A stretch of DNA of 64,000 bases, from contig SVQK01000110.1 of NCBI GenBank assembly GCA_015065385.1, positions 3,902 to 67,901 of the forward strand. The letters run 5' to 3'. Source of the DNA: Oscillospiraceae bacterium. GTDB lineage: Bacteria; Bacillota; Clostridia; Oscillospirales; CAG-272. The notes beneath the pieces are model-generated. The model was not told where the DNA came from and did not search any database. It saw only the letters and a list, made by a program, of their open reading frames with translations. This document shows, piece by piece, positions 1 to 64,000 of the stretch. The translations under genes were made by a program, and so were the position numbers. Positions within the stretch are counted from its first letter, which is position 1. Each line of letters opens with the position of its first letter.

Positions 1-3000
1 ATAAGTTTCAGTATTATTAATCACAAAAGTACTAAAATCATATCCATATACGTCAACCATGTCTTTAATTGTATTGGGATCATTCTCATTATGTGTCAAA
101 CCATTCAACATAGGATGCGTCGGTGTTGCTTCCAGTTCATAGTGCCCATCAATGCCAGGTTCCAATACCATGTAGGTATGGCCGGTTGTATCCATATGTC
201 CGTTTTGGTCATATACGCCAGGGGCAATCGAAAGACTCTGCTCCCATCCACCGGTTTCATTAAGTTCTGCTTTGAAATAATAGAAAGGTCTAAAATTGGT
301 TTCAGCAAGCTTTATTGCCGAAACTTTTTCATCTTCATTTACAATCTTATTTGCCGATTCTATTGAGTTTATATAGGTCTCATATGCATTATTAAAAGCC
401 GCAATCGTGTCTTCCGTAGGATCCACTAAAACATATAAATCAACTGCACTTGGCTTATCCTCATCTGAAAGCGTAGAATTCCATATTTTCTTTAAATTAA
501 TCTGTGTATTATCAAGAGGCATGCCTCCAACTTCAGGAAGTGTTACAGTCATCTCATCCGATTTTACAACAACAGGATGTCCATTTTCAGTTGTAACAGT
601 AGTTTCCTTAAATTTCACGTTTGCATTTGTATTTGTTCTTAAGACATAAGGTATTTGTGAATTATCTATCTGCACTCTGTATTCATCAAATTGAATCGAA
701 GGCTCATTAGGATCATATGTAAAATCTTGTCCCCATTTGAATCCGTCAGGATCATCAATACCGTTATTTAGTGCAGCAATTATGTCATATGAAGGCTGAC
801 TCGGCCAGATCTTAAATTTGACTTTATACGTCCATCCTTTCTCTGTATAGTAGTCAGATCCATCTGCCTTAACCAACTTCCATTCAACATTCTTTTCTGT
901 TGATTCACCCTGTCCTTTCTTACTGAAAACAGCCCCCTTAATCTGAACAGGATTTGTTGTAATTGTTTCTAATTTCCCTTTTCTAATGGCATGATAAGTA
1001 ATTGCAGGGATCGAAATTATTTGATTATTACCGTTTCCGGAAACTACAATCGGGACTGTTTTCTCTTCATACGCCGTCAGTGAAGTATAATCTCTATAAG
1101 TAATTGTATATTCAAATGATTCCGGATCAACATCTTCAAAAGTGACAGTTGTCATTTCAGAGATACCATCATAAATATCAACATCGCTGTATGTGAAATT
1201 CTGACTGATTACACGAAGTATCTTATTAAGTCTTTCTTGAAGAGCGGCTCCATTTGTTGCAAAGAAGCGACATTCTTGTGCTGCATTATCATCGTTGTAT
1301 GCATAGTTAATCAAATCACCAATATAGTCATTAGTTTCATCAACACTTGTGCCATATGAGAAAACTCCAAAGAAGTATGCTCCAGTTGAAGCTAAAGCTC
1401 TTGCCTCATCTCTTGCGCCAAGATAACATCCTTGCCCATCAACGAATAAATCATCTGTATACTTACTTGTATTCCAATATTGAGACGGAGCGCCATCAGT
1501 TAAAAACAATACATAAGTCGGATCATCATCATCCAAACTACCAACCATCGTTTTGGCTAAATCTAACGCTTCTGCCCAGTTTGTTCCGCTGGCAGTACTT
1601 GCTGAATTTAGGCCGTTTTTAATGTCACTTGCTTTATCAGTCCAATTTGCTCCTATAGATGCGCTTTTATTGAATGTAATCAAGGCATATTCTATCGATC
1701 CTGCATGCTCTCCTGTATTTTGTGCTTCTAATTGATCTAGAAATTGTCCAACTTTTTGCTTTGTTTGAAATAGTCGGCTATTCGGATTTGTTAAATAATC
1801 AGAGAGCTTATCTCCTTCTGTACCATCTGGTTTTAAATTTTGAGGTCTTTCCATACTACTTGAATAGTCAACCACAAAGAGAATATTAACATTATTTTTA
1901 TCCTGATCTTTCTGAGCGGTTGTAGAAGCACTTAATTCAAGATTGTATGTCCCATCATAATTTGAAGATAACTGTTTATCATGTCCGATAGCTCCTAAGT
2001 CCGGAGGTTGAATATTATCATCATCTCCCGCGTTTTCGTGTGTATATAATGGAGAACTATAAACCAAATAATAATCTTTTATACCGTCATATACAGGTGT
2101 CTTATCAATTCCCCCATTATGGTCTTTACTTGAAAATCTTGGTCTATATCCTGCTTCCATCCAATCTGATCCAGCTTTATCACTGTTTGTAAAGAAAGTA
2201 TAGTAGTACACTTTCCCTTGATCTGTCAGCTTTAGTTCGTTACCAATTATTGAATGGGGTTGCTGTGTATTTTCTTGATCACCTGGTTTAGGAATATAAT
2301 TCCCACTATTATTTTTCATAATATCTTCATGAGTCTGACGATGTGTATTACTTAACGTCATCCCATTAGGAGCTATAAACTGAGAAAGATCTATTAGCAT
2401 ATCATTCGGATTATCCGGATCCGGCGTCATTACAAGATAATCATAGTTAATATGTTCACCATTTACTGTTTCACCATTAATATAGGTCACATCAATTGTT
2501 TTTCCTTGCTCATTTACGAAGTGCAATCTTACATCAAGTGTGTTTGTATTTACTGCTTCGGATAGATATAGCCACTCTTGATGATAATCATCAAGCAAAC
2601 TGCATTCCGTTTGAGTACTTAATGTATATACATTCTCTCCCAGACTGTACAAATTCAAATATGATATTTCTTGTCCATTTGGATATGTAGAAATTCTATA
2701 CCTGCTGGGATTCGAGTCATCAACTTCCACAAAGAACAAAGTGGCATTATTGGTATTATTTGTCAACGATAAACCATTATTAAAGCTCAAATACGAATCG
2801 TTATGTTTGATTTTATAAGTGCTGCCCCAATTTGAAGGTGAATACTCAAATGTCCAGTATTCGGCATTATTGTTGTTCGCATTAACAGCCTGAAGTGACG
2901 TTCCCCAATAACCTGTATTAATCCCCGAGGACATTTGAAGTCCTTGTTCACCTGCCGAACTTGTTATACGGAATGTACGTCCATTCAGTTGTGCTTCTAT

Positions 3001-4155
3001 TTGTGCATCCGTTACAGTTATTATAAATTCTTCCTCATTATTCATTACAATCTTTAATGCCTGTCTTGACAAGAACGGTTTTATGGATATAAAAGCCCAA
3101 TCCCCGGCTTTTATTACTTGTGTTTCAAAAAACTCTTTCTGCTCTTCTGTTAACTCTATCGAATACTGGTCTTCAAGTTCCTGTTGTATCTTTATATCTC
3201 TTACTGTTGTATCTGTTTCTATTTTTCCAACCCATACTAATTCTGTATCACTAAATTCAGCTGTCTTGATATTATCTATAAACGACCATACTTCGTTCTC
3301 TTCCGTTTCTGGATTGTCAGTTATAACCCCCAGCACCGGCAACAGATCACTAAGCCCAATTCCGCTTCCGCCAGTGATGCAGTATTCAAATTCCTTCCCA
3401 TCAACTTCGTAACTGAAATCAACAGTATAAACCACCCCATACACAGAGAATCCCGTGGCAACAAAACTGACCGTACCTGCTTCGCTTGAAGTTACGGTAG
3501 CAGGTTCAGCAGTGAACGTGGCTGCATTTTCTTCTTGTGCGACATAGTCTTCAACGTTCGGGTTATCTTCTACATCCATCGCGGCTTGCTCGGATTCGCC
3601 GTTCAGTTTCAGACCGTTTGAAACGTAAGCAAAATTCTCGTCCGTTGTCCATCCCTCTTCGGCATCGGCCTGTTCAAAATCCGCATTTGCCTTAAAATGG
3701 AACACGTTAACTTCTGCGCATTCGGGAAGATCGATCTCTCCCATATCGATAGAAACACCAACAGGGACGGCAGGTTCTATTTCCCGGCCATCCTCGTCAA
3801 GGATAGATATTTCGAAGAATCGGCTATAGACAGCCTTCTGACCGACTCTAAGATATGATTCAGCAGCTCTGAGGTATTCATCCGCATCCATCACTTCGCT
3901 TGTAGTAAGTGAAGCGTTAGCGGGAATCTCAGCGTCTTCGCCGTAGTTTACCTTGATGGAATAGTCTCCATTATCGGGTAATCCGACCAGCTCGCCCGCG
4001 TCATATGTCTTCTTCTCCGTCGTTACAACGGCTATCGTCACTGACAGAGCCGGCGCGGCGAGGCTAAAAAGCATCACACATGCCAACAAGAGTGAAAGAG
4101 CTCTCCTCCCCACTCTCCTGTAATGATAGATTGCTTCAAGCGTTCTGAGTTTCAT
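1..4155 (-). CDS. vWA-domain pilus tip adhesin-like surface protein (N-terminus complete; C-terminus beyond the window edge, >=1385 aa)
   Basis: Absent from the ORF track because it has no stop in the window. Hand translation of the minus strand from ATG 4155-4153 (AAGGAG 8 nt upstream) stays open to base 1. Signal peptide MKLRTLEA..LLLACVMLFSLAAPALS. vWA/MIDAS motifs VNILFVVDYSSSM (DxSxS), SGTNW and YVLFLTDGAPS. Lies directly downstream of a class C sortase and an LPXTG pilin. Confidence 0.8.
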   Translation of the reverse strand, partial: MKLRTLEAIYHYRRVGRRALSLLLACVMLFSLAAPALSVTIAVVTTEKKTYDAGELVGLPDNGDYSIKVNYGEDAEIPANASLTTSEVMDADEYLRAAESYLRVGQKAVYSRFFEISILDEDGREIEPAVPVGVSIDMGEIDLPECAEVNVFHFKANADFEQADAEEGWTTDENFAYVSNGLKLNGESEQAAMDVEDNPNVEDYVAQEENAATFTAEPATVTSSEAGTVSFVATGFSVYGVVYTVDFSYEVDGKEFEYCITGGSGIGLSDLLPVLGVITDNPETEENEVWSFIDNIKTAEFSDTELVWVGKIETDTTVRDIKIQQELEDQYSIELTEEQKEFFETQVIKAGDWAFISIKPFLSRQALKIVMNNEEEFIITVTDAQIEAQLNGRTFRITSSAGEQGLQMSSGINTGYWGTSLQAVNANNNNAEYWTFEYSPSNWGSTYKIKHNDSYLSFNNGLSLTNNTNNATLFFVEVDDSNPSRYRISTYPNGQEISYLNLYSLGENVYTLSTQTECSLLDDYHQEWLYLSEAVNTNTLDVRLHFVNEQGKTIDVTYINGETVNGEHINYDYLVMTPDPDNPNDMLIDLSQFIAPNGMTLSNTHRQTHEDIMKNNSGNYIPKPGDQENTQQPHSIIGNELKLTDQGKVYYYTFFTNSDKAGSDWMEAGYRPRFSSKDHNGGIDKTPVYDGIKDYYLVYSSPLYTHENAGDDDNIQPPDLGAIGHDKQLSSNYDGTYNLELSASTTAQKDQDKNNVNILFVVDYSSSMERPQNLKPDGTEGDKLSDYLTNPNSRLFQTKQKVGQFLDQLEAQNTGEHAGSIEYALITFNKSASIGANWTDKASDIKNGLNSASTASGTNWAEALDLAKTMVGSLDDDDPTYVLFLTDGAPSQYWNTSKYTDDLFVDGQGCYLGARDEARALASTGAYFFGVFSYGTSVDETNDYIGDLINYAYNDDNAAQECRFFATNGAALQERLNKILRVISQNFTYSDVDIYDGISEMTTVTFEDVDPESFEYTITYRDYTSLTAYEEKTVPIVVSGNGNNQIISIPAITYHAIRKGKLETITTNPVQIKGAVFSKKGQGESTEKNVEWKLVKADGSDYYTEKGWTYKVKFKIWPSQPSYDIIAALNNGIDDPDGFKWGQDFTYDPNEPSIQFDEYRVQIDNSQIPYVLRTNTNANVKFKETTVTTENGHPVVVKSDEMTVTLPEVGGMPLDNTQINLKKIWNSTLSDEDKPSAVDLYVLVDPTEDTIAAFNNAYETYINSIESANKIVNEDEKVSAIKLAETNFRPFYYFKAELNETGGWEQSLSIAPGVYDQNGHMDTTGHTYMVLEPGIDGHYELEATPTHPMLNGLTHNENDPNTIKDMVDVYGYDFSTFVINNTETY

Positions 4156-4260
4156 GGTAGTATCTCCTTGGATATGCTGTTGATTCGAGGATACATTGTT
4201 TTTTAACAATCTTTAATTAAGGCCCTAAAATTATATTGAGCCACAACCCTTATAGACTAT

Positions 4261-4316
4261 GAAAGATCAGTCTCAACATCCAGTTCACATGCCCTGTTGG
4301 TAATAACTGATCTTTC
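4261..4316. repeat. 11-bp perfect inverted repeat (GAAAGATCAGT / ACTGATCTTTC) with a 34-nt spacer in the AT-rich sortase-adhesin intergenic region
   Basis: Arms 4261-4271 and 4306-4316 are exact reverse complements, read directly. Confidence 0.6.
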
Positions 4317-4360
4317 CATTCGCCTACACAACCCATTCTTTATGGGAGGGTAGATATATA

Positions 4361-5323
4361 TTATCTCTTTCCTCGAGGTTTCTTATTGTCTTTCTCTGTT
4401 GCCTTTTCCGCTTCGCCCCAGAGGTCGTAGTCTCCCATCATCGGGTTCTCTTCCATCTGGTTCAAATAGGCAAGCGCCGCTTTATACAGCTGATCTCTTC
4501 TCTTCTTCTCTCTCTGGTTGCCGCCGAGAGCTACGACGAGCAGCAACAGAAGCAGGATCGGAGCCATCACGACCGGCGTCACCACCAGCGGATCGATCTT
4601 CATGGCCTCGGACGTGAAGTGCAGCGTGTGATCCACGATGTTCTCCACGCGTGTCCCCCGCACCAGTAACCTATGCGTGTTGATACCGTACGGCGTACAG
4701 GTCACGAGCGTCACATAGTCCTCACCCGGATAGATCTTCATCAGTTCCACATCTTCCGGCAGAACGATGTTGATCTGATCCACCTCGTAGGAGTATTCCT
4801 CTCCGAGGATGTACAGCGAGAACCGGTCGCCGACGCGGAGCTTGTCGAGCTCTGTGAACAGCTTCGCGGACGGCAGTCCCCGGTGTCCGGAGATCACCGC
4901 GTGGGTGCTTTCTCCGCCGACCGGAAGGCTGGACCATTCGAGGTGTCCCGTGGCAATCTGCAAAACCGCGTCGCTCGTTCCGTGGTAGATACCGAGATAG
5001 CACTTGATCGCCGGGATCTCGATATACCCCATCATCCCCGAACCGTTGAAGTTCAGCTGGGACTCATAGTCGGCAAGCTCGTCCTCTTTCAGTAGACGGG
5101 CCGTTCCTCCGACTTCCGCCCACCGTCTGTTGTATTCCTGAGCCGCGTACCGGATTTCGTCCAGCGCGCTTGTGTCCATTGCGGCGATTTCGTCCGCGTA
5201 GGAAGCGATCGCTCTCGATTGATGGAAGGAGTTCCAGTAATCGGAAAAGGAAGGATAGAGCAGGAGTCCCACGCCGATGAAAAAGGCCAGAACCAGAAAG
5301 ATATTCGTAATTCGGTTCTTCAT
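4361..5323 (-). CDS. srtC: Class C (pilus-polymerising) sortase
   Basis: TLVTCTP catalytic Cys motif, HAVISGHRG His region and LLVRGTRV Arg. N-terminal TM (MKNRITNIFLVLAFFIGVGLLLY) plus a C-terminal hydrophobic anchor (PILLLLLLVVALGG), typical of class C. Start moved to the ATG at 5323 within track ORF 4361..5428. Flanked by pilin and adhesin genes. Confidence 0.9.
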   Translation of the reverse strand: MKNRITNIFLVLAFFIGVGLLLYPSFSDYWNSFHQSRAIASYADEIAAMDTSALDEIRYAAQEYNRRWAEVGGTARLLKEDELADYESQLNFNGSGMMGYIEIPAIKCYLGIYHGTSDAVLQIATGHLEWSSLPVGGESTHAVISGHRGLPSAKLFTELDKLRVGDRFSLYILGEEYSYEVDQINIVLPEDVELMKIYPGEDYVTLVTCTPYGINTHRLLVRGTRVENIVDHTLHFTSEAMKIDPLVVTPVVMAPILLLLLLVVALGGNQREKKRRDQLYKAALAYLNQMEENPMMGDYDLWGEAEKATEKDNKKPRGKR

Positions 5324-5385
5324 GCGCCCGCGCTCTGCTCCTTTGTCCTCCCGTGGGATGATTGCTTTACACTGTGTTTCCGGGG

Positions 5386-5448
5386 AGAAAACTGAACCCG
5401 GAGGTTCAGCGCTCTCCCCGCCGGGCAAACCGTGTGCAGCTTGCCCGG
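5386..5448 (-). terminator. Two tandem hairpins between pilin and sortase genes; the second is followed by a T-run (partial terminator/attenuator)
   Basis: On the minus strand: CCGGGCAA-12 nt-TTGCCCGG (5448-5421), then CTGAACC-tccg-GGTTCAG (5409-5392) followed by TTTTCTCC. Confidence 0.5.
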
Positions 5449-5488
5449 ACGGAGTTGTTTAGTTGGTTTGTTTCAGATCAAAGACCGA

Positions 5489-7678
5489 TTAGTCGTCAAC
5501 CTTGCCCATTCTCTTCTTGGAGACGAGCACAACGCCCGCGCCAACCGCCAGCAGACCGCCGACGATGTAGAAGATCGTGGTACCGATACCACCAGTGGAG
5601 GGAAGCTCGGTGCCCTGAGTATTCTTCAGGAACGTCGTATTATCAGCTTCCTGAATAATAGTTTCCCGTTCGGCTTCTTTGTGCTGATTTGTCCAAGAAC
5701 CAGTGGATGCAGTACTTGTAGAACCAATCACAGTAAATGCATTAATTCCAGTTCCTTCTGTAGCAACATCATTATCAGGAGCTGCCTTATAAGTCGGAGT
5801 GCCATAATCAAGAGTATACTTTGAGGTAACAGTATTATCTCCGTCTTTCACAGCAACAGTATAGAAGTCAAGAACTTTGGAAGAATAAGTAATAACGATG
5901 CCGTTTACTTCTTCTTTGACGGTGACTTCTTTGTAAGTGGGAGTTATCGTGATTTCCTTTACTGTTCTGTCAGCAATAAATCCATCCGGTGCCTTGGTCT
6001 CGACAAGGTAGTATGTACCAGCATCCAAACCTCTGATATCAAGCTTACCCACATTATTACTGGTAAATCTTGCAACAGCGCGGTCATCGGCAGCATAGTA
6101 AGCATTGGTGTAAATCCCGTCTGCAGTGGCCAGTTCATCGTAACTCTTCTTCACAGTTGCAGCAGCTTGGGCAGCAGCTTCAGTTGTGAACAGACCAAAT
6201 ACAGCCCCTTCAAGAGGATATGCCTTTACACCATTATCATAAGATTCAAGTTTCTTTTCAGTAATCCAATTTCCTGCAGCATCAATTCCAACTTTAACAA
6301 GTTCGGAAGTATCATAGCCACCAGATTCCTCTCCATTAATGTCAGCATCAAGGGAGAAAGAGTAATGAGTTGTCACATCCTTAATGATTCCAGTATCGGA
6401 TTCATTTGCGGGGTTATTAGAATACTCAACTTTAACTTCGTTCTTTGTCTGATCTACATTGTGATACGCAGCAGTCGTAACTTTAGCTTTATAAGTGATT
6501 TCAACATTCTGTTTCTGATTCTGAGACAGAATATATTCAGAAGAGAATTCGACAGCAATGCTTGTTCCTTCGTTGGTAAATGTAACAGATTTGAATACCG
6601 CTTTTGCAGGGGTACCAAAAGTGTATTTAGTTGTATGGTTTGTAACATCATCCGCAGAAGCAAACTCAAAAGTATCGTTTCCAACTTTTACTGTAAACTT
6701 ATTTGTTGTATCAAGTACAGTCTTCAGGCCATTAGACAGAGTATCAGTTACATTAAACTTAGCCCAAGTATAGTTGTCAGCATATTCAGGCATCTGAGTC
6801 GAAATCTTAAAATCCAGAACTTCGCCAACATCCGCTGTAGCAACTGTCTTGGAAGGATCCTGAGCAGGAGTGGTATCGCTATCTGTTACTTCCTTTGTAA
6901 CAGTGATATCTGATTTTTTAGCGATTGCAGTATCGGAATAAGAATCAGAAGTAGTAATTGCCCATTCATTATGGAATTTAGTATCACCCTCACCTGTAAT
7001 CTGTTCCTGACTAAAGTCGGCAGATACAAATACAGGATTGTACATTACGCCCTCTTCACCGGCATCGATAAGGGCAAGATAAAGACCGGGCTTGATTTTC
7101 TGAGCACCCGCGGTAGAAGCATCAGAATCATCATAGGTGGAACTGGTGCTGGAGATTTGCGAATCAGTGTATGCTACAGTTGCGGGTTTGGTTTTCGCAA
7201 TTTCAGCAATTTCAGCCGCGAGAACAGAGTTGATTCTACCAAGAACCTTTTCTTTTCCTTCAGGAATTTCAACTCCCGTACCATCTTCCTTTACTTGATA
7301 TCCAGCAGGCATACCGGTGATATAGGTGAGAACACTCTTTGCAAAATTATCACGAATTGCTTTTTCTGTGTCACTAGCACCAACGACATAACCATTACTG
7401 TCCAGTCCAGAGGTTGCAAGCCCGTTAAAGTCAGTTGTTAAAGCCCAACCTTCGCTGTCAACCCATTCGATTACCTGATAGTACTTCACAGTGTCTCCTG
7501 CTTTAAGTGCTGTAATCGTTACTGAAGGATCCTGAGTAACGTTTCCAGCTGGTGTAGAAGCAACAGGAGTGTCACTTTCAGTCGGGGTAACCGGGTCATC
7601 CGCAAACGCCGCAACACCCAGCCCAAGCACCATCGTGATGCTCAGAAGCAGTGCGAGAATCTTTTTGAAGTTTCTCAT
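5489..7678 (-). CDS. LPXTG-anchored pilin (probable major/backbone subunit)
   Basis: Signal peptide MRNFKKILALLLSITMVLGLGVAAFA. C-terminal sorting signal LPSTGG + hydrophobic stretch + KKRMGK. Cna-B/SpaA-like segment GAVFGLFT..GTYYLVETKAPDGF. The track ORF starts at TTG 7699; the ATG at 7678 gives a better signal peptide. Confidence 0.85.
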   Translation of the reverse strand: MRNFKKILALLLSITMVLGLGVAAFADDPVTPTESDTPVASTPAGNVTQDPSVTITALKAGDTVKYYQVIEWVDSEGWALTTDFNGLATSGLDSNGYVVGASDTEKAIRDNFAKSVLTYITGMPAGYQVKEDGTGVEIPEGKEKVLGRINSVLAAEIAEIAKTKPATVAYTDSQISSTSSTYDDSDASTAGAQKIKPGLYLALIDAGEEGVMYNPVFVSADFSQEQITGEGDTKFHNEWAITTSDSYSDTAIAKKSDITVTKEVTDSDTTPAQDPSKTVATADVGEVLDFKISTQMPEYADNYTWAKFNVTDTLSNGLKTVLDTTNKFTVKVGNDTFEFASADDVTNHTTKYTFGTPAKAVFKSVTFTNEGTSIAVEFSSEYILSQNQKQNVEITYKAKVTTAAYHNVDQTKNEVKVEYSNNPANESDTGIIKDVTTHYSFSLDADINGEESGGYDTSELVKVGIDAAGNWITEKKLESYDNGVKAYPLEGAVFGLFTTEAAAQAAATVKKSYDELATADGIYTNAYYAADDRAVARFTSNNVGKLDIRGLDAGTYYLVETKAPDGFIADRTVKEITITPTYKEVTVKEEVNGIVITYSSKVLDFYTVAVKDGDNTVTSKYTLDYGTPTYKAAPDNDVATEGTGINAFTVIGSTSTASTGSWTNQHKEAERETIIQEADNTTFLKNTQGTELPSTGGIGTTIFYIVGGLLAVGAGVVLVSKKRMGKVDD

Positions 7679-7707
7679 TTGTTTCTTTTTTCCTTTCAAA
7701 TAATGTA

Positions 7708-7725
7708 TTTACACTTTTGTGTAAA
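7708..7725 (-). promoter_or_regulatory. 7-bp stem hairpin (TTTACAC-aaaa-GTGTAAA) just upstream of the pilin RBS
   Basis: Perfect inverted repeat read directly, followed on the minus strand by the T-rich sequence tacattatttg. Function is unknown (weak terminator or processing/stability element). Confidence 0.35.
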
Positions 7726-7744
7726 CTGTTTTGATTCCGAAGGC

Positions 7745-9955
7745 TCAGAAAGCCTCGGTCGTAACGGTGACGCTGCCTCTGCGGAAAGCGTCGGGGGTGA
7801 GCTCGGTGACTTCGCCGAACTCGTTCACGCGGTACACCCTGCAGTCCGCTCCGTCCTCCGTCTCGATGCCCTCCACCGTGACCTGTACGGGTCCGAGCGG
7901 GAGGATCTCAACGAGGGTGTAGGGGCGTTCTTCGGGTTCGCCCTCGGCGTCCTGTTCAGGTTCGGCGGTCGTCTGTTCCGGTTCGGCAGCTGCCTGCTCC
8001 GGATCATTGGTCGCCTCCTGTGCCTGAGGATCTTCCGCCGGCGTCATCTCTTCCGTCGGTTCCGGATCCGCGGGCAGGTCCGCGTCGGACTTGAAGCCTT
8101 CCATCTCGAAGGGGCCGAAAGCCGCGAACTCGTCTTCCGTCGTGAAGAAGTCTTCCGTTGTAAAGAAGTCTTCTTCCTCGGGAGCTTCGTTCTCCCCGGC
8201 CATGCCGTCGTTACCTTCGGCGTCGGCTGCGGGTTCGAATTCCTTATGCCAGATCGAGATTTCAAACAGTCTCGTTTCCGCCGCTTTCATCCCGTCGGGA
8301 GCGAGCAGCGAATCGATGGACTGTACCGCGCTGTCGTAGGGGTCGGACGCGTCTTCCGCCTCGCCGTTCCCGTCCTCGACCTCGGAGATCTTGAGCACAA
8401 GCTCTTCCGCGGGGAAGGAGAAGGATCCGGCATCGGCAAAGAGCGTCGCCGTAATGCCAAAGCCCGTATCTGCCGTGAGAAGCACGTCGGTCGGGCCCGC
8501 TGTCAGCGGGATGTCGGCCTCGGGAATCGCTTCCCCTGCCGCCGCCGTCATGACAGCGTTTTCTTTCTGAACTTCTTCGGGCGTCAGCCGCGGTTCGGGG
8601 TTCTCCGGCAGAGCCAGATAAGCCGCGATGTGTCCGGCAGAGAGGGTAAAGAATTCTTCTCCCACGCCCTGCTGACGCTGACCCATGATCAGGGTGATTT
8701 CGGTATCGGGCCCATCCTCGGTTTCGATCTCGTTCAGCGCGCTGACGATACCGGCCCGGTCGATCAGACCGTCGCCGTCGTCGTCGCAGAACGCGATATC
8801 GCCGGGTACGGGAGCCTCTTCCGCTTCCCTCAGAAGTCCTTGATCCGCCGCGGTCGTGATCCACCGCGCGGGACTGGGATCGACCGGAACGCCGTAGATA
8901 CCCGCGTAGTGCAGGCAGAACATGACGAACAGTCCGTTCCAGTCTTCGTAGGGATTGCCGTACCATTCGCCGTAACGGGTGTAGCCCCGCTTGACGTTGT
9001 AGGCGTCCGTAATAAAGTTGAGTTCGCTTTCACGGTAGCCCTCCTGGCTCCTTGCGACGGCCACAAGGTCGTCGGACCAGACGCCGGTCAGCTCCGTGTT
9101 GATCAGAGTGGATTCCCAGTCAAGGGAGATTTCCACGTCTGCGTGAGGATCGCCCGTCAGCTTCGGATAGCAGTCGTCCGTGTGGACGTGCTCTTCCTTG
9201 CCGCAGACGAGAACCTCGACCGTTTCATAGCAGTACTCGTTGTGTATGTGGCCATAGCCTGCGGGAACCTCGCAGATAAACCGCGGTGTCCGCACGATAC
9301 ACTCTTCGGTGTGTACATGCTCCGGATCTTCTTCCAGACCGCAAACGAAGGTTTCCTCCCATTCGATGCAGTCGGCGGTATGTTCGTGAACCGCTCCCGC
9401 CTCCAGTCCGCAGACCGGAACCGGATTCGGGTCAAGACAACCTTCGCCGTGGGTATGCCCTTCGCTCTGTTCGAGACCGCAGATATATTCATAGCATTCC
9501 GCGCCGTGTATGTGTTCCGGATCTTCGTCCAGTCCGCATACCGTCACCCACCGTTCGCCGTAGCAATCCTCCGTGTGCTCGTGTTCCGGATCGTCTTCCA
9601 GACCGCACAGGAGAACGGTTTCGGTCGCCCGGCACTCTTCGCCGTGAACATGACCTTCGCTCTCTTCAAGACCGCAGATATACCCGGGATTCGAGAGGAA
9701 ACAATCCTCGGTGTGAATATGTCCTTCGTTCTCCTCAAGGGGACATATGAGCCGCGTCTCCGTGGCGTAACACTCTTCCGTGTGGGTATGTTCTTCAAAA
9801 CCGCACGCAGGAGCGTATTCCGTCGTAGTCGCAGGCATAACCAGCGCCGCAACGGTCGTAACTGCTACCGCCGCCGCGAGCCACGAGAAGGCGACTTTTC
9901 GCTTTCTTCGCTTTACCGCGGTCTGAACGGCTTCGTTACTCAAGTATAAATCCAA
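7745..9955 (-). CDS. Membrane-anchored protein of unknown function: N-terminal TM, ten C-x5-8-H-x-H-x3-C repeats, degenerate CHAP/NlpC-P60-like region, adhesin-like module, acidic tail
   Basis: 736-aa ORF (TTG start, GGGGGA upstream). First gene behind the consensus promoter at 10195-10223 and co-oriented with pilin, sortase and adhesin. The 756-aa plus-strand ORF 7679..9949 is its Arg-rich antisense shadow. Confidence 0.75.
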   Translation of the reverse strand: MDLYLSNEAVQTAVKRRKRKVAFSWLAAAVAVTTVAALVMPATTTEYAPACGFEEHTHTEECYATETRLICPLEENEGHIHTEDCFLSNPGYICGLEESEGHVHGEECRATETVLLCGLEDDPEHEHTEDCYGERWVTVCGLDEDPEHIHGAECYEYICGLEQSEGHTHGEGCLDPNPVPVCGLEAGAVHEHTADCIEWEETFVCGLEEDPEHVHTEECIVRTPRFICEVPAGYGHIHNEYCYETVEVLVCGKEEHVHTDDCYPKLTGDPHADVEISLDWESTLINTELTGVWSDDLVAVARSQEGYRESELNFITDAYNVKRGYTRYGEWYGNPYEDWNGLFVMFCLHYAGIYGVPVDPSPARWITTAADQGLLREAEEAPVPGDIAFCDDDGDGLIDRAGIVSALNEIETEDGPDTEITLIMGQRQQGVGEEFFTLSAGHIAAYLALPENPEPRLTPEEVQKENAVMTAAAGEAIPEADIPLTAGPTDVLLTADTGFGITATLFADAGSFSFPAEELVLKISEVEDGNGEAEDASDPYDSAVQSIDSLLAPDGMKAAETRLFEISIWHKEFEPAADAEGNDGMAGENEAPEEEDFFTTEDFFTTEDEFAAFGPFEMEGFKSDADLPADPEPTEEMTPAEDPQAQEATNDPEQAAAEPEQTTAEPEQDAEGEPEERPYTLVEILPLGPVQVTVEGIETEDGADCRVYRVNEFGEVTELTPDAFRRGSVTVTTEAF
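9170..9805 (-). repeat. Coding tandem repeat array: 10 units of 19-23 aa, each with 2 Cys + 2 His (consensus CGLEExxEHxHTxEC)
   Basis: Residues 51-262 of the 7745..9955 protein. Units read: CGFEEHTHTEEC, CPLEENEGHIHTEDC, CGLEESEGHVHGEEC, CGLEDDPEHEHTEDC, CGLDEDPEHIHGAEC, CGLEQSEGHTHGEGC, CGLEAGAVHEHTADC, CGLEEDPEHVHTEEC, CEVPAGYGHIHNEYC, CGKEEHVHTDDC. Confidence 0.85.
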
Positions 9956-10194
9956 ATCGTTTCACATCCCCCTTCGTCGCGTCGGAGCGTTAATCACATC
10001 GGCCCGACATCGGATGATATCCCGCCTGACAAAGCTGACTATCATAGCGTGGGTTCGGCGGTTCCGCCCCTTTTTTCGGATCTAAATCCGGCTCGGAGCG
10101 GTTTTCCGGCAACCCGGCAGGGTTCCGCACAGATCCTGTCTGCGTCGGACGGCTCCCGGGCCTGCTCTCCGTAAACCCCAAAGATACATTGTTG

Positions 10195-10223
10195 ATTATA
10201 TCACGCTTTGACCGCCCTGTCAA
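10195..10223 (-). promoter_or_regulatory. Consensus sigma-A-type promoter of the pilus operon
   Basis: On the minus strand, TTGACA (10223-10218), a 17-nt spacer, then TATAAT (10200-10195). It lies ~235 nt upstream of the first start codon. Confidence 0.6.
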
Positions 10224-10700
10224 TGGGAGGCGTTCGTTTTCTCGCATGAAATCCGGTAATTTTTTCCCGCGGTTCCTGACTGTTTTACCCATCAGGAACC
10301 GCCCGCTTCTCGGAATCAGGCTACAGAAACGCACCCACTCCCGACCGGTTTCAGGACAAACTGCCCTGAGTTTGCAGTCTGTATTATACAACACCTCTTT
10401 CTCAATTGCAAGTCCACTTGCATGAACGGCGATTTTTCTGCATGAAAATCCATCCGTTTGCAGAGCGGCTTCCGATTCGCCGTCGCCGGGATAGGCTTGT
10501 CCCTGTCCCGCCCGGAGTCAGGCCGAATCCGGCTTAGGGCGCGCGTTCCGACCGACGCGGGCTTCGATCGTGAGCGCTGTGTCTGAACGAACCGCGGATC
10601 CCTGTTGTGTGATTTTTCCTGCCCCGCGGCGGTTCGTTCTGTCCCTTCTGCCCCGTAAACAATCCGCCTTCCCCGAATGTTGCACCGATCGGAAATTTTT

Positions 10701-11321
10701 TCAAAAAAATTTTTGGAGCGCGGATCCGTCCCCCGTCACGACCGCGTCCGCTCGGATATCGTTCCCGTCCGCGGGGATCTCCTCCGTCAGAAGCGCCTCG
10801 TGGCAGAGGCAGAGGACCGCGGTCTTCTCTTCCCGGTTCGGGGAGGCAAGCGGCGCGAGATACCGGTCGTAGTACCCCGCCCCGTGGCCCAGCCGCTCCC
10901 CCCTCCGGTTCGCCGTCACGCACGGCGCGAGGATCAGATCGACCTCAGCCGCGGCGGCGGTCTCGGGCGGATCGTCCGGATCAAAGACCGGCTCCGGGAT
11001 CCCGAGCGTCCCCGGCAGAAGTTCTTCCATCGACCGGATCCGCACGGCAAGCATGGTCCGCTCCGGCCCGGGGAGGCATTTCGGCACATAGACCCGCTTC
11101 CCCTCAAGGAGAGCCTGCTTGATCAGCCCGCGCATGTCCGGTTCTTTCCCCACGCTGACATACAGGAACACCGACTCGGCGTCCCGCCAGATCCGCGAGG
11201 CAAGGAGTTCCGCCTCGATCTTCCGGGAGGATTCCGTCGCCGCCTCCTCCGTCATCCCGTCCGCCCGCCGCCGGATCCGCTCCCGCAGACGCCGTTTTTC
11301 CGCGCCGATCTCCCGCTCCAT
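10701..11321 (-). CDS. 5-formyltetrahydrofolate cyclo-ligase
   Basis: Size (206 aa) and family-typical layout: REKRRLR.. N-terminus, ..FLYVSVGKE..T, ILAPCVTANRRGERLGHGAGYYDRYL. Confidence 0.8.
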   Translation of the reverse strand: MEREIGAEKRRLRERIRRRADGMTEEAATESSRKIEAELLASRIWRDAESVFLYVSVGKEPDMRGLIKQALLEGKRVYVPKCLPGPERTMLAVRIRSMEELLPGTLGIPEPVFDPDDPPETAAAAEVDLILAPCVTANRRGERLGHGAGYYDRYLAPLASPNREEKTAVLCLCHEALLTEEIPADGNDIRADAVVTGDGSALQKFF

Positions 11322-11510
11322 CCATCGATCCCGTCCTTTCGTTTCTTCCCTATTTTATATAGTATAGCACGCCCCCTGGTTCCCGTCAAGAGAATCCCCC
11401 GTCCCCGTCCGCAAACAGGCAAAAACGCCGGGCGGGGTGGGCAGAATCCCCCGCTTCTCTGTGAAGTTTCACGATTTTCACCGCTTTGTCCTCCGGTTTC
11501 CGAAAACCTC

Positions 11511-11539
11511 TTGACAGGAGGGTGTTTTCTGCGTATAAT
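11511..11539 (+). promoter_or_regulatory. Promoter of the arg operon
   Basis: TTGACA (11511-11516), a 17-nt spacer, then TATAAT (11534-11539). It lies 43 nt upstream of the argC ATG. An AT-rich ATTATTCAAAA follows the -10 (only a partial ARG-box match). Confidence 0.6.
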
Positions 11540-11581
11540 TATTCAAAATCGCTGAAAAAGTATGCGCAAAGGAGGCGGCAC

Positions 11582-12517
11582 ATGGCGACGGTATTCATCG
11601 ACGGAGCGGCGGGCACCACGGGACTGCGGATCCGTCAAAGACTCGGCGGCCGAAAGGACCTGACGCTGATCGAACTCGACGAGGAAAGGCGCAAGGATCC
11701 CGGAGCCCGAGCGGACGCGCTCAACCGTGCGGACTGCGCGATCCTCTGCCTCCCGGACGCCGCTGCGGAAGAGGCGGTCTCCCTGATCGATCCGGCCAAC
11801 GACCGGACGGCGGTGATCGACACCTCCACGGCGCACCGGACCGCTCCCGGCTGGGTCTACGGATTTCCCGAGCTCACCGGCCAGCGTGAAAATATCCTCC
11901 GATCGAAGCGCATCGCCAATCCTGGATGCCACGCAAGCGGATTCATCGCGCTGATCGCTCCCCTGAGAGAGGCCGGAATCCTGTCGGAGGACGCCGCGCT
12001 CTCCGCTTTCTCCCTGACCGGCTATTCCGGCGGCGGCAAGAAGATGATCGCGGAATACGAAAGCCCTGCCCCGTCCCCCCTGCTCTCCGCCCCCCGGATG
12101 TACGGCCTCGGCCAGAATCACAAGCATCTCCCCGAAATGGCCGCCGTCGCGGGGCTGAGCGTCCCCCCGGTCTTCTGCCCGATCGTCGCGCCGTATTACA
12201 CCGGCATGGAGGTGACCGTCCCCCTGTTCGCCCCGCCCGTCGGCGGATCTCCCGGTCAGATCGCGGAGATTTACCGGGCGTATTACGGCAAGTCGCCCGG
12301 CGCGGTCCGGTTCTCCGATTCGGCGGACGAAGACGGATTCCTCTCCGCCTCCGCGTTCGCCGGTCGGGACGACATGGAAATCGCCGTCTTCGGGAACGAT
12401 GACCGCATCCTCCTCACCGCCCGGTTCGACAATCTCGGCAAGGGCGCGTCCGGAGCGGCGGTGCAGAACCTGAATCTTCTCCTCGGAGCGGACGAATTCG
12501 CGGGACTTGTCCTGTGA
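11582..12517 (+). CDS. argC: N-acetyl-gamma-glutamyl-phosphate reductase
   Basis: MATVFIDGAAGTTG Rossmann N-terminus and an NPGCHASG active-site Cys region. RBS AAAGGAGG precedes the ATG at 11582. Followed by argJ, argB and argD. Confidence 0.9.
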   Translation: MATVFIDGAAGTTGLRIRQRLGGRKDLTLIELDEERRKDPGARADALNRADCAILCLPDAAAEEAVSLIDPANDRTAVIDTSTAHRTAPGWVYGFPELTGQRENILRSKRIANPGCHASGFIALIAPLREAGILSEDAALSAFSLTGYSGGGKKMIAEYESPAPSPLLSAPRMYGLGQNHKHLPEMAAVAGLSVPPVFCPIVAPYYTGMEVTVPLFAPPVGGSPGQIAEIYRAYYGKSPGAVRFSDSADEDGFLSASAFAGRDDMEIAVFGNDDRILLTARFDNLGKGASGAAVQNLNLLLGADEFAGLVL

Positions 12518-12576
12518 GCGTCCTCCCCGTCCGATTCTTTCCTTATTATTCTATCTACAGTGCAACGGAGACTGAC

Positions 12577-13794
12577 ATGATGAAACAAATCACAGGCGGT
12601 GTGTGCGCCGCGAAAGGATTTACCGCGTCCGGCGTCCACTGCGGCATCCGGAAAAACAGGACGAAAAAGGATCTCTCCCTGATCGTCAGCGAGACAAAAG
12701 CGGCGGCTGCGGCGGTCTACACCTCCAATCTGGTCAAAGGCGCGCCCCTCGCCGTAACGAAGAAGCATCTCTCCGACGGATACGCGCGCGCGGTCATCTG
12801 CAACAGCGGAAACGCCAACACCTGCAACGCGGACGGCGAAGAAGTGGCGGAGAAGACCTGCCGCCTCCTCGCGGACGCCATGGGCATCGCGGCGGATGAC
12901 GTGGTCGTCGCCTCCACCGGCGTGATCGGACAGCCCCTTGACGTCGCCCCCATCGCGGAAGGCATCCCGGCGCTGATCTCCTCCCTCTCCCCGGAGGGAA
13001 GCGACGACGCGGCGGAAGGCATCATGACCACCGACACCGTCAAAAAGGACGTGGCTGTGGAATTCGAGCTGGGCGGCAAAATCTGCCGGATGGGCGGCAT
13101 CGCCAAGGGCAGCGGCATGATCCACCCGAACCTCGCCACTATGCTTGTATTCATCACCACCGACGCCGCCGTCTCGCCGGAGCTCTTGGAAAAGGCCCTG
13201 CGCTCCGACGTGGCGGACTCCTTCAACATGGTTTCCGTGGACGGCGATACCTCCACCAACGACATGGTCACCGTGCTGGCCAACGGCGCGGCGGGAAATC
13301 CGACGGTCACGGAAGAGGGGCCCGACTTCGACGCCTTCCGCGCCGCTCTGAAATTCGTCACCACGGGCCTCTGCCGGATGATCGCGGGGGACGGCGAAGG
13401 CGCGACGAAGCTGCTCGAATGCGTCGTGACCGGCGCGAATGACGAAAAGACAGCCAAAACCGCGGCGAAGGGCGTCATCACATCATCCCTTTTGAAAGCA
13501 GCCATGTTCGGCGCGGACGCCAACTGGGGACGTGTTCTCTGCGCTATCGGATACAGCGGAGCCGACGTGGATCCCGCGAAGATCGGCGTATCCTTCAGGA
13601 GCCGCGCAGGCGAGATCAAGGTCTGCGAAAACGGAGCGGGCGTGGACTTCTCGGAGGAGCTCGCAAAGGTCGTCCTCTCGGAAAACGAAATCGATATTCT
13701 GGTTTCCCTCGGCGACGGACCGGTTTCCGCGACCGCATGGGGATGCGACCTGACCTACGAATACGTCAAAATCAACGGGGACTACCGGACATAA
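12577..13794 (+). CDS. argJ: Bifunctional glutamate N-acetyltransferase / amino-acid acetyltransferase
   Basis: KGF.A.GVHCGI N-terminus and the autoprocessing site PNLATMLVFITTDA. GGAG RBS before the ATG at 12577. Confidence 0.9.
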   Translation: MMKQITGGVCAAKGFTASGVHCGIRKNRTKKDLSLIVSETKAAAAAVYTSNLVKGAPLAVTKKHLSDGYARAVICNSGNANTCNADGEEVAEKTCRLLADAMGIAADDVVVASTGVIGQPLDVAPIAEGIPALISSLSPEGSDDAAEGIMTTDTVKKDVAVEFELGGKICRMGGIAKGSGMIHPNLATMLVFITTDAAVSPELLEKALRSDVADSFNMVSVDGDTSTNDMVTVLANGAAGNPTVTEEGPDFDAFRAALKFVTTGLCRMIAGDGEGATKLLECVVTGANDEKTAKTAAKGVITSSLLKAAMFGADANWGRVLCAIGYSGADVDPAKIGVSFRSRAGEIKVCENGAGVDFSEELAKVVLSENEIDILVSLGDGPVSATAWGCDLTYEYVKINGDYRT

Positions 13795-13804
13795 GGAGAC
13801 AAGA

Positions 13805-14677
13805 ATGGACTGTTTTTCCAACGCGGAACGTGCTGAGGTCCTCACGCAGGCTCTTCCCTACATCCGCCAGTACCGCGGGCGCACCGTCGTGGTGAAATAC
13901 GGCGGAAACGCGATGATCAATCCAAAGCTCAAGGCGCAGGTCATGGAGGATATCGTCCTTCTGTGGCTGATCGGCGTCAAGGTGGTTCTCGTCCACGGCG
14001 GCGGTCCCGAAATCACGGAGCTCATGGAAAAGCTCGGAAAAAAGGCTGAATTCGTGGACGGACTCCGCGTCACCGACCGGGAGACCGTGGATATTGTCCA
14101 GATGGTGCTCGCGGGCAAGGTTTCGAAAACGCTCGTCAATCTTTTAGAGATGAAGGGCGGGCGCGCGGTGGGGATCTCCGGCATGGACGGACGCCTCATC
14201 GAGGCCAAAGTCAAGGATCCGCGCCTCGGCTATGTGGGAGAGATCACCGCCGTCAACATCGAGCCCATCGCGGATCTCTTGGACAAGGGATACATTCCCG
14301 TGGTGTCAACGCTCGGATGCGACGAGGAGGGCAACACCTACAACATCAACGGGGACACCGCCGCCGCAAGGATCGCCGGAGCCCTCGGCGCGGAACGCAT
14401 GATCCTCATGACGGACATCGCCGGAATCCTGCGCGACAAAGACGATCCCTCGACGCTGATTCCGGAGGTCTCGGTGTCCGAAGCCGCAAGGCTCAGGGAA
14501 GAGGGCGTCGTGTCCGGGGGCATGATCCCCAAGGTGGAGTGCTGCGTGGAGGCCATCCGGCGCGGCGTGAAGAAGGTCATCATCATGGACGGCCGGGTCC
14601 CGCACTCCATTCTGATGGAGCTGCTGACGGACGAAGGCGCTGGGACCATGGTCGTAGGAGAGGAGCGGGACAAATGA
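13805..14677 (+). CDS. argB: Acetylglutamate kinase
   Basis: TVVVKYGGNAM, VLVHGGGP and NINGDTAA motifs. AAGGAG RBS. Confidence 0.9.
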   Translation: MDCFSNAERAEVLTQALPYIRQYRGRTVVVKYGGNAMINPKLKAQVMEDIVLLWLIGVKVVLVHGGGPEITELMEKLGKKAEFVDGLRVTDRETVDIVQMVLAGKVSKTLVNLLEMKGGRAVGISGMDGRLIEAKVKDPRLGYVGEITAVNIEPIADLLDKGYIPVVSTLGCDEEGNTYNINGDTAAARIAGALGAERMILMTDIAGILRDKDDPSTLIPEVSVSEAARLREEGVVSGGMIPKVECCVEAIRRGVKKVIIMDGRVPHSILMELLTDEGAGTMVVGEERDK

Positions 14678-15840
14678 GCGGAAGCATCCGGAAACTGGAC
14701 GAACAGTATATCGCGGGGACGTACAAGCGGTTCCCCGTTGAAATCGCCTCGGGCAGCGGCTCCGTAGTGACGGACACCGACGGCAAAACCTATATCGACC
14801 TCGGATCGGGGATCGCGGTGACCTCCTTCGGCATCGCGGATCCGGTCTGGCAGGCGGCGGTGATCGAGCAGATCGGCAAGGTTCAGCACACCTCGAACCT
14901 GTACTATACCGGCCCCTGCGCCGCACTCGCCGAACAGCTCTGCCTGCGCACCGGGATGAAGAAGGTCTTCTTCTCCAACTCCGGAGCGGAGGCCAACGAA
15001 TGCGCGATCAAGGCCGCCCGGAAATACGCGGCGGAGAAAAAAGGCCCCGAGCACTTCACCATCGTGACCCTGAAAAACAGCTTTCACGGCAGAACCCTCA
15101 CCACCCTCTCCGCCACCGGTCAGGAGCACTACCACGAGCTGTATCAGCCCCTCACCCCCGGGTTCGCCCATGTGACGGCGGGGGATCTCGACGAGCTGAA
15201 GCAGGTCTGTGCGGAGACAAAGGCCGCCGGGATCCTCGTCGAATGCGTTCAGGGCGAGGGCGGCGTGGTTCCGCTCGATCCCGCGTATGTCGAAACCGCC
15301 GCGGATTATGCGAACGAGAACGACATCCTCTTCATGGTGGACGAGGTTCAGACCGGGAACGGACGCACGGGCGCGCTTTACGCCTATATGAATTACGGGA
15401 TCTCCCCCGACGTCGTCTCCACCGCGAAGGGACTGGGCGGCGGACTTCCCATCGGCGCGACTCTGCTCGGAGAGAAAGCGCAGAACGTATTCGGATACGG
15501 CGACCACGGCTCCACGTTCGGCGGAAATCCCGTCTCCTGCGCGGCGGCTCTCTCCGTTCTGAACCGGATCGACGATGAACTGCTGGAAAACGTGAAGCGG
15601 AAGAGCGCGTTCCTCTTCGGCAGATTCGAAGGAGCGGAGGGCGTGGAATCCGTCTCCGGTATGGGTCTCATGATCGGAATCAAGACGAAAAAGCCCGCCG
15701 CCGAGGTCGTTTCCGCCGCAATGAACAACGGCGTGCTCGTTCTCACCGCAAAGGACCGCGTCCGTCTCCTTCCCGCGCTGAACATCCCGGACGACCTGCT
15801 CGAAAAAGCCGCCGCCGTCCTGCTCGAAGCGATGAAATAA
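14674..15840 (+). CDS. argD: Acetylornithine aminotransferase
   Basis: Class III aminotransferase motifs (FFSNSGAEANE, DEVQTGNGRTG, PLP-Lys region VSTAKGLGGG). ATGA start/stop overlap with argB. Start placed inside track ORF 14317..15840. Confidence 0.9.
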   Translation: MSGSIRKLDEQYIAGTYKRFPVEIASGSGSVVTDTDGKTYIDLGSGIAVTSFGIADPVWQAAVIEQIGKVQHTSNLYYTGPCAALAEQLCLRTGMKKVFFSNSGAEANECAIKAARKYAAEKKGPEHFTIVTLKNSFHGRTLTTLSATGQEHYHELYQPLTPGFAHVTAGDLDELKQVCAETKAAGILVECVQGEGGVVPLDPAYVETAADYANENDILFMVDEVQTGNGRTGALYAYMNYGISPDVVSTAKGLGGGLPIGATLLGEKAQNVFGYGDHGSTFGGNPVSCAAALSVLNRIDDELLENVKRKSAFLFGRFEGAEGVESVSGMGLMIGIKTKKPAAEVVSAAMNNGVLVLTAKDRVRLLPALNIPDDLLEKAAAVLLEAMK

Positions 15841-15898
15841 GCGGAAACAGGGAAAAGAGGGGAAAAATCCCCTCTCTGAAGCAAAACAATATGACAGG

Positions 15899-15932
15899 GG
15901 ATCGACCAAAACAGGCCGATCCTTTGTCTTTC
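15899..15932. terminator. Weak hairpin between convergent argD and pepF
   Basis: GGATCG-12 nt-CGATCC followed by TTTGTCTTTC. The stem is short. Confidence 0.35.
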
Positions 15933-15942
15933 AACTCACCGT

Positions 15943-17754
15943 TCAGAGCGTGATCCCGTCAATCTCCTCCGTCAGGCGGCAAATCTCGTCGATCACAGAG
16001 CCGATGTAGTCGATCGTCGTATTGAGCGGACCGTCCGTCGTGATATCGACCCCGGCGATCCCCGCGAGTTCCACGGGATTCTTCGTGCCTCCTGCGGATA
16101 GGAAGTTCTTCCAGTCGTCCACTGCCGGCTGACCCTCTTTTTGAATGCGGAGCATGGATTGAGTGGCCACCATGAGGCCCGCGCTGTAGGTATAGGAATA
16201 GAGTCCCATGTAGTAGTGAGGCTGCCGCATCCACGTCAGCTCCGCACCTTCCGGGATCTCCACGTCCTCCCCCCAGAACAGTTCGAGATTCTTGCGGAAC
16301 AGGTCGGAAAGAAGTTCCGCGTTCACGCTCCCGCCCTGATCGATGATCTTGTAAACCTCACGCTGATACCACGCTTCTCTGAGGTGCGTGACGAAATTGT
16401 GGTAATAGGTATTCGAAATCAGGCTCGAGAGTACCCAGCGGCGGAATCGCCTGTCCTCCTTCGTCTTCGTCAGATGGTGCGCAAGCAGCAGTTCGTTCAT
16501 CGTGGAGGGAGCTTCCACAAGATAGGAGGAGGGATCGGAGTCGTAATAAGACTGCGCGCGGTCGCCGTACATGGACTGACCCGCGTGTCCGAGTTCGTGC
16601 GCGATCGTAAACACGTCGGACATGCGGTTGTTCCAGTTGAGCAGGATATAGGAGTTCTGCCTGAACACGTCCGCGCAGAAACCGCCCGTGCTTTTTCCGA
16701 CGTTCTTCGCAAAGTCGATCCAGCGTTCCCCGTATGCGCGGTCAACCATATCCGCATAATCGTCCCCAAGGATGGACAGGGCTTCCCTCACGATCTGCCG
16801 GGATTCCCCGATCGTGACCTTAGGATCGTACTCCGGGTCAACCGCGATCTTGAGATCGGCAAAGGTCACCTGATCGAGACCGTTTTTCCTGCCGAGGAGC
16901 TTGGCGTACCGGCGCATATGCGGGGCAAGTTTTTCCGTGATGACATCGATCTGCCGGTCGTACATCTCCCGCGTCACCTTCTGGCTGAAAAGGAGACTTG
17001 AAAACACATCGCCGAATCCGCGCAGCTCGGACAGGATCTTCTCCTGCGTAACGCACGCATTATACGCTGCCGCGGTGGTGTTCTCGTATTTTTTCAGGGT
17101 TGAATAAAATGCCCGGAACGCCGCTCTTCTCACGTCGGTATCCGCTTCCAGCTCATAGTCATCCTCAAAGAGAGAGTAGCCGAGAGGATATTCCTTCCCG
17201 CGCACCGTAAAGGGATCGAAGGAGATGTCGGCGAGTTTCATCGTATTGTAGACGGTGTAGGGCAGATCGAAAGACTTACCGAGCGCGGCCAGCGTCTTTT
17301 CGGTCTCGGGCGAAAGCATGTGCGCTTTCTTCTCGATCAGGTCTTCGAGATATCTTTTGCAGCCCTTTGCCGCCTCCACCGCCGATTTGAGCTCGTCTTC
17401 CGGCGCAAGAAGAATCTCACTGTCCACGAATGCGAGCTCGCTTTCCATGCGGGTAATTTCGTCACTCACCTTTTCCTCGCGTTCGCGCAGTCCGTTGTCC
17501 GTGTAATCCGCCTCCATCGCCAGACCCGCGTAGTTCCACAGCCGGGAGAAGGATACAAGGATCGGCTCCATTGCGTCGAGACAGCCCACGATGTTCCCCG
17601 CGTCTGTCAGATTGCCCTTATAGGTTTCGGACAGGCTTTTCACCGCGGCTTTCGTTCTTTCGAGTTCCTCCCACATGAGCGCTTCTTCCGAAAAAATCAG
17701 GGACAGGTCCCACGTCTCCTCGATCGGTACATCTTTGCGTGCGAGCAGTTCCAT
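15943..17754 (-). CDS. pepF: Oligoendopeptidase F (M3B)
   Basis: HELGHAGQ zinc motif and ~600 aa length. Start moved to MELLARKDVPIEETWDL (ATG 17754, AAGAGGA RBS). Confidence 0.9.
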   Translation of the reverse strand: MELLARKDVPIEETWDLSLIFSEEALMWEELERTKAAVKSLSETYKGNLTDAGNIVGCLDAMEPILVSFSRLWNYAGLAMEADYTDNGLREREEKVSDEITRMESELAFVDSEILLAPEDELKSAVEAAKGCKRYLEDLIEKKAHMLSPETEKTLAALGKSFDLPYTVYNTMKLADISFDPFTVRGKEYPLGYSLFEDDYELEADTDVRRAAFRAFYSTLKKYENTTAAAYNACVTQEKILSELRGFGDVFSSLLFSQKVTREMYDRQIDVITEKLAPHMRRYAKLLGRKNGLDQVTFADLKIAVDPEYDPKVTIGESRQIVREALSILGDDYADMVDRAYGERWIDFAKNVGKSTGGFCADVFRQNSYILLNWNNRMSDVFTIAHELGHAGQSMYGDRAQSYYDSDPSSYLVEAPSTMNELLLAHHLTKTKEDRRFRRWVLSSLISNTYYHNFVTHLREAWYQREVYKIIDQGGSVNAELLSDLFRKNLELFWGEDVEIPEGAELTWMRQPHYYMGLYSYTYSAGLMVATQSMLRIQKEGQPAVDDWKNFLSAGGTKNPVELAGIAGVDITTDGPLNTTIDYIGSVIDEICRLTEEIDGITL

Positions 17755-17918
17755 CCGTATTCCTCTTTCCCGCCGAATCCGGCGTTTATTCTCCGCGCCG
17801 CTGAACCGCATCCCCTTTTTTGCGTTCAGCGGTACAATTCTGTCGCTGTTATTATACAGATAAATCGGCGCGGTGTCAACAGAAAAAGCCCGGCGTTTTC
17901 AGCCGGACTCTTCCCTTT

Positions 17919-19244
17919 TCAGGCTTCGATCCCGCATATCGGTTCGATCTCGTACCCCTGCGACCGGATCCAGTCAATGAGCTCGGGCAGCACCGCCGCG
18001 TTGGTGGACGATTCCGCGTGAAGCAGATACACGCATCCGGGATGCAGATGGCTTTTCAGCGTGTTCAGCGCGTCGTCATAATTCCACTGGTTGTTTACAT
18101 CGTAATCGTAATAGGTGTAAGACCACATCACGGTGCGATACCCGAGCTTCGCTTCCAGCCGGAGCAGCCACTCGTTGACGGCGCCTTCCGGAGGACGGAA
18201 AAACACCATATCCGGCGCGTCCGGGAACAGGGCTTTATAATCCTGCTCCACCTGCCTCATTTCGTCGATCGCCTGATCCACGGTAAGGGACGTCATATCG
18301 GGATGCGTGTTCGTATGACTTCCCACGATATGCCCTTCGTCCAGCATCCGTTTGATCAGATCGTACTGGGAACGGACATAGGGCCCGGTGAGGAAGAAGG
18401 TTCCCGGCGCTTCCTTATCCCGCAGAGCATCCAGGATGGAGGAGGTCGTGCCGTATTCATATCCGCAGTCAAAGGTCAGGTAACAGACCTTCCGCGTCTC
18501 GTCTCCGCGGTAGATCGCCCCGTACCTGTTCAGGACATCCTTCGTCGAATCCCAGCGATCCCAGTAGTAGGTGACCTCCCCTGTCGTCTCGTCGTAGAAC
18601 ACCTTGCCCTGAAACCAGTTATCCTTCGCCGGCGCTTTGTTCGCGTCATCGAGGCGCACACACGGGAAGGAGTACATCTCGTCAAGGGTCGCCGTGCCGG
18701 AGGTGTTCCGTGCGGGAAAGTCGTAGCGGTAGATGCCGTTTTCCTTCCACCAGCGGATCGCTCCGAACGGAGAGAGGGAGTTCACGGTTTCCTGCGCTGT
18801 CCCGCCGGTCTCCTCTTCCGCTGGATCGGCGTCAGGAACGGTAACGGGAGGTTCCTTCTCCGGCAAGGGCTCTTCCCAAACAGAGGGAGCAGGCAGTCCC
18901 TCCGCCGATGAAGTGTCCTCGGGAACGTAAGGTTCTTCTCCCTTTGAAGGCTCTTCCGGCGGTTCCGGTTCCGGGGAGGTGATCGGGTCTTCCGGCTTCG
19001 AAGGTACCTCCTCAATCGACGCGGCATCGTCCTCCTGATCCATCATCACGGGTACAGGGGACGCTTCCTCTTCGGCGCTGCTCTTCCACTGCTCGACAGA
19101 AGTATTCTCCCCATCTTCCGTAATCCGGCCAACGCCGCCGTTTTCATCCGGGGTATCCGCGTAGGGATTGACAATTCTCGAATAACAGGATGAAGACAAA
19201 AACAGAATAACAAATACAAGAGCAATCCAGCGGTTCCGCCTCAT
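17919..19244 (-). CDS. Polysaccharide deacetylase (NodB homology; PdaA-like) with signal/lipoprotein-like N-terminus and a Pro/Glu-rich linker
   Basis: YLTFDCGYEYG..., GTFFLTGPYV and GHIVGSHTNTHPDM motifs. N-terminus is MRRNRWIALVFVILFLSSSC. Confidence 0.85.
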   Translation of the reverse strand: MRRNRWIALVFVILFLSSSCYSRIVNPYADTPDENGGVGRITEDGENTSVEQWKSSAEEEASPVPVMMDQEDDAASIEEVPSKPEDPITSPEPEPPEEPSKGEEPYVPEDTSSAEGLPAPSVWEEPLPEKEPPVTVPDADPAEEETGGTAQETVNSLSPFGAIRWWKENGIYRYDFPARNTSGTATLDEMYSFPCVRLDDANKAPAKDNWFQGKVFYDETTGEVTYYWDRWDSTKDVLNRYGAIYRGDETRKVCYLTFDCGYEYGTTSSILDALRDKEAPGTFFLTGPYVRSQYDLIKRMLDEGHIVGSHTNTHPDMTSLTVDQAIDEMRQVEQDYKALFPDAPDMVFFRPPEGAVNEWLLRLEAKLGYRTVMWSYTYYDYDVNNQWNYDDALNTLKSHLHPGCVYLLHAESSTNAAVLPELIDWIRSQGYEIEPICGIEA

Positions 19245-19377
19245 GGGGAGCCCCCTTCCTTTATCGATTCGACCATTAGACGCCGGAGGAAGGCAGGAAG
19301 TTCCGGATTTTTAAGGATTTTTTCTCCGCCCCAAAAATCCGGTCCCCTTTCCCCTTTTTTGTGCCGATCCGCTGCAT

Positions 19378-20391
19378 TCAGAAATACAGTCTCCGGATCG
19401 TGTCGCGGGCAGCGTAATACGCCTTTTTCGGAACACAGTTCACATCGCACAGGCCCCAGTAACACTCCGCCGGACAGTTCTCATGATGGCAGTGCCAGCA
19501 GGTCACGGCGTCGGAGAAGCAGAACATGAAGTTTCCCATCACATGCGGATACTCCGCGAAGATTTCCAGCCCGCGCGCCATATACGCCGCCTGCACATCC
19601 TCGTTGTGACCGCCTGGCATTTCATTGCACCATGCGTGGTGGTAGCACACCGGTTCGAGCTTCTCCGGGTTGTCCGGGCAGTCGGACAGTTCATCGGGCG
19701 TCAGGGTCGCTCCGCCGGAGGAGTACCCCCATTCGTTCACAAGGATCGGCATACCGAAGGCGTCCCACATACCGTCGAGCACGGCGGGCCAGTCCTCCAC
19801 CGAGCCGCCCTGCCAGGAACCGAAATACTGATCGTCTCCGACATAGCCGAAGGGATGATCCCCCCGGAAGAGCTTCTCCCCGACCCGGCGGCTTTCCTCG
19901 CGCCAGGAGGCGAAATTCGTTCCGCAGCACGCTCCCGGATTCGCGTCCATCACGCCCCGCGCGCTCTCCCGGCACGCTTCGACGCAGATATCCGTGGGGA
20001 TATTCCCGGAAAAGGTCGGGATGTCCAGCTCGTTCATGCACTGCCAGAGCAGCGGCGCCGCATCCCCGAGATCTTCCGCCATGAAGGCTGTCGCGTACCG
20101 TACGTTTCTGAAAAACTCCGGCGTCCCGATCTTCCCGCAGATCTCCTCGGGATAGCCGAAGATCGTCGGCGTGGACGGCATGACCTTGAGTCCCGCGTCA
20201 TGGGCGGAGCGGATCTTTGCTTTCACCGCCTCCCAGCGCGGGCTGATCTTTCCGTTCATGTCGTCCTCCCACGGAAACGGAACGTTCAGCCGGATCCAGT
20301 CCGTGCCGAGTTCCTTCACCAGATCCCACCGTTCCAGCGGCGAATAGGCGTACACCACGCCGCGGATTCTGTCTTTCGTCGGGATTTCCAT
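19378..20391 (-). CDS. Putative clan GH-A (TIM-barrel) glycoside hydrolase with a Cys-rich C-terminus
   Basis: WQCMNELD (acid/base NE-like) and ILVNEWGYSS (nucleophile-like) spacing is typical of clan GH-A. GGAGGAGG RBS. The family is not assignable by eye. Confidence 0.55.
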   Translation of the reverse strand: MEIPTKDRIRGVVYAYSPLERWDLVKELGTDWIRLNVPFPWEDDMNGKISPRWEAVKAKIRSAHDAGLKVMPSTPTIFGYPEEICGKIGTPEFFRNVRYATAFMAEDLGDAAPLLWQCMNELDIPTFSGNIPTDICVEACRESARGVMDANPGACCGTNFASWREESRRVGEKLFRGDHPFGYVGDDQYFGSWQGGSVEDWPAVLDGMWDAFGMPILVNEWGYSSGGATLTPDELSDCPDNPEKLEPVCYHHAWCNEMPGGHNEDVQAAYMARGLEIFAEYPHVMGNFMFCFSDAVTCWHCHHENCPAECYWGLCDVNCVPKKAYYAARDTIRRLYF

Positions 20392-20461
20392 GATTTGCCT
20401 CCTCCGTCCTACGCGTTCATTCCATTTTCCATCTTCCTGAGCCTGAACCCTTTTGCTGCAT

Positions 20462-21244
20462 TCAGAAGGTCGCCTTCAGCCAACCGAGCAGGAGTCCTCC
20501 CCACTGGCCGACGGAGGGATCGCCCGCCGCCAGTCCGAGACCGTGCCGTCCGCGGGGAAATACATGGACTTCGTGGGGGATCCCGTGCTCCCGAAGCGCC
20601 GCGGCATACCGATAGGTGTGGATCACGTTCACCACCGGATCATCCGAAGTGTGCCAGAGGAACGCGGGCGGAGTATTGTCCGTCACGTTCAGATCGGGGG
20701 AAGCCGCAGGCAGATTCTCCTCCGTCCCGCCGAGCAGGCAGTTCGTCAGCCAGAGTTGCGCGCCCTCCTCAAAGGGCTTTGCGACGACGCCGTAACAGGA
20801 GATCGTCGCGTCCGGACGGCAGTCTTCCCGATCGATTTCATCCGAATTCTCTCCCTCGATCGCCCCGAACCATGTGGACACCATCGCGGCGAGGTGTCCG
20901 CCCGCGGAAGAGCCCATCACGGCGATCTTGCGGGGATCGATCCCGAATTCGGCGGCTCCGTGCCTCACGATCCGAACGGAACGGCGTGCGTCCGCGAGAG
21001 GCCACGGGAAGAGCGGCTTCCTGTTGACCCTGTATTTGCAGACAAAGGCGTGATATCCCGCCGCCGCGAGAAAGTCCGCGTACCCTTTGCCCTCATGTTC
21101 CGCGAGATGGGTGTAGGCTCCCCCGGGAAAGATCACGACAGCCGCGTCCTTTACGGAGGAGGGATCCGGCGCATAGTATTCAAGGGAGGGTTCCGCTCCC
21201 TCCGTCGGTCCGGGGATGTTGTCCCACATTCTGATTTTTGTCAT
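20462..21244 (-). CDS. Alpha/beta hydrolase (esterase/deacetylase-like)
   Basis: VVIFPGGAY oxyanion region and GSSAGGHLAA nucleophile elbow (GxSxG). 260 aa. Confidence 0.8.
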   Translation of the reverse strand: MTKIRMWDNIPGPTEGAEPSLEYYAPDPSSVKDAAVVIFPGGAYTHLAEHEGKGYADFLAAAGYHAFVCKYRVNRKPLFPWPLADARRSVRIVRHGAAEFGIDPRKIAVMGSSAGGHLAAMVSTWFGAIEGENSDEIDREDCRPDATISCYGVVAKPFEEGAQLWLTNCLLGGTEENLPAASPDLNVTDNTPPAFLWHTSDDPVVNVIHTYRYAAALREHGIPHEVHVFPRGRHGLGLAAGDPSVGQWGGLLLGWLKATF

Positions 21245-21288
21245 GACGTGATTCCTTTCATCGTAGTCACAGGTCGGCTGCCGTGTTT

Positions 21289-24200
21289 TTACCTGATGGA
21301 TCGGAGCGTGTCCAGCAGCTCGTCCGCTTTGGCAATGAGAGGATCAAAGCGGCGCTTCCTCTCCGCGGCGGAAGGCTCCAGATAGGACAGATAGGCGGGC
21401 TGAGAGGCATAGTAGCCGCTGTCCTCCTTGTTCCGCTCCGCAATCCATTCGGCTTTTTTCTTCTCCAACAGCGCACGCGCGTCCTCTGGGCGTCCAAGCT
21501 CCATGTACAGACGGGCGCGGAGCGGGATGTCGGGGGAGGCGTCCGCCACATGGGCAATGACGGCATCGGCGGCCTGAGCCTCATCGGGCGTGCCGATCGC
21601 CTTCCGGCATTCCGCTTCTCCGAGGATCGCGCGAAGGAACGGACCTTCACCGCCGATGGATCCGTCCAGCCAGTCCGGGATGGATTTCGCGGCGGCGTAG
21701 GCGTCCTTTGCTCCGGCTATGTCCCCGGAGGAACGCAGTTTGTCTCCCAGAGCGCACTGAGCGTCGATGTAGCGCATGGCAATGGCGGCTTCGCTCCCTT
21801 CGCCCGGGCGGAAGTGATGCGTTCGGAGCAGGTTCAGGGCGGATTCCGGTTCCCCTCCGCGGCTCCAAGCCCGGCAGAGTTCCATCGCCGTGTCATCGCG
21901 CAGATCGTTCACGTCGGTATGCGCCAGAATCAGGTCCGCCGTCTGACGGGGATCCTCTCCCTCGGTGTTCATGAGATACGCGCATTCCCATACCAGAGCT
22001 TTCAGCTCGGTCGTGTCCTCGTCGGCACAGAAGGGGGATGCGGAGATCGCCTGCTTCAAAAGTGCGACAGCCTCTTTCCGGTTCCCTTTCCGCCAGAAGC
22101 AAAGCGCCCGCCCTCTTAGAGACCCCCGGTGCGTGTCATCCGTCCAGAGCGCTTCCGCCTCCTCATACCGCCTCTGTCCAAAGCGCAGAACGCCCAGCAG
22201 GTATCTGGCGTAAAGGTCTTGACGATCTTCTTCCAAAGCCCTTTCCAGCGCGGCGGCTTCGGCAGGCCGGTGCGGAAAGCGGCGTCCCACGGAGAGACGG
22301 GCGGGCTTCCGTCCGGCCAGATAGTACAGCATGGCGGAGCAGTCGGGATGGCGGCGAATGGCGGATTCCAAAAGGCGGGCAGCCTCTTTGACCAGTCCGG
22401 CCTCTCCGAAGTCCGCCGCGATGTCCAGCACGGTTTCGTCCATCCGGGCGACGGAGGCAAAGAAAGCGTCCTCCTCCATCGCGCCGGCACAGACCAAAGC
22501 CCACCCCAGATCGCTGTCCGGGGCGGATCCGGCTTCAGGCGGGAAAGGAAGCGGCTTTCCGAGGCGATATGCGGCCATGGTCAGGATGGATTTTGCCTGA
22601 GCGTCCGCCCCTCGCCTCACCGCTTCACCGGCCAGCTGTTCCGCCTCCGCGAAATCCCCTCGGCGGCAGGCCAGAATGGCGGCGCGGGTCAGGGCTTCGG
22701 GGGCGGTATCCCGGCTCCATGCAGATTTGCGGTACCGATCATAAGCCTCCCCGAACCGCCCCTGCCGCTCCAGAGCAAGCCCCATGAGATAGGTCGCCCT
22801 TCCGGATTCGGGATTCTGGTTCATGGCGTTCAGGCGGGCGATCGCCCCGTTCAGCTCCTCCTCCGCCTGAGCGTACAATCCTCGCGCGATATGGCATTCA
22901 GCCAGAGACAGGGCGGCGGGCACCAAAGCGGGATCCAGTTCCAGCGCGCGGCGGAAATAGACCTCGGCGTCCGACCGGGGATCCCGATACTGGATCAGAT
23001 GCTCGCCCAGATTGTACGCCTCGAAGGGGGACTTTACGTCAGCGGGCAGCGGATAGCCGCGGATGATGCGGGGCTCCTGACCGGGAAAGACTTTGTCGGT
23101 GTAGAGGCAGATTTCCTCCCCGCCGTCCAGAACGCGGACGGTCCAGACCTCTCCCTCCCGCACCGGGCGGCGCAGATCGAAGTTCAGCAGGGCGGGTTCC
23201 TCACAGCTCCCCGCGGTGTCAAGGAGGATCTCGCCGCCGACTTTGACGGTCACATGAAGATCGCCGACCGGACGCGTGGTCTGGAGCGTCAGCCCATCCC
23301 TCTCCACGCGCACCGCGCAGGTCAGGTTCGCGTAATCCGGGATCCCGGTCTTCATCAGCGGGATCCAATACTGGCTGAAGGATTTCGTCTCGTAAGGCTC
23401 CAGCCATGTGAAATCCGGCTGGTTGTCGGTATAGGTGCCGGCCATGAGCTCGCAGTAGGGACCGTCCGTATCCGTGAGCTTATTCTCCCAGTCCCTTGCG
23501 TTCTGGTCCTGCCCCCAGGTGAACATTTTCTTGCCGGGAGCGATGTGGCGATCCGCCACATGCATGACCCCCGCCCCGATCCCCTCGTCATAGCCGCCGA
23601 AGAAGTCAAAGCGGGAGGGGGCGGCGAAATAGGAGGTGGCGTGCGGAGCGTTGGCGATGAGGGAGATGTCCGTGCCCTCCCCGAAGTCGCACCCGCCGTA
23701 GTTCCCCTTAGCCACGGGCCAAGAGGCGGAGCAGGAGCGATAGTGATGAACTACATGATCGACGTCATGGGGGAAGAAGAGGCGGTAACGGTCGTTGACG
23801 GAAACGGCGGCGTTCTCCCACCACAGGAAGGGATGGCGCAGTTCCGTCCGGTTGGTGACCCGCACCGCCGTTTCAAGGAACATCCGGTCGGGATACAGAC
23901 GGACTCCCACGGTGCCCCGCATGCGATAGAAGGGATCGGAGTCGGAGAGCCAGACCGTGGCCGAGCCGTCCTCCCCTTCTTCCACGGACCAGTCGGCAGG
24001 CATGTAGGTGGCGGGCCGGTGATGGAAGGGCCAGTTGAACTCCACGCCGCCGGAGATCCAGGAGCCCAGATCCCCGATGAGGGCGGGCTTGATCACATGC
24101 TGTCGGTAAAAGAGGTCGCAGCCGTTCCGTTTGTCCCGCGCGGAGAAGATCCGGCCTCCTAAAGCGGGGAGAACGGTGACCTCCAGCCAGCGGTTTTCGA

Positions 24201-24396
24201 GCGTCACGGCGGTGTAATCCGTGTCAGCCGCCACTTCCGAGCACGGAGCCGAGGTGACGGCGTTGGGGAACGGATTGCCCGACGTGCCCTGATGATTCCG
24301 GGTCTCGGCGAACATGGGGAGCGTTTCGTAATCCGATTCCGGATAAGTGGGAATGGTCAGCGTGCCGATTCGGACCGATACTTTGCTTTTTTCCAT
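21289..24396 (-). CDS. DUF5107-like N-terminal domain protein with C-terminal TPR repeats
   Basis: N-terminus TLTIPTYPESDYETLPMFAETRNHQGTSGNPFP resembles the DUF5107 family as I recall it. The C-terminal half is A/L/R-rich with TPR-like periodicity. Confidence 0.6.
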   Translation of the reverse strand: MEKSKVSVRIGTLTIPTYPESDYETLPMFAETRNHQGTSGNPFPNAVTSAPCSEVAADTDYTAVTLENRWLEVTVLPALGGRIFSARDKRNGCDLFYRQHVIKPALIGDLGSWISGGVEFNWPFHHRPATYMPADWSVEEGEDGSATVWLSDSDPFYRMRGTVGVRLYPDRMFLETAVRVTNRTELRHPFLWWENAAVSVNDRYRLFFPHDVDHVVHHYRSCSASWPVAKGNYGGCDFGEGTDISLIANAPHATSYFAAPSRFDFFGGYDEGIGAGVMHVADRHIAPGKKMFTWGQDQNARDWENKLTDTDGPYCELMAGTYTDNQPDFTWLEPYETKSFSQYWIPLMKTGIPDYANLTCAVRVERDGLTLQTTRPVGDLHVTVKVGGEILLDTAGSCEEPALLNFDLRRPVREGEVWTVRVLDGGEEICLYTDKVFPGQEPRIIRGYPLPADVKSPFEAYNLGEHLIQYRDPRSDAEVYFRRALELDPALVPAALSLAECHIARGLYAQAEEELNGAIARLNAMNQNPESGRATYLMGLALERQGRFGEAYDRYRKSAWSRDTAPEALTRAAILACRRGDFAEAEQLAGEAVRRGADAQAKSILTMAAYRLGKPLPFPPEAGSAPDSDLGWALVCAGAMEEDAFFASVARMDETVLDIAADFGEAGLVKEAARLLESAIRRHPDCSAMLYYLAGRKPARLSVGRRFPHRPAEAAALERALEEDRQDLYARYLLGVLRFGQRRYEEAEALWTDDTHRGSLRGRALCFWRKGNRKEAVALLKQAISASPFCADEDTTELKALVWECAYLMNTEGEDPRQTADLILAHTDVNDLRDDTAMELCRAWSRGGEPESALNLLRTHHFRPGEGSEAAIAMRYIDAQCALGDKLRSSGDIAGAKDAYAAAKSIPDWLDGSIGGEGPFLRAILGEAECRKAIGTPDEAQAADAVIAHVADASPDIPLRARLYMELGRPEDARALLEKKKAEWIAERNKEDSGYYASQPAYLSYLEPSAAERKRRFDPLIAKADELLDTLRSIR

Positions 24397-24570
24397 GAAT
24401 ACCCTCCTTCATACCGGACCTGCGGCCGGGAGAGAGCACTCCCCGAAGCCTCAGCCCGCGTTCATACAACCCTCGATCTGCCTGAATCCCCCTTCTCCGT
24501 CAGGTCGGACTCAGCCGAGATACCCCTGTATCATGATTCACAAAAACCGCCGATTCTGTTGAAGAAAACC

Positions 24571-25137
24571 CTACCTGCGCCGTCTGTTCATCCGGTAACC
24601 AAGCACAGCTCCGACTGCTCCTCCGAGAATATGCGTCAGATTCGAGACATTGTCCCGGACGAAGATCCCTTCATATACCTGCTGACCGATAAAAATCAGA
24701 ACGACAAGAATCAGCGTAGCCGGCACTTCCCCTTCCCGGAAGCCGGCGAAGGATGTCAAAAGGATCAGGGCAAAGACGATTCCGCTGGCGCCGCACAGGC
24801 TCGTTCCGGGGAACAGGACAAAGTGGACGATCCCCGTGACAACTGCCGTGATGCCAATGACGCCGAGGAGTTTCTTCGAACCGTATTTTTCCTCGAGCGC
24901 AGGCCCTAACAGCAGGAGATAGGACATATTCCCGATATAGTGCTCCCAGCCGGAATGCCCGAGCACATGTGTGAAAAACCGAAGGTATGTCAACGGATCC
25001 GCCAAGGAAGAACGGTGGACCGAAAACAGGAGCCGATTTGCCGCGCCTGCCGTAAGAAAACCGAGTACCAACGCGGCGAGACTTGCGGCCGCAAAGCCCA
25101 GAACGACCGGAGAATTGAACGTGATTTTTGTTTTCAC
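24571..25137 (-). CDS. Rhomboid family intramembrane serine protease
   Basis: GASGIVFAL (GxSG) and HILGGAVGAVLG motifs in a multi-TM 188-aa protein. GTG start with GAAGGGAGA RBS. Confidence 0.85.
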   Translation of the reverse strand: MKTKITFNSPVVLGFAAASLAALVLGFLTAGAANRLLFSVHRSSLADPLTYLRFFTHVLGHSGWEHYIGNMSYLLLLGPALEEKYGSKKLLGVIGITAVVTGIVHFVLFPGTSLCGASGIVFALILLTSFAGFREGEVPATLILVVLIFIGQQVYEGIFVRDNVSNLTHILGGAVGAVLGYRMNRRRR

Positions 25138-25225
25138 TGCGCGGATCTCCCTTCACTCGGTAAATAAACAGAACTTTCGGACAACGACGAGTCGCCGTTC
25201 CGACTGCGGAGGCGATAGAGTGGAT

Positions 25226-27808
25226 TCATTCCTCCGCCCACAAAAGGCTGCACCTGCCGTTGATCCCGGAGGGACAGTCCGGCGTCACTTCTCCGGCGTT
25301 TTCCCGCTCCAGCGTCGTGGCAGCCTCGATCCGGAGCTCGTTCTCTCCCTCGCGCAGCGCGTCCCCGATCTCAAACCGGAAGGGCGGCGCGATCCGGATC
25401 CCGAGGCTCCTTCCGTTCACGAACACCTCCACACCCTCATAGGCGTCCGTTATGCTCAAAACAGCGCGGAACGGGACTTTCCCGACCGTCAGCGTTCGCC
25501 GATAGCGGAGGAATCCGGAGAAACGGGGCATCTCCTCCGCCGCGCGATCCGGCAGGCAGACCGGCTTCTCGTTTTCAAACCGGGGATATTCGATTGCCCG
25601 GCAGGTACTGCGCATCCATCCGTCGTCAAGCGGGATCGACCTGCCCGCAAACGGAGGCGGCAGAAATCGATCGGATAAGGCATCAACCGTGCGCACAACG
25701 ATCATGCTGTGAAGGGGTTCCACGGTCAGGCGAAGACGGTTTTCACCGTCCGTCTGCTCCGTTTGCGCGGGGCGCAGTCCGTTCTCCCACGCGTCGTAGA
25801 GACAGAAAGAGCCGCCCGGGTCGGGGCTCGTTCCGGAGAGATCGACCGTTCCGCTCCAAACATCCTTCCCCTCGTTCACGAACATCCACACGTCTCCGTC
25901 TACCCCGCGGACATGCAGGGAACGCAGATCCCGGTTCGCGGGGATCGGAGAGGGCGACTCCACGCCGTTCCGTATCAGAATCGCGGGGATTTTCGCGGGG
26001 TCCGTCTTTCCGGCGTCGAGAATCAGAACGTTCTTCTTTTCAAGCTCTGAAAGAACGTCTTTCACAGCCGGGGCGAGATGCTCGCAGGCCGGGAGGATCA
26101 GGGCGCGATACCGTCTTCCGTTGACGGACAGGCCATCCGAGAGATCCGTCCGATACCGTTCCGGGCGGGAGAATACGTCCGCCGGGATGAAGTCATAGGA
26201 AATCTGCTCCCTTGCCAGCGGCTCCGAGACATCCTCCGGGGGCATACACCGTCCCATCCAGTCGCTCTCCGCCCCGTAAAGTACGGCAGTTTCCGCAACA
26301 GGTTCCCCGGCCCCCATCAGAGTGGAAACCCGGTTCATGTAGAGCATCAGCGCGCCGAAATGCCGGATCTGCGGGTTGTGTCCGTGCGCGTAGAAGTGGG
26401 GCGGGCAGTCCCCGTCCGGATACTTCGCCATGCTGAAGGCGTGAGGGACAAAGTGGTTGATCCCCCGCACAAGCATGTGGTCCGCAAGGTATTTTTCAAG
26501 CCGCACGCCTTCCCGCCAGCCGTACGCGCCGAAGATCTCGCACATACTGTCCCCGTGTTTGAGGGGATCGATCACGGCCTGAGATCCGGCCAGCCGTGCG
26601 AGGACAAAGTGGAAGAATCGCCCCGAACGCCGCTCTTCATCCACCTCGCCGCCGGGTCTGACCTGTCCGCTGATCACGTCGATCCCGGACATATCCTGCC
26701 CGCCCAGCCCGCGGAAATAGTGGCCGAGGCTGCATCCGGAGCGCGTGTGCTGGTTCTCGTCCTCGATCAGGTGCCCGATGTACCGCACGCCATGCTCCCG
26801 GCACCAATTCCCCATCTGTTCGGAGAAATTCCGCTCCACAAGCCGCGTCACCGCGTCCATATAGCAGAGCCGCACGTCCGCCGCCGCTTCGGAGTCGAAT
26901 TCCTGTTCCCACAGAAGCGGCATGCGGGCGATCCATCCGTCCCCGTAACGGTCGGTCAGGATCTCTTGCACTTCCGCGCTCCACGCCTGATCCTCCATCT
27001 GCCAGATCGGCTTGCGCATTTCATACAGATGCCCGTTGCCGAGTTCGGGCTCGTCGGAGAAAAAGCCGACAATCGTTTTTCCGAAGTCGTCCGCGTAATG
27101 CGCCCATATGGGTTCATACACCGCGTCGATCAGGATCCGGCAGGATTCGGCGGACATCATGTTGATATACTGCCGTCTCGCCCCGCGGTTTCTTGTGAGG
27201 TGAAGGACGTACAGCGTCCACTCCCCGTCCGGCACGCGGAAGCGAAGCTCGTCCTGCCCGATCTGCCCGCTGAGATCGACGATCCCGTCCGGAAGCGATC
27301 CGTTCTTCTTCACTGCGACCAGCCCGATCAGCCGGTCGTCGTGATACACCCGGGGATTCCGGTGACGGACGTCGTATTCCTCCATTTCACTGTTCGGCAC
27401 GAATGGCGTGGAGGGGAGAAGCTCCGCCATATCGACGACCATCTCTTCTCCCGAAGAGGGGCAGGAAACGGTGCGGTACACGAGCTCCTGACGGCACAGC
27501 TCCTCCGGAGCGTCCGCCATCTTCCCGTCCGCGAATCCCGTGGGAAAATGGCTGTCGTCCAGAAGCCACACCTTCATGCCCATGCGCCGCGCTTCGTCGA
27601 GTATGACGTCCAGATCGTGCCACCATCGGGGACCGCCGAAATCGGGATGCGGACGGCTCTCCACGCAGACCGCGCCGATGTTGGCGTCATGGATGACGCG
27701 CATATACTCTCTGAGTACCGCCTCCTCCTCGCCGCGGAGCCACAGGAAGGGGAGGATCCGGTTGTCCCACCCGCCGGAAAGCAGTTTTTCTGTCGTTTCT
27801 CTAATCAT
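25226..27808 (-). CDS. Glycosyl hydrolase-like protein (TIM-barrel-like N-terminal region + C-terminal jelly-roll/galactose-binding-like domain)
   Basis: ILPFLWLRGEEE..IGAVCVESRPHPDFGG..WW.D...ILDEARRMGMKVWLLDDSHFPTG, then a C-terminal ..YEGVEVFVNGRSLG... Start moved to MIRETTEKLL (ATG 27808). The upstream 28 codons of the track ORF are a gene relic (next feature). Confidence 0.6.
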   Translation of the reverse strand: MIRETTEKLLSGGWDNRILPFLWLRGEEEAVLREYMRVIHDANIGAVCVESRPHPDFGGPRWWHDLDVILDEARRMGMKVWLLDDSHFPTGFADGKMADAPEELCRQELVYRTVSCPSSGEEMVVDMAELLPSTPFVPNSEMEEYDVRHRNPRVYHDDRLIGLVAVKKNGSLPDGIVDLSGQIGQDELRFRVPDGEWTLYVLHLTRNRGARRQYINMMSAESCRILIDAVYEPIWAHYADDFGKTIVGFFSDEPELGNGHLYEMRKPIWQMEDQAWSAEVQEILTDRYGDGWIARMPLLWEQEFDSEAAADVRLCYMDAVTRLVERNFSEQMGNWCREHGVRYIGHLIEDENQHTRSGCSLGHYFRGLGGQDMSGIDVISGQVRPGGEVDEERRSGRFFHFVLARLAGSQAVIDPLKHGDSMCEIFGAYGWREGVRLEKYLADHMLVRGINHFVPHAFSMAKYPDGDCPPHFYAHGHNPQIRHFGALMLYMNRVSTLMGAGEPVAETAVLYGAESDWMGRCMPPEDVSEPLAREQISYDFIPADVFSRPERYRTDLSDGLSVNGRRYRALILPACEHLAPAVKDVLSELEKKNVLILDAGKTDPAKIPAILIRNGVESPSPIPANRDLRSLHVRGVDGDVWMFVNEGKDVWSGTVDLSGTSPDPGGSFCLYDAWENGLRPAQTEQTDGENRLRLTVEPLHSMIVVRTVDALSDRFLPPPFAGRSIPLDDGWMRSTCRAIEYPRFENEKPVCLPDRAAEEMPRFSGFLRYRRTLTVGKVPFRAVLSITDAYEGVEVFVNGRSLGIRIAPPFRFEIGDALREGENELRIEAATTLERENAGEVTPDCPSGINGRCSLLWAEE

Positions 27809-27820
27809 ACATGTGCTCCT

Positions 27821-27892
27821 TCGGAAATACAGCCTCCGGTTCGAATCGCGGGCTGTGTGATACGCCTGTTTCGGAACGCCGTTCGATCCCAT
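27821..27892 (-). pseudogene. Relic 3' end of a paralogue of the GH gene at 19378..20391, fused in frame to the next ORF
   Basis: Nucleotides 27821-27892 align to 19378-19450 at about 4 of 5 positions by eye. Peptide GVPKQAYHTARDSNRRLYF compares with CVPKKAYYAARDTIRRLYF. The stop codon TGA is replaced by CGA. Confidence 0.55.
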
Positions 27893-27922
27893 GAAGAAGA
27901 ATCGCCCGACAGAACAGAAGAT

Positions 27923-28408
27923 TTACTTCTGAAACACGACGGAAAAGAATCCGTCGTCGTGGAACAGCATCGGGATCTGCGTCGAGGTTACGATCCCCAA
28001 GCCCGACGAGGCGGTTTTCCCGTCCTCCGCCGCGAGTCCCAGACCGATGACGGCAGACTGTTCTCCGACGACGATCCGCATCTCGTGCGCGACGTCGTAC
28101 CGGATCGGCATGGAGCCGTGCGGCGGGAGATCCCCGCTCAGAAAGACATACGTCCCCTCCTGCTCCCCCGCGGGCAGCCCGACGAGCTCTGCCAATTCCT
28201 CGTCGAACTCATAAAAGACGCGCTCGCCGTCTCCGTCAAACTGCATCGTACCGTGCTCCGAGACAAACAGGCCGGTGTGCGGCTCGGGAGCGGGCGTGTC
28301 CGGTTCATAGGGGATGTTTTCCGGTTCCCATCCGCAGGCTCCCAGAGACAGAAGCAGCAGGACTGCCGCAAATAAACAAATTCCCGTTTTTCTCCACCAA
28401 CACTTCAT
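27923..28408 (-). CDS. Small lipoprotein of unknown function
   Basis: MKCWWRKTGICLFAAVLLLLSLGAC lipobox and a GGAGGAAAAAAC RBS. Start moved inside track ORF 27923..28564. Confidence 0.6.
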   Translation of the reverse strand: MKCWWRKTGICLFAAVLLLLSLGACGWEPENIPYEPDTPAPEPHTGLFVSEHGTMQFDGDGERVFYEFDEELAELVGLPAGEQEGTYVFLSGDLPPHGSMPIRYDVAHEMRIVVGEQSAVIGLGLAAEDGKTASSGLGIVTSTQIPMLFHDDGFFSVVFQK

Positions 28409-28640
28409 GTTTTTTCCTCCCAATTTCGCCCGGAAGGCCATGCCGGGTATGGACCCGTCCGAGCCTTTCTCCGGTTTCGCTTCCGTTCGCCTTATTGAAG
28501 AACTCCTGCAAGAATTATAGCATATCCGTTCCTGCAGTGCAATAGGGTTTTCATCTGTTCCCACGATCCGGACAAGGGCGGAAGCAGTATCATCCGTCGG
28601 AAGGGGAATTGCCCTTACCCGATTTATCCACCCCCGGGAT

Positions 28641-28672
28641 GAAAACAGCCCTGACCTTTTTCGGATCAGGGC
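28641..28672 (-). terminator. Rho-independent terminator downstream of the solute-binding protein gene
   Basis: GCCCTGA-11 nt-TCAGGGC, followed on the minus strand by TGTTTTC. Confidence 0.5.
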
Positions 28673-28793
28673 CGAATCTGGAACTTATCCCGCCGCGTTC
28701 CCGCAGAAACCCTGAATCGCCGTTGCAGCCTCACAGCGCAAAGCGGGAACGGATGGGTTCAGAGCTCCGTTCGTATGAACAACGATCCCATCC

Positions 28794-30293
28794 TCAACCG
28801 CCCAAGGCACGCATTTTGTCTACCGCCTTGCCGAGTTGTTTGCCGATCATTCTCTTCTGAGCCGCCCAGTAGGAGGAGAAATTGCTGTTTTTGGCCGTCA
28901 TCAGGGTTCGCATGACGAACCACGGATTTCCGATGCTCTCGTTGTACAGGCTCTCAAAGTTGATGTAGATACTGTCCTTGATGAGATCGACCATTTCCGC
29001 GGTCTGCGCGTCGCGGGAATAGCGGTATTTGAGCGCGACATCGAAATAGGCCGGCGTGACGGTGCGCCAAGACTGCGCTGCAAGCGCTTCCATGACGGCC
29101 GCGGACATATCGGGATTCTTTGCGTCGATCGGAATGCTCCAGAGAGAGACCGCGTCCTGAACCCGCGTGCCGTAGGTCGCCTGATTCTCGTCGAACAGCG
29201 GGTAGGGCAGCAGGCCGTAATCGCTCTCCATGTCCGCGAGATTGTTGATGAATCCCGAAATGACGGAGGTCGCAAACAAAGCCTTGTCCTCTACGAAGCT
29301 GTTGATGTTCGTGTACCACACATTTCCGCCGGATTGCTGATGTACGCCCGGGTTCTCCCACAGCAGGGCATAGACCTTTTCGACCGCCGCAGCCAGTCTT
29401 TCCTCATCGACCTCGAGTACGGGATACCCGTCCTCATCCCTCGACAGCATGGAGATCCTCGCGGCCTGCATGTAGGCGTCCGCGTCGTTGCCGCAGTTGG
29501 TCACCAACCCGTAATAGTCCTCGTCGCCAGCCGTTCCGTCTCCGTTCAAATCGGCGTAGATCTGCGACGTCAAGGCGTTCACATAGTCGATCGTCCATCG
29601 GTGCTCCTTCACGACCGCATAGAGGTCTTCCACCTGATTGTCCCCGGCGACCCTCTGATTGAAAGCGTAGGCATACATCGCGGAAAGCATGGAGCGCGCG
29701 ATATCGCCCGTGAGGAAGTGCAGCTGTCCGGCGACCTGCAGATCGCTTACCACGGACTGGTTCCACCACATCGCGTCAAAGTCAAGGTAGTTCATCTCAT
29801 TCAGGTTCATAAAGAGCCCTTCGAGGGACAGAGAGGGGATCCGTGCGGACCATCCCGCAATGATGTCGAACGCGCCGTCCGCCGCCATGATGGACGAGCG
29901 GATCGCGTTGACGCTGGTATCGTATCTCTCCCAGCCGTCGCCCACATACACCCCGATCTTTACGTTCAGTTTTTCTCCGACCAGCGTATTGCGCTCGTAG
30001 ATCGCGTCGTTCACCGCTTCGCCCGTCAGTTCCTCGGAAACGACCTCGGTAGGGGAATCGTCGCCCCGGGAGTGTACAATGACGTCCGCGCCTCCGAAAT
30101 CGAGCTCTGGCAAGCTGTCGGGGTAATCCGCGCGTGATAGTTCCGTTTCGGGTTTCTCCGGCTCCACCTCGGAATTCACATCAGCAGAGGGATTATCCTG
30201 CATGTCGGGTTCATCTCCCGGTTTCTCGGAACAGGAGAGAAAAGCGCCCATCGAAAGAAGCAGGACAAGCAGAAGCGACACGAATTTCTTCAT
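28794..30293 (-). CDS. Extracellular solute-binding lipoprotein (large LplA-type ABC sugar-binding component)
   Basis: MKKFVSLLLVLLLSMGAFLSC lipobox, ~500 aa, WWNQ/..GLLPYP segments shared with the paralogue at 36889..38367. GGAGGA RBS. Start moved inside the track ORF. Confidence 0.75.
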   Translation of the reverse strand: MKKFVSLLLVLLLSMGAFLSCSEKPGDEPDMQDNPSADVNSEVEPEKPETELSRADYPDSLPELDFGGADVIVHSRGDDSPTEVVSEELTGEAVNDAIYERNTLVGEKLNVKIGVYVGDGWERYDTSVNAIRSSIMAADGAFDIIAGWSARIPSLSLEGLFMNLNEMNYLDFDAMWWNQSVVSDLQVAGQLHFLTGDIARSMLSAMYAYAFNQRVAGDNQVEDLYAVVKEHRWTIDYVNALTSQIYADLNGDGTAGDEDYYGLVTNCGNDADAYMQAARISMLSRDEDGYPVLEVDEERLAAAVEKVYALLWENPGVHQQSGGNVWYTNINSFVEDKALFATSVISGFINNLADMESDYGLLPYPLFDENQATYGTRVQDAVSLWSIPIDAKNPDMSAAVMEALAAQSWRTVTPAYFDVALKYRYSRDAQTAEMVDLIKDSIYINFESLYNESIGNPWFVMRTLMTAKNSNFSSYWAAQKRMIGKQLGKAVDKMRALGG

Positions 30294-30435
30294 AGGTTCC
30301 TCCTTCATCTCTTTTCTGTGGTTCCTGAATGAATCGTACGGATATCGATTGCGGAATTCAATATGATTAGGTTTATCACGCCGCAGTCCGGGTCGGGCTG
30401 TCAACAGGGGGGATCTGCCTTTTCCCTCATTACTG

Positions 30436-31005
30436 TCAGCTAAGCGGTGCCGAGCGGATCGCACAGTAATCCTTCAAGACCTTCAATCCGTCTGCAGCAA
30501 CGCAAAAACGACGGCGGTCTCCCTTCTGTATCTCGGCCCACACCTCGTCCAGATCGAACCAGCGGACTTCGGACACCTCGCTCTTCTGTAAGGTCAGACG
30601 TCCGATCTCCACCGGCTCCTGATAAACAAATACCCATGATACCTGATTGTCACGGAACACCCGGTTATGGAATATGTCTTCAAAACGGATCCGGATCTTT
30701 CCGGCATAATGAAGCTGTGAAGGAGCGGCGCTGATCCCCAGCTCTTCCGACAACTCCCTCAACGCCGAAGGCACAGGTTCCTCCCCTGCTGGGATATGAC
30801 CCGCGGACGAGGTGTCATACATCCCGGGAAAGGAGTCCTTCTCGTCGCTTCGCTTTTGAAGAAGAATCTCCGTCCGGCCGTTCACCTTCCTCACGATCCA
30901 GACATGCGCGGTCCTGTGCAAAATACCATTTGCATGCGCTTCCTGACGGCTGACCCGTTTGCCTGTCGGGGTTCCGGTTTCATCAACGATATCAAGGTAT
31001 TCCAT
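30436..31005 (-). CDS. NUDIX hydrolase
   Basis: Nudix box GHIPAGEEPVPSALRELSEELGI (Gx5Ex7REUxEExGU). Confidence 0.85.
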   Translation of the reverse strand: MEYLDIVDETGTPTGKRVSRQEAHANGILHRTAHVWIVRKVNGRTEILLQKRSDEKDSFPGMYDTSSAGHIPAGEEPVPSALRELSEELGISAAPSQLHYAGKIRIRFEDIFHNRVFRDNQVSWVFVYQEPVEIGRLTLQKSEVSEVRWFDLDEVWAEIQKGDRRRFCVAADGLKVLKDYCAIRSAPLS

Positions 31006-31021
31006 CCGATAATTCGTCCTC

Positions 31022-32377
31022 TCATATCCCGTCCGTGTCCTTCTTCACCTTGATCAAAACCGTGCTGTACAGCCCGAGATCGATTCGGACGGCAAACGAA
31101 TCCGCCGAAAACCGCTGCGTGTTCAACAGCTTCAGATCGTGCTCCGCATCCAGCAGATAGATCTCCGCCCGGCACGGACCGCCGAATCCTTCGAACCGGA
31201 CGGAAAGATCCTTCCCCGGCGCGTCGTCCCGGTCGCAGTAGTTGGTCAGCAGTACCGCCGCGTTCTCTCCGTCCGCCGCCGCGCAGGAATAAACGTCCGG
31301 ATCGGCGCAGTCCGTGGGGATCCAATCGCCGAGCGCGCGCAGATCCCGCCATGCCGCAAAGGGATAATATCCTTTCAGCGGCCTGTACGTCTCCGCCTCG
31401 AACAAACCGTTCATCCCGCAGGGCCGCGCATCGTAGTACATCAGCATATCCAGAGGCAGGGACTGACCCGCGCACATGGCCGCCGCGATGAAGGAGGAGC
31501 CTTTCAGACTCCGCTCCGTATTCAGGGAATACGTCCAGTCCTCACCGAGCCAGCCGCGGATGTAGTTCCATTCGTTCAGGATCGTTTCGACACCGGTCAA
31601 GCCCCGTTTGTCCAGTTCGCGCCGCGCCGTCAGGATCGCCTCCCGCAGACTCTCGATGTGACTCTCATACCAGTGATAGGAATAAAAGTCCAGCGGAACA
31701 CGATCCCGCGCGATCCGGTCAAGGAAGGCGTCTTTGAAGGGAGTCGGCCACGGTCCGGTAAACGCGGGTCCCCCGATTTTCAGATCCGGAAAGCAGGCTT
31801 TCAGATGACGGGCCGCGGTGACATACAGCTCGATAAACTGCTCGTCCGTGCCCTGCCAGCAGGGATTGGATCCGTCGGCGTTGCGGCAGTCCGGTTCGTT
31901 CCAGATTTCCCAGTATTCGATCCCGAACCGGAATCCGTCCGCCCACCCTTCGTTGTAGTGGCGGACGATGTGCTCGCAGATCCGCGCCCATTTACCGAAG
32001 TCCGGCGGCACCCGGGTACCGAATTTATACCCGTGTTCAATCGACGCGCCAAGGCGGTAGAAAATCTTCGTCCCCGCCGCAAGGGTCGTCCGGATATACC
32101 AGTCCGTCGGCTCGAAGATATAGGAGGCGGGATCGTTTTCATCCGCGTCGAAATTGCGGAAGATCCGGTGAACGTCAACGGTATGCTCGCCCCCGTACCC
32201 CGGGAAAAAAGACGCGTCGTGGTTGCGGGCATATGGGATCGCGGCGTCCCGGTAGGCTTCAAACGAACTGGGGGACTGCCGCACGCCGGGAGCGGTCGGC
32301 CCGTTGTTGACGGCGTTCATCAGCTTGATCTTGCCGGAGGTTTTTCGCTTGTCTGCGGTTACGGTCAGTTCCATCAT
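31022..32377 (-). CDS. Glycoside hydrolase, GH39-like (clan GH-A)
   Basis: IEYWEIWNEPD acid/base-type motif and ILNEWNY nucleophile-type motif. 451 aa, with no signal peptide. Confidence 0.6.
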   Translation of the reverse strand: MMELTVTADKRKTSGKIKLMNAVNNGPTAPGVRQSPSSFEAYRDAAIPYARNHDASFFPGYGGEHTVDVHRIFRNFDADENDPASYIFEPTDWYIRTTLAAGTKIFYRLGASIEHGYKFGTRVPPDFGKWARICEHIVRHYNEGWADGFRFGIEYWEIWNEPDCRNADGSNPCWQGTDEQFIELYVTAARHLKACFPDLKIGGPAFTGPWPTPFKDAFLDRIARDRVPLDFYSYHWYESHIESLREAILTARRELDKRGLTGVETILNEWNYIRGWLGEDWTYSLNTERSLKGSSFIAAAMCAGQSLPLDMLMYYDARPCGMNGLFEAETYRPLKGYYPFAAWRDLRALGDWIPTDCADPDVYSCAAADGENAAVLLTNYCDRDDAPGKDLSVRFEGFGGPCRAEIYLLDAEHDLKLLNTQRFSADSFAVRIDLGLYSTVLIKVKKDTDGI

Positions 32378-32464
32378 GCGCTCCTTTTTTGGGGAAAACC
32401 GATTTCAGTGCCTTGCCTGCTTTTTCCCGATAAACAGATCAAGTCCTGCAATTCAACTGAACAA

Positions 32465-32493
32465 ATTATACTAAAATCCCATCGGTTTTTCAA
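32465..32493 (-). promoter_or_regulatory. Promoter for the GH39-like gene
   Basis: On the minus strand: TTGAAA, a 17-nt spacer, then TATAAT. Confidence 0.5.
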
Positions 32494-32718
32494 GAGCTTT
32501 TGCGCCTTTTGCAAAGAAAATCCGGTTTCCAGTCAGCGGATTCCGGCTGTGATTCTGCTTCAAAGAAGGCGCGGAGCTGACCGAACCGTACTCCGATCCG
32601 GCATGCGGCGCAGCGGCTGATCGACGTCCTGAGCCTTTCACCGTGCCGATGCCGTAACCCTTGCTCAGCTCTTTAATCTGCCGCTCTCCGACAATCCGTA
32701 AAATTCTCCCCGTCCCTC

Positions 32719-32747
32719 TTGACAAACGCGCGGATCTGCATTACAAT
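32719..32747 (+). promoter_or_regulatory. Promoter for the TetR gene
   Basis: TTGACA (32719-32724), a 17-nt spacer, then TACAAT (32742-32747). Confidence 0.6.
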
Positions 32748-32795
32748 GACTATTATAACATGGACATCATATACAGATCAAAACAGGAGGTTCCC

Positions 32796-33362
32796 TTGCC
32801 GCCGAAAGCGAAAATCACGCGGGAGATGGTCGAGAGCGCCGCGGTGGAGATCATCCGCCGGTCGGGAGCGGAAAACCTCAACGCCCGGGCGGTCGCGGAA
32901 GAGCTGAACTGCTCCACCCAGCCGGTCATGTACCACTTTGCCACGATGGAAGAGTTGAAAAGGGCCGCCTACGCGCGGATCGACCGGATACACACGGATG
33001 CCCTGCTCGCGCCCGCCGGAGATCGGGATCCGCTTCTTTCCATCGGACTGAACTACATCCGCTTCGCCGTGGAGGAGCCCAATCTGTTCCGGTTTCTCTT
33101 CCAGTCCGGGTACGCGCCGGGGACGGATCTCGACTCCCTGATCGGATCCGACGAAAGCGGGCGCATTCTCGAAGCGATGCGGGAAGGGATCGGGTGCGGG
33201 ATGGAGCGGACGAAGGAAATCTTTCTCACAGTCGCCCTGTTCGCCCACGGGTATGCGAGCATCATCGCAAATAACCGCCTGAATTTTGACGAGGACGTGA
33301 TCGCCGGGCATCTGGAAAAGGCGTTCAACGGCGCGGTTCTGGCAGCGCGGGAGGAGGAATAA
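32796..33362 (+). CDS. TetR/AcrR family transcriptional regulator
   Basis: N-terminal HTH ..GAENLNARAVAEELNCSTQPVMYHF.. The probable start is TTG 32796, 5 nt after AGGAGG. The track ORF begins upstream of the promoter. Confidence 0.85.
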   Translation: MPPKAKITREMVESAAVEIIRRSGAENLNARAVAEELNCSTQPVMYHFATMEELKRAAYARIDRIHTDALLAPAGDRDPLLSIGLNYIRFAVEEPNLFRFLFQSGYAPGTDLDSLIGSDESGRILEAMREGIGCGMERTKEIFLTVALFAHGYASIIANNRLNFDEDVIAGHLEKAFNGAVLAAREEE

Positions 33363-33594
33363 GAGCCCCCCTCGAGCCGAACGTACTTCGGCAGGTCATA
33401 CGCATCCCCCCTGAATACACGGCAGCCATGGCACAGACCTTTTCTCCCGGCATGATCGAGCGCTTCCATTATACCGGATTTTCTGGGTCCGTGCCGCTTT
33501 TTCTTTCATCAGGCGTTACCGGGGATCCGTTCCGGAAGGCCCCGCCAATAGGAAATCTGAGTCAGAGTCTTTCAACTTAAGGAGAATGAATCCG

Positions 33595-36500
33595 ATGAAA
33601 CAGAACAGTCTTCGTTTCTTGGCGCTGCTTCTCTCCGTTCTGCTCTGCTGCGGCTGCCTGCCAAACGCAGTTTTCGCGGCGGAGGAAGGGAATCGGGAAT
33701 ACCAGTTTGTTCGCACGGCGTATTATTCTAAGATTTCAAATGCTTATGTCGGCGACAGTTCGTATTATTCCGACGACTGGTTTCTCGCCGACCTAACCGT
33801 AAAAAATGAAAGCTTCGCCCTGCTGTCGGCTCAGCTGGCCATGTCAGCGGCGGAAGGCGGGGGCGGAGCGGCCTTTCTTGAGGCGATCGGCTTTACGGAT
33901 ATGAAAGCCTGCCGCTACGACAGCGCGGATCCCCTCGACTGCGCTTATGCGTGCGGGACAAAAACACTCGACGGCCGCACCGTTATCGCGGTCGTGTTTC
34001 AGGGCGATCTCTACGGCGATAAGGGGTGGCAGCATAATGTCACGGTGAATTTAGGGGAGAACGACTCGGGCGATCAGTCGTCCTACGCCGCCGCGGCAGA
34101 CGCTTTCCTCGCAGACTTTGATGAGATGGGCGTTTCCAAAGACGCGGTTCTCTGGCTCACCGGGACGAGCCGGGCGGGATCCGTCGCCAATCTCGCCGCT
34201 GCCCGTCTGCTGGAGCGGGACAGCCATCCCGACCTGATCTGCTATACATTCGAGGCTCCGGCGACGACGGAAAACCCGGACGCGCACGACGCGAAATACA
34301 ACGGCATTCACAACTATATCTGCGACGACGATCCGGTGACAATGCTCCCAATCTGGGATATGACCCGGTACGGAGAAGATGTCGTTTACAATACCGCCGC
34401 CATCGGCGATGTGATCGAGGCAGCCGCGGAGTTGAATCCGGACACCCGGGAATTCAACAAAAACTATCCGGAAAGCTTCTCCGACGGAGGGCTGAAAGAA
34501 TTTCTGGACGGGATCATGGATACGCTGGAAGATACCGTTCCGTCCCGCTCCGATTACACGAGGCCCCGGACCATCTCCATCCCGACGGACGGCCCCTTTG
34601 TCTACACCTATCAAGGGGCGCTTCAGGCGCTGTGTCATGTGGTGTTCGGTTCGAGCGGAGGCATCGGCTCGCTGACCGGCACTCTGTCAGACAACCTTGA
34701 TTCGCTTCTGTTGGGGCTGACCTACGCGAGAGTGGAAGAAGCATATGCCGATCAGCTCGGAGATACGCCCGAATCTGCCAAAATCCGCGCGGATTCGGAA
34801 GCCCGGACCTTTGCGCTCGCGGAGTTCCTGTATTCCGCCGTGAAGGAGGCGGATCCTTCGCTCGACGTGAATCTTCCGGACGTGTACGGGCTTTTGAAGC
34901 TCCTCGCGCCGCAGCTTGCGGATACCGGCTCCGTCTCGGAGGAGGAGTGGACGCTTCCGGAATACGAGGAGTTCTACGTCTACGACTACCTTGACTACTC
35001 GATTCTGAACAGATTCGTTGAAAGCTCCTCGGCGATCGTCTTCTCACACCATCCCGACATGGTCGTCGCCCGGCTGAAACTGCTCGCTCCGGCGCCGGAA
35101 GCGGATGATATGAATCTGACGATCACCGTTCCCGAAGCGGGACAGGCCGTCACGCTTGCGCCGGAAGAAGCGGACGGCAGCGCGGACGCGCTCGGTCTTG
35201 TCTGGATGAACGTGTCGGAGGCAAAATGGGAGACGGAGGACACCGTGCTCTCGGACGGAAAGATCTACTATTTCACGACGACACTCCGTTTCGCGGGCCA
35301 CACCGTCCCGGACAGCTTCCGGTTTACCATCAACGGAGAGGACGCGAAAAAAACGGAGATCGTTCGTCAGAGAGGCGAAGTCCTCGTGACCGGGACATGG
35401 GAATACAAGTTGGGTGAGCCGGAGCAGGTGAATATCCGGTTTGACGCGGGCACCCCCTGCGAATCCCCGGCCGCGATTGTGGCGGACAGAGGCGTTCGGC
35501 TCGGGTACTCCGGTCTTTCACTGCCTGACCTCGGCGTCATCGAAGACGATACGGTTTGCTGGCGCTGGAGATTTGACGGGTGGACGGATCCGGACGGAGT
35601 CTCGTGGGAAGACGTTGTCGCCGATCAGGATATCACGCTCTCTGCCGCGTGGACCCGTCTGATCGACAGAATCGAACTGGTTTATGACATCCCGCATCTG
35701 GGCGACGGGGGAGAGAAGCTTTTCAGGCTGAGCGCGCCGGAGGGCGTTCCTTATGAACTCAAAGAATTCGCTCTGACGTTTGAGGATCAGGAAGAAGATC
35801 TCTATATAACGTATTATTATGATCCTGAGGAAGTGGACGGTTTCGTTTTGGATCACGAAGGAGAGTGGACGCTTTCGTTCAAGGCATATTCAAATGCGCC
35901 GGATGTGGATTTCTATTTCAAGACCGCCATAAAAGTCATTGTTCTTGGCGATGAGGAATTCTCTCTTGATATTGATTTATACGACGGCGTGCTTACGGTC
36001 AACGGGGAGAATGTCATCGAAGCACTCTATTCCGGAGAGTACTATGATTCATATTCCGATGAAACATTCCCTGCTTATGTGGTCGCCGATTACGGCTTCA
36101 TTCCTCTCAAAAACGAGGAGCCGGCCGAAGAGCCGGTCAAGGAACATGACGGGAGACCGGCGTTTCCGATTCCCCCATTCTTCACCCCTGCTTCCCGCTT
36201 GCCGCACTTCCCGATAATGATTCCTTCCACACCGACCGCTCCCGCAGATCAGCCCGATGTGTCCGACGTGTCCGATGTGTCTGCTGATCCCGCCGTCGAA
36301 CAGAAGCCCGTCTTCGCGGACGTTCCCGCCGACGCGTACTATGCCGACGCAGTGGAGTGGGCGGTCGAGAACCGGATCACGAGCGGAACGGAGGCCGGGC
36401 GCTTCACCCCGGAGGCTTTCTGTTCCCGTGCCGAGATGGTGACCTTCCTCTGGAGGGCCGCCGGATGTCCCGCTCCGTCGGTTTCGGCCGATCCCTTTGT

Positions 36501-36837
36501 CGATGCGCCCGAGAATACTTACTATAGGGACGCAGTCCTCTGGGCATACGGGGCCGGGATCACAAAAGGGACGGACAGCGCGCACTTCTCGCCTCACAGG
36601 ACCGTCACCCGCGGGCAGGCTGTCACGCTGCTGTTCAGAATGCTGGACGGATCGGCGGAGGGCGGCAATCCCTTCATCGACGTCGCAGACGGCGCGTACT
36701 GCGGAGACGCCGTGCGCTGGGCTGTGAAAAACGGAATCACGAACGGCGTATCGAAGACACGCTTTGCGCCGGATGACTTCTGTACCAGAGCGCAGATCGT
36801 GACCTTCCTCTATCGCGCGTTGGGGGAAAAAACGTGA
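33595..36837 (+). CDS. Secreted lipase class 3-like alpha/beta hydrolase with a long middle region and three C-terminal SLH domains
   Basis: Signal peptide MKQNSLRFLALLLSVLLCCGCLPNAVFA. IAVVFQGD.., nucleophile elbow LWLTGTSRAGSVANLAA and DDPVTMLP match the lipase_3 layout. Three SLH repeats are present (FADVPADAYYADAVEWAV.., FVDAPENTYYRDAVLWAY.., FIDVADGAYCGDAVRWAV..). Confidence 0.75.
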   Translation: MKQNSLRFLALLLSVLLCCGCLPNAVFAAEEGNREYQFVRTAYYSKISNAYVGDSSYYSDDWFLADLTVKNESFALLSAQLAMSAAEGGGGAAFLEAIGFTDMKACRYDSADPLDCAYACGTKTLDGRTVIAVVFQGDLYGDKGWQHNVTVNLGENDSGDQSSYAAAADAFLADFDEMGVSKDAVLWLTGTSRAGSVANLAAARLLERDSHPDLICYTFEAPATTENPDAHDAKYNGIHNYICDDDPVTMLPIWDMTRYGEDVVYNTAAIGDVIEAAAELNPDTREFNKNYPESFSDGGLKEFLDGIMDTLEDTVPSRSDYTRPRTISIPTDGPFVYTYQGALQALCHVVFGSSGGIGSLTGTLSDNLDSLLLGLTYARVEEAYADQLGDTPESAKIRADSEARTFALAEFLYSAVKEADPSLDVNLPDVYGLLKLLAPQLADTGSVSEEEWTLPEYEEFYVYDYLDYSILNRFVESSSAIVFSHHPDMVVARLKLLAPAPEADDMNLTITVPEAGQAVTLAPEEADGSADALGLVWMNVSEAKWETEDTVLSDGKIYYFTTTLRFAGHTVPDSFRFTINGEDAKKTEIVRQRGEVLVTGTWEYKLGEPEQVNIRFDAGTPCESPAAIVADRGVRLGYSGLSLPDLGVIEDDTVCWRWRFDGWTDPDGVSWEDVVADQDITLSAAWTRLIDRIELVYDIPHLGDGGEKLFRLSAPEGVPYELKEFALTFEDQEEDLYITYYYDPEEVDGFVLDHEGEWTLSFKAYSNAPDVDFYFKTAIKVIVLGDEEFSLDIDLYDGVLTVNGENVIEALYSGEYYDSYSDETFPAYVVADYGFIPLKNEEPAEEPVKEHDGRPAFPIPPFFTPASRLPHFPIMIPSTPTAPADQPDVSDVSDVSADPAVEQKPVFADVPADAYYADAVEWAVENRITSGTEAGRFTPEAFCSRAEMVTFLWRAAGCPAPSVSADPFVDAPENTYYRDAVLWAYGAGITKGTDSAHFSPHRTVTRGQAVTLLFRMLDGSAEGGNPFIDVADGAYCGDAVRWAVKNGITNGVSKTRFAPDDFCTRAQIVTFLYRALGEKT

Positions 36838-36888
36838 TCTTCGGATCTGACAGATAAGAAAAAAATCTTACACAGAAAGGGCTTCATC

Positions 36889-38367
36889 ATGAAAAAACTG
36901 CTTGCCTTGTCTCTGGCTTTGCTTCTGCTCGTCTCCTGCGCGCAGAACGCACAGAACGCCGATCCGGCCGCGGACAATACCGCTGTGCCGGAGGATCCGG
37001 CTTCCTCCGAAACCGCCGCGGAAGAAAAAGACGAAGACGACTTTTCGGAATACCTGCCGTCCGCGGATTATGAAGGGTACGAATTCTGCATCCTCAAATC
37101 TCCGGATATCACATGGTGTCTGGACGAGGTGTGGACAGAGGGTGTGACCGGCGAAGCCTATACGGATGCCATCTACAACCGCAACAGCCGGATAGAGGAT
37201 CTTTTGAACATCAAAATCTCTCAGTTCGACGGCGGCGTGGACGGTGCGATCAAATCCTCCGTCACGGCCGGGGACGACGTCTACTCCATCGCCTATCCTT
37301 CGCTTTCCTCCGCCGCGTCGCTGGGCGCGCAGGATCTGCTGGTCGATCTGAAACAGCTGTCGGAATTCCATATCGACATGCCGTGGTGGGATCAGGCCGC
37401 TATGGACTACCTGACTGTTGCGAACCGCCTCTTCTTTGCCGAGAACGAGATCAACATCCAGTACGACGAGGCGACGTGGGTCCTCTTCTTCAACAAGGAT
37501 CTCGTGACGAGATACGCGATGGAAAGCCCCTACGAGCTTGTCCGGGAAAACGAGTGGACGATGGACAGAATGCACGGGATGATGACGACGGTCGCCCACG
37601 ACGAGGACGGAAACGGGGAACTGAATGCGCCCGAGGATTACTTCGGCTTTTCTACGCACTGGGGCTCCTATGTCGGTATGCTGTCCGGTGCCGGCGAATC
37701 CCTTGTTCTTTCGGACGGCGAGGGCTCCTATGTCTCCAATTTCGGATCGGAACGCATGCTGCTCGTCTCGGAAAAGATCGGTGCGATCCTGAACGACAAG
37801 ACCGCTACCGTTCTCCCCGACCGATTCAAGGGGGCGAGCGTCAACAACAACGAATGGGCAGTCAATACCTTCTACAACGGCCACAGCCTGTTCTACGGCG
37901 AGGTTATCGGTAAATTCGCCGATCTGCGCGAGATGGAAAACGATTTCGGCCTTCTTCCCTTCCCGAAATACGAAACCGTACAGGAATTCTACACCTGCGA
38001 GGTTCTCAACAGCGCGCTTGCGTATGTGATCCCCCGCTCCGTTCAGGACAAGAGCCGTTCCGCGACGATCTCGGAAGCTCTCGCGGTGGACAGTCACGGC
38101 GATTTCATGAACGCCTACCTCGACACGACCATCACCGGCAAATCGATCCGCGACGAGGACAGCCGCGAAATGCTCCAGATCATCTTTGAATACCGCGTGT
38201 ACGATCTCGGCGACATCTTCGGCTGGGGCGGGATCACCGGAGCGTATCAGAACGCCGTGGACGCGGGAAGCGAGAATTTCGCGTCTTCCGCCAAGAAGAT
38301 CGAGAAGATCTTCAACAAGTCTGTCGAAAAGTCGCTGACGGCCTACGAAGAAGCCGACGGCACCTGA
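36889..38367 (+). CDS. Extracellular solute-binding lipoprotein (LplA-type), paralogue of 28794..30293
   Basis: MKKLLALSLALLLLVSC lipobox, ~490 aa, PWWDQ and DFGLLPFP segments. The minus-strand ORF 36868..38457 is its antisense shadow. Confidence 0.8.
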   Translation: MKKLLALSLALLLLVSCAQNAQNADPAADNTAVPEDPASSETAAEEKDEDDFSEYLPSADYEGYEFCILKSPDITWCLDEVWTEGVTGEAYTDAIYNRNSRIEDLLNIKISQFDGGVDGAIKSSVTAGDDVYSIAYPSLSSAASLGAQDLLVDLKQLSEFHIDMPWWDQAAMDYLTVANRLFFAENEINIQYDEATWVLFFNKDLVTRYAMESPYELVRENEWTMDRMHGMMTTVAHDEDGNGELNAPEDYFGFSTHWGSYVGMLSGAGESLVLSDGEGSYVSNFGSERMLLVSEKIGAILNDKTATVLPDRFKGASVNNNEWAVNTFYNGHSLFYGEVIGKFADLREMENDFGLLPFPKYETVQEFYTCEVLNSALAYVIPRSVQDKSRSATISEALAVDSHGDFMNAYLDTTITGKSIRDEDSREMLQIIFEYRVYDLGDIFGWGGITGAYQNAVDAGSENFASSAKKIEKIFNKSVEKSLTAYEEADGT

Positions 38368-38461
38368 TACGATCCGCGGACAATCGGGCGGAAGGAGCTG
38401 ACAGCGTTCGGTTTGCTGTCTCGGCAATATAAGGTCTTTTGAGATCGCAATCTTCACAGTC

Positions 38462-38493
38462 GGGCTGTCGGCACTCCGCCGATGGCCTTTTTT
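38462..38493 (+). terminator. Rho-independent terminator
   Basis: 10-bp stem GGCTGTCGGC/GCCGATGGCC (two G-U pairs), loop ACTCC, then T6. Confidence 0.75.
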
Positions 38494-38606
38494 GTGTCTG
38501 CCAAGATCCCCGCGTTTCGTTCGGATGCTCCGAGCTTTCGCGGGGCTCGGCAGCGGTTCCCGATCGTCTTCCGGCAGACACCGCTCCTTTTCCCCACACT
38601 TTTATC

Positions 38607-39872
38607 CTACTGCCCGTCCGTCCTTTTCAGCTCCTTAAAATCCACCCCCGGTTCGAGCCATACGCCTTCCGCCGCCGCAAAGATGTCGGGATCCCGATTG
38701 CTCTGATACACATGATCCCATCTCACATCCGCTTCGACCACGTCCGGGTTTCCGTAACCGGGATGCGCCGTGCTATAACTGTTCACGCCCCGGATCGACT
38801 CCGAATACAGGTTCGCCGTCCGGTCATGGGACGCGGCTGTGTTCGCGTTCATCTCGCGCATGACGTTCATCGTGTATTGGTGGGTGTCGCTGATGGTCTG
38901 TGATTTCCGGTCCCAGGAGGCCATTTCCTGCTGGTGCATCGCCATCGCCGTTTGATTGTTCAGGGACTGGATGTATTGGAGCAGGCTGGTCCGGATCTTT
39001 GTCAGGTCGGGGAGTTCTTTGATCGTCTCCAGAATCCTCCGGGCCGCGGGGATGGTTTCGTTGTACCGGTCCCGGTCGGCGATCAGGATAAGCTCATACT
39101 GCGTTTCCCAGATATGCTCATCCATCGCCTGACCCAGAAACTGCCTCAGGAAACCGCCCATCATGGGCTGCCCGGATGGCCTGTGCACGTCGTTGATCCG
39201 GGTTTCGACGGACACCACCTTCTGCTTTCTCTCCGGATCCACCGCCGCATAGAGCACCCGCTTCCATTCGCTTGTCACCTGCCGGAACCCGCGGTTCGTG
39301 TACTGCTCCCGGATCGTCTGTTGCTTCGCAATCTCCGCCTCGTTTGCGGACTCGACCCGGATCCTGCGGCACGACAAAGGCTGAACATCCCGCTGTACCA
39401 GATAGTCGCAGTACTGTTCCGCGGTAAAGGGAGCGCTTATCCTCATAAACGAACCCATCACATCGATCTGCTTGATCAGGGGGAGGCGGGACAGCTTACG
39501 GTCCGTGTAGAGATTCTCCGACCGGTAAACGATACGCGCCGTTCCGTCCGGTGCGGCATATTCCGTCTGAACGACATAAGGATTCCCGGAGTAGTCGCCG
39601 TAACATTCATCCGGAGCCTGGCAGGAATGGATCAGCCAACCCTCGGGAGCATAGCTCTCGATGGGAACCATCCCGCTCCAGTCGGCCCCCTGTACGATCG
39701 GAATACCCTGAACGGTTCCCCGTCCCAGGTAGGGGTTGACAGACTGCCGTCCGAAAAGATCCTCTCTCGGATGCATATAGTATTCGGTTCCGCAATATTC
39801 ACAGCGGATGACGGATCGGGTTCCGTCCCACCTGAGGGCGGCGCCGCATTGCTGGCATTTCAGGCAAACCAT
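38607..39872 (-). CDS. Hypothetical protein with an N-terminal zinc-ribbon (CxxC..CxxC)
   Basis: MVCLKCQQCGAALRWDGTRSVIRCEYCGTEYY. I do not recognise the remaining ~390 aa. Start moved to the ATG at 39872 (AGAGAGG RBS). Confidence 0.6.
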   Translation of the reverse strand: MVCLKCQQCGAALRWDGTRSVIRCEYCGTEYYMHPREDLFGRQSVNPYLGRGTVQGIPIVQGADWSGMVPIESYAPEGWLIHSCQAPDECYGDYSGNPYVVQTEYAAPDGTARIVYRSENLYTDRKLSRLPLIKQIDVMGSFMRISAPFTAEQYCDYLVQRDVQPLSCRRIRVESANEAEIAKQQTIREQYTNRGFRQVTSEWKRVLYAAVDPERKQKVVSVETRINDVHRPSGQPMMGGFLRQFLGQAMDEHIWETQYELILIADRDRYNETIPAARRILETIKELPDLTKIRTSLLQYIQSLNNQTAMAMHQQEMASWDRKSQTISDTHQYTMNVMREMNANTAASHDRTANLYSESIRGVNSYSTAHPGYGNPDVVEADVRWDHVYQSNRDPDIFAAAEGVWLEPGVDFKELKRTDGQ

Positions 39873-40078
39873 CCGATAGACCTCTCTTTTTCTGTCTGTA
39901 TTCCGTACTTTGGATTCCGCGGCGAGTATGGCGTGGCTCTTCTCATACCGTATCATTATACCACATCCCCTCCGGCCGCGCAATACGATTGGGGGATTTT
40001 TCAACAGGGCCCAATTGAAAAAACCGCCCCCGGAGGAACGGTCTTTTGCGCATCGGTCATATTTTTGAAGCCGCACGC

Positions 40079-40516
40079 CTATCTCTTTTGATATACGATC
40101 AGCTCCGGCTCCGAACCGTCCACGCTGTACCGGCAGATCAAAATAAACGTCGTATCCGCGGCCACGCCGTAACAGACGCCCCGATCGGCAAATTCGATCT
40201 GCGTGCCGAGATAGATCTTTTTGTCGTCGAGGAACCGTACCGCCTCGCCGCTCGGAAGCCGATAGGGCAGATTGACAAACGAACCCGCCAGCTCGTTCAG
40301 CCCGTCCGCCGGAGGAATGTCGTTTGCCTTCAAAAGCGTATTGACTTCGTCCAGCAGGACCCGTTTGAATTCATGATACTGCTTTATGCCGCCCGCTTTG
40401 ATGTACTCCGCGGCGACACAGGATCCGCCGAAGGGCTTGCCGCAGGTCTCGGCGCATCCCCTGCATTCTTCCCGGAAAGGACATTTCCCGCAGTCCGCTC
40501 CGCAGATTGTTTTCAT
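40079..40516 (-). CDS. DUF3795-like Cys-rich protein
   Basis: The N-terminal MKTICGADCGKCPFREECRGCAETCG pattern matches the DUF3795 family as I recall it. AAGGGGG RBS. Confidence 0.65.
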   Translation of the reverse strand: MKTICGADCGKCPFREECRGCAETCGKPFGGSCVAAEYIKAGGIKQYHEFKRVLLDEVNTLLKANDIPPADGLNELAGSFVNLPYRLPSGEAVRFLDDKKIYLGTQIEFADRGVCYGVAADTTFILICRYSVDGSEPELIVYQKR

Positions 40517-40639
40517 GTTGACGCCCCCTTTTCCCATTTTTCTTTTTTCTGACGTACCGTTCTCCCCTCCGGTACCTGGATCTCATATGAACCGACTTCT
40601 CCGCGCCCGTTCCCGACGACCGGCCTGAGCGCGAGGCAG

Positions 40640-41092
40640 TCACAGAATCATCGGCGTAAAACGGATCCCGCTGACCGTCTGCTCGGTGTCCGTTGCCGTA
40701 AAGCCCAGCGCCTTGTAAAACGGCAGGCCGCAGGGTGAGGAATTGAGCGTGATCGTCCGTTCGGGAAAGTCCTCCCGCATCCGTCCGAACAGTTTTGTCC
40801 CGATGCCGAGACGCTGGTAATCTCCGTCCACAAAGAAAAAGCAGATATGGCCCTTTTCCCCGCGGATGCCCAGCATGCCGACCAGCCTGTCTTCATCAAA
40901 CGCGCCGTAATACCGGATGCCGGCAAGATAGGCGTCGTCGTTCAGACAGCGTTTGAATTCCTCCGTGCCCTCCGGCGCGTAATCCGGGGCTTCAAACGCG
41001 CAGAACACCTTCCACGCGAGCCGGAGGGCTGACTCCGTTTCTTCCTCATGAAGAGGCCGTACCGCGATCAGCCCCGCATCCGTGCGTTTCAT
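40640..41092 (-). CDS. GNAT family N-acetyltransferase
   Basis: Acetyl-CoA motif A, YQRLGIGTKLF. 150 aa. Start moved to MKRTDAGL (GGGAGGGAA RBS). Confidence 0.85.
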   Translation of the reverse strand: MKRTDAGLIAVRPLHEEETESALRLAWKVFCAFEAPDYAPEGTEEFKRCLNDDAYLAGIRYYGAFDEDRLVGMLGIRGEKGHICFFFVDGDYQRLGIGTKLFGRMREDFPERTITLNSSPCGLPFYKALGFTATDTEQTVSGIRFTPMIL

Positions 41093-41259
41093 ACTGTTCC
41101 CTCCTGCCCGTTCTATGGTTCTGCCGCGCTCTCCAAACTGAATTTGATTTCTATTATACGCTGTCCGGATGGAAAAAACAAGCGGATTTTGAAAAACAAT
41201 TGAAAGAGGTTGATCCTCTCCGCACACGTCATCCTCATGGGATTGGGGAAGACGTTGTC

Positions 41260-41289
41260 TTGACACCTCCCGCTTCGGTATGGTATAAT
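41260..41289 (+). promoter_or_regulatory. Promoter with extended -10
   Basis: TTGACA (41260-41265), an 18-nt spacer, then TGgTATAAT (41281-41289). Confidence 0.55.
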
Positions 41290-41337
41290 CGAAGGCAGTC
41301 CGGAAGGAGAAAATCCTTTCTCAGACAGGGGAGGTTT

Positions 41338-43389
41338 ATGATGCTGACACAGCGGCTCGGTTCCACTACGCAGATGGATCCCGCTTTCATGGAGGAATTC
41401 ATCCGGATCGTGCGGGAGCATCCGGGATCCTGCGACGAGGTCTGGCTGGCCTCGAAATACGGCTTCCCGCCCATGGAGGTCCACAGGCGGACAGCGGAAG
41501 CTCTGTCCAGAACGGCGGAACGGCTCCGGGCATGCGGCCTGCGGGTTTCCCTCCAGATTTCCAACACCATAGGCCACGGGGAATACATGAGCTCACAGGA
41601 CTGCTCCGGCCTTGTGTACGAGGGATCCCCGGTGAGGAGCATGGTCGGTCCCGACGGCGGGGTCGCCCGGTACTGCTTCTGCTGGAACGATCCGGTCCTG
41701 CGCCGGTATGTAACGGAGGAGGTTTCCGCCTACTGTGCCGCCATCCGCCCACATACGGTCTGGGTGGACGATGATCTGCGGGCTGTCAATCACGCTCCCG
41801 TGCGCTTCGGCTGCTTCTGCGACGCCTGCGTTGCGGACTTCAACCGGCTCAACGGATGGTCGTACACCCGGGAAGAGCTGGCGGAAAAGATCGGACGGGA
41901 CGCGGGCGAGATGCGGGAGGCATGGGTGCGGTTCGTGCGGGATGGTCTGTACAGCTTCACCTATGAGCTCTCCCGCGCGGTTCACGAGGCATCCCCCGAG
42001 ACCTTCATGGGACTGCAGAACGGGTGCAACGGCGGTTACTCCGGCTCAGGCCTCCGCCATCTCTTCGATGCCATGCGGGACGCCACGGGCAAGCCTCCCA
42101 AATACCGGCCCGGCGGCGGCGCATACAATGACCACGATCCGAACGCCATGCTGGACAAGATGGATTCCATTTCCTGGCAGAACGCGCTTCTTCCGGACTA
42201 TGTGACGGAGATCCGCCCCGAAATCGAAAATCTCCCGGACGTCCGGTTCGGGAAAACCGTCGCCGGTACCTGCTACGAGACGACCCTGTATCTGGCCGCC
42301 GGAGCCACCGCCATGTCCTATGCCATGCTGATGAACGACAACGAGGAGATGGACTGGCACGGGGATATGCTCTCCGCCTTCGCCGCCCATCGCCCGTACT
42401 GGTCGCTGCTTTCAAAGGCCTCCGCGGGGACCTGTCAGGGCGGTCTGATGCAGGCTCTGGGCAAGGAGATGTGGAAACGGCCGCTTAAACCGGGAGAAGG
42501 ACCCTTCGCGTGGTGCGGCGAACCCTTTTCTTTCCCCGCCGAAGCGCTGCGGGGCACGGGGATCCCCCTGTCCTTCGACTGCAAGCACGCCCCCGTGTAC
42601 ATGCTGAATCCCGCCGCCATCCGTACCATGACGGACGAGGAGCTGGACGATTTGTTCGAAAAGCCCGTTCTCACCTCCGGGGATGCGCTGATCCTCCTGT
42701 CGGAGCGCGGATTCGGCTCCATGTTCGGGGCGTCGGCGGAGCGGGCGGACACCCTTCGTCTGTACGAGCGGTTCACGGATCATCCGGTGAACGGGGACGC
42801 CGCCGGAAAGACCTGGGACCAGAGCTTCCACATCAACCGGGGCTGGACGCTGACGGACCTTGACGGGACCACGGAGATCCTCGGCCTGTTCGAGACCGCC
42901 AACCGGGCCACGCCGCCCCTGTTCCCGAAGGGGCCCCATCCCTTTGGCATCGCGTCAGCGATCGTCCGCACAGGAAAAGGCGCGCGCTGGGCCGTATTCG
43001 GGGATTCGCCGTGGAACAGCGTCATTTCCCTGAACCGGCGCAACCAGCTTCTGCGGGCCGCGGACGCCATATCCGGGAACCGTCTGACCGCCATTCTGGA
43101 AACCGGGATCCGGGCGGTTCTTCTGCCGCGGGAGGATGAGGCGGGCAGGCTGACCTCGGTGTCGGTGCTGAACTGCACGGTGGGGGAGAGCGGACCGCTG
43201 GTGCTCCGTCTGCGCAGACCCGCTTTGGATCCGGGCCGGACTTCCTGCGCGTTTGCCGCTCAGGGACAGCCCGTTCTGCGGGATCTGCCTCTGACGCGCC
43301 TGACGCCGAACGGAGAGGAGTGGTCAGCCGTGATGCCCTCCCTGAAACCGTGGTCCCTCGGCACGCTGTTCATCCGGAATCTCTCCTAA
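41338..43389 (+). CDS. Hypothetical cytoplasmic protein (683 aa), family not recognised
   Basis: Long GC-rich ORF with a GGGGAGG RBS before the ATG at 41338. Codon composition matches its neighbours. No signal peptide. Confidence 0.55.
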   Translation: MMLTQRLGSTTQMDPAFMEEFIRIVREHPGSCDEVWLASKYGFPPMEVHRRTAEALSRTAERLRACGLRVSLQISNTIGHGEYMSSQDCSGLVYEGSPVRSMVGPDGGVARYCFCWNDPVLRRYVTEEVSAYCAAIRPHTVWVDDDLRAVNHAPVRFGCFCDACVADFNRLNGWSYTREELAEKIGRDAGEMREAWVRFVRDGLYSFTYELSRAVHEASPETFMGLQNGCNGGYSGSGLRHLFDAMRDATGKPPKYRPGGGAYNDHDPNAMLDKMDSISWQNALLPDYVTEIRPEIENLPDVRFGKTVAGTCYETTLYLAAGATAMSYAMLMNDNEEMDWHGDMLSAFAAHRPYWSLLSKASAGTCQGGLMQALGKEMWKRPLKPGEGPFAWCGEPFSFPAEALRGTGIPLSFDCKHAPVYMLNPAAIRTMTDEELDDLFEKPVLTSGDALILLSERGFGSMFGASAERADTLRLYERFTDHPVNGDAAGKTWDQSFHINRGWTLTDLDGTTEILGLFETANRATPPLFPKGPHPFGIASAIVRTGKGARWAVFGDSPWNSVISLNRRNQLLRAADAISGNRLTAILETGIRAVLLPREDEAGRLTSVSVLNCTVGESGPLVLRLRRPALDPGRTSCAFAAQGQPVLRDLPLTRLTPNGEEWSAVMPSLKPWSLGTLFIRNLS

Positions 43390-43668
43390 TACTATTCTCA
43401 GCCTAAAATGCTAAACTGTATGGGTTTTGATCGCTTCATGTAGGGTGCGAACGGCCTTCTTGCTCAACTTGTTGAGCGGGTGAGCATCGCGTGCGATAAC
43501 TCTGATAAGGTTGGATGGCTATATTGGTGTACCAAAGCTTCAGCTTCACATGATTGCTATAGCCTATCCTTTGTCCCCTTCCCAATGAAGTTCTTTGTAA
43601 GCTCAACTTGTTGAGCGAGCTTTCATCCGAAAGAAAGCCGCGTTTCCCTTTTAGCTTGAGATTAGTAT
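43389..43668 (+). mobile_element. MITE-like repeat, copy A (~280 bp, non-coding, lower GC)
   Basis: ~20-bp imperfect terminal inverted repeats (ATACTATTCTCAGCCTAAAA ... TTTTAGCTTGAGATTAGTAT). Two internal GCTCAACTTGTTGAGC palindromes. A second copy sits at 53621-53899 in the opposite orientation. It starts on the last base of the upstream stop codon. Confidence 0.6.
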
Positions 43669-43796
43669 AAATCCGGGAAAGAAAACGGAAAAGGGGAATG
43701 CGACAGAGCGGCCCGTCTCGGTTTTCTTTGCCGCCGTTTCCTCACCGATACCGCATCATGATCGCACGAACACGACAGAAAGAAGAGGTAGCCCGT

Positions 43797-45710
43797 ATGC
43801 TTTCCGCACTCCACACTTTTCGGATCACGGACGGATCCGCCGTCTTCGCCCCTTTCACCCTGCCGGACAACGAAGCGCTGGCAGCAGTGCTGGCTCAGAT
43901 TCCCACCTCGCCGGAGGGATTCTTCCGAGGCGTCGAATTTGTATCCCCCATTCCCGAAATACTCCTTGCGGAAGCGCGGGCCCTCTTCGGCACCGACCGC
44001 ACGCCCGTGGAGGACAGCTATCTCGTCGATACCCGCGGCAGCATCGCGCGCGTCTGTGCCGACAATATGCGCGGCCTGATCTATGGTGCTTATGCGCTTC
44101 TTCAGGACGCGCGCGATTCCGGGGACGGCAGAAGCGTGGGACGCGGCCTGATCTGGGACCTTCCCCGCTGTCCCTTCCGCGGCCTGAAAGTCTATATGCC
44201 CGCGCCGGACGATCTCGACAGCTTCCGCCGCACCGTCGATCTGCTTCTGTCCCTGCGCTACAACACGATCATCCTCGAGGTGGGCGGCGCGATGGAATAC
44301 AAGTCCCATCCGGAGATCAATTCCGCGTGGATCGACTACTGCCGGGAGATGAACCGTTATCCGGACCGCGCCGATGAAATCCAGAACAAAACGTATCCCT
44401 GGGCCAAGAACTCCATCCATTTCGAGAACGGCGGTGGCCGCTTTCTGACGCAGGACGCCGTGCGCGGGCTTGTGAAGTACTGCCGTGACCGCGGCATGGA
44501 GGTCATCCCGGAGTGTCCCACGCTGTCCCATGCCGACTACCTGCTGATGCCGCATCCGGAGCTCGCGGAGCGGGACAACGACGCGTGGCCGGACGCCTAC
44601 TGCCCCTCAAATCCCGACACCTACAAGCTGGTCTTCGACGTACTCGGGGAGGTGATCGACGTCTTCCGGCCCGAGGTCGTGCACATCGGTCACGACGAGT
44701 ACTATTCCATCGGCGTCTGCCCGCGGTGCAAGGGGAAACCCGCCGAGAAACTCTTCGCCGACGATCTCACGAAGATCCACGACTGGCTTGCCGAGCGCGG
44801 GATCCGCACCATGTTCTGGGCGGAGAAGGTTTTGGATGCCATCGGCCTCAACGGGGAGCACTTCGGAGGGTCCGAGCAGCGCGTGCGCCACGAGGACGGT
44901 TCCGTAGAGATTGTTCGTCCTGCCACATGGCGCGCGATCGACCTGATCCCGCGGGACGTGATCGCCCATCACTGGTACTGGAGCATCGCGGAGTATTTCG
45001 ACGACGAATTCAACAAACGCGGCATCACGCTCCGGTACGGCAATTTCGCGCCGGTCAATTTCCTTGACTGGAACCGCCGTCTGACACAAGGCGCGGAAGG
45101 CGGAGCTCCCTCCCACTGGTCCAGTCTGGAGGACGCGACCTTACAGCGCAACGGCGTCTTTCTCTCCCTCTTCATGGGCAGACGGATGTTCTGGGACGAG
45201 GCATGGGACGACGCGCGCTTCCCGGAGTACATCGACGACGTTTTCGAGGAAATGTACCTGACCTGCAACCGGAAGACGCTCGAAGGGCCTCACTTCCTCA
45301 TCGAGCATGCCTCGACCATCGAACGCCCCTATCAGTATCTGTCCAGCGTCCCGATGCAGGTGGAGCGCGACACCGTCGGCCGGTACGAGGTGGAGTATGA
45401 GGACGGCGAGATCCTGACGGTCCCGCTCGTTTACGGGCTGAATATCTCGGGGAAAAGCCGCGTCTGGGAGCGTCATTATCAGGGCGGTCTCTCCGAGAAT
45501 ATCGGGCTTGCCGAGCGCGACACATGGTCGTTCGACAGCAAGCTCGCCGAGGTTTCCTGGACGACGCTTCCCTTCCGGCGCGGAAAGGACACATGGTTCC
45601 GCCTCGCGGTGCCGGATCCGCATCCCGAAAAGCGCGTGACCGCGATCCGCGTGATCAAGACCTGCGAAGACGAGGGCGATATCCTGCTCGGAGGATATGT
45701 TCATTCCTGA
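43797..45710 (+). CDS. GH20-like beta-N-acetylhexosaminidase family protein
   Basis: RGLKVYMPAP.., YNTIILEVGG, IPECPTLSHADY, VVHIGHDEY (variant of the H-x-G-G-D-E catalytic motif). Start moved to MLSALHTF (ATG 43797). Confidence 0.6.
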   Translation: MLSALHTFRITDGSAVFAPFTLPDNEALAAVLAQIPTSPEGFFRGVEFVSPIPEILLAEARALFGTDRTPVEDSYLVDTRGSIARVCADNMRGLIYGAYALLQDARDSGDGRSVGRGLIWDLPRCPFRGLKVYMPAPDDLDSFRRTVDLLLSLRYNTIILEVGGAMEYKSHPEINSAWIDYCREMNRYPDRADEIQNKTYPWAKNSIHFENGGGRFLTQDAVRGLVKYCRDRGMEVIPECPTLSHADYLLMPHPELAERDNDAWPDAYCPSNPDTYKLVFDVLGEVIDVFRPEVVHIGHDEYYSIGVCPRCKGKPAEKLFADDLTKIHDWLAERGIRTMFWAEKVLDAIGLNGEHFGGSEQRVRHEDGSVEIVRPATWRAIDLIPRDVIAHHWYWSIAEYFDDEFNKRGITLRYGNFAPVNFLDWNRRLTQGAEGGAPSHWSSLEDATLQRNGVFLSLFMGRRMFWDEAWDDARFPEYIDDVFEEMYLTCNRKTLEGPHFLIEHASTIERPYQYLSSVPMQVERDTVGRYEVEYEDGEILTVPLVYGLNISGKSRVWERHYQGGLSENIGLAERDTWSFDSKLAEVSWTTLPFRRGKDTWFRLAVPDPHPEKRVTAIRVIKTCEDEGDILLGGYVHS

Positions 45711-45886
45711 ACGGGAGAGGGAGAGGAAAACCCGTTGACGGAAGAGGCGGATTCTCCCGCCAAATTTCAACGGATAGGAGAGGAGGAGTCTTACCGTAAT
45801 CACGTCCGACAGGCTCCCGGTCATTCTTTCCCCTGCCGTTCAGCGAGTCGTCATCCGCAAATCGAAGAAAAGGCACGGATTTCGTC

Positions 45887-45915
45887 TTGCCATCCGCCGA
45901 AATCTGCGCTATAAT
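45887..45915 (+). promoter_or_regulatory. Promoter
   Basis: TTGCCA (45887-45892), a 17-nt spacer, then TATAAT (45910-45915). Confidence 0.5.
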
Positions 45916-45958
45916 AAGCACACAGATCACCGCGATTCTCAAACCGGAGGTACTCCAA

Positions 45959-47683
45959 ATGAAGATACAGTTCGCATACGCCGACCGCGATTTCAAGCAG
46001 GTCGAAGGAAAGGTCCCCTCGCTCGACAGCCGCGCGGTCAAAGGCGCGGAGAAGATCGATACGATCCGCCTGTTCTCCGTGAGAAATTCGTCCGCCGCCT
46101 TCCAGATCGCCGTCCAAGCGGACGAAGACTGCATTCTGAATGTCGGAACCGAACCCTATTTCTCCCAGCACGGTCAGAAGCCCACGCTCCGGATCGCCCT
46201 TGAGTCCGAACTTTCCGGAACCCTCAGCATCCTCGGCCTCACCCTTGCTGAGGATGGACTGCGGCACGCCGACGCCCTGCTCTCCTCACCCGTGCTGGAA
46301 ATCAAGGCCGGGGAAATCCGCACGGTCTACGCCGAGCTTCGCGTACCGGCGGACGCCGCGCCCGGAGATCACGGCTTCACCGTGCGCTTCTATACGCACC
46401 GCATGCTGGAAGCCGAGACCGAAGCGGGATCTTTCTCCGGCGCCGTCGAGGTCTCGAACTACATCCTGCACGACGTGAGGGAGAATAAATTCCACCTCGA
46501 TCTCTGGCAGCATCCCTCGAATCTGGCCCGCAAGGCGGAAACACCCCTTTGGAGCGACGCGCATTTTGCCGTGATCGACCGGTATCTGGCGTCCCTCGGA
46601 GAGCTTGGGCAGAAGGCGGTCACCATCGTCGCCTCCGACGCCCCGTGGAGCGGTCAGGGCTGCGGCGTTTCCAACGAGGACGCGAATATGTTCGAGTACG
46701 GCATCATTCAGACGAAGAAGACCCGGGACGGCTCCATAGAGTGCGATTACCGCGCCATGCAGCGGTACATCGACACGGCGGCAAAGTACGGCATCGACCG
46801 GGAGATCTCGGTTTACGGCCTCTGCAACGTGTGGAGCCAGTGCGGCTTTACCCATCCGGCGGAGGACTACCCGGACGGGGTGCGCATCCGCTATCTTGAT
46901 GAAACGGACGGATGCTACAAGTATATGACCGAGGCCGCCGATATCAAGGCTTACATCGTGAGCCTTGAACAGTACTTCCTCGCCACCGGGCAGATGGACC
47001 GCGTGCGTCTGTCAGCCGATGAACCCGGCGATATCGAACACTATCGCGCGATCCTCCGCCTGCTCCGCGAAATCGCCCCCGCCTTCAAATTCAAGGCCTG
47101 CATCAACCACTCCGAATTCATCGGCGAGTTCGGCGAGGAGGTGTACGACTTTGCGCCGTACATCGGGGGCATGACCGCCGAGTATCCGGTGCTCAGGCGG
47201 TATCAGGAGACGATGCCGGGGAAGCGGTTTCTCTACTACATCTGCTGCGGCCCCGCCTTCCCGAACACCTTCATCACCAGTCCCCTCATCGAGTCGGAAT
47301 ACATGCCCGTGCTGGCCTCCGCGGCGGGATTTGACGGTATGCTCCGGTGGAGCTACAATATCTGGCCCGACCGTCCGAGAGAGGACGCGCGCTACCGTGA
47401 CTGGCGGACCGGCGACACCCACCTCGTCTATCCGCAGGCCGACGGCAGTCCGCTCCTGACGCTGAGATGGAAAGAATTCAAGCGCGGCATCGAGCTGTAC
47501 GAAATTCTCGAAGAGCTGAAAGCGAAGGATCCGGACGCCGCTGCGGAAGCATACGCGATGGTAATGAAGACCGCCGATATCGAAGCCGTCGGAAGAGCAA
47601 AAACGCCGGAGGAGATGTATGTCTCGGATATCGAGGCGTACGACGGAATGGAGAAATTCGCCGCCGGGCGTCTGGCTGAATGA
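45959..47683 (+). CDS. DUF4091 domain protein (GH123-like putative glycosidase)
   Basis: FHLDLWQHP, ..SADEPGD.. and GDTHLVYP...LRWKEFKRGIELYEILEELK resemble the DUF4091/GH123 layout as I recall it. GGAGG RBS before the ATG at 45959. Confidence 0.55.
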   Translation: MKIQFAYADRDFKQVEGKVPSLDSRAVKGAEKIDTIRLFSVRNSSAAFQIAVQADEDCILNVGTEPYFSQHGQKPTLRIALESELSGTLSILGLTLAEDGLRHADALLSSPVLEIKAGEIRTVYAELRVPADAAPGDHGFTVRFYTHRMLEAETEAGSFSGAVEVSNYILHDVRENKFHLDLWQHPSNLARKAETPLWSDAHFAVIDRYLASLGELGQKAVTIVASDAPWSGQGCGVSNEDANMFEYGIIQTKKTRDGSIECDYRAMQRYIDTAAKYGIDREISVYGLCNVWSQCGFTHPAEDYPDGVRIRYLDETDGCYKYMTEAADIKAYIVSLEQYFLATGQMDRVRLSADEPGDIEHYRAILRLLREIAPAFKFKACINHSEFIGEFGEEVYDFAPYIGGMTAEYPVLRRYQETMPGKRFLYYICCGPAFPNTFITSPLIESEYMPVLASAAGFDGMLRWSYNIWPDRPREDARYRDWRTGDTHLVYPQADGSPLLTLRWKEFKRGIELYEILEELKAKDPDAAAEAYAMVMKTADIEAVGRAKTPEEMYVSDIEAYDGMEKFAAGRLAE

Positions 47684-47733
47684 CCCCGCTCTGTCCGGCG
47701 TCGTCGTGAAAGAATCGGCTTACCGTTTTCTGC

Positions 47734-47762
47734 TTGACGTCCGGCTCAGGATGTGATACAAT
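47734..47762 (+). promoter_or_regulatory. Promoter with extended -10
   Basis: TTGACG (47734-47739), a 17-nt spacer, then TGaTACAAT (ends at 47762). Confidence 0.55.
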
Positions 47763-47783
47763 CATATGGGAAATCCAAAACCC

Positions 47784-47819
47784 CGAACGCATCGGAAACG
47801 CTGACACCGTTCGTTTTTT
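47784..47819 (+). terminator. Terminator-like hairpin + T6 inside the 5' leader of the oxidoreductase gene (possible attenuator)
   Basis: CGAACG-18 nt-CGTTCG followed by TTTTTT. It lies between the promoter (47734-47762) and the start codon at 47879. Confidence 0.35.
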
Positions 47820-47878
47820 CAAGGGTACAGAGAAGACGGACAGCCAAAACTTCATCACCATAAACGGAGGGCAAAAAC

Positions 47879-48982
47879 ATGAGCAAACTGCGCACGGTCA
47901 AGGTCGGCATCGTCGGCTGCGGCGGCATCGCCAACGGAAAGCATATGCCGGCGTTACGGAAATGTGAAAATGTGGAAATGATCGCCTTCTGCGATATCAT
48001 TGAGGAGAGAGCGGTCAGAGCGGCGGCCGATTACGGCGTCGAGGGAGCAAAGGTCTTCACCGATTACCGGGATCTCTTGGCCATGAAGGATATCGAGGTC
48101 GTCCATGTGCTGACGCCGAACTACAAGCACGCGGAGATCTCCATCGCCGCGCTGAACGCAGGCAAGCACGTCATGTGCGAAAAGCCCATGGCGACGACTT
48201 ACACAGAAGCCGTGGCCATGTGCGAGGCGGCGGAGAAGAACGGGAAAAAGCTCACGATCGGCTATCAGTCCCGTTCGGAGCCTTCGTATCAGTACGCCCA
48301 CAACCTGATCGCGCAGGGAAAGATCGGAGAGGTCTACTATATCAAAGCTCCGTCCATCCGTCGCCGCGGCGTGCCCACATGGGGCGTCTTCATGGACGAG
48401 GAAAAGCAGGGCGGCGGTCCGATGATCGATATCGGCACCCATTCCATCGACGCGGCGCTGTATGTGGCCAACAACTACGATGTGGCGTCCGTGACCGGGG
48501 TCGTGAACAACAAGCTGAAATACTACGCGAAGGACAACGGATCCTGGGGACCGTGGGGCGAGAACCGGCCCTTTACGGTGGAGGACAGCGCCATGGGCAT
48601 GGTCCGGTTCAAAAACGGCGCCATGATGTATGTGGAAGCCTCGTGGCTCCTGAACGTGCAGGACGGAGGACACCCGACCTTCTGCGGCACCCTCGGCGGC
48701 ATCGAGCTGATGCATGGCGGAGTAGCGATAAACGGCGAAAGACCGGACGAAAACGGACAGATGAAGCTGTTTGACGAGCTTTACAAGCCGACGTCCGCCG
48801 ACCGGACTTACTTCCGCGACGAGCAGCTTTCCTCCTCCGAATACGAAGCGCGCCAGTGGATCCAGGCAGTCGTGGAGGATATCGATCCGATCGTTCTGCC
48901 CGGACAGGCCGCCGTGGTCACGAAAATCATCGAGGCGATCTATCAGAGCGGGCGCAGCGGAAGGACCGTCTATTTTGACTGA
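47879..48982 (+). CDS. Gfo/Idh/MocA family oxidoreductase
   Basis: VKVGIVGCGGIANGKH Rossmann motif, ..EKP.. motif (MCEKPMA). 367 aa. Confidence 0.85.
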   Translation: MSKLRTVKVGIVGCGGIANGKHMPALRKCENVEMIAFCDIIEERAVRAAADYGVEGAKVFTDYRDLLAMKDIEVVHVLTPNYKHAEISIAALNAGKHVMCEKPMATTYTEAVAMCEAAEKNGKKLTIGYQSRSEPSYQYAHNLIAQGKIGEVYYIKAPSIRRRGVPTWGVFMDEEKQGGGPMIDIGTHSIDAALYVANNYDVASVTGVVNNKLKYYAKDNGSWGPWGENRPFTVEDSAMGMVRFKNGAMMYVEASWLLNVQDGGHPTFCGTLGGIELMHGGVAINGERPDENGQMKLFDELYKPTSADRTYFRDEQLSSSEYEARQWIQAVVEDIDPIVLPGQAAVVTKIIEAIYQSGRSGRTVYFD

Positions 48983-49020
48983 TTTCTCCGACCGGAAGAA
49001 CAATGAAGGGCGGTGAAACG

Positions 49021-49845
49021 ATGCTTACCTATTCTGTCTGGTCAAGTTATTTTGTCGAGCTGTCTCCCGAAGACATGGTAAAGGAGTTTGTGAACGCCGG
49101 CTTCACCGCGACGGAGCTCTCGGATGAGCACGGACTCATGCTCCTCTCCCGCGGGAACCCCGAAAAAGGGGGAGCCAAACTGAAAGAATACGCAGGGGAT
49201 CTCGGTTTTTCCTTCCCGCAGGGGCATTTGCTCCTCCGCGCGGATCTCTGTACGGACGGCGCGGCGGAGATTCTCAAACCGTGGCTCGATTTGTTCGTCT
49301 CGCTCGGGATCAGATCCGGAGTGCTTCATGCGGCCGGAGGGGACGCCCTGACTCCGGAAGCGCGGTTCGAGCGGCGCGTCGGAACGCTCACGGAGCTCGC
49401 GGAGTATGTCAAAGGGAGCGATTTCACGATCTGTCTCGAAAACCTGCGCGGCGAGACGAGGCCGGAAACAGCGGAGGACCTGAACGCGCTGATCGACGCA
49501 TCCGGCGGGGACGCGAATCTCGGGATCTGTCTCGATACCGGACACCTGCACATCAAAAGAGAGCGTCAAGAGACACAGGCGGACTTCATCCGGATCGCGG
49601 GAAAGAGGCTGAAAGCGCTCCACATCGCCGACAACGACACTACGAGCGATATGCACCTGATGCCCTACGGCCGCGGCACGATCGACTGGTCCGAAGTCAT
49701 GACCGCCCTCCGCGGCGTCGGATACGACCGCCTCTTCAACCTCGAGATCCCCGGCGAGCGGCGCTGTCCCCTGCCGATCCTGAGGGCAAAGCTCCTGTAC
49801 TGCCGCGCGCTGTGCGAAACCATGCTCTCGTCCGTCGGCCTTTGA
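49021..49845 (+). CDS. Sugar phosphate isomerase/epimerase (xylose isomerase-like TIM barrel)
   Basis: ICLENL and LGICLDTGHLHI metal-site-type motifs. The start is either ATG 49003 or ATG 49021. Confidence 0.75.
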   Translation: MLTYSVWSSYFVELSPEDMVKEFVNAGFTATELSDEHGLMLLSRGNPEKGGAKLKEYAGDLGFSFPQGHLLLRADLCTDGAAEILKPWLDLFVSLGIRSGVLHAAGGDALTPEARFERRVGTLTELAEYVKGSDFTICLENLRGETRPETAEDLNALIDASGGDANLGICLDTGHLHIKRERQETQADFIRIAGKRLKALHIADNDTTSDMHLMPYGRGTIDWSEVMTALRGVGYDRLFNLEIPGERRCPLPILRAKLLYCRALCETMLSSVGL

Positions 49846-50003
49846 CCGCTTCCCCGCACAGGTGATCCGTCCGTACAATCCATAAAGAAACAACGATCCC
49901 CGGCCTTCGAGAAGGAACCGTCTTCCCAAGGCTGAGGATCGTTTTTCGTTTGTCCCCCGGCACCGGTTGGGACAGCATTACTCCATGAACGTTTTCTTCC
50001 GCT

Positions 50004-51278
50004 TCAGAAAGGGAGCTCCATCATCGGCCAGCGCGCTTCGGCGACGTTCAGAACATCGTAGTCGATGCCGTTCTCCCGGAGCTGTCGGATAAACGTCATG
50101 AAGATGTCCTCTCCCTTGAAATACTGCATGAAGTTGAGGAAGAAGTACCCGTGCAGGGCGCTCATCTCCACGGTCAGCGGGACATGCGTGGACGGGAGCG
50201 CGGTGGACGGCAGAACTTCAAATTCCTGTATGAACGGTTCCACGTCTCCGAAATTCGCCTTGCCGACATAGCTGACCGTGGCCGTCAGAGACCGGGAAAT
50301 CGTCTCCATCCGCTCGACACAGCATTTTCTCCGCTCGCCGTGCGTTTTCATCCCTGCAAGGCGGAACATCAGATCCTGATAGTCTCCAATTTCATTCTGC
50401 ACCATATCCTCGTCGGACTGCAGCGTCACCATTCCCCGGAAACAGGTCGCCTGCGCACTGAACGGGAGGTCTCTCATCCTGCGCTGATACGGCAGCCGCA
50501 CGTCCCCCACCAGACTCTGATGCGCAAGAGGGGCGTGAAGTGCCTTTCTCTGATTGACGCAAATAGCGATCACGGGCGGACGGTCCGCGTCCGGGTACAG
50601 CGCGTCTATCGTCCGGGCCAGAAGCAGCGCGACGATGGTAGCCGGGCTTCCGTCGTTCGAGATGTTGAACCGCATGAATTCCTCTTCGGGTATGCGGAGG
50701 TTGTACACGGCGCAGTCGTCGGTCAGCGGAACGACGTCGGCCATCTGAAAGGCGGGTTTATTCCACTTGGGAACGGCGATCCTCCTTCTCTCGGGAAGGG
50801 GGCGTTCTGCCGGATCCTCCCATTCCGCCGGAGCGACGCTGTCCCCGGAAAGCCGGATCCCTTCCGCAGAGAACTCCTTTCCGTACAGATCGGACAGGTA
50901 ATAGAAGAACAGCGTCCGAATCAGCGGATAAATGCCTCCCCCGTCCGTGAGCCCGTGGAAGACATCGATATAGAGCCTGTTCCACGAATAACAGAAGGCC
51001 AGAAGATGCCCCTCCGTCTGTCCGCTCCCGAGTGTGATCCTCTCATGCGTATTCAGAACGGGCACGGGCGCCGGGTTCTCCCCGAAGCGGATCTCGTCCC
51101 CGTCAGCGATCATCCGCACCCGGAAATACGGATACCGCTCCATGGTCTTATCGACCGCCGCGCGGAGAATTCCGCCGTCCACAAGATCCTTCAGCTTGAT
51201 GGTGATGCGGAACGTGTGAGGATCCGCCTCCGTTGTCTCATATATGGTTCTCAGCTCTGAGTATAGGGTCCGGCTCAT
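50004..51278 (-). CDS. Stand-alone condensation/CAT-superfamily-like acyltransferase (HxxxDG motif), function unknown
   Basis: DVFHGLTDGGG matches the HxxxDG catalytic motif of NRPS C-domain/PapA5/WS-DGAT-type enzymes. The 424-aa size fits a single C-like domain. Confidence 0.5.
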   Translation of the reverse strand: MSRTLYSELRTIYETTEADPHTFRITIKLKDLVDGGILRAAVDKTMERYPYFRVRMIADGDEIRFGENPAPVPVLNTHERITLGSGQTEGHLLAFCYSWNRLYIDVFHGLTDGGGIYPLIRTLFFYYLSDLYGKEFSAEGIRLSGDSVAPAEWEDPAERPLPERRRIAVPKWNKPAFQMADVVPLTDDCAVYNLRIPEEEFMRFNISNDGSPATIVALLLARTIDALYPDADRPPVIAICVNQRKALHAPLAHQSLVGDVRLPYQRRMRDLPFSAQATCFRGMVTLQSDEDMVQNEIGDYQDLMFRLAGMKTHGERRKCCVERMETISRSLTATVSYVGKANFGDVEPFIQEFEVLPSTALPSTHVPLTVEMSALHGYFFLNFMQYFKGEDIFMTFIRQLRENGIDYDVLNVAEARWPMMELPF

Positions 51279-51316
51279 GGCGCAGCGCTCCGTTTCGTAT
51301 TGTGATCGACGGCACT

Positions 51317-51346
51317 ATCTTACCACAGCGATCCCGTTTCTGTCAA
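51317..51346 (-). promoter_or_regulatory. Promoter for the HxxxDG acyltransferase-like gene
   Basis: On the minus strand: TTGACA, an 18-nt spacer, then TGgTAAGAT. Confidence 0.45.
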
Positions 51347-51461
51347 GAACCGCGGCCGATCCTGTTCCATGGTCGAGTCTGCATATGACCATGTCCCCGT
51401 CGTCCCGTCGGAAATGCGGCTGTTCTCCTATAAAAGTTCCCCGCTTTCGTCTGGATAAACC

Positions 51462-52400
51462 TCAGCCGTTCCCCTTCCCCGCTTTTTTCAAGGCGTCGTA
51501 TGTTTCCGACATCCATTCGCCGTAGGAATCGTAAGGGGTCTCTGTCCACCGGTCGAGCAGTTTGTTCAGGGTCATTCTGTCCTCTTCGATACCGGCGCTT
51601 TCATACTGCTCCGGATCGCGGTTGACCGTCACAATGTGGCGCTGATCTTTGCGGAAATCGATCCGGTAGACGCAGTACCCCGTCCAGCTGCGGTGCGCCC
51701 AGAGGACGGAGCCTTCCATATACCAGAACCACTTATCTCCCATATCTTCGGGAATATGGCCCCGGCGAAGCGCATCCATTTCGTCGTCGCTGAAAGAACG
51801 GGCAAGCACAAAGTACTCCGTTTTCCCGGGCATGGGCTTCGTCTTCCAGTCGCCGCGTCCGGCCGCCGCAAGCGCTCCCGCCCCTGCCCTGCGAACTGCC
51901 TCTTTTCCCGCTTTGAGCACATGATCGTCCAGAACGGCAAAGACGATATGCACCGCGGCTTCCCTGTGCTCCGCGATGTACTCCGCACAGGCCGCGACGG
52001 CGTCCGCCCACGCCTTGTTCACGGGATAGCCGTAGATCCCAGACGATATCAGCGGAAATCCTATGCTTCCGCAGCGGTTGATCCGCGCCAAATCCAGGGC
52101 GTTTTTATAGGCGCTTTTCAGCTTTTCCGGCTCGCCGTGATTTCCGTCGATCCAAATCGGACCGACGGCGTGAATCACATACCGCGCCTTCAGATCGAAG
52201 CCGGGCGTGATGACCGCCCCGCCGGTATCGCAGTGTCCGATTGCGTCGCAGGCTGCCCGCATCTTCTGATATCCCGCCGCCCGAAAGATCGCTCCGCACA
52301 CGCCGCCTCCCGCCGCAAGGGCTTCATTGGCCGCATTGACGACAGCATCCGTATCCAGATCGACGATGCTTGTTTTTCTGATCTCGATCATGCTTTTCAT
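51462..52400 (-). CDS. Macro domain (MacroD/YmdB-type ADP-ribose-binding/deacylase-like) fused to a ~140-aa C-terminal domain of unknown function
   Basis: DAVVNAANEALAAGGGVCGAIFRAAG, HAVGP and IGFPLISSGIYGYP macro motifs. I do not recognise the C-terminal ..GDKWFWYMEGSVLWAHRSWTGYCVYRIDF.. domain. Start at ATG 52400 (GGAGG RBS). Confidence 0.8.
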   Translation of the reverse strand: MKSMIEIRKTSIVDLDTDAVVNAANEALAAGGGVCGAIFRAAGYQKMRAACDAIGHCDTGGAVITPGFDLKARYVIHAVGPIWIDGNHGEPEKLKSAYKNALDLARINRCGSIGFPLISSGIYGYPVNKAWADAVAACAEYIAEHREAAVHIVFAVLDDHVLKAGKEAVRRAGAGALAAAGRGDWKTKPMPGKTEYFVLARSFSDDEMDALRRGHIPEDMGDKWFWYMEGSVLWAHRSWTGYCVYRIDFRKDQRHIVTVNRDPEQYESAGIEEDRMTLNKLLDRWTETPYDSYGEWMSETYDALKKAGKGNG

Positions 52401-52507
52401 AAACAGCCTCCGGTGCGCATTCTCCTTCCGCAAGTAAGATTCCGCACACACATCGCAAACTTCTGCCGCTTCGTTCCAACCGGCGACTTGCCGTCATTGG
52501 CAAGCTG

Positions 52508-52924
52508 TCATTCATACGCCAGCAGATTCCCAAGCGGAACTGTGAACCCAAGCGCCTTGTACATGTCCACGTCACAGTCCGCGCAGCCGACCGTCAGAGA
52601 GGAAACACCGCTTTCCCCGTACGCAAACCGCACCAGCCGACGCGCTATCCCCCGATGCCGATACTCAGGACGTATATAGAAATCCTCCAATACGCCGCTC
52701 GGTTTGTAATCAAAAGTCGAGAAGCCGACTGTCACCGAGCAGCAGCCGATCAGCGTCTTTTCGCTCCAAACGCCGTAGAAGAAAATGCTCTCCCTGCCGA
52801 CGGCATCCGCCAGACGCTCTTTTGCGCCGTACTCCGGTCCGTCCTCTCCGATTTCCGCCTTGTAGCGCTTTTGAAGCTCCCACAAAGCGTCGATTTCAGA
52901 AGGATCGATTTTTCTGTACTCCAT
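52508..52924 (-). CDS. GNAT family N-acetyltransferase (138 aa)
   Basis: Motif A, YRHRGIARRLV. Confidence 0.8.
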   Translation of the reverse strand: MEYRKIDPSEIDALWELQKRYKAEIGEDGPEYGAKERLADAVGRESIFFYGVWSEKTLIGCCSVTVGFSTFDYKPSGVLEDFYIRPEYRHRGIARRLVRFAYGESGVSSLTVGCADCDVDMYKALGFTVPLGNLLAYE

Positions 52925-53038
52925 AAATCTCCTTTCCGGATCGTTTTATTCTGTATGTTTCAAATTTCGGCATATGCGGACATTCTTCCTCTTTCCTTCC
53001 GAAAAAACAACTTTGTTCATACTCTCTTAACAACCATA

Positions 53039-53047
53039 TGGTATAAT
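53039..53047 (+). promoter_or_regulatory. Extended -10 promoter element (TGgTATAAT) for the small peptide gene
   Basis: Read directly. It lies 65 nt upstream of the ATG at 53112. The -35 is poor. Confidence 0.5.
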
Positions 53048-53111
53048 AGAATTGAATCAATCCCATGGGAACACCAGTCGGAAACCCAAACCTTTCAAAG
53101 GAGGAAACTGT

Positions 53112-53393
53112 ATGGACAGCAAAAAGCTCGAGGAGCTCACCCGTGAGATGTTCGGAGACAAGGCAAAGAAGCTCTCGCTCAGCGATCTGGAGGGCGTTTC
53201 GGGCGGCGTGATCGAGGAAGATCAGGTCGAAGGTCTCAAATCCTGGCTCTCTTTTGCCAAGTCAAGCGGCGCTACCAAGGAGCAGTGCGTCACCTTTGCG
53301 CCGCTCTATCTTCCGCAGATCAATAAGATGTACCCGAACGTCACGCTGGTGGATATCCGGGACTTCATCAACACATACTATGAGTCTGTCTGA
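53112..53393 (+). CDS. 93-aa peptide precursor with a double-glycine (GG) leader
   Basis: MDSKKLEELTREMFGDKAKKLSLSDLEGVSGG | VIEEDQ... The segment LSLSDLEGVSGG fits the LSxxELxxIxGG consensus at positions -12, -11, -8, -7, -4, -2 and -1. AAAGGAGG RBS 7 nt upstream, its own promoter and a strong terminator. Confidence 0.7.
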   Translation: MDSKKLEELTREMFGDKAKKLSLSDLEGVSGGVIEEDQVEGLKSWLSFAKSSGATKEQCVTFAPLYLPQINKMYPNVTLVDIRDFINTYYESV

Positions 53394-53494
53394 TCAGGCA
53401 GATCCCCGCCGCTGAAGTCCGTTTCCAGGGAACGTGCACAGTCAGATCCCGCGTGAGAACAGGACAGCAGCTGCTGCGGTACGGAAAGCCGGCC

Positions 53495-53556
53495 AAAAAA
53501 ACGAAATCGTAAAGGAATGCTGACAGAATCACATCCTTGAACGGTTTCGTTTTTTG
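53495..53556. terminator. Long-stem bidirectional Rho-independent terminator
   Basis: A7, then ACGAAATCGT..AAGGA..loop..TCCTT..ACGGTTTCGT, then T6. Confidence 0.75.
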
Positions 53557-53620
53557 CGTTTCAGAAGGGGTTGGCATCCTTCCGAAGGCAGTCCCGGCTC
53601 CGCGTCATCTGCGGGTTCTG

Positions 53621-53899
53621 ATACTAATCTCAAGCTAAAAGGGAAACGCGGCTTTCTTTCGGATGAAAGCTCGCTCAACAAGTTGAGCTGGCAAAGAACT
53701 TAATGGGGAGGAGGTAATGGATAGGCTATACCAATCAAGTGAAGCTGAGGCTTCGGCACACCAATATAGCTATCCAACCTTATCAGAATTATCGCACGCG
53801 ATGCTCACCCGCTCAACAAGTTGAGCAAGAAGGCCGTTCGCCTCCTACATGGAGCGATCAAAACCCATATAGTTTAGCTTTTTGGGCTGAGAATAGTAT
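53621..53899 (-). mobile_element. MITE-like repeat, copy B (inverted relative to copy A)
   Basis: Its reverse complement aligns end to end with 43389-43668, with roughly 9 of 10 positions identical by eye. One terminal 69 nt is identical. It ends 25 nt from the stop codon of the GH89 gene. Confidence 0.6.
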
Positions 53900-53924
53900 G
53901 ACCCGTCCGATGTCCTTATCCCGC

Positions 53925-56129
53925 TCAATCAAGGTTCAAACTCTTCATCACGTTCTCTTCAAAGCTCGCGCAATCGCCGGACTCGGCATGACCGGCATAG
54001 GAATCCCCACACACCAGCTCGAGAGCGGACAGAACGGCGGATTTCAGATCGCCGGATGGATCATCCTGTGAATACGCCTTTTTCCGGTAAACGAAGGGCA
54101 GCTCCTCATCGTAGGCGTCGATCGGCCCGCAGTCCTTCCCTGTGAGAAGGGAAAGTTCAAGCCTCGTGAGGAAGCTCTCCCAGCGCGGACGGTAAAAGTC
54201 TTCGAGCAGGCCCTGCCACGAACGCGCCGCGTAGTCCCTCAGAAGGGCCGCCCCGCTCCGATCTCCCCAGAGCGTGACGAGCGTCCGGGCGTTCCATTCG
54301 AAATACGCCTTTTCCGCCGCCGTTCTGCCGTGCCTCCTCGCCTTCCCGATCCATGTTCCGAGCCTCATATCCGGGAAGGAGGAAACAAGCTCGCTTTCCG
54401 TGTCGAAAAGCGCAAACAGTTTCCCGCCCCAGCGCGAAAGGGCTTCCACCTCCTTTGCCGCGTACGCCTCTTTGATCTTTGAGACGATATGCCACGAATA
54501 ATTGGCAATCAGCGAATTGGCCGCGTCCATCAGATCCCGCCGGTACGCCGGATTGTCCTTCAAGGAGTCGTATTCCTCGAACAGGGCTTCGATAAACCCG
54601 GTCAGCAGGCTTTGATCGGCGTCCGGATCGGGCTCCGGCGACCAGGAGGATGTGTGCCGGACGTCGAGGGACGGACGTGCGCAGAGCGCCGATTCACCGC
54701 AATAGACGGACTTGGCGTTCATGATCTCGCGGCAGGCCGTCGTCCAGGCGGATACGAGACGTTCCGTGCATTTCCCGTATCTCGTTTTCAGATAGTACCG
54801 GATGAACGAATCAAGATCGCAGCTGTCCGAAAAAGCGGCGTACGAAAACGCTTCATATACGATCCCGCAGCAGTTGACGGCCTCGGGCATGAACCCGATC
54901 CCGACGAGGTTCGTGTTTTCATCCTCGAGACAGCGACGCGGATTCGTGAGGACCGTTTCCGGCTTGCCGAAGAAATAATACTGACCGCCGAAGAAATAGA
55001 CATCGCAGTAACACCACGGCGCGCCGGCGTAGAGCTCCTGTCCCTGCCAGTTGTCGCCGGACAGGTTCATGATCAGGATGCGGTCCTCGGGGATGCTCCG
55101 GATGACGTCGGCCTTCGGCGTGTTCGTCCACCCCTGCAGCATCCAGACCGCTTCGGGATCGCATTCCGCCATGTTCCGATAGACGCCCGTTCCGTAGGCG
55201 AAAAGGTCTATGCCGTCCGTGACTCCGCCCTCGTGAAAGGGATCGGCCGAATATATATGCGTATCCTCCGCTCCCGGGATCTTTTTGCTCTCCCGGTAGA
55301 AGAGACCGGCAGCGCGGTCGAAAAGGGGATCCCACGGCATGAGCAGAGCCGGGCGTACAAATCCGCACCACGGCCCCTGATCGATGGGATTCGATTCCGG
55401 GAAATGCGCGGCGAAATCCGCCGGAACCATCCCGGCGAAGCCCGGAGCAGCCGTGGAAATGCCGAGCGCGTGGAGCCGCCGGTTGATTCTGCCCGCGAGC
55501 TCACGCCGTTCCTCGTACCAATGCAGCGGCGCGCCTCCCGCCCATCCGGTCAGATTCATCATCCACTGCCATGCGTAGAACGCCGGGCCGCAGATAAAGT
55601 CCTCCGCTTCCTTTTCGGAATATCCGAGTTCAAGCAGAACGGACCGCCAGACACATTCGAGCCCGATCGGATTGAGAATCAGGTTGTACCCGGACAGAGC
55701 CAGAATATCGAGGGTCTTCTCCCAGTCTTCCCAACTGTCGAAGGCGTAGGTATAACAAAACGTGCAGTAGTTGAAAAAGTACCGCCAGACGTACGGACTT
55801 CTGCGCCGGATCGGCTCTCCGACGGCGGGGGGATTTGCAGGGAGCGTTCCTGTCACGTCCAGCGCGCCGACGGAGTATCCGCACCGTTCTTTCAGATACG
55901 CGCTGAACCCGGTTGTGATCCCGGATCCCGACGAGCCTCGGATGAGGATCCTTCCGTCCCGGTCAGAAACTCCATAGGAGTCGAATCCGTCGTCCTCGAA
56001 GAGCTCGAGGTCGATGGACTCCCGGTATGCCTCTCCCGCGACACGCCCGATCAGGGCACGCAGTTCCCCGAGCTCGGCAGCCGGAGCGATCCGCCGTTTG
56101 GTATTGAGATACATCTCTTTGATCTTCAT
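53925..56129 (-). CDS. Alpha-N-acetylglucosaminidase (GH89, NAGLU-like)
   Basis: VWRYFFNYCTFCYTYAFDSWEDWEKTLDILALSGYNLILNP, YAWQWMMNL and ..SADPFHEGG.. match the GH89 layout. Start at ATG 56129 (AAAGAGG RBS). No signal peptide. Confidence 0.8.
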   Translation of the reverse strand: MKIKEMYLNTKRRIAPAAELGELRALIGRVAGEAYRESIDLELFEDDGFDSYGVSDRDGRILIRGSSGSGITTGFSAYLKERCGYSVGALDVTGTLPANPPAVGEPIRRRSPYVWRYFFNYCTFCYTYAFDSWEDWEKTLDILALSGYNLILNPIGLECVWRSVLLELGYSEKEAEDFICGPAFYAWQWMMNLTGWAGGAPLHWYEERRELAGRINRRLHALGISTAAPGFAGMVPADFAAHFPESNPIDQGPWCGFVRPALLMPWDPLFDRAAGLFYRESKKIPGAEDTHIYSADPFHEGGVTDGIDLFAYGTGVYRNMAECDPEAVWMLQGWTNTPKADVIRSIPEDRILIMNLSGDNWQGQELYAGAPWCYCDVYFFGGQYYFFGKPETVLTNPRRCLEDENTNLVGIGFMPEAVNCCGIVYEAFSYAAFSDSCDLDSFIRYYLKTRYGKCTERLVSAWTTACREIMNAKSVYCGESALCARPSLDVRHTSSWSPEPDPDADQSLLTGFIEALFEEYDSLKDNPAYRRDLMDAANSLIANYSWHIVSKIKEAYAAKEVEALSRWGGKLFALFDTESELVSSFPDMRLGTWIGKARRHGRTAAEKAYFEWNARTLVTLWGDRSGAALLRDYAARSWQGLLEDFYRPRWESFLTRLELSLLTGKDCGPIDAYDEELPFVYRKKAYSQDDPSGDLKSAVLSALELVCGDSYAGHAESGDCASFEENVMKSLNLD

Positions 56130-56183
56130 GTTTGCCTCTTTCACATCATAAAGTGCAGTTCGCGCAGGAATTCCAAATCCCGT

Positions 56184-57209
56184 TCAGAGATGGACATCCG
56201 CGTTGACGACAAGTTTTCTGTGTCCTGCGATCCTGAGCCCTCTTTCGATCGGCATGCCGGGACAGGGGATGAGGTAAATCACCTGATCCTCCCGCAGTCC
56301 CTCCGCGTAGAAGAGCAGATCCTCCGAGGCACGGTCGTTGAGCTGAACGCTTCTCAGGTGCGGCATCTGCCGGAACAGCGGGATGAGGTGGCCGTGGCTT
56401 CCGCAGAGATGGATCATCCCGCCGTGCGGATAGGCTGCTAAAAGCGAGTCGTCCAGCGGCATGATGAACTCCTCATACAGGGCCGGGGACACGAGCTGCG
56501 TGCTGCATCCGCAGAGTTGTCCGTATCCCGGCGGCTGCGTCCTTCCCCATGAGATCACGGGCTGGATGCGCTCCATCGGGAAACGATCCAGATACCAGCG
56601 GTGAAGCCGGATCAGCACGTCGTTGATGATGCCGAAATCATGCTTCGCCGCCTCCGGTTCCGTCATCATAGCGACGAGGATTTCCTGACCGTACAGGTTG
56701 ATGGCGATGTTGAGCGCGCTTGCGATCGTGGGCAGGCCGAACAGGGGGACGGTCGTACCTGCGGCGAAAAAGGCCTCGGCGTAGTCACGGGCCAGCTTCC
56801 ACGTCTCGTCGTTTTCAAGATCCGGCTCTTTCAGTTCCCCGACCGGGTTCGTGAGATACAGGTTGTACCACTGCCCGCTCTTGAAAAAGACTTTTGAGCC
56901 GAAGATCCGGTCAACGAAGTGCACGCCGTAGAAGCCCTGCTCCACGCATGCGGGCCGGAACTGATCTTCTCTCAGAGCTCCGTCCATCCGACCGGCCAGA
57001 GCACATAGATCCGCCTCCATCATGCGGTTCGCGTCGTCGTACAAAGGCGCGCCGTCCGGGCCGATGTCCTGATGCCAGCTTGAAATGCCGTTGAGGACCA
57101 AAGGCCCTTTCGCATCCCCCTCGAAGATGTCCCGCAGTCTGTCGAACCATGCGTTCTGATTTTCAAGCCATGCTTCGTCGCAAAGACGCTCCATGATCTT
57201 CGGATCCAT
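56184..57209 (-). CDS. Uroporphyrinogen decarboxylase (URO-D)/MtaA-like family protein, function unknown
   Basis: Size and C-terminal ..GGMIHLCGSHGHL.. resemble URO-D-like TIM barrels as I recall them. This is a weak by-eye call. Confidence 0.45.
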   Translation of the reverse strand: MDPKIMERLCDEAWLENQNAWFDRLRDIFEGDAKGPLVLNGISSWHQDIGPDGAPLYDDANRMMEADLCALAGRMDGALREDQFRPACVEQGFYGVHFVDRIFGSKVFFKSGQWYNLYLTNPVGELKEPDLENDETWKLARDYAEAFFAAGTTVPLFGLPTIASALNIAINLYGQEILVAMMTEPEAAKHDFGIINDVLIRLHRWYLDRFPMERIQPVISWGRTQPPGYGQLCGCSTQLVSPALYEEFIMPLDDSLLAAYPHGGMIHLCGSHGHLIPLFRQMPHLRSVQLNDRASEDLLFYAEGLREDQVIYLIPCPGMPIERGLRIAGHRKLVVNADVHL

Positions 57210-57297
57210 CCGTTATGCCCCCTTTCGGAAATGCGGTTTTCTGTCCTGATTCGATTTCGGAATCAAACGAATCGCCGGGAATCCTGCGGCCCGCGGT

Positions 57298-58602
57298 TCA
57301 GCCTTCGCTGCTCCCGCCGAGATCCCAGAGCTTTTTGCATAAAGCGGGAAGGCGTTCCGCGACAAGCCGGGCTTCAAGATGGATCGCCTCTTCTCTGTCC
57401 TCCCATCCCGCGATATAGTCGCCCCACGCGCAGATCTGGGAGCCGAGGACGGGATATTTTCGGTCAATGTTGAAGCCGTGATAGGCAAGGGAGCGTTTAT
57501 TGAAGTTCTCCCACCGCCACGGGTCATGAGCGGCGATCTCTTCCGGGGACCAGATCCTGTCCTCTCTGCCCGTGCAGATGTACAGGGGCTTCCACGAGCA
57601 GTTGATCAGCGTGAAGCCCGCCTCGGCCAGATCGTACGCGGGCTGATACAGGGATTCCCACGCGATCACGACGGTCCTTCGGTCGATGCGGTCGTTATAC
57701 TCCTTAGCAAATCCCTCCCAGACCACCGGCGTTCTTCCGAGCGAGAAGATCATCTCCGTGAGCGTGCGGATGTACTCGGCGTACATCTCGTGAATATCCC
57801 GGATCCCGTGCTCCGCCATATAAGCTTTTGTCCGCTCGCACCCTTCCCATTTGTCGATGAACGCCTCGTCCCCGCCGAGATGGATCATGGGAGAATACGG
57901 AAACATCTCTGCCACCTCGCCGAAGATCGTCCGCAGCGCGTCGAACACCTCGTCACAGGCCGGGAGAACGCCGGTCGTCCCGAAGATCTCGGGATAGGCC
58001 TGATAGAACGGGGAGGTGTGTCCGGGGACGTCCACCTCGGGCACCAGAACGATCCCGCGGGATTTGGCGTAATCGACAATCGTCCTGATTTCCTCCCTTG
58101 TGTAGGAGCGTCCCTCGGTGGACAGCTTCGGATAAGCCGTCATGGGAAGGGTGAAGCTCGGAAAATCCGTGAAATGGAGTTGGAGATGGGACGCGCGGTT
58201 TTCCCAGCACAAATCGATGAAGCGTAAAACGTCCGGCAAGGGATGCCAGATCCGCGCAAGATCCACGAGCAGCCCGCGGTAGGAGCAGTCGGGCGATTTC
58301 GTGACAGACAGAACCGGGACGGAAAGGCTGTCTTCCCCGCCCTCGATTTTCGAAAGAAGATCCGCGAGCGCGTTGTGCATCCCTTTTTCGGAAGACGCGG
58401 AGAGGACAACCACGTTTTCGCCCGATTCCAGACGATAGCCCTCGAAGGGAAGCGCGTCGTCCTTCGAGAGAATCAGCCCGCCTTCTCCCTCGCTCCATCG
58501 GACGCCGAACTTCCGGGCGGCATACTCCGCAAAAACAGACGCGCATCCGGAGAACAAAGTCTCGGACGCATAGACGGGTTTTAGCTTGCAGACGTTCTTC
58601 AT
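57298..58602 (-). CDS. GH20 beta-N-acetylhexosaminidase
   Basis: YRGLLVDLARIWHP, VPEVDVPGHT and the canonical IHLGGDE catalytic motif. AAGGAG RBS. Confidence 0.85.
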   Translation of the reverse strand: MKNVCKLKPVYASETLFSGCASVFAEYAARKFGVRWSEGEGGLILSKDDALPFEGYRLESGENVVVLSASSEKGMHNALADLLSKIEGGEDSLSVPVLSVTKSPDCSYRGLLVDLARIWHPLPDVLRFIDLCWENRASHLQLHFTDFPSFTLPMTAYPKLSTEGRSYTREEIRTIVDYAKSRGIVLVPEVDVPGHTSPFYQAYPEIFGTTGVLPACDEVFDALRTIFGEVAEMFPYSPMIHLGGDEAFIDKWEGCERTKAYMAEHGIRDIHEMYAEYIRTLTEMIFSLGRTPVVWEGFAKEYNDRIDRRTVVIAWESLYQPAYDLAEAGFTLINCSWKPLYICTGREDRIWSPEEIAAHDPWRWENFNKRSLAYHGFNIDRKYPVLGSQICAWGDYIAGWEDREEAIHLEARLVAERLPALCKKLWDLGGSSEG

Positions 58603-58808
58603 TGCATCTGTCTCCTTTGCTCAATCATGGTTGGCGTTTTTTTCCCAATTGTTCTTCAACTTTCAGATAGCCCTCGATCAAATCCCCGTAAAGCTGTTCG
58701 GCCGCCGGGATCAGGGACGCATAGGCGGAGGCGACGTCGCTTGTATTCGTGGAAACGGAATTCCAGAAGACTTTGCGGATCCCGACCGAGTCGTGAAGAA
58801 AACCGAAA

Positions 58809-59246
58809 TCAAACACGCGGCGTTCCTTCTGACGCGGGAAGACGGTTGAAGAAGATGCTTCCCTTCGCCTGATGCCCGGTCACGGAGATCCGGTAGGTTC
58901 CCGATTTCGGAATCGTCAGAGAAAACTCCGCGTTCGTCTGGCCGGAGCCCTTGTAGATCGGCTCTTCTCCCACTTTACCGACCGTCACGTCCACGTCCCC
59001 GACCGTATGCTGAATGCGCACCTGAAGCTCTTCCCCTTCCTTCAGGGGAAGATCCGCCGTTTCTTCCCGGTCGAGGATGGCGTACTCCATCCAGAAGCCG
59101 GTCTCGCCGGACGTCCTTGTGCCTTCAAACGTGCTCGGGCTTCCGCATCCCGTCAAAAGCCGGATGATCGCCAGAAAGAGAACAAACGCGGCGGCAGTTC
59201 TGCGCGAGATCCTTCTTCTCACGGATCGGCGCGCTGTATTTTCCAT
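58809..59246 (-). CDS. Small lipoprotein of unknown function
   Basis: ..AAAFVLFLAIIRLLTGC lipobox. Start at the ATG at 59246, 6 nt after GGAGGG. Confidence 0.55.
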   Translation of the reverse strand: MENTARRSVRRRISRRTAAAFVLFLAIIRLLTGCGSPSTFEGTRTSGETGFWMEYAILDREETADLPLKEGEELQVRIQHTVGDVDVTVGKVGEEPIYKGSGQTNAEFSLTIPKSGTYRISVTGHQAKGSIFFNRLPASEGTPRV

Positions 59247-59372
59247 ATCCATCCCTCCGTCTTTTTTTCCATACGTTCCGAAAAGGCTTCATCCGGCACA
59301 CACCCTGCCCAAACCGGATCGACTGCTCAGAAGAAAACTGCTGCTTTCATGACAACGAAACCGGACGTGCGT

Positions 59373-60974
59373 TCAAGCCCCTGTTCCTGTCGGAGCTTTC
59401 CAGTCATAGTACCCCGCGAGTTTCTCCACGTCCGCCGGATCGAACGCTTTATTGAAAATCAAGAGGTCGTCCATATGGATCAGCGCGTCGTTGCCGCTGT
59501 TGATTTTGTGCGAGGCATCGTCGCCCACCGTGAACGGGAGCGCGTCCATCGAAACGTCCGCAAAGCACTGTGGCAGACGGAACGTCTTTTTCAGCCTGAA
59601 ATTCAGGTACAGATCGATCGTGCATTCCTTTCTCCGGAAAGCGAGCGCGGCATGGAGCCATCCTCCCGACACTTCGCGCCGATAGGAAGGCTGAAACTCT
59701 TCGTACGAATTCGGATCGGACGTTTCAATGCCGATCCAGAGCGCGGTGTCCGTGAAGCCCAGCATGAAGCCCGGTCCGGAATCCGTCATGGTCTTGGTCC
59801 CGCAGTAATAGGCTTCCGTCGCAGGGGCGTTGTCAACGTTCAGCCATGCCGAAACCGTGAAGTCGTCCGTCCCGAACTTCACGTCGTCCGAAACAAAGCA
59901 GCCCGTCGCTCCGACCTCCGCACTCGCGCCCCGCACGCCGTTCGAATAGTATTTCACATGACCGAGCTCTTCAAAGCGCGCCCTGCCCATCGCGTCCTCG
60001 GCGTTATACTCGAAAAACATGGCGAGCTTGACCTCGTCCCCGCGGAAGAAGGAGAGAAGCCCTTTTTCTCCCCGCAAATCCGGCTGGGGCTTCGGCTCCA
60101 CATCGCAGCGTCCGCCCTCCGGGAAGGTCACATAAGGCCGCGTCCAGTCCGTGAAGACTCCCTCCGGAACCTGAGAGGAATACCCGTTCAGGTCGGGTGC
60201 CGGAATATCCAGCCCGAAGGCGTACCGCACGACCGCGTTGATGTCCTTTGTCGCCGCGAAAAAGCCGTCCGTCTCCGAAACGGTTTTGCCTCGGAGCGCG
60301 AAATAGATATACTTTTCGGTATCGGTATAGCCCCCGTGTCCGTGCCTGAACCCTCCGTGATCCGTGATCACGATAAAGAGCGTGTCTTCGATCATACCGG
60401 CCTGCCCGTATGCGTCGAAAATCCTGCCCACCATGGCGTCCACGCTTGAAATACAGTCGAGATGCCCCTGCGTCCCGTAGCCGTGATAGTGTCCGGCCCC
60501 GTCGGGATCGTCGATGTGGACGAACAGCAGATCGGGCTTTTGCTCCAATACGCACGACACCGCTTTTTCCGTTGTGGACGCTCCGTCGGACGCAGTCTGC
60601 ATCAGGACGCCGACGTCGTGCTCGATGATGCCGCGGTTGATCGGTTCCCAGTTGCTGACGCTGCACAGCACGGCGTCCGGATACGCTTTCCGCACGGTTG
60701 TGAAAACGGACGGCAGATCCTTGTTCGCGTATTCCTGTTGGCTGATTTTGCCGTTGGTCAGGCCGTGCGCCTCCGGCTCCGCTCCTAAAAGCATCGCGCC
60801 CCAGTTCTGCGCGCTGATGGTCGGGAACAGGCTGACGGCCCGGTGCGTCTTCGCTCCGTTTTTGAAAATCTCATCCATCCGCGGGGTGGATGTGTCCCGG
60901 CAGAAGGCTCCCATCCCGTCAAGCCCGATGATCGCCGTGTGCGCGTAACGGCGCGGATTCTGTTCTGCTGTCAT
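59373..60974 (-). CDS. Alkaline-phosphatase-superfamily phosphodiesterase/nucleotide pyrophosphatase-like domain fused to a C-terminal LamG/concanavalin-like domain
   Basis: IIGLDGMG, FPTISAQNW, VHIDDPDGAGH and ITDHGGFRHGHGG are metal-site-type motifs. The C-terminal ..MDDLLIFNKAFDPADVEKL is typical of LamG-type jelly rolls. The start (MTAEQ..) is taken from the ORF-track frame. Confidence 0.65.
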   Translation of the reverse strand: MTAEQNPRRYAHTAIIGLDGMGAFCRDTSTPRMDEIFKNGAKTHRAVSLFPTISAQNWGAMLLGAEPEAHGLTNGKISQQEYANKDLPSVFTTVRKAYPDAVLCSVSNWEPINRGIIEHDVGVLMQTASDGASTTEKAVSCVLEQKPDLLFVHIDDPDGAGHYHGYGTQGHLDCISSVDAMVGRIFDAYGQAGMIEDTLFIVITDHGGFRHGHGGYTDTEKYIYFALRGKTVSETDGFFAATKDINAVVRYAFGLDIPAPDLNGYSSQVPEGVFTDWTRPYVTFPEGGRCDVEPKPQPDLRGEKGLLSFFRGDEVKLAMFFEYNAEDAMGRARFEELGHVKYYSNGVRGASAEVGATGCFVSDDVKFGTDDFTVSAWLNVDNAPATEAYYCGTKTMTDSGPGFMLGFTDTALWIGIETSDPNSYEEFQPSYRREVSGGWLHAALAFRRKECTIDLYLNFRLKKTFRLPQCFADVSMDALPFTVGDDASHKINSGNDALIHMDDLLIFNKAFDPADVEKLAGYYDWKAPTGTGA

Positions 60975-61485
60975 TTTGTCTCTCCCGTTCTTTGTTCTCC
61001 GATACCGGATCCATCCGGCAAAAAGGACGTCTCCGCGGCTGAATGATCCGGCGGCAGGTTCATTATACCATATCGCCGGGGTGAGCGCAAGGGATTTCAC
61101 CCGTCCCGCGTCATTCGGCTGACGGATTCTGGCCGGTCTCCGCGTCCTGTGTTTTTTCTCATAGATTATACCACACTCCGGTCAGAGAAGTCAAACCGTT
61201 TTTCCCCCGATCGATCCGCTTCCCCTCCCGGCTTTTTTCGGGCACGCCTGAAACCGTGGACTGTCGGGACGGTTTTTCCGTTGTTTCGGCAGATCGTATC
61301 AGTTGTTCGGACCATCGAGACTTGACAAGAAATCCGGGTTGGTTTATACTGTACTCGCATATCGTCTTCGACCGTGCCCGTTCAAAAATCATACGGCAGC
61401 CGAAACAGATCTCTGAGGCGAGGAACTCCCCGAACGGAGCGGAGATCGCCGGCGAAGAAAGAGACAGGAGGTAAACAAAATAACG

Positions 61486-64000
61486 ATGGTCACCATATCG
61501 GATTTCAGCGTCAAGCCCGTCTCCCTGATCAATCATGGGGGAGAGCAGTTTATCGAGGTGTCCTGCCGGTCCTCTGCATTGGTACACGCTGTGTTCACCG
61601 CGAAAACGGACAGCGGATCTTTCAGCCGGGACGTCGCGCTCATGTCGGGAAAAAACTGTATCCCCGTCATGCTCCCCCCGCCGGATCATGACACGGAGGT
61701 TTCTTGGACGCTCACCGCCGACGGATTGTCGCATACGGTTTCCGGCCTCTGGAAGAAGCCGCGGGAGTGGACGTTTTATGTGATGCTCTCCTCCCATACG
61801 GATATCGGGCTTCACAATTCGCAGTATTATCAGCGGTACACAAGCGAAGTCTTTTTAGACAAGGCTGCCGGGCTGTGCGACGCCACGGAGAACAGGCCGG
61901 AGGAGAACCGATACCGCTACACGATGGAGGGCCGCTGGTTCTGGGAGAACTATCCCGCGGACCGGGGCGCGGAGGCGGCAGAGAAGATGCTCGCGCAGTA
62001 CATCCGGCCGGGAAAGATCGGCCTGTGCGCCGGGATCGCCGGAAATCACACGAATGTTTATGGATTCGAGGAGCTGTGCCGCAGTACCTACGGTCGGCGG
62101 AAGATTCTCGAGGACTGGGGCGTGGATACCCGCACCATGTCCATGATCGACAACAACGGCCTTTCGTGGGCCATCGTTGCGCCTTACGCGGAGGCAGGGT
62201 ACGAGAACATCCTGTTCGCGCCGAATCATTGGAATCCGCGCCCGTCCACAGTCTGGCACTGCGACCAGAGCAAGGCTCTGTGCTTCTGGAATCCCAACGC
62301 GGGAGGCGGCGGTTCCCGGGTCGATGTCCGGTATGATTCGGAGCTCCCGATGCTGTTTTTCTGGCGCAGTCCGGACGACACAAGGGAGATGCTGGTCTGG
62401 GCGTCCACGCATTATTCCGTGGGAGGGGAGGAATTCGGCTTCAACTGTTGGAGCAAACCATCCTTTGACACGCTGGCACAGATGGAAAAGCGGTTTACAA
62501 CTCGGCTGCCCGAAATGGAAGACCGGGTTCCCTACGATGTGTGGCTCGTTGCCAGCTACGCCGACGATCAGGAGCCGTCCGTCGATCAGACCGATCTGTT
62601 CGCGGCCTGGAACGCGCGGTGGAAGTATCCCCGGATCCTTACCCTCGGCGCGCCGGACGAACCCTTCCGCCTTGTCCGGGAGCGGTTCGGCGACCGGATC
62701 CCCGTCCTGAAGGGCGAGATGACGGGAGGATGGTACCAGCACCCGCTCTCGGCTCCGCAGCTTTTGGCGGATAAACTGAACGCGGACCGAGCGCTCGCCT
62801 CCGCCGAAACATGGGCCTCCCTTGCCGCCCTGTACGCGGACGCTCCGTATCCGGCCGAAGAGTTTTCGAGAGCGTGGGAATACCTTTTCTGGAACGACGA
62901 GCATTCCTACGGGGTCAGCGGCTATCAGGGCCGGAGAGTCTACGAGACGTGGATGCAGCACCGGGACTGGATCGAAAAGGCGGCGGAGACCGCGCGGAGT
63001 GAGACGGAGTCCGCTCTCGAAGCCCTGTCCGGCCTCATTCCCTGCGGGGAGGACAGCGTGATCGTCTTCAATCCCACCTCCCGCGTCCGGGATGAACGGA
63101 TTCGGATAGACGGACGGGAGGGGATCGCCCGCGAGCTTCCTCCGTGCGGCTACAAGGTCGTTCCGCTTGGGGAAGAAGCTCCCGAAGAAGTTCTTTCCTG
63201 CGCCGCGCCCCCCGTCGTCGAGAACGAGCACTACAAAATCCGCTTTGCCGAAGACGGCTCCATGGCTTCCGTCTATGATAAGAAAATCGGCAGGGAACTG
63301 CTGTCGGAAGGGACGTTCGGGGCCAACTGCTTTGTCTATACCGAGGACAACCACAAGAGCTTCGTGACGCCGCGGAACGCCTCCTTTACGGTGAGAAGGC
63401 GGGACGGCGTGATCACGGTCACGGCCGAATTTGACGAGTCCCGCTCCGGAGCGGCTGTCACCCAGACTGTGACGCTGGACAGCCTGCACCACCGCATCGA
63501 CATCGAGAATCGGATCCGTCACATGCGCGCTATGGTCAACGACTGCCGGTACGATCGTTATCTGTATTATGCCTTCCCCTTCCACGTTCCGGGCGCGCGC
63601 CGGATCTGCCAGCTCAACGGCGGCGAGGCGGAATACGCCGTCGATCTGACCGGGCACGGGACGGACACCTACATGAGCGCTCACGAATGGGCTTTGGCGG
63701 AGAATGATTCGTTCGGGGCGGCGTTATTGCAGAAAGACAGCCTCCTTGTCGAATTCGACCACATCCATCCGGACAAGACGGACTGCGGAGAGGCGGGATC
63801 CGGGTCCGCGATCTTCTCCTACGCCGCCAACGACTGGCTCCAGATGCACGAGGTAGGAGGCGGTCATGTGAATCTCACCCTGCGCTACGCCATCACCTCT
63901 TGGGCCGGGCGGTATCAGGAGGCGGGTCTGAGGGAAGAGGCGGACTGCTTTGTCCATCCCGTCGTGTCGAGAAAACCCGCCGCTGGAAAGAACGGACTGC
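61486..64000 (+). CDS. GH38-like alpha-mannosidase family protein (5' complete, 3' end beyond the window)
   Basis: Absent from the ORF track because it has no stop in the window. Hand translation from ATG 61486 is open to 64000. ..YVMLSSHTDIGLHN.. (HxD-type N-terminal motif), VIVFNPTSRVRDERIRI and ENEHYKIRFAEDGSMASVYDKKIGRELL match the GH38 layout. Minus-strand ORFs 61855..63684 and 61712..62383 are shadows. Confidence 0.7.
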   Translation, partial: MVTISDFSVKPVSLINHGGEQFIEVSCRSSALVHAVFTAKTDSGSFSRDVALMSGKNCIPVMLPPPDHDTEVSWTLTADGLSHTVSGLWKKPREWTFYVMLSSHTDIGLHNSQYYQRYTSEVFLDKAAGLCDATENRPEENRYRYTMEGRWFWENYPADRGAEAAEKMLAQYIRPGKIGLCAGIAGNHTNVYGFEELCRSTYGRRKILEDWGVDTRTMSMIDNNGLSWAIVAPYAEAGYENILFAPNHWNPRPSTVWHCDQSKALCFWNPNAGGGGSRVDVRYDSELPMLFFWRSPDDTREMLVWASTHYSVGGEEFGFNCWSKPSFDTLAQMEKRFTTRLPEMEDRVPYDVWLVASYADDQEPSVDQTDLFAAWNARWKYPRILTLGAPDEPFRLVRERFGDRIPVLKGEMTGGWYQHPLSAPQLLADKLNADRALASAETWASLAALYADAPYPAEEFSRAWEYLFWNDEHSYGVSGYQGRRVYETWMQHRDWIEKAAETARSETESALEALSGLIPCGEDSVIVFNPTSRVRDERIRIDGREGIARELPPCGYKVVPLGEEAPEEVLSCAAPPVVENEHYKIRFAEDGSMASVYDKKIGRELLSEGTFGANCFVYTEDNHKSFVTPRNASFTVRRRDGVITVTAEFDESRSGAAVTQTVTLDSLHHRIDIENRIRHMRAMVNDCRYDRYLYYAFPFHVPGARRICQLNGGEAEYAVDLTGHGTDTYMSAHEWALAENDSFGAALLQKDSLLVEFDHIHPDKTDCGEAGSGSAIFSYAANDWLQMHEVGGGHVNLTLRYAITSWAGRYQEAGLREEADCFVHPVVSRKPAAGKNGL

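Follow-up and report, generated by a model that had tools for sequence, protein, structure and literature searches.

A low-GC, probably imported pilin core between host-type gene ends in a sortase pilus operon from one rumen Clostridia genome

Introduction

How does a pilus operon come to hold genes whose base composition changes abruptly inside the reading frame? The question is raised by a window of 64,000 nucleotides (the whole stretch of DNA analysed) from an uncultured rumen commensal of the Clostridia, whose metagenome-assembled genome (4.31 Mb, 59.6% GC) is divided over 128 contigs. As far as genes alone can tell, the locus is a class C sortase pilus operon and would assemble pili. On the minus strand it runs from a knuckle protein through the backbone pilin and the sortase to a VWA tip adhesin (Table 1), and its upstream flank runs on into housekeeping genes. 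Adjoining it beyond the adhesin are an IS66 transposase fragment and a truncated glycosyltransferase. A sequence-only reading of this DNA had proposed that the exposed cores of pilin and adhesin were swapped in from a low-GC donor, while the secretion and sorting ends and the sortase were retained.

In pathogenic streptococci, variation and antigenic differences within otherwise conserved sortase-pilus loci fall on the backbone pilins and tip adhesins, whose variants are exchanged by recombination, usually as a whole gene or a whole island. The T antigens of the GAS FCT region, the GBS PI-2a/2b backbone variants and the pneumococcal RrgB clades are all allelic backbone types at fixed loci; we know of no report of a marked compositional contrast among these pilus types.

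Locus annotation and base composition

The sortase scores 258.6 bits against the NF033745 class_C_sortase model (cut-off 160), matches Pfam Sortase at E=1e-23 and carries the catalytic motif TLVTC. The pilin matches SpaA, GramPos_pilinBB and Gram_pos_anchor above the Pfam cut-offs and contains LPSTG and the E-box-like YYLVETKAPDGF, while its 76 bits against the NCBIfam SpaH/EbpB major-pilin model fall below the 95-bit cut-off, which leaves it formally outside that subfamily. The canonical YPKN pilin motif is absent from the pilin, and AxAKKS, invariant in the interdomain linker of the pilin family alignment, offers a candidate polymerisation lysine. The adhesin has 2049 residues and extends 1994 nt past the left edge of the window, to contig position C105:1907; it matches VWA_2 (E=1.4e-8, above cut-off) and DUF7604 in Pfam, and its true C-terminus is an LPSTG with a membrane anchor, matching LPXTG_anchor (TIGR01167). 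No Pfam match was found for the knuckle protein.

Table 1. Features of the pilus locus, in window coordinates
Feature	Positions	Strand	Remarks
Low-GC tip-adhesin body	1..3326	-	VWA, DUF7604 and SpaA-type stalk domains; GC 0.36, GC3 0.27
Adhesin leader peptide and N-terminal module, codons 1-276	3327..4155	-	Intermediate composition, GC3 0.47
Sortase-adhesin spacer, AT-rich	4156..4360		GC 37%; within the 0.47-GC segment
Class C (pilus-polymerising) sortase	4361..5323	-	NF033745; host-like composition, GC3 0.73
Pilin-sortase intergenic region	5324..5488		Inside the 94.9% block common to window and L015
Pilin cell-wall sorting signal, host-type	5489..5614	-	GTELPSTGG, membrane helix, KKRMGKVDD, stop; GC3 0.76
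48-nt LPSTG block encoding GTELPSTGGIGTTIFY	5567..5614	-	Five-way alignment; probable 3′ crossover site
Mature-pilin core, allele A	5615..7594	-	SpaA and pilin-BB domains, E-box-like YYLVETKAPDGF; GC 0.41, GC3 0.30
Pilin signal-peptide codons, host-type	7595..7678	-	MRNFKK...AAFA/D; GC3 0.64
Intergenic and ribosome-binding region upstream of pilin	7679..7744		Inside the 97.7% block common to window and L015
First operon gene, membrane-anchored Cys/His-knuckle protein	7745..9955	-	Host-like composition, GC3 0.70

Among the 1-kb windows of the genome (mean GC 0.596, SD 0.044), those of the adhesin and pilin belong to the lowest ~0.5%. The six GC values counted earlier on single 60-nt lines were recovered exactly (38.3, 40.0, 43.3, 45.0, 61.7 and 65.0%), and the start codons then given to the adhesin (4155) and the pilin (7678) are correct. 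When the first 20 kb of the contig were segmented by binary likelihood, change-points fell at window positions -2308, 3326/3327, 4519/4520, 5619/5620 and 7736/7737, near all three breakpoints that had been proposed (about 3400, 5640 and 7560). GC is 0.36 up to 3326, 0.47 for 3327-4519, 0.58 for 4520-5619, 0.41 for 5620-7736 and 0.61 from 7737, and the spacer between sortase and adhesin is as AT-rich as had been read. The shift lies at synonymous sites. GC3 averages 0.74 over the genome and is 0.73 in the sortase and 0.70 in the upstream gene, but falls to 0.29 in the adhesin and 0.34 in the pilin, which rank first and third from the bottom among 1780 long ORFs. Within the pilin, the expected pattern of GC-rich ends around an AT-rich middle appears as GC3 of 0.64 in the 28 signal-peptide codons, 0.30 in the core and 0.76 in the last 42 codons; both ends differ from the core (Fisher tests on GC3, p = 3e-4 and 4e-9, respectively), and neither differs from the sortase.

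Such a mosaic could be an artefact, if an assembler had merged low-GC reads from one organism with high-GC reads from another at a short shared sequence, or if a Thr/Asn/Lys-rich composition dictated the codons. The large number of contigs in this metagenome-assembled genome and the conserved LPSTG block, which could in principle mislead an assembler, favour the former, and the proteins are indeed rich in Thr, Asn and Asp. An assembly chimera is nevertheless ruled out by recurrence of the locus at 99.98-100% identity in at least seven other samples (ENA, JGI, Logan), and one 15.5-kb contig from another sample covers every junction. Amino-acid bias is ruled out as well: the amino-acid sequence and host codon usage together predict a GC of 0.52-0.62, against 0.33-0.40 observed, and the low-GC segments have a GC3 of 0.27-0.30 where ~0.78 would be expected from their amino-acid sequence. 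We regard an artefactual origin of the mosaic as extremely improbable.

A second pilin allele in a sister strain

A sister strain, represented by an independent metagenome contig (L015), allowed the comparison between strains that the sequence-only reading had suggested for detecting allelic replacement. Its DNA is 97.7% identical to the window over 7595-11551 and 94.9% identical over 4691-5614, a block that reaches into the sortase gene, while no DNA similarity was detected between these flanks (window 5614 to 7595). The pilin core of the sister strain (allele B) cannot be aligned with that of the window (allele A) and is likewise low in GC. The borders of divergence are exact, lying directly after the AFA cleavage site of the signal peptide (7595) and at GTELPSTG (5614), within ~35 nt of the junctions predicted at 7560 and 5640. 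Outside them, the signal peptides agree in 27 of 28 residues, the sorting signals in 42 of 44 (DNA identity 97.7%), and the knuckle proteins are 98.6% identical. One species holds at least two unrelated pilin cores at one site. The comparison bears out the earlier claim of a swapped pilin core with retained ends and sortase, and the pilin cassette reading, taken alone, is directly supported. Each of the two pilin alleles found is GC-poor, and a GC-rich ‘original’ did not turn up; for this reason we infer when the replacement happened and which way it went.

A mosaic by itself is silent on which of its parts arrived. The order of events could be reversed, a whole low-GC pilus operon having been imported and the resident operon having later overwritten the sortase, the intergenic regions and the gene ends; the similar GC3 of pilin core and adhesin body (0.30 versus 0.27, p=0.07) would favour this, as would the transposase and glycosyltransferase remnants next to the adhesin. 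However, the upstream flank, joined to housekeeping genes, is 97.7% identical in the strain with the other core, exact overwriting of gene ends of only 84 nt and 126 nt would be needed, and relatives of the pilin core were not found adjoining relatives of this adhesin. We consider the reversed order improbable, and prefer replacement of the core between resident ends.

Relatives of the pilin core and the LPSTG block

Core and flanks were searched separately for similarity, as had been advised, and they differ in where their relatives are found. The nearest relatives of the sortase (77-83% identity) are on GC-rich contigs of the same genus, whereas the pilin core aligns end to end with pilins of unrelated hosts (P0007-P0010, 57-69% identity), which have signal peptides and anchor tails of their own, differing from those of the window. 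The window pilin thus combines ends of host type with a core of foreign origin. Same-genus pilins show such a mosaic too, with GC-rich ends around a GC-poor core (e.g. 0.71/0.45/0.72 in G004). Neither 53 genomes of the same genus nor 400 of the same order yielded a relative of the core. Hosts of the core family include a 42% GC context (L116) and a distantly related GC-rich organism (L117), whose housekeeping proteins are 41-56% identical to their matches in the window genome and whose pilin is 57% identical. All members of the family have a GC3 of 0.29-0.33 whatever their host, L117 included. A near-identical core was not found in a second species, exact copies all coming from the same strain. 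With synonymous-site composition that amino acids leave unexplained and nearest relatives outside the lineage, the core bears the compositional signature of horizontally acquired DNA.

At the 3′ end of the core, DNA is nearly identical across unrelated pilin genes in a block of 48 nt, and in a five-way alignment the window follows the P0007 family 5′ of this block and L015 3′ of it. The alignment makes the block the probable site of the 3′ crossover. Codon identity is 0.60-0.81 in the block versus 0.48-0.51 in the core, significantly so only against L012 (p=0.019), and the excess of synonymous conservation is marginal.

The tip adhesin

For the adhesin, the sequence-only reading had described a GC-rich start and an AT-rich remainder. 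The step is real, with GC3 changing at codon 276 and a body GC of 0.36, but the 5′ module is intermediate and not host-like, since its first 275 codons (GC 0.48, GC3 0.47) differ from the sortase (p=1e-10) as well as from the body (p=3e-11). The sorting-signal codons of the adhesin itself show no significant GC enrichment. A module said to be shared with the upstream protein amounts to a marginal 26-aa BLASTP match (E=0.03); the N-terminal module does occur in three adhesin paralogues encoded by this genome, as well as in the syntenic adhesin of L125. One paralogue (C98) has 44% (tblastn) or 42% (BLASTP) identity over the first ~300-400 aa and 83% DNA identity in the leader. Protein similarity to this native paralogue extends beyond the GC change-point to aa ~398, which, together with the intermediate GC of the module, makes the position of the junction approximate.

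The paralogues with the same N-terminal module have a GC3 of 0.70, 0.78 and 0.54, and the closest relatives of the adhesin body are 40-57% identical, one of them, a 50%-identical adhesin elsewhere, having a GC3 of 0.54; low GC is therefore not a trait of the adhesin family. Identity to the syntenic L125 adhesin drops from 70% to ~18% near aa 250, and in L125 itself GC3 changes from 0.62-0.66 at the N-terminus to ~0.3 in the body. No second adhesin allele was found from the same species, one allele having been seen. For the adhesin, the claim of a swap is supported indirectly, by composition, by similarity module by module and by one syntenic relative; the greater part of the protein, beginning near codon 276, is probably an AT-rich foreign segment.

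The low GC of these segments could also be intrinsic, maintained by selection, for instance on expression, on mRNA structure or on a slow rate at which secreted Ig-like domains are translated, or else by local mutational bias, in which case the alleles would be old balanced polymorphisms. Both pilin alleles are GC-poor, the core family keeps its low GC3 in hosts from 42% GC to GC-rich, and pilin and adhesin GC3 lie below sortase GC3 in same-genus pilus loci. All the same, native paralogous adhesins of the same architecture reach a GC3 of 0.70-0.78 and the 50%-identical adhesin elsewhere is well above the level seen here, the core is missing from the 53 genomes of the genus and the 400 of the order, distant hosts share it at a level of conservation that matches or exceeds that of their housekeeping proteins, and at the LPSTG block the pilin gene can be shown to be a chimera. 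Intrinsic low GC is, on balance, unlikely to be the explanation. We think it likely that the mature-pilin core was replaced by a low-GC import with resident ends and sortase kept, and that the adhesin body was likewise imported.

A model for cassette replacement

Under the import of low-GC cores, the mature backbone segment of the pilin, which starts at the signal-peptidase site and stops shortly ahead of LPSTG, would have been swapped for the low-GC core of another lineage, while the signal peptide, the sorting signal, the intergenic DNA and the sortase gene of the resident locus were retained. The 3′ crossover would have fallen within the ~48-nt LPSTG-encoding block, where DNA is near-identical among unrelated pilin genes, and the 5′ join where the signal peptide ends, in a stretch of no more than short similarity. 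A core already present in the species could spread among strains by homologous recombination in the 95-98% identical flanks. In the adhesin, a low-GC import from about codon 276 would have been fused to a leader and N-module of the type found on the other adhesins of the host. As the sortase would recognise the sorting signal that is kept, one sortase may serve interchangeable exposed shafts and tips, and core exchange may alter antigenic, phage-receptor or substrate-binding properties with the assembly machinery unchanged; for antigenic or binding variation, two alleles provide the basis of this suggestion.

More tentatively, the 48-nt block encoding GTELPSTGGIGTTIFY, perhaps together with the signal-peptide end, might be a community-wide recombination handle kept across unrelated pilin families in hosts of 42% to 60% GC, an idea we consider possible though doubtful. 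If it were true, rumen Clostridia would take their mature-pilin and adhesin cassettes from a pool common to several lineages, each host would retain its own sortase and sorting signal, and the lasting low GC of the cores would reflect turnover outpacing amelioration.

Comparison with known systems

Many unrelated alleles per site, swapped through conserved flanks or ends and often lower in GC than the host, are familiar from O-antigen rfb clusters and pneumococcal cps (low-GC polymorphic surface-antigen loci between conserved flanks) and from flagellin fliC (conserved ends, unrelated central region). Those systems are polysaccharide clusters or flagellin with other routes of export and assembly, whereas the conserved ends here are a Sec signal and a sortase sorting signal.

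The closest likeness is to the PI-2 pili of Mitis-group streptococci (pitA/pitB; Zahner et al. 2011), in which the same border pattern was already described, with conserved sortase and signal-peptidase genes and horizontal transfer within and between species (PMC3178606). Border geometry and proposed logic are shared (PMC3178606): window and L015 carry variants at one locus between conserved flanks, diverging from the signal peptide (AFA/D, 7595) to the CWSS (GTELPSTG, 5614). In PI-2 the variants are homologues that differ by about 20% (PMC3178606), whereas the two cores here cannot be aligned. Cores here also lie 15-20 GC points (about 40 GC3 points) under the host, and core relatives occur in hosts that are only distantly related; the bearer of the locus is an uncultured rumen commensal, in contrast to a naturally competent streptococcus. 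Because the border pattern has been described before (PMC3178606), the window locus is a more extreme example of a known process.

In the S. aureus lpl tandem cluster, the conserved unit consists of the 3′ end of one ORF, the intergenic region and the 5′ end of the next ORF (PMC2568036). As there, the exchanged and conserved units do not coincide with ORF borders and the central regions are variable; the corresponding unit here would extend from the 3′ end of the pilin across the spacer and the sortase, and possibly into the 5′ end of the adhesin. The lpl cluster consists of tandem lipoprotein paralogues in one genome, and no GC contrast is described for it (PMC2568036), whereas the locus here is a pilus operon.

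Significance

For metagenomics, the mosaic accounts for contig breaks at sortase/pilin borders and for foreign-looking pilin genes in otherwise coherent bins, and low-GC pilin segments in bins should not be thrown out as contamination. Two cores with one sortase and one CWSS also form a natural test system for the modularity of sortase substrates. The pattern known from oral streptococci is widened to anaerobic gut Clostridia and to exchange across very different host GC. In this uncultured rumen commensal, pilus variation takes the mature polypeptide, and not the gene, as its unit, and one chassis of sortase and sorting signal takes unrelated shafts.

Base composition of the pilus operon

The pilin and adhesin genes lie in the lowest ~0.5% of 4239 one-kb windows (mean GC 0.596, SD 0.044) of a 4.31-Mb genome assembled in 128 contigs at 59.6% GC. 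A sequence-only reading had described GC mosaicism here, and its six single-line GC values were reproduced exactly, as were its start codons for the adhesin and the pilin. When the contig's first 20 kb were segmented by likelihood, borders fell at 3326/3327, 5619/5620 and 7736/7737, and the breakpoints proposed at ~3400, ~5640 and ~7560 were therefore essentially right. On its left side, the low-GC tract starts at contig position 1593. GC3 is lower in the adhesin (0.29) than in any other of the 1780 ORFs of 300 aa or longer, and the pilin (0.34) ranks third from the bottom, compared with 0.73 for the sortase, 0.70 for the upstream gene and a genome mean of 0.74. Amino-acid bias as the source of the shift is ruled out, as the encoded sequences would give a GC of 0.52-0.62 and a GC3 of ~0.78 under host codon usage, against observed values of 0.33-0.40 and 0.2-0.3. 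Within the pilin gene, neither the signal peptide (28 codons, GC3 0.64) nor the last 42 codons (0.76) differ from the sortase, while both differ from the core (0.30; p=3e-4 and 4e-9, respectively).

Features of the pilus operon, its surroundings and related genes (window positions unless a contig or locus is named; C105 is the window's contig; percentages are identities to the window's pilin)
Feature	Location	Strand	Composition	Details
Membrane-anchored Cys/His-knuckle protein	7745-9955	-		first gene of operon
Backbone pilin, 729 aa	5489-7678	-		SpaA, pilin-BB, E-box, LPSTG
Class C sortase	4361-5323	-		NF033745, 258 bits vs cut-off 160
VWA tip adhesin, 2049 aa	start 4155, 1994 nt past window edge	-		own LPSTG anchor at end
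Truncated family-2 glycosyltransferase	C105 998-1507 (-2903..-2394)			beyond adhesin 3' end
IS66-family transposase, C-terminal fragment	C105 90-596 (-3811..-3305)			beyond adhesin 3' end
GC segment	-2308..3326		GC 0.363	likelihood segmentation
GC segment	3327..4519		GC 0.466	likelihood segmentation
GC segment	4520..5619		GC 0.575	likelihood segmentation
GC segment	5620..7736		GC 0.413	likelihood segmentation
GC segment	7737 onward		GC 0.611	likelihood segmentation
Core-family pilin P0007 (69%)	L012		GC3 0.31	GC 0.46 context with integrase
Core-family pilin P0009 (66%)	L116		GC3 0.34	13-kb stretch of GC 0.42, neighbours GC3 0.39-0.49
Core-family pilin P0010 (57%)	L117		GC3 0.34	adjoins PEPCK, RPE and others, GC3 0.72-0.85
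Adhesin paralogue, same genome	C98:9558-14957		GC3 0.70	
Adhesin paralogue, same genome	C123:6281-10597		GC3 0.78	
Adhesin paralogue, same genome	C126:15888-22649		GC3 0.54	

Upstream of the operon are housekeeping genes (5-formyl-THF cyclo-ligase, semialdehyde dehydrogenase), and past the adhesin an AT-rich stretch leads through the truncated glycosyltransferase and the IS66 transposase fragment to the contig end. Elsewhere in the genome, further low-GC3 islands (C105:222551-226341, C63:16463-17947, C36:26140-28356 and C114:34429-39648) encode secreted proteins without known function and a trypsin-like protease. Other island genes, judged by sequence alone and without a domain search, resemble a fused DNA methyltransferase and proteins of the Cas3/Cas8 type; such a mixture of accessory and defence functions is usual.

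An assembly chimera is ruled out, because at least seven other samples, drawn from three repositories, yielded the identical locus (99.98-100%), with one 15.5-kb contig covering every junction. Same-strain contigs (L206-L210, window ~5287-10171) repeatedly stop just past the pilin stop codon, after 1-202 nt of the pilin-sortase spacer (window 5287-5468), and related sortases are found on contigs of ~1.4 kb (L097, L098). Such contig ends would be expected of assemblers when variable segments flank a shared one, and they suggest that the assembly graph branches at the boundaries between shared and variable segments.

A second pilin allele and the unit of exchange

Protein searches with the pilin returned full-length relatives at 57-69% identity and a second set of pilins matching only at the two ends, over ~28 N-terminal and ~44 C-terminal residues. 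One of the latter, P0063, is encoded on a 7-kb rumen metagenome contig of a sister strain (L015), where the allelic replacement expected between strains was borne out for the pilin. Positions 1-3963 of that contig match window 7595-11551 at 97.7% identity and positions 6037-6960 match window 4691-5614 at 94.9%; blastn found no similarity to the window in the ~2 kb between the two blocks. At the protein level, the two pilins share 27/28 signal-peptide and 42/44 anchor residues, and their cores cannot be aligned. Identity at the DNA level stops sharply after ...AAFA| and returns at GGC ACC GAG CTT CC. (GTELPSTG). Given these junctions, the shared ends and the unalignable cores, the unit exchanged is exactly the mature pilin polypeptide. 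In the second allele, too, the core is low in GC3 (0.36), between ends of 0.64 and 0.73.

The window's pilin is itself chimeric. Its core aligns end to end with pilins of unrelated hosts (P0007-P0010), whose ends are unlike its own (signal peptide MKRLKKIMALVIAMAMVV..., tail ...VTRRRMDA). When the 3' ends of five genes are aligned as DNA, the window tracks the P0007 family as far as a block of 48 nt (window 5567-5614, encoding GTELPSTGGIGTTIFY), and from there follows the sister-strain allele to the stop codon. All five genes are nearly identical within the block (45/48 versus L012, the P0007 locus), and the switch of partner places the probable 3' crossover there. Codon identity at identical residues is 0.60-0.81 in the block versus 0.48-0.51 in the core, significant only against L012. 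The extra synonymous conservation of this LPSTG block is marginal (p=0.019 for L012, 0.60 and 0.19 for the others) and is a mere hint. On the 5' side, the window agrees with the sister-strain allele through the cleavage site; next comes a Pro/Thr-rich linker of 14 residues (DDPVTPTESDTPVA, window 7541-7594) that is absent from both the core-family relatives and the second allele, and then similarity to the core family begins. The linker may be a remnant of some earlier allele, or junction filler.

Relatives of the core lie in unrelated hosts. Proteins neighbouring the pilin at L117 that have a match in the window's genome are only 41-56% identical to their counterparts there. Among 53 same-genus genomes we found no core relatives, only anchor-tail matches, and a pilin search of 400 genomes sampled from the order gave no match, which is informative as absence only. 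The core family is patchily distributed and does not track the relatedness of its hosts, as expected under horizontal transfer. Adjoining the 69%-identical pilin, L012:13769-22130 encodes a giant adhesin (>2787 aa) with C..HxH Cys/His knuckle repeats at its N-terminus; in the window's operon such repeats form the separate first gene (7745-9955).

The sortase and its relatives

The closest relatives of the sortase (77-83%) lie on GC-rich same-genus contigs (GC3 0.82-0.87). Import of the operon as a whole is considered unlikely. The orthologues at G057:C15:3818-4776 (L111) and L124:3671-4645 are both solitary beside uvrA, and at L111 a feoB-like gene flanks the sortase on the side away from uvrA; the G057 gene is split by a frameshift. 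No pilin or adhesin lies near either sortase, and the arrangement resembles the remains of a pilus locus whose substrates were lost. Near-relatives at 82-90% identity were set aside, being on contigs of 1.3-5 kb with only 80-84% DNA identity and no flanking alleles. The window's genome has a single class C sortase at E<=1e-40.

The adhesin

The first 275 codons of the adhesin, described earlier as GC-rich, have a GC3 of 0.47, significantly higher than in the body (0.27) and lower, also significantly, than in the sortase: the start is richer than the rest, at an intermediate and not a host-like level. The step is sharp, at codon ~276. A module said to be common to the adhesin and the upstream protein amounts to just 13/26 identities in BLASTP (E=0.03) and was set aside as evidence. 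Three more large LPSTG adhesins encoded in the genome have the leader and N-terminal module in common with this one. From the GC3 of these paralogues (0.54-0.78) and of a relative elsewhere (P0127, 50% identical, 0.54), AT-richness is not intrinsic to the family.

Residues 1-250 resemble the adhesin of a syntenic relative locus (L125, sortase 79% identical), residues ~250 to ~1600 are closest to P0127 and P0129 (50-aa windows up to ~80% beyond aa ~550, 30-50% earlier), and residues 1600-2049 are unlike both. The L125 adhesin repeats the stepped pattern, with an N-terminus of GC3 0.62-0.66 whose identity to the window's falls from 70% to 40%, and a body of GC3 ~0.3 and ~18% identity. Similarity to the native paralogue on C98 (leader DNA 83% identical) extends to aa ~398, which speaks against a clean junction. 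Searching the genus at the DNA level with the adhesin's 5' region and spacer gave only a 71-nt leader match to a same-genome paralogue and two short weak matches, and no second same-species allele was found. Adhesin cluster members were rejected as further alleles, as they come from the same strain and differ by one substitution or a truncation.

Relation to known pilus variation

The proposal that cores were swapped by recombination while the ends and the sortase were kept holds for the pilin, by virtue of the sister-strain allele and the chimeric gene; for the adhesin, where the evidence is indirect, it is plausible only. Replacement of the mature pilin region through recombination is, on this sequence evidence, highly likely, and replacement of the adhesin body by the same route is held with modest confidence. 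GC-rich ends around a poorer core recur in pilins of other same-genus species: signal peptide, core and anchor have GC3 of 0.71/0.45/0.72 in G004 and 0.64/0.44/0.56 in G067, with sortases and other non-pilin pilus genes of these loci at 0.71-0.81. The persistent AT-richness of every core could result from quick turnover out of a low-GC pool or from selection.

PI-2 pilus variants have been described in Mitis-group streptococci (Zahner et al. 2011, PMC3178606). Cores there are ~20% divergent, whereas those here are unalignable, carry a ~40-point GC3 deficit and have relatives in distantly related hosts, and the host is a rumen commensal. These differences are of degree, and the locus is a rather extreme new case of already known pilus variation. 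Its function would be to vary the antigen, the phage receptor or the specificity of binding.

Follow-up and report, generated by a model that had tools for sequence, protein, structure and literature searches.

The gene under study lies on the reverse strand of the window, by which we mean the whole 64,000-nucleotide stretch of DNA analysed. It occupies positions 7745..9955 (−) as an open reading frame with a TTG start codon, encoding a protein of 736 residues; starting from a second TTG, at 9943, it would have 732 residues, as called in P0001. A 745-nt non-coding region carrying a promoter and leader precedes it, and only 45 nt, with no terminator predicted, separate it from the next gene. 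That gene (5489..7699, −) encodes a major-pilin-like LPXTG protein, in which Pfam and NCBIfam searches identified SpaA and GramPos_pilinBB domains. It is followed by a class C sortase (4361..5323, −; NF033745, 258.6 bits against a cut-off of 160), whose open reading frame extends to 5428 with the ATG at 5323 as the likely start, and by a VWA/DUF7604 adhesin of at least 1385 residues (1..4155, −) that runs off the window. A preliminary description of this DNA had named a downstream LPXTG pilin, class C sortase and vWA adhesin, and the domain searches agree; its assignment of the target gene to the pilus operon is upheld by the short gap, the lack of a predicted terminator and the conserved synteny described below. 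Like sortase-dependent pilins and tip adhesins, the target is encoded in one operon together with a major pilin and a class C sortase. No S26 signal peptidase homologue was found in the whole 64-kb window, no conjugation genes were found near the locus and there was no plasmid match.

The pilin body is a swapped cassette set between a conserved signal peptide and a conserved sorting signal; similarity to L084, L085 and L086 is lost within the body and regained at 5614. The GC3 of the pilin gene is 0.34, against 0.70–0.81 for the neighbouring genes. The codon usage of the target gene is native-like, whereas the pilin and the adhesin look imported.

Scanning upstream of the target gene located a sigma-70-type promoter, TTGACA-17-TATAAT with an extended TG, at 10195..10223 (−). 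The consensus promoter read there earlier stands, with a 12/12 match and with both hexamers and their spacing kept in L084, L085, L090, L093, L001 and L092; this conservation in orthologues reaches down to about 70% protein identity. Between promoter and gene, alignment and RNAalifold defined a conserved 5′ leader, some 235 nt long (9956..10188, −) and made up of invariant blocks and variable hairpins, with a predicted helix in which ATCATCC pairs with the Shine-Dalgarno sequence GGGGGATG. The leader had no Rfam match at E ≤ 1. A metagenome scan for the conserved leader block gave four matches, all four upstream of target orthologues and none elsewhere.

From the N- to the C-terminus the protein comprises a hydrophobic anchor, ten Cys/His units, a CHAP-fold domain and a β-sandwich. 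Searched whole against Pfam and NCBIfam, it gave no match at E ≤ 1; specifically, there was no Pfam match to Ig-like Cna-B/SpaA or VWA domains and none to the S26 signal peptidase models PF10502, PF00717 or TIGR02227. Only one strongly hydrophobic 19-mer is present, with the hydropathy maximum at residue 21, directly behind the basic stretch RRKRK. This segment (residues 21–40; 9836..9895, −) could be a signal anchor or an uncleaved signal peptide. It is followed by P-A-T-T (within MPATT), an instance of the family's P-A-x-T motif, and a PAxT-type motif lies behind the hydrophobic segment in 92 of 120 homologues. A motif search found neither an LPxTG-like motif nor a C-terminal sorting signal in the protein, which ends in VTVTTEAF.

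Residues 51–262 (9170..9805, −) hold ten Cys2His2 units of the form C-x4/7-H-x-H-x3-C, counted by regular expression and recurring with a period of 19–23 residues. The first and last units have the spacing C-x4-HxH-x3-C and the remaining eight C-x7-HxH-x3-C; the same two spacings dominate across 246 family proteins (x4 in 821 units, x7 in 1521). Among homologues the Cys and His columns of these knuckles are invariant or nearly so. AlphaFold (AF2) modelled the array as a recurring pattern of a short predicted helix and strand, with both confident and unconfident stretches. The repeats matched nothing in Pfam and no PDB sequence. A metal-stabilised spacer would be a plausible role for such an array.

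The following domain (residues 272–455; 8591..9142, −) was assigned to the CHAP/NlpC-P60 fold from alignment, AF2 and Foldseek. Neither the PF05257 nor the PF00877 profile matched the protein significantly, and the isolated CHAP segment matched nothing in Pfam. However, PF05257 matched 19 of 19 segments from active homologues (best E 8e-14) that are 34–45% identical to the target segment, so that the profile comparison proposed earlier succeeded for the relatives and failed for the target itself. Since the target matches no Pfam or NCBIfam model, the CHAP homology rests on these intermediate sequences and on the predicted fold. The AF2 model of the domain has block-mean pLDDT values mostly at or above 90 (range 83–97). 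Compared by Foldseek with models of viral proteins, it gave 13 matches at E ≤ 1e-3 (best 2.9e-8), of which 12 were named, all as CHAP, NlpC/P60, TIGR02594 or PlyB-like endolysin proteins, and one was nameless. Against the PDB the Foldseek matches were weak, the top one being 5d74 (Ly7917; probability 0.97, E 0.01), which we take to be a CHAP endolysin, followed by calpain cores; PDB sequence profiles gave only marginal NlpC/P60 matches. The models thus place a papain-like α+β fold of the CHAP/NlpC-P60 type in the target.

Alignment with active homologues shows that all four catalytic positions are replaced, with N340, R400, M424 and Q426 standing for Cys, His, Glu and Asn. Where the homologues read YGDW-C-AMF, D-H-VGIV and TI-E-G-N, the target reads YEDW-N340-GLF, D-R400-AGIV and LI-M424-G-Q426. 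The family blocks SQxGYxES and GYTRYGxWYG are retained as ARSQEGYRES and GYTRYGEWYG. The Glu-x-Asn pair replaced here is known from the LysK CHAP domain. The Cys-His pair is strictly conserved across the CHAP/NlpC-P60 superfamily (PMC5146660). Alignment, the Pfam matches of neighbouring sequences and the fold evidence agree that the target CHAP domain is, as judged from sequence and model, a dead enzyme.

Behind the CHAP domain lies a β-sandwich whose first half (residues 485–575; 8231..8503, −) shares homology with the N-terminal domain of the adhesin and corresponds to the post-CHAP domain of the family. Its second half (residues 679–736; 7748..7921, −) is set apart by a disordered acidic insertion (residues 576–678; 7922..8230, −; pLDDT about 50), where conservation is lowest in the gene. 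The two halves adjoin without interruption in P0022, P0072 and other proteins. The related module of the adhesin covers its residues from about 45 to 190 (3586–4023, −). Compared directly, the two modules are only weakly similar (BLASTP E 0.001; hhalign E 2e-4, probability 45%). Eleven intermediate proteins were, however, matched at overlapping coordinates by the profiles of both modules, and these common intermediates support their homology. The C-terminal β-sandwich of the target had no PDB match.

The anatomy given in the preliminary description was essentially right. Hydropathy and the motif search bear out a single N-terminal hydrophobic segment at residues 21–40, read earlier as a transmembrane helix, and the lack of LPXTG, and alignment with active homologues confirms a CHAP-like module with nucleophile Cys changed to Asn and His to Arg. 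The module said to be common to the target and the adhesin N-terminus is recovered by BLASTP, hhalign and the eleven intermediates. The ten tandem units of 19–23 residues were correctly counted, but their spacing, given as x5–8, was slightly off because the actual spacings are x4 and x7. The EDFFTT-EDFFTT duplication is real, an 18-nt tandem repeat found by TRF at 8132–8173 (−); the ‘acidic tail’ to which it was assigned as a fifth part is instead the disordered insertion within the shared β-sandwich.

The statement that no pilus accessory has this architecture did not survive wider searches, in which the knuckle and CHAP module occurred in thousands of protein clusters. A first search returned 645 homologues, and all 120 listed have 4–20 knuckles and a CHAP-like domain, many of them fused to SpaA, Cna-B, VWA or LPXTG. 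An exhaustive phmmer search with the knuckle and CHAP part gave 4360 cluster representatives (1474 at E ≤ 1e-30); the best 150 of these are mostly proteins of 1400–3700 residues with the module at the N-terminus. Pfam analysis of 21 such giants found Cna_B in 10, SpaA in 10, CHAP in 10, VWA_2 in 7, the LPXTG anchor in 6 and DUF7604 in 5. A GBS104-like tip-pilin Ig domain is present in P0098, P0091 and P0043, and the LPxTG signal is invariant in an alignment of giant family proteins. The domain order of the giants is a Cys2His2 knuckle stalk, CHAP, a small β-sandwich and a VWA/Cna-B/SpaA body. The window adhesin, which has a signal peptide and a β-sandwich copy of its own, is collinear with the post-CHAP body of the giants P0134 (E 1.4e-61), P0240 and P0208.

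At least 574 family loci were found in species-representative genomes. In the 44 loci where the gene is complete and 4 kb or more of downstream sequence is available, a sortase is present in 38, the gene itself encodes an LPXTG in 30, and in 31 an LPXTG gene begins no more than 600 bp further downstream; the preliminary description had proposed to score such co-occurrence with sortase and pilin genes. In 50 of 70 loci the immediate upstream neighbour, in the same orientation, is a match to the L089 signal peptidase, and two of these genes that were checked both exceed the cut-off of TIGR02227, the model for true signal peptidase I. The usual locus order is signal peptidase I, CHAP-headed giant LPXTG adhesin, major pilin and class C sortase. 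The SipA/LepA-like accessories invoked earlier thus have a counterpart in the family's usual operon, but not here. At the nucleophile position, 80 loci have C in 38, S in 16, D in 11 and N in 4, so that about half lack Cys and the ancestral role of the CHAP domain may not be hydrolysis. The family also has short, active, LPXTG-less members outside pilus loci (P0079, L072, L078 and L080). Overall, the family is very large and consists of pilus tip adhesins from Clostridia of the gut and rumen; we found no description of it in the literature searched.

The target shares with this family the N-terminal basic, hydrophobic and PAxT elements, the knuckles with the CHAP blocks and the post-CHAP β-sandwich, and departs from it in having no upstream signal peptidase gene and no LPXTG adhesin body. 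In the window and in a small clade of relatives, a gene of its own encodes the head, which lacks a sorting signal, and the adhesin body is encoded behind the sortase; this layout is not a simple split in place, because the pilin and sortase genes sit between. The clade lacks the signal peptidase gene carried by the rest of the family. In 11 of 11 head-only relatives examined, the head gene directly precedes a pilin or pilin-like LPXTG gene, and the order head, pilin (then sortase and large adhesin) is kept in L002–L004, L081–L086 and the P0028 contig. The target gene is under purifying selection, with dN/dS of 0.17–0.25 in the CHAP domain, 0.18–0.23 in the repeats and, over the whole gene, 0.23–0.38 against L085 and L086. 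The W-N and D-R substitutions persist in most of a clade whose members, grouped in dozens of 90% clusters, diverge down to 38% identity.

Tip adhesins of the RrgA/GBS104 type contain VWA and Ig-like/Cna-B domains, carry LPXTG and are typically encoded first in a pilus operon with sortase C. The relatives of the target resemble them in LPXTG, VWA, SpaA/Cna-B and GBS104-like Ig domains and in being first in an operon with pilin and class C sortase, and the window operon likewise has pilin, sortase and VWA adhesin; the target itself, by contrast, has no VWA domain, Ig-like domains or LPXTG. We know of no tip adhesin with an N-terminal CHAP domain or a Cys/His knuckle array, and none was found in the literature searched. 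With CHAP/NlpC-P60 amidases and endopeptidases such as phage endolysins, the target shares the predicted fold and, through its PF05257-matching homologues, the block order. It differs from them in the replaced Cys-His and Glu-x-Asn pairs, in an extra conserved N-terminal extension (SQxGYxES, GYTRYGxWYG) and in an adhesin/pilus context in place of SH3b or LysM targeting domains. The membrane-anchored peptidoglycan hydrolases of Gram-positive conjugation (PrgK, TcpG and CwlT) are active enzymes encoded in type IV secretion loci; they resemble the target in placing an NlpC/P60 or CHAP domain behind a membrane segment at the N-terminus and in being devoted to a surface appendage, whereas the target has no catalytic residues, nearby conjugation genes or plasmid match. 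Pneumococcal histidine-triad (Pht) surface proteins carry repeated HxxHxH zinc sites, and share with the target many extracellular copies of a short, putatively metal-binding His motif, but the C...HxH...C motif of the target has two Cys and there is no sequence similarity. A precedent is RipD (Rv1566c) of Mycobacterium tuberculosis, whose non-catalytic NlpC/P60 domain, with an altered catalytic triad, binds peptidoglycan (PMC12067865). RipD is likewise a cell-envelope member of the superfamily with altered catalytic residues, but belongs to a different subfamily and organism and has neither knuckle repeats nor a pilus context; peptidoglycan binding was shown for RipD, and for the target is proposed by analogy.

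We therefore read the gene, with a probability of roughly 60%, as the detached, catalytically dead head of a member of this large family of CHAP-headed pilus tip adhesins. Since the module normally heads LPXTG adhesins in the tip position, this reading suits the protein better than that of an assembly accessory of a new class. Export would proceed via the N-terminal hydrophobic segment, and the sortase would be unable to polymerise the protein because it has no LPXTG. Most likely it would act as a non-enzymatic binding module co-produced with the pilus, with the dead CHAP groove perhaps binding peptidoglycan or another amide-linked ligand in the manner of RipD. The head could be either membrane-tethered or docked on the pilus adhesin via the β-sandwich of both proteins. 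A bolder version, which we consider doubtful, is that the knuckle stalk and CHAP domain mark sortase-pilus tips of a new class in Clostridia of the gut and rumen, showing a peptidoglycan-recognising or -cleaving head to neighbouring bacteria for contact-dependent adhesion or attack; the knuckles would form a stalk outside the cell with a new, metal-stabilised fold, and the dead head of split operons would dock non-covalently on the adhesin through the common β-sandwich.

An unlikely alternative is a dedicated pilus-assembly accessory, a membrane-anchored helper of the sortase with the knuckles as putative metal sites. Its analogue would be SipA/LepA, a pilus accessory from Streptococcus pyogenes that resembles signal peptidases; both are non-pilin proteins of a pilus operon, SipA/LepA offers a precedent for a pseudoenzyme there, and the operons of the wider family begin with a signal peptidase I gene. 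The differences are that the target has no S26 fold, that the window has no signal peptidase gene and that the two family enzymes checked exceed the cut-off for true signal peptidase I (TIGR02227). The constant first place directly before the pilin and the N-terminal anchor without a sorting signal are what such a helper would show, and in a clade without the family's signal peptidase gene the head could have assumed an accessory role. Yet the domains it contains recur in the adhesin heads of its relatives and in no known assembly factor. Nor does the target show similarity to S26 peptidases. Moreover, no separate head-only gene is seen in standard loci (LPXTG head and body, pilin and class C sortase), so that a separate head is unlikely to be generally needed for assembly. 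Less probable still is a wall protein unrelated to the pilus and merely its neighbour, whose non-catalytic CHAP domain would attach to peptidoglycan of the producing cell, with modulation of autolysins as one possible purpose. The short active relatives outside pilus loci and the native-like codon usage would suit this, but the adjacent pilin or pilin-like gene in all 11 head-only relatives, the 45-nt gap without a predicted terminator and the domain common to target and operon adhesin argue against it.

We give very little credence to a decaying, functionless remnant of a tip-adhesin gene with its body deleted. The loss of all catalytic residues and of the LPXTG-bearing body, and the apparent fragmentation of L001 (a 410-aa ORF), point that way; the target, however, has an intact 736-aa ORF, low dN/dS in its CHAP domain and repeats, a conserved promoter and leader, and W-N and D-R substitutions persisting over the divergence given above. 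About equally improbable is an enzyme that uses other residues, for which Cys347 and His349 of FCLHYAG are the candidates, Cys347 being invariant family-wide and His349 the majority residue of its column. We know of no CHAP or NlpC/P60 enzyme that uses the Cys347 position, and all four canonical positions have changed together in the target. Cys347 and His349 are, moreover, equally conserved where the canonical Cys-His-Glu-Asn set is kept, and are therefore more likely structural.

The first gene of the pilus operon (7745..9955, minus strand), the target of this analysis, encodes a protein of 736 aa from a TTG start; a second TTG lies four codons downstream and has been adopted as the start by some database calls. 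All of the parts that the preliminary description had named in this protein were found. Residues 21–40, after RRKRK, form its sole strongly hydrophobic segment and no LPxTG-like motif is present in the protein, in agreement with the anchor originally proposed. Residues 51–262 contain ten Cys/His units, the number first reported, with a spacing that departs from the five to eight residues read initially between the first Cys and the HxH: units 1 and 10 are C-x4-HxH-x3-C, and the remaining eight are C-x7-HxH-x3-C. The EDFFTT-EDFFTT duplication was recovered as an 18-nt tandem repeat (8132–8173). The C-terminal region was predicted by AlphaFold to be a single β-sandwich (pLDDT 85–95), split by a disordered acidic insertion (approximately residues 576–678), the two halves being contiguous in relatives. 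Scans of the target itself with Pfam, NCBIfam and PADLOC gave nothing useful, with no Pfam or NCBIfam model matched, and PDB sequence searches using the whole target, the repeat region or two profiles returned either nothing or marginal NlpC/P60 matches over GDLVFF..HVG.

The promoter noted previously, TTGACA-17-TATAAT with an extended TG (10223..10195, minus strand), matches the consensus at 12 of 12 positions. The downstream genes were likewise as described, and all lie on the same strand as the target: an LPXTG/SpaA pilin (5489..7699, minus strand) 45 nt downstream, a class C sortase (minus strand; NF033745, 258.6 bits) and a VWA/DUF7604 adhesin (1..4155, minus strand) that extends beyond the window edge. 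No terminator was predicted in the gap between target and pilin.

The CHAP-like module with replaced catalytic positions was borne out by alignment, by Pfam matches of homologues and by the predicted fold. PF05257 is carried by many of the 645 homologous proteins found, and the Pfam CHAP model matched 19 of 19 aligned homologue segments with intact residues (best 8e-14), which share 34–45% identity with the target segment. Where the homologues read YGDW-C-AMF, D-H-VGIV and TI-E-G-N, the target reads YEDW-N340-GLF, D-R400-AGIV and LI-M424-G-Q426; the suspected Cys to Asn and His to Arg replacements are thus seen at N340 and R400, with M424 and Q426 in addition. Glu-x-Asn is known as an additional residue pair in the CHAP domain of LysK. 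Of the catalytic residues of the superfamily, Cys and His form the pair that is strictly conserved (PMC5146660); in the target all four are lost. In the AlphaFold model of residues 45–470, the block-mean pLDDT of the CHAP domain is mostly 90 or above (range 83–97). Foldseek against viral models gave 13 matches at E<=1e-3 (best 2.9e-8), 12 of them named, all as CHAP, NlpC/P60, TIGR02594 or PlyB-like endolysins, and one nameless. Against the PDB, matches to the N-terminal model were weak, the top being 5d74 (E 0.01) of Ly7917, a CHAP endolysin, followed by calpain cores; nothing significant was found there for the C-terminal domain. On the alignment and the modelled fold, the CHAP-like module of the target is real and predicted to be catalytically dead.

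The knuckle and CHAP region (residues 45–470) matched 4360 representatives of 50% clusters, 3295 at E<=1e-10 and 1474 at E<=1e-30. Among the best 150 of these, most are 1400–3700 aa long with the knuckle and CHAP module near the N-terminus. Pfam analysis of 21 such giants identified Cna_B (10), SpaA (10), CHAP (10), DUF7601 (7), VWA_2 (7), the LPXTG anchor (6) and DUF7604 (5); in the alignment of the giant homologues an LPxTG sorting signal at the end is invariant. A ‘tip pilin GBS104-like’ Ig domain is present in the shorter members P0098, P0091 and P0043. The number of knuckle units per protein ranges from 3 to 44, which would fit a spacer or stalk. No Pfam model covers the array and no solved structure matches it in sequence, and of the ORFs neighbouring 80 loci none carried at least three repeats while lacking CHAP. 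Scanning a single genome for each species yielded at least 574 family loci, distributed over Oscillospiraceae, Lachnospiraceae, Christensenellales and relatives; a rumen ‘Ruminococcus sp.’ MAG holds the nearest one.

Eighty loci were fetched (L001–L080); 70 include upstream DNA, and in 44 the gene is complete and followed by 4 kb or more of sequence. A sortase homologue is present in 38 of the 44 complete loci (downstream on the same strand in 33), the family protein has its own LPXTG in 30, and an LPXTG protein of at least 250 aa lies within 600 bp downstream in 31. A gene resembling the signal peptidase gene of the further locus L089 stands directly upstream on the same strand in 50 of 70 loci (median gap about 20 nt; examples among L003–L079 and L089 include L016 8821–9402 and L089 5001–5465), and both of the two checked against NCBIfam exceed the TIGR02227 cut-off. 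The standard operon therefore comprises a signal peptidase I, a CHAP-headed giant LPXTG adhesin, a pilin and a class C sortase. Most giant members (among homologues P0037–P0120) carry the motif VVFCTTYALILPAIT after the N-terminal hydrophobic segment; its counterpart in relatives of the target in which the head is a separate protein is LINPATT or LVMPATT (residues 38–45 of the target), and a PAxT-type motif occurs in 92 of the 120 homologues listed. The dedicated signal peptidase may recognise this region or cleave within it. Over the 80 loci the nucleophile column of the CHAP domain holds Cys in 38, Ser in 16, Asp in 11 and Asn in 4, with 11 unclear, and loss of the Cys is therefore common in this family of adhesin heads; His and Glu often remain where it has occurred.

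In a small clade that includes the target, the head (knuckle array, CHAP domain and β-sandwich) is a separate protein lacking LPXTG. No signal peptidase gene was found directly upstream in this clade or anywhere in the 64-kb window. The adhesin of the window is collinear with the post-CHAP body of the giant homologue P0134 (E 1.4e-61), and also with P0240 and P0208, and it begins with the β-sandwich that usually follows CHAP in the family; head and body together thus equal the giant protein of relatives. Both pieces retain a copy of the junction domain, and the pilin and sortase genes separate them. That target and adhesin share a module had been suggested from the outset. Their direct similarity is weak (BLASTP E 0.001; hhalign E 2e-4, probability 45%), and the relationship is supported by 11 intermediate proteins matched by both module profiles at overlapping positions. 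The adhesin N-terminal domain matched the post-CHAP segments of homologues P0094, P0077 and P0068 at 1e-10 to 1e-11. The sortase-pilus operon of this window has a head of a new type, in a split and inactivated form.

We propose that the target would be exported via its N-terminal segment, could not be polymerised by the sortase, and would serve as a non-catalytic binding head. The dead CHAP groove may bind peptidoglycan or a related ligand, by analogy with RipD, a non-catalytic NlpC/P60 protein that binds peptidoglycan (PMC12067865), with the knuckle array as a rigid, probably metal-stabilised spacer. The protein might be tethered to the membrane, which the absence of the signal peptidase gene of the family fits, but the PAxT motif is retained; or it might be docked on the pilus adhesin through the common β-sandwich.

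Other explanations are less well supported than such a binding head. A decaying remnant was rejected: W-N and D-R are mostly kept throughout the head-only clade (P0001–P0031; 38–98% identity, 520–750 aa) and dN/dS against two orthologues is low (0.17–0.25 for the CHAP domain, 0.18–0.23 for the repeats), so that the inactivated CHAP domain is under purifying selection and not in decay. Against a wall protein with no connection to pili, the head-only gene is directly followed by a gene for a pilin or pilin-like LPXTG protein in all 11 relatives examined (those listed being loci L002, L003, L004, L081–L086 and the P0028 contig), and in L083 the order head, pilin, sortase and large SpaA protein matches the window in full. 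Also less well supported are a true assembly accessory, as against one part of a divided adhesin, and an enzyme using residues other than the four replaced here. A conjugation hydrolase or other mobile-element gene was rejected, there being no plasmid match and no type IV secretion genes in the contexts examined; the sole match of the mobile-element search was one unannotated metagenomic ‘phage’ contig.

Most work on sortase-assembled pili comes from pathogens, whose pilus tips bind host ligands through adhesins of the VWA, lectin or thioester type. The closest systems are the RrgA/GBS104-type tip adhesins, to which the relatives of the target are alike in operon position, VWA and Ig domains and LPXTG, whereas the target itself is without any pilin feature. 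With the CHAP and NlpC/P60 hydrolases it has the fold in common but has lost catalysis. We know of no described tip adhesin with a CHAP head or a Cys/His array, and the architecture was not found described in the literature on CHAP domains in pili, tip adhesins, sortase/LPXTG proteins or Lachnospiraceae; a paper on CHAP proteins from goat rumen concerns a different architecture. The family numbers at least 1474 clusters at E<=1e-30, and species-representative genomes contain at least 574 of its loci; at the tip-adhesin position it places a cell-wall-amidase fold on a conserved Cys/His stalk, usually with a dedicated signal peptidase in the operon. Should the head target peptidoglycan, the pili of commensal Clostridia would be a means of binding or damaging other bacteria, and the interpretation of abundant gut and rumen surface proteins would change. 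About half of the loci have Ser, Asp or Asn in place of the Cys; with the conserved, dead head-only form added, they offer a natural series from enzyme to binding module. The repeat array invites metal analysis and structure determination.

Several related arrangements were observed. The rumen MAG RUG12348 (L001 and L002) has two paralogues of the head-only, dead-CHAP kind; over the CHAP region they share 78% and 57% identity with the target, and a pilin gene follows at least one of them. Upstream of the head-only homologue P0010, at a distance of 27 nt, L081 (7672–8352) and L082 (596–1276) encode a Cys-rich protein of 226 aa; it has several CxCxCG-type motifs, matches neither Pfam nor NCBIfam and does not occur in the window. 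The short members of the P0079 group (L072, L078, L080, L087 and L088; 473–479 aa) lack LPXTG, lie outside pilus loci and, from their motifs, are apparently active. Bins labelled Bacteroides uniformis, Prevotella and Lachnospiraceae contain similar forms of 478–479 aa that share these catalytic motifs, probably through mis-binning.

Comparison of orthologues delineated a conserved 5′ leader of about 235 nt between promoter and target (9956–10188, minus strand), with the invariant blocks TCCGACGCAGACAGGATCTGTGCGGA and GCGGGA.ATCATCCG..GTCGGGCCGATGT and with hairpins whose sequence varies between orthologues. A predicted ATCATCC/GGGGGATG helix covers the ribosome-binding site. A riboswitch was rejected, as the leader had no Rfam match at E<=1; in a metagenome scan all four matches to the conserved block lay upstream of target orthologues and nowhere else. 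The leader may be a novel cis-regulatory RNA. An ORF of 134 aa (9990..10394, minus strand) spanning the conserved promoter and leader was judged spurious from its Arg/Gly-rich, non-coding-like translation, as was, on the same grounds, a 214-aa gene called at this place in L084 (867–1511).

Within the pilin gene (5489–7699, minus strand), comparison with L084, L085 and L086 placed breakpoints near 7595 and 5614. One strain, with 97.6% identity over the target gene, has no similarity left inside the pilin body; similarity returns (94.9%) at 5614, just ahead of the sorting signal, the same point as in two more distant orthologous loci. The pilin body looks like a cassette swapped between near-identical strains, with signal peptide and LPXTG end conserved. 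Codon usage was compared between window positions 1–7699 and 7745–17811: GC3 is 0.70 for the target, 0.73 for the sortase and 0.73–0.81 for housekeeping genes, as against 0.34 for the pilin, 0.26 for the adhesin body and 0.46 for the N-terminal 900 nt of the adhesin. This pattern points to low-GC donors as the source of the structural pilus genes, with head and sortase as the resident frame that received them.

Follow-up and report, generated by a model that had tools for sequence, protein, structure and literature searches.

The two inverted repeats that bracket a nine-gene block in the window (the whole 64-kb stretch of DNA analysed here) are very probably two solo, separate MITE insertions, related to the IS630 family, which neither carried nor flipped the 10-kb block between them. 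Three mechanisms had been offered in the initial annotation; that of two independent insertions agrees with the target-site duplication (TSD) that each copy has of its own, while neither a composite or foldback element nor an invertible segment found support. The description of the repeat as a MITE-like element was upheld by these duplications, by further copies and by a related full-length IS. The element is small and without coding capacity, it has terminal inverted repeats (TIRs) and TSDs, its copies lie at multiple unrelated loci, and an IS with matching termini exists.

The two copies in the window

By repeat search and blastn/MAFFT alignment, the sequences at 43389-43668 (+) and 53621-53899 (-) are a reverse-complement pair identical at 258 of 280 positions (92%; 8% diverged), in line with the nine in ten first estimated by eye. 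The identical tracts comprise an internal block of 53 nt and the last ~70 nt, the latter being the identical end initially put at 69 nt. The outermost A and T of those coordinates are part of 3-bp target-site duplications, and the transposed cores are accordingly slightly shorter (Table 1). Both copies contain two internal palindromes, GCTCAACTTGTTGAGC, at positions that are now fixed, and both are lower in GC (0.47-0.50) than their surroundings (~0.6); the same end of the element, ATACTATTCTCAG, faces outward in each, all as had been claimed. Indels separate members of the family. There is no conserved ORF in the element, only short ones with TTG, GTG or ATG starts that copies A and B do not share, and a reading as a small protein or type I toxin was dropped on that account. 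No third copy was detected in the 64-kb window by blastn or by nhmmer with a family profile. The segment between the copies, as the initial annotation stated, is without a transposase by Pfam and tblastn, and so is the rest of the window.

Table 1. Positions in the window of the two MITE copies, their termini and duplications, and the neighbouring genes
Feature	Position	Strand	Remarks
MITE copy A	43390..43667	+	278-bp core, non-coding; sequence, repeat search, blastn, nhmmer
MITE copy B	53622..53898	-	277-bp core, inverted relative to A; sequence, repeat search, blastn, nhmmer, three assemblies
Left TIR, copy A	43390..43409	+	TACTATTCTCAGCCTAAAAT; 16/20 vs right TIR, 15-17/20 vs IS630-family IS ends
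Right TIR, copy A	43648..43667	-	TACTAATCTCAAGCTAAAAG (- strand); 17-18/20 vs full-length IS ends in L074/L076
Left TSD, copy A (TAA)	43387..43389	+	also the stop codon of gene 41338..43389
Right TSD, copy A (TAA)	43668..43670	+	
Right TSD, copy B (TCA on - strand)	53619..53621	-	
Left TSD, copy B (TCA on - strand)	53899..53901	-	23 nt downstream of the GH89 stop codon (53925-53927)
Copy A palindrome 1 (GCTCAACTTGTTGAGC)	43462..43477	.	optional module, missing in L052, L057, L048, L070
Copy A palindrome 2	43601..43616	.	optional module, missing in L038, L070
Copy B palindromes (GCTCAACTTGTTGAGC)	53811-53826 and 53673-53688		
Gene upstream of copy A	41338..43389	+	683 aa, no Pfam family; exact-protein look-up; stop codon is the putative insertion target
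Gene upstream of copy B	53925..56129	-	GH89 alpha-N-acetylglucosaminidase
Intervening segment	43671..53618	.	two convergent operons; Pfam and gene calls

Termini and target-site duplications

The TIRs are about 20 bp long and imperfect, with the consensus TACTAWTCTCA..CTAAAA; the two ends of the copies, TACTATTCTCAGCCTAAAA and TACTAATCTCAAGCTAAAA, are identical at 16 of 20 positions, and conservation across the family ends precisely at the TIR tips; TIRs of about this length had been read from the two copies. Immediately outside them, each copy in the window has a perfect direct repeat of 3 bp to itself, TAA/TAA around copy A and TCA/TCA around copy B. Four metagenome copies, all in unrelated gene contexts, have matching T-N-A duplications as well (TTA/TTA in L034, L038 and L070, TCA/TCA in L057), so that a matched T-N-A is present in all six copies with both termini intact; it is absent from L052, where a terminus is mutated, and from L048, where the ends are degenerate. 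The middle base is the same in direct orientation in all six (chance about 4^-6) and is never the complement, which would be expected of an extended inverted repeat. In the MITE duplications this base is A, C or T, G being found only in the unpaired flanks of the full-length IS contigs L076 and L078. The classical TA duplication model was rejected, since it leaves the direct T-N-A repeat unexplained on both sides of six MITE and two IS copies; a 3-bp T-N-A rather than the TA dinucleotide of the IS630 family is what is found in the MITE and in the IS of L063 and L074.

These duplications bear directly on the suggestion that the two inverted copies belong together as the termini of a single 10.5-kb mobile unit, by which nine genes were brought in between two convergent ones. 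Such a unit would account for the same end facing outward in both inverted copies and for an interior lacking a transposase, as in a non-autonomous composite, and the neighbours of the flanking genes do differ in relatives, though general synteny loss fits that equally well. However, a 10.5-kb unit that had moved needs identical outer TSDs, and the outer + strand flanks are TAA (43387-89) and TGA (53899-901), with no shared duplication; a composite or foldback element carrying cargo is thus not supported. Each copy instead has a matched TSD of its own, all other family members found are solo and unpaired, and the GC of the segment equals that outside it. Neither one TSD round the whole unit nor transposase-encoding terminal IS copies, the marks of a composite transposon, were found, and a single unit of this kind is exceedingly improbable.

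A related full-length IS630-family element

In L059/L060 an exact match to the TIR pattern lies at the very tip of a DDE_3 transposase gene, and full-length elements of ~1109 bp, which supply the parent-type IS with matching TIRs that the initial annotation had proposed looking for, were found in L074 (TSD TCA/TCA) and L063 (TSD TTA/TTA). Their transposase is split into orfA and orfB, matching NCBIfam transpos_IS630 above cut-off: orfB scores 143 bits against NF033545 (cut-off 100), while orfA spans model positions 1-133, and Pfam DDE_3 and HTH_33 match as well. The IS ends are identical to the MITE ends at 15-18 of 20 positions, which makes them as alike as the MITE's own two ends; the similarity is confined to ~20 bp per end, and the MITE interior is unrelated to the IS. 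All of these full-length elements were found in other metagenome or viral contigs rather than in the genome of the window. In L075-L077, three of the five contigs with a full-length IS, the two T-N-A flanks differ; these contigs are 1.2-1.4 kb long, come from a multi-copy repeat and, on our assumption, may be chimeric. An origin in IS5, PIF or Harbinger elements, prompted by the T-N-A duplication, was dropped, the matching termini being those of IS630-family (DDE_3) elements. A search of the literature for TNA in connection with IS630 gave no results.

Copies at other loci

A metagenome scan followed by blastn and nhmmer recovered copies 68-90% identical, ranging with those of the window from 235 to 278 bp. 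The family occupies at least 10 distinct loci in metagenome and viral contigs, with differing neighbours that include a PFL-like enzyme, methionine gamma-lyase, an AMP-binding enzyme, FeoB, a GtaA-like protein and a radical-SAM operon. One more copy, in L070, lies 9 kb from a GH89 orthologue. Eight other copies found are solo insertions, none pairing around cargo (L053 runs off the end of its contig), and the orientation of the dispersed copies relative to neighbouring genes is mixed. In three of 10 copies (copy A of the window, L057 and L039) the insertion coincides with the stop codon of a gene that is supported; a fourth, L038, is on the stop of a 491-aa ORF without Pfam support. The degenerate copy in L053 now provides the Shine-Dalgarno sequence and ATG of ymdB.

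No match to the element was found by blastn in plasmid and phage sequences. A scan of the genome collection, to which the source genome does not belong, for two palindromes 110-140 nt apart gave only unrelated Chloroflexota tandem arrays, and a viral scan with the 17-mer palindrome gave 19 matches that aligned over 17-25 nt, with no meaningful extension past the 17-nt seed. The MITE family is found in uncultured gut or rumen Clostridia (Oscillospirales-like).

Flanking genes and the intervening segment

The initial annotation had noted that the element abuts the 3' ends of the flanking genes, and it does: the TSD of copy A coincides with a stop codon and that of copy B lies just past one (Table 1). 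Element abutment to gene ends follows from the fact that T-N-A targets include the stop codons TAA and TGA. Insertion into terminator regions, the alternative that had been named, did not emerge from the scan, which detected no terminator-like site. Read on its own strand, each copy is preceded by the stop of a co-directional gene and followed by the start of a co-directional operon, so that the supposed cargo is simply two convergent operons. The + strand operon encodes GH20, GH123, a GFO/IDH/MocA oxidoreductase and a xylose-isomerase-like TIM-barrel protein, and the - strand operon a GNAT, a macro-domain protein and a 424-aa protein.

Relatives have the flanking genes with neither the element nor the supposed cargo alongside; in L068, L070 and L072 the element is absent beside the orthologous genes, but the adjoining genes differ too. 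The closest relatives, in which the flanking genes are 91% and 84-87% identical in amino acids, have wholly different neighbours, and the element's absence there is therefore no clean before-and-after comparison. Homology stops at the gene borders, and the closest homologues of both flanking genes yielded no orthologous empty site; in particular, the arrangement first proposed, 41338..43389 directly convergent on the GH89 gene, was not found in relatives, which also speaks against delivery of the segment as one unit.

Recombination between the inverted copies could in principle flip the 10-kb block as a phase-variation switch, the 278-bp repeats (92% identical, with the two identical tracts noted above) being a possible substrate for homologous recombination. 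This is very unlikely here. Both TSD pairs are intact; since an odd number of inversions would mismatch them, the block has, after insertion of the copies, been inverted either not at all or an even number of times. L031, L081 and L082, assembled independently and from different samples, span copy B in the window orientation at 100% identity, and none of the three has the alternative junction; there is no recombinase domain among the nine genes by Pfam, and no promoter would be reconnected in any obvious way. The two features by which invertons and shufflons are known, both orientations and a nearby recombinase, were thus lacking in the three spanning assemblies and the nine genes, and the invertible segment of the initial annotation is not borne out.

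A structured RNA or regulatory module

The family might alternatively be, or carry, an RNA or DNA element with a function of its own, for instance as leader, terminator or sRNA, and have spread by selection for that function. Both copies in the window are sense-oriented between a gene end and the next operon, and the single-sequence fold has z-scores of -2.9 (+ strand) and -4.9 (- strand). One hairpin position is occupied by three self-complementary stems, ACGGC/GCCGT, ATCGC/GCGAT and ACAATC/GATTGT, and a 3' hairpin, with a T-rich run after it, has GCTTTC/GAAAGC replaced by GGCTTC/GAAGCC; in the consensus structure 94% of cells pair, a value reached by 0 of 500 shuffles. Against this, Rfam gave nothing at gathering thresholds over the whole window and nothing at E<=10 on the element, and RNAalifold energies are weak and alike on both strands (-21.0 and -17.8 kcal/mol), with unfavourable covariation terms. 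Double changes occur at only 4 pairs, a count matched by 63 of 500 shuffles. The covariation is weak and not strand-specific, short of what marks a known structured RNA. Orientation relative to neighbouring genes is mixed at other loci, the scan detected neither a terminator-like nor a shared promoter-like site, and any concentration of conservation in a core reaches no further than p~0.05, with one hypervariable central stretch as the main source of heterogeneity. Dispersal, moreover, is already accounted for by the TSDs and the IS-like TIRs. The structured-RNA role that the initial annotation had left open gains little from these results, and as an explanation of the family it is unlikely. 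The sole promoter-like site found, TTGAGC-17-GATAAT, is in copy B and depends on a C-to-T change specific to that copy.

Somewhat less improbable, though still doubtful, is a joint reading in which the family and its parent-type IS represent an IS630 lineage that integrates at T-N-A with a 3-bp duplication, and the conserved interior has additionally been exapted as an RNA or regulatory module for downstream operons. The exapted-module part of that reading points to the optional palindrome modules, the compensated hairpins and the T-rich 3' hairpin of the conserved interior, and to the degenerate L053 copy at ymdB. On the lineage part, TAA and TGA stop codons would, owing to the T-N-A target, be hit and regenerated far above expectation, with the stop-codon copies noted above as the cases in point.

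Proposed mechanism and significance

Two separate MITE insertions would have arisen as follows. Having no gene of its own, the element was probably moved in trans by an IS630-family transposase, encoded outside the window, that would recognise the ~20-bp TIRs. The target, a T-N-A trinucleotide, would be cut with a 3-bp stagger on integration, and repair of the cut would leave the 3-bp direct duplication. Copy A appears to have entered the TAA stop codon of 41338..43389, the duplication restoring the stop, and would abut the 3' end of that gene for this reason; copy B would have entered a TCA that lies 23 nt beyond the stop of the GH89 gene. The empty sites would read CTCTCCTAAATCCGGG for A and, on the - strand, GGACGGGTCAGAACCC for B. 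The two events were presumably independent, their opposite orientation 10 kb apart being happenstance, and the genes between the copies would be resident chromosomal operons rather than cargo.

The feature is ordinary mobile DNA. What is new is limited to the MITE family itself, not described before (TACTAWTCTCA..CTAAAA termini, T-N-A target, 235-278 bp, optional palindromes), and to the duplication of T-N-A rather than TA in an IS630-type group. The family is linked to an IS630-type IS that is very abundant in gut metagenomes. Knowledge of it is useful in annotation, can help to explain why contigs break in MAGs of these Clostridia, and provides a marker of variation between strains; on the side of mechanism, the duplication of T-N-A by an IS630-type element and the exact reuse of stop codons as targets are modest curiosities. 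As the 10.5-kb block of glycan-utilisation and acyltransferase/macro/GNAT genes is resident DNA, its gene content should be interpreted without regard to the repeats.

Comparison with known systems

The closest likeness is to bacterial MITEs derived from IS630/Tc1-mariner elements. Like them, the present family is small and non-coding, with GC below that of the host, has ~20-bp imperfect TIRs matching those of full-length IS630-family IS (transpos_IS630, DDE_3) and short A/T-rich target duplications, and is intergenic at gene ends and capable of folding back. It differs in that its interior is unrelated to the IS, which is known from other contigs, and in its 3-bp T-N-A, which the related IS share, whereas IS630-family elements classically duplicate TA (ISY100, PMC2170065). 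Within the IS630-Tc1-mariner group, Fot/pogo elements have TAA TSDs (PMC7386202). Their DDE transposase is of the same supergroup, and their duplication, too, is A/T-rich and 3 bp long, with T as its first base and A as its last; these elements are, however, eukaryotic, much larger and specific for TAA, while in this bacterial family the middle base varies.

Composite transposons and pdif-type modules likewise have inverted repeats bracketing a transposase-free gene block, but here there is no common TSD, the repeats are MITEs with TSDs of their own, and the unit was not found elsewhere. Correia, ERIC and RUP repeats are dispersed, intergenic sequences of 100-300 bp with TIRs, often beside or overlapping stop codons; they can form long hairpins in transcripts and occur as variants with or without internal modules. 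Correia duplicates TA, and repeats of the Correia/ERIC/RUP type have documented regulatory effects (promoters, RNase III sites). The present family shares with these the dispersed intergenic location, the TIRs, the proximity to stop codons and the optional internal modules; it differs in having no sequence similarity to them, in its T-N-A duplication and in that regulatory effects were not detected.

Two inverted copies of a new element

The two inverted repeats in this window are very probably independent solo insertions of a new MITE family that is related to an IS630-type IS and has a T-N-A target. As the initial annotation reported, the copies are about nine-tenths identical (258/280 positions in a global alignment, with complete identity over the last ~70 nt and one internal 53-nt block), are lower in GC than their surroundings (0.47-0.50 versus ~0.6), and each have imperfect TIRs of ~20 bp and two GCTCAACTTGTTGAGC palindromes. 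Neither blastn with short words nor nhmmer with a family profile found a third copy within the 64-kb window. Two other repeats in the window are a ~49-nt unit present five times with a period of 69 nt (63-80% identity), probably a repeated protein module, and a 52-nt repeat present twice, 360 nt apart (77% identity), likely reflecting duplicated domains within a gene. In copy B, a private C-to-T change turns GATAAC into GATAAT, which is preceded by TG and, 17 nt upstream, by TTGAGC; this is the sole sigma-70-like match in the two copies, and is directed towards the downstream small-ORF/GNAT/macro operon.

Of the 25 metagenome contigs retrieved with GCTCAACTTGTTGAGCGRG, seven carry homologous elements. 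Two more copies were chance finds, one lying 9 kb from a GH89 orthologue (L070) and one at the extreme end of a contig that IMG/VR lists as viral (L087), where the contig breaks within the repeat. In alignments, family conservation ends precisely at TACTA... and ...TAGTA. The neighbours differ at every locus (PFL-like glycyl-radical enzyme, methionine gamma-lyase, AMP-binding enzyme, FeoB, DUF1508 plus GtaA-like protein, radical-SAM operon), and the element lies sense to the neighbouring genes at some loci, antisense or convergent at others. A scan for the two palindromes at matching spacing, in a genome collection that does not include the source genome, gave only unrelated Chloroflexota tandem arrays; those on two Chloroflexota/Anaerolineae MAG contigs (L027, L028) consist of palindromes in pairs, CCTCAACTTGTTGAGG then CCCGAACAAGTTCGGG, and have just the CTCAACTTGTTGAG core in common with the MITE.

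Coordinates and flanks of the features (window positions unless a contig is named)
Feature	Position	Identity or state	Left/right flank
Copy A (winA)	43389-43668 (+)		TAA / TAA
Copy B (winB)	53621-53899 (-)		TCA / TCA
Repeat arm pair 1 (repeat search of window)	43389-43584 / 53704-53899	inverted	
Repeat arm pair 2 (repeat search of window)	43575-43668 / 53621-53714	inverted	
L034 copy		90%, full length	TTA / TTA
L038 copy		85% over aligned part	TTA / TTA
L039 copy		cut off by contig end	
L048 copy		77%	
L052 copy		79%	
L053 copy	L053:850-1008 (-)	degenerate	
L057 copy		77-79%	TCA / TCA
L070 copy		68%	TTA / TTA
L087 copy	L087:6838-6951		TCA / 
Sigma-70-like match	53788-53816 (-)		
Low-GC stretch	53052-53393 (+) / 53368-53577 (-)		
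93-aa ORF	L031:5117-5398		
~49-nt repeat	9300-9681		
52-nt repeat	36400-36811		
ORF entering MITE	L034:1361-2026 (+)		
GtaA-like gene	L052:863-1351 (-)		
Tandem arrays	L027:1940-2130; L028:4380-4570		
IS, ~1.13 kb	L063:~2305-3434		TTA / TTA
IS, 1109 bp	L074:164-1272		TCA / TCA

Target-site duplications and stop codons

With the core defined as TACTAWTCTCA...TGAGATTAGTA, a perfect 3-bp direct repeat, T-N-A, flanks all six copies with both termini intact; no duplication is seen at L052, with a mutated terminus, or L048, with degenerate termini. The middle base is the same in direct orientation in 6/6 copies (chance about 4^-6). Were T-N-A an extension of the inverted repeat, the middle base would have to be complementary, and it is so in none of the six. 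Such matched repeats are a transposition signature, so each window copy is its own insertion event, in agreement with one of the origins first proposed, two independent insertions.

The copies abut gene ends because TAA and TGA stop codons are themselves T-N-A sites. For copy A, the target was the TAA stop codon of the 683-aa gene at 41338..43389, with the stop restored by the duplication. The same arrangement is found at the TGA stop of the PFL-like gene (L057) and the TAA stop of the methionine gamma-lyase gene (L039), and probably at the TAA stop of an unassigned 491-aa ORF (L038). The convergent GtaA-like gene of L052 now terminates at a TAA within the TIR, and the last ORF of an operon in L034 extends 115 nt into the MITE; both C-termini may have been remodelled by the insertions. 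The suggested insertion into terminator regions is not needed, and a scan showed no terminator-like sites. In a compact 60%-GC genome, the survivors would be those insertions that spare both neighbours. The degenerate copy in L053 lies immediately upstream of a ymdB-like gene and has, in place of the right TIR GTTTGAGATTAGTA, CAGGAGGTCTACATG, which is the Shine-Dalgarno and start codon of that gene; an old copy may have been exapted here.

The genes between and beside the copies

The nine intervening genes include GH20, GH123, a GFO/IDH/MocA oxidoreductase, a xylose-isomerase-like TIM-barrel protein, a 424-aa protein without family, a macro-domain protein and a GNAT; as first noted, none is a transposase (domain search, tblastn). 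Each copy, read on its own strand, comes after the stop of a co-directional upstream gene and before the start of the co-directional operon that follows, so that the supposed cargo is two convergent operons with one copy ahead of each. A 700-nt low-GC stretch separates copy B from the GNAT gene; gene callers predict a 93-aa ORF there on the + strand, and the initial annotation read a putative GG-leader peptide on the - strand. The 683-aa protein belongs to no Pfam family and has hundreds of homologues in Clostridia MAGs (e.g. L068, L069), one of them named a DUF1929 domain-containing protein in one source. Names on the flanking-protein homologues (Ruminococcaceae, Oscillospiraceae and Acutalibacteraceae MAGs) point to uncultured Clostridia as the host.

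That the copies form the ends of one composite or foldback unit carrying the gene block, as had been proposed, is extremely unlikely: the outer + strand flanks, TAA (43387-43389) and TGA (53899-53901), have no duplication in common, the remaining family copies are all solo and unpaired, and the GC of the segment equals that outside. The repeats occur with different content and the genes without the repeats. A 683-aa gene relative with 91% amino-acid identity (L068) has entirely different neighbours, as do GH89 relatives with 84-87% identity (L070, L072), in each case with no element alongside; nucleotide homology to the window stops at the gene borders, so these are not clean empty sites. The other proposal, an invertible segment flipped by recombination between the copies, is very unlikely, with a rare inversion possible. 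A single inversion would give hybrid copies with unequal flanks, but both duplication pairs are intact, and L031, L081 and L082, assembled independently from different samples, all three cross copy B as in the window at 100% identity; six further contigs end inside the repeat. The observation of the repeats is correct, and the object, two independent insertions, is of an ordinary kind.

A possible RNA role

An added RNA role for the element, left open in the initial annotation, or a regulatory one is possible but improbable. Taken singly, the copies are better folded than their shuffles whichever strand is used, as expected of any foldback repeat, and variation is modular: in place of palindrome 1, members can carry short hairpins, whose self-complementary stems come in three different sequences; palindrome 2 is missing from L038 and L070; and the stem of the 3' hairpin, GCTTTC/GAAAGC, is exchanged for GGCTTC/GAAGCC within the family. 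Against this, the RNAalifold energies are weak and much the same for either strand (-21.0 versus -17.8 kcal/mol), and the covariation terms are unfavourable; double changes occur in 4/56 pairs only, a number reached by 63/500 shuffles; no special core stands out in conservation beyond p~0.05, and where heterogeneity is significant it lies in one hypervariable central stretch; and Rfam has no match.

Relationship to the IS630 family

The shared TIR pattern ATACTAWTCTCANNCTAAAA has four hits in viral contigs, two of which (L059, L060) lie exactly at the tip of a Pfam DDE_3 gene fragment, with different flanks. Full-length relatives include an IS in L063, with ends TACTAA..., and one in L074, the latter from P0250, a cluster of transposase relatives very abundant in gut metagenomes (1351 member sequences). 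Its orfA (HTH_33) and orfB (DDE_3) jointly span the NCBIfam IS630 transposase model (orfB 143 bits, cut-off 100), and their overlap suggests a frameshift. The IS termini, TACTACTCTCAATCTAAAAG and TACTAATCTCATTCTAAAAAG, are identical to the MITE ends at 15-18 of 20 positions, as compared with 16/20 between the MITE's own two ends; no similarity was found past ~20 bp at the ends. The ~1.1-kb IS, seen also in L073-L080, has ends TACTAYTCTCA... and flanks T-N-A, not TA. In three other IS contigs (L075-L077) both flanks are T-N-A but the middle bases are unequal; as these are metagenome contigs of 1.2-1.4 kb from a multi-copy repeat, we assume that their flanks are likely chimeric. A TA duplication model was rejected, as it leaves a direct T-N-A repeat outside the TA unexplained. 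The MITE and its related IS therefore differ from the classical IS630 family, in which the duplication is TA (ISY100, PMC2170065), and resemble the Fot elements of the IS630-Tc1-mariner group in having a 3-base duplication, which in Fot is TAA (PMC7386202).
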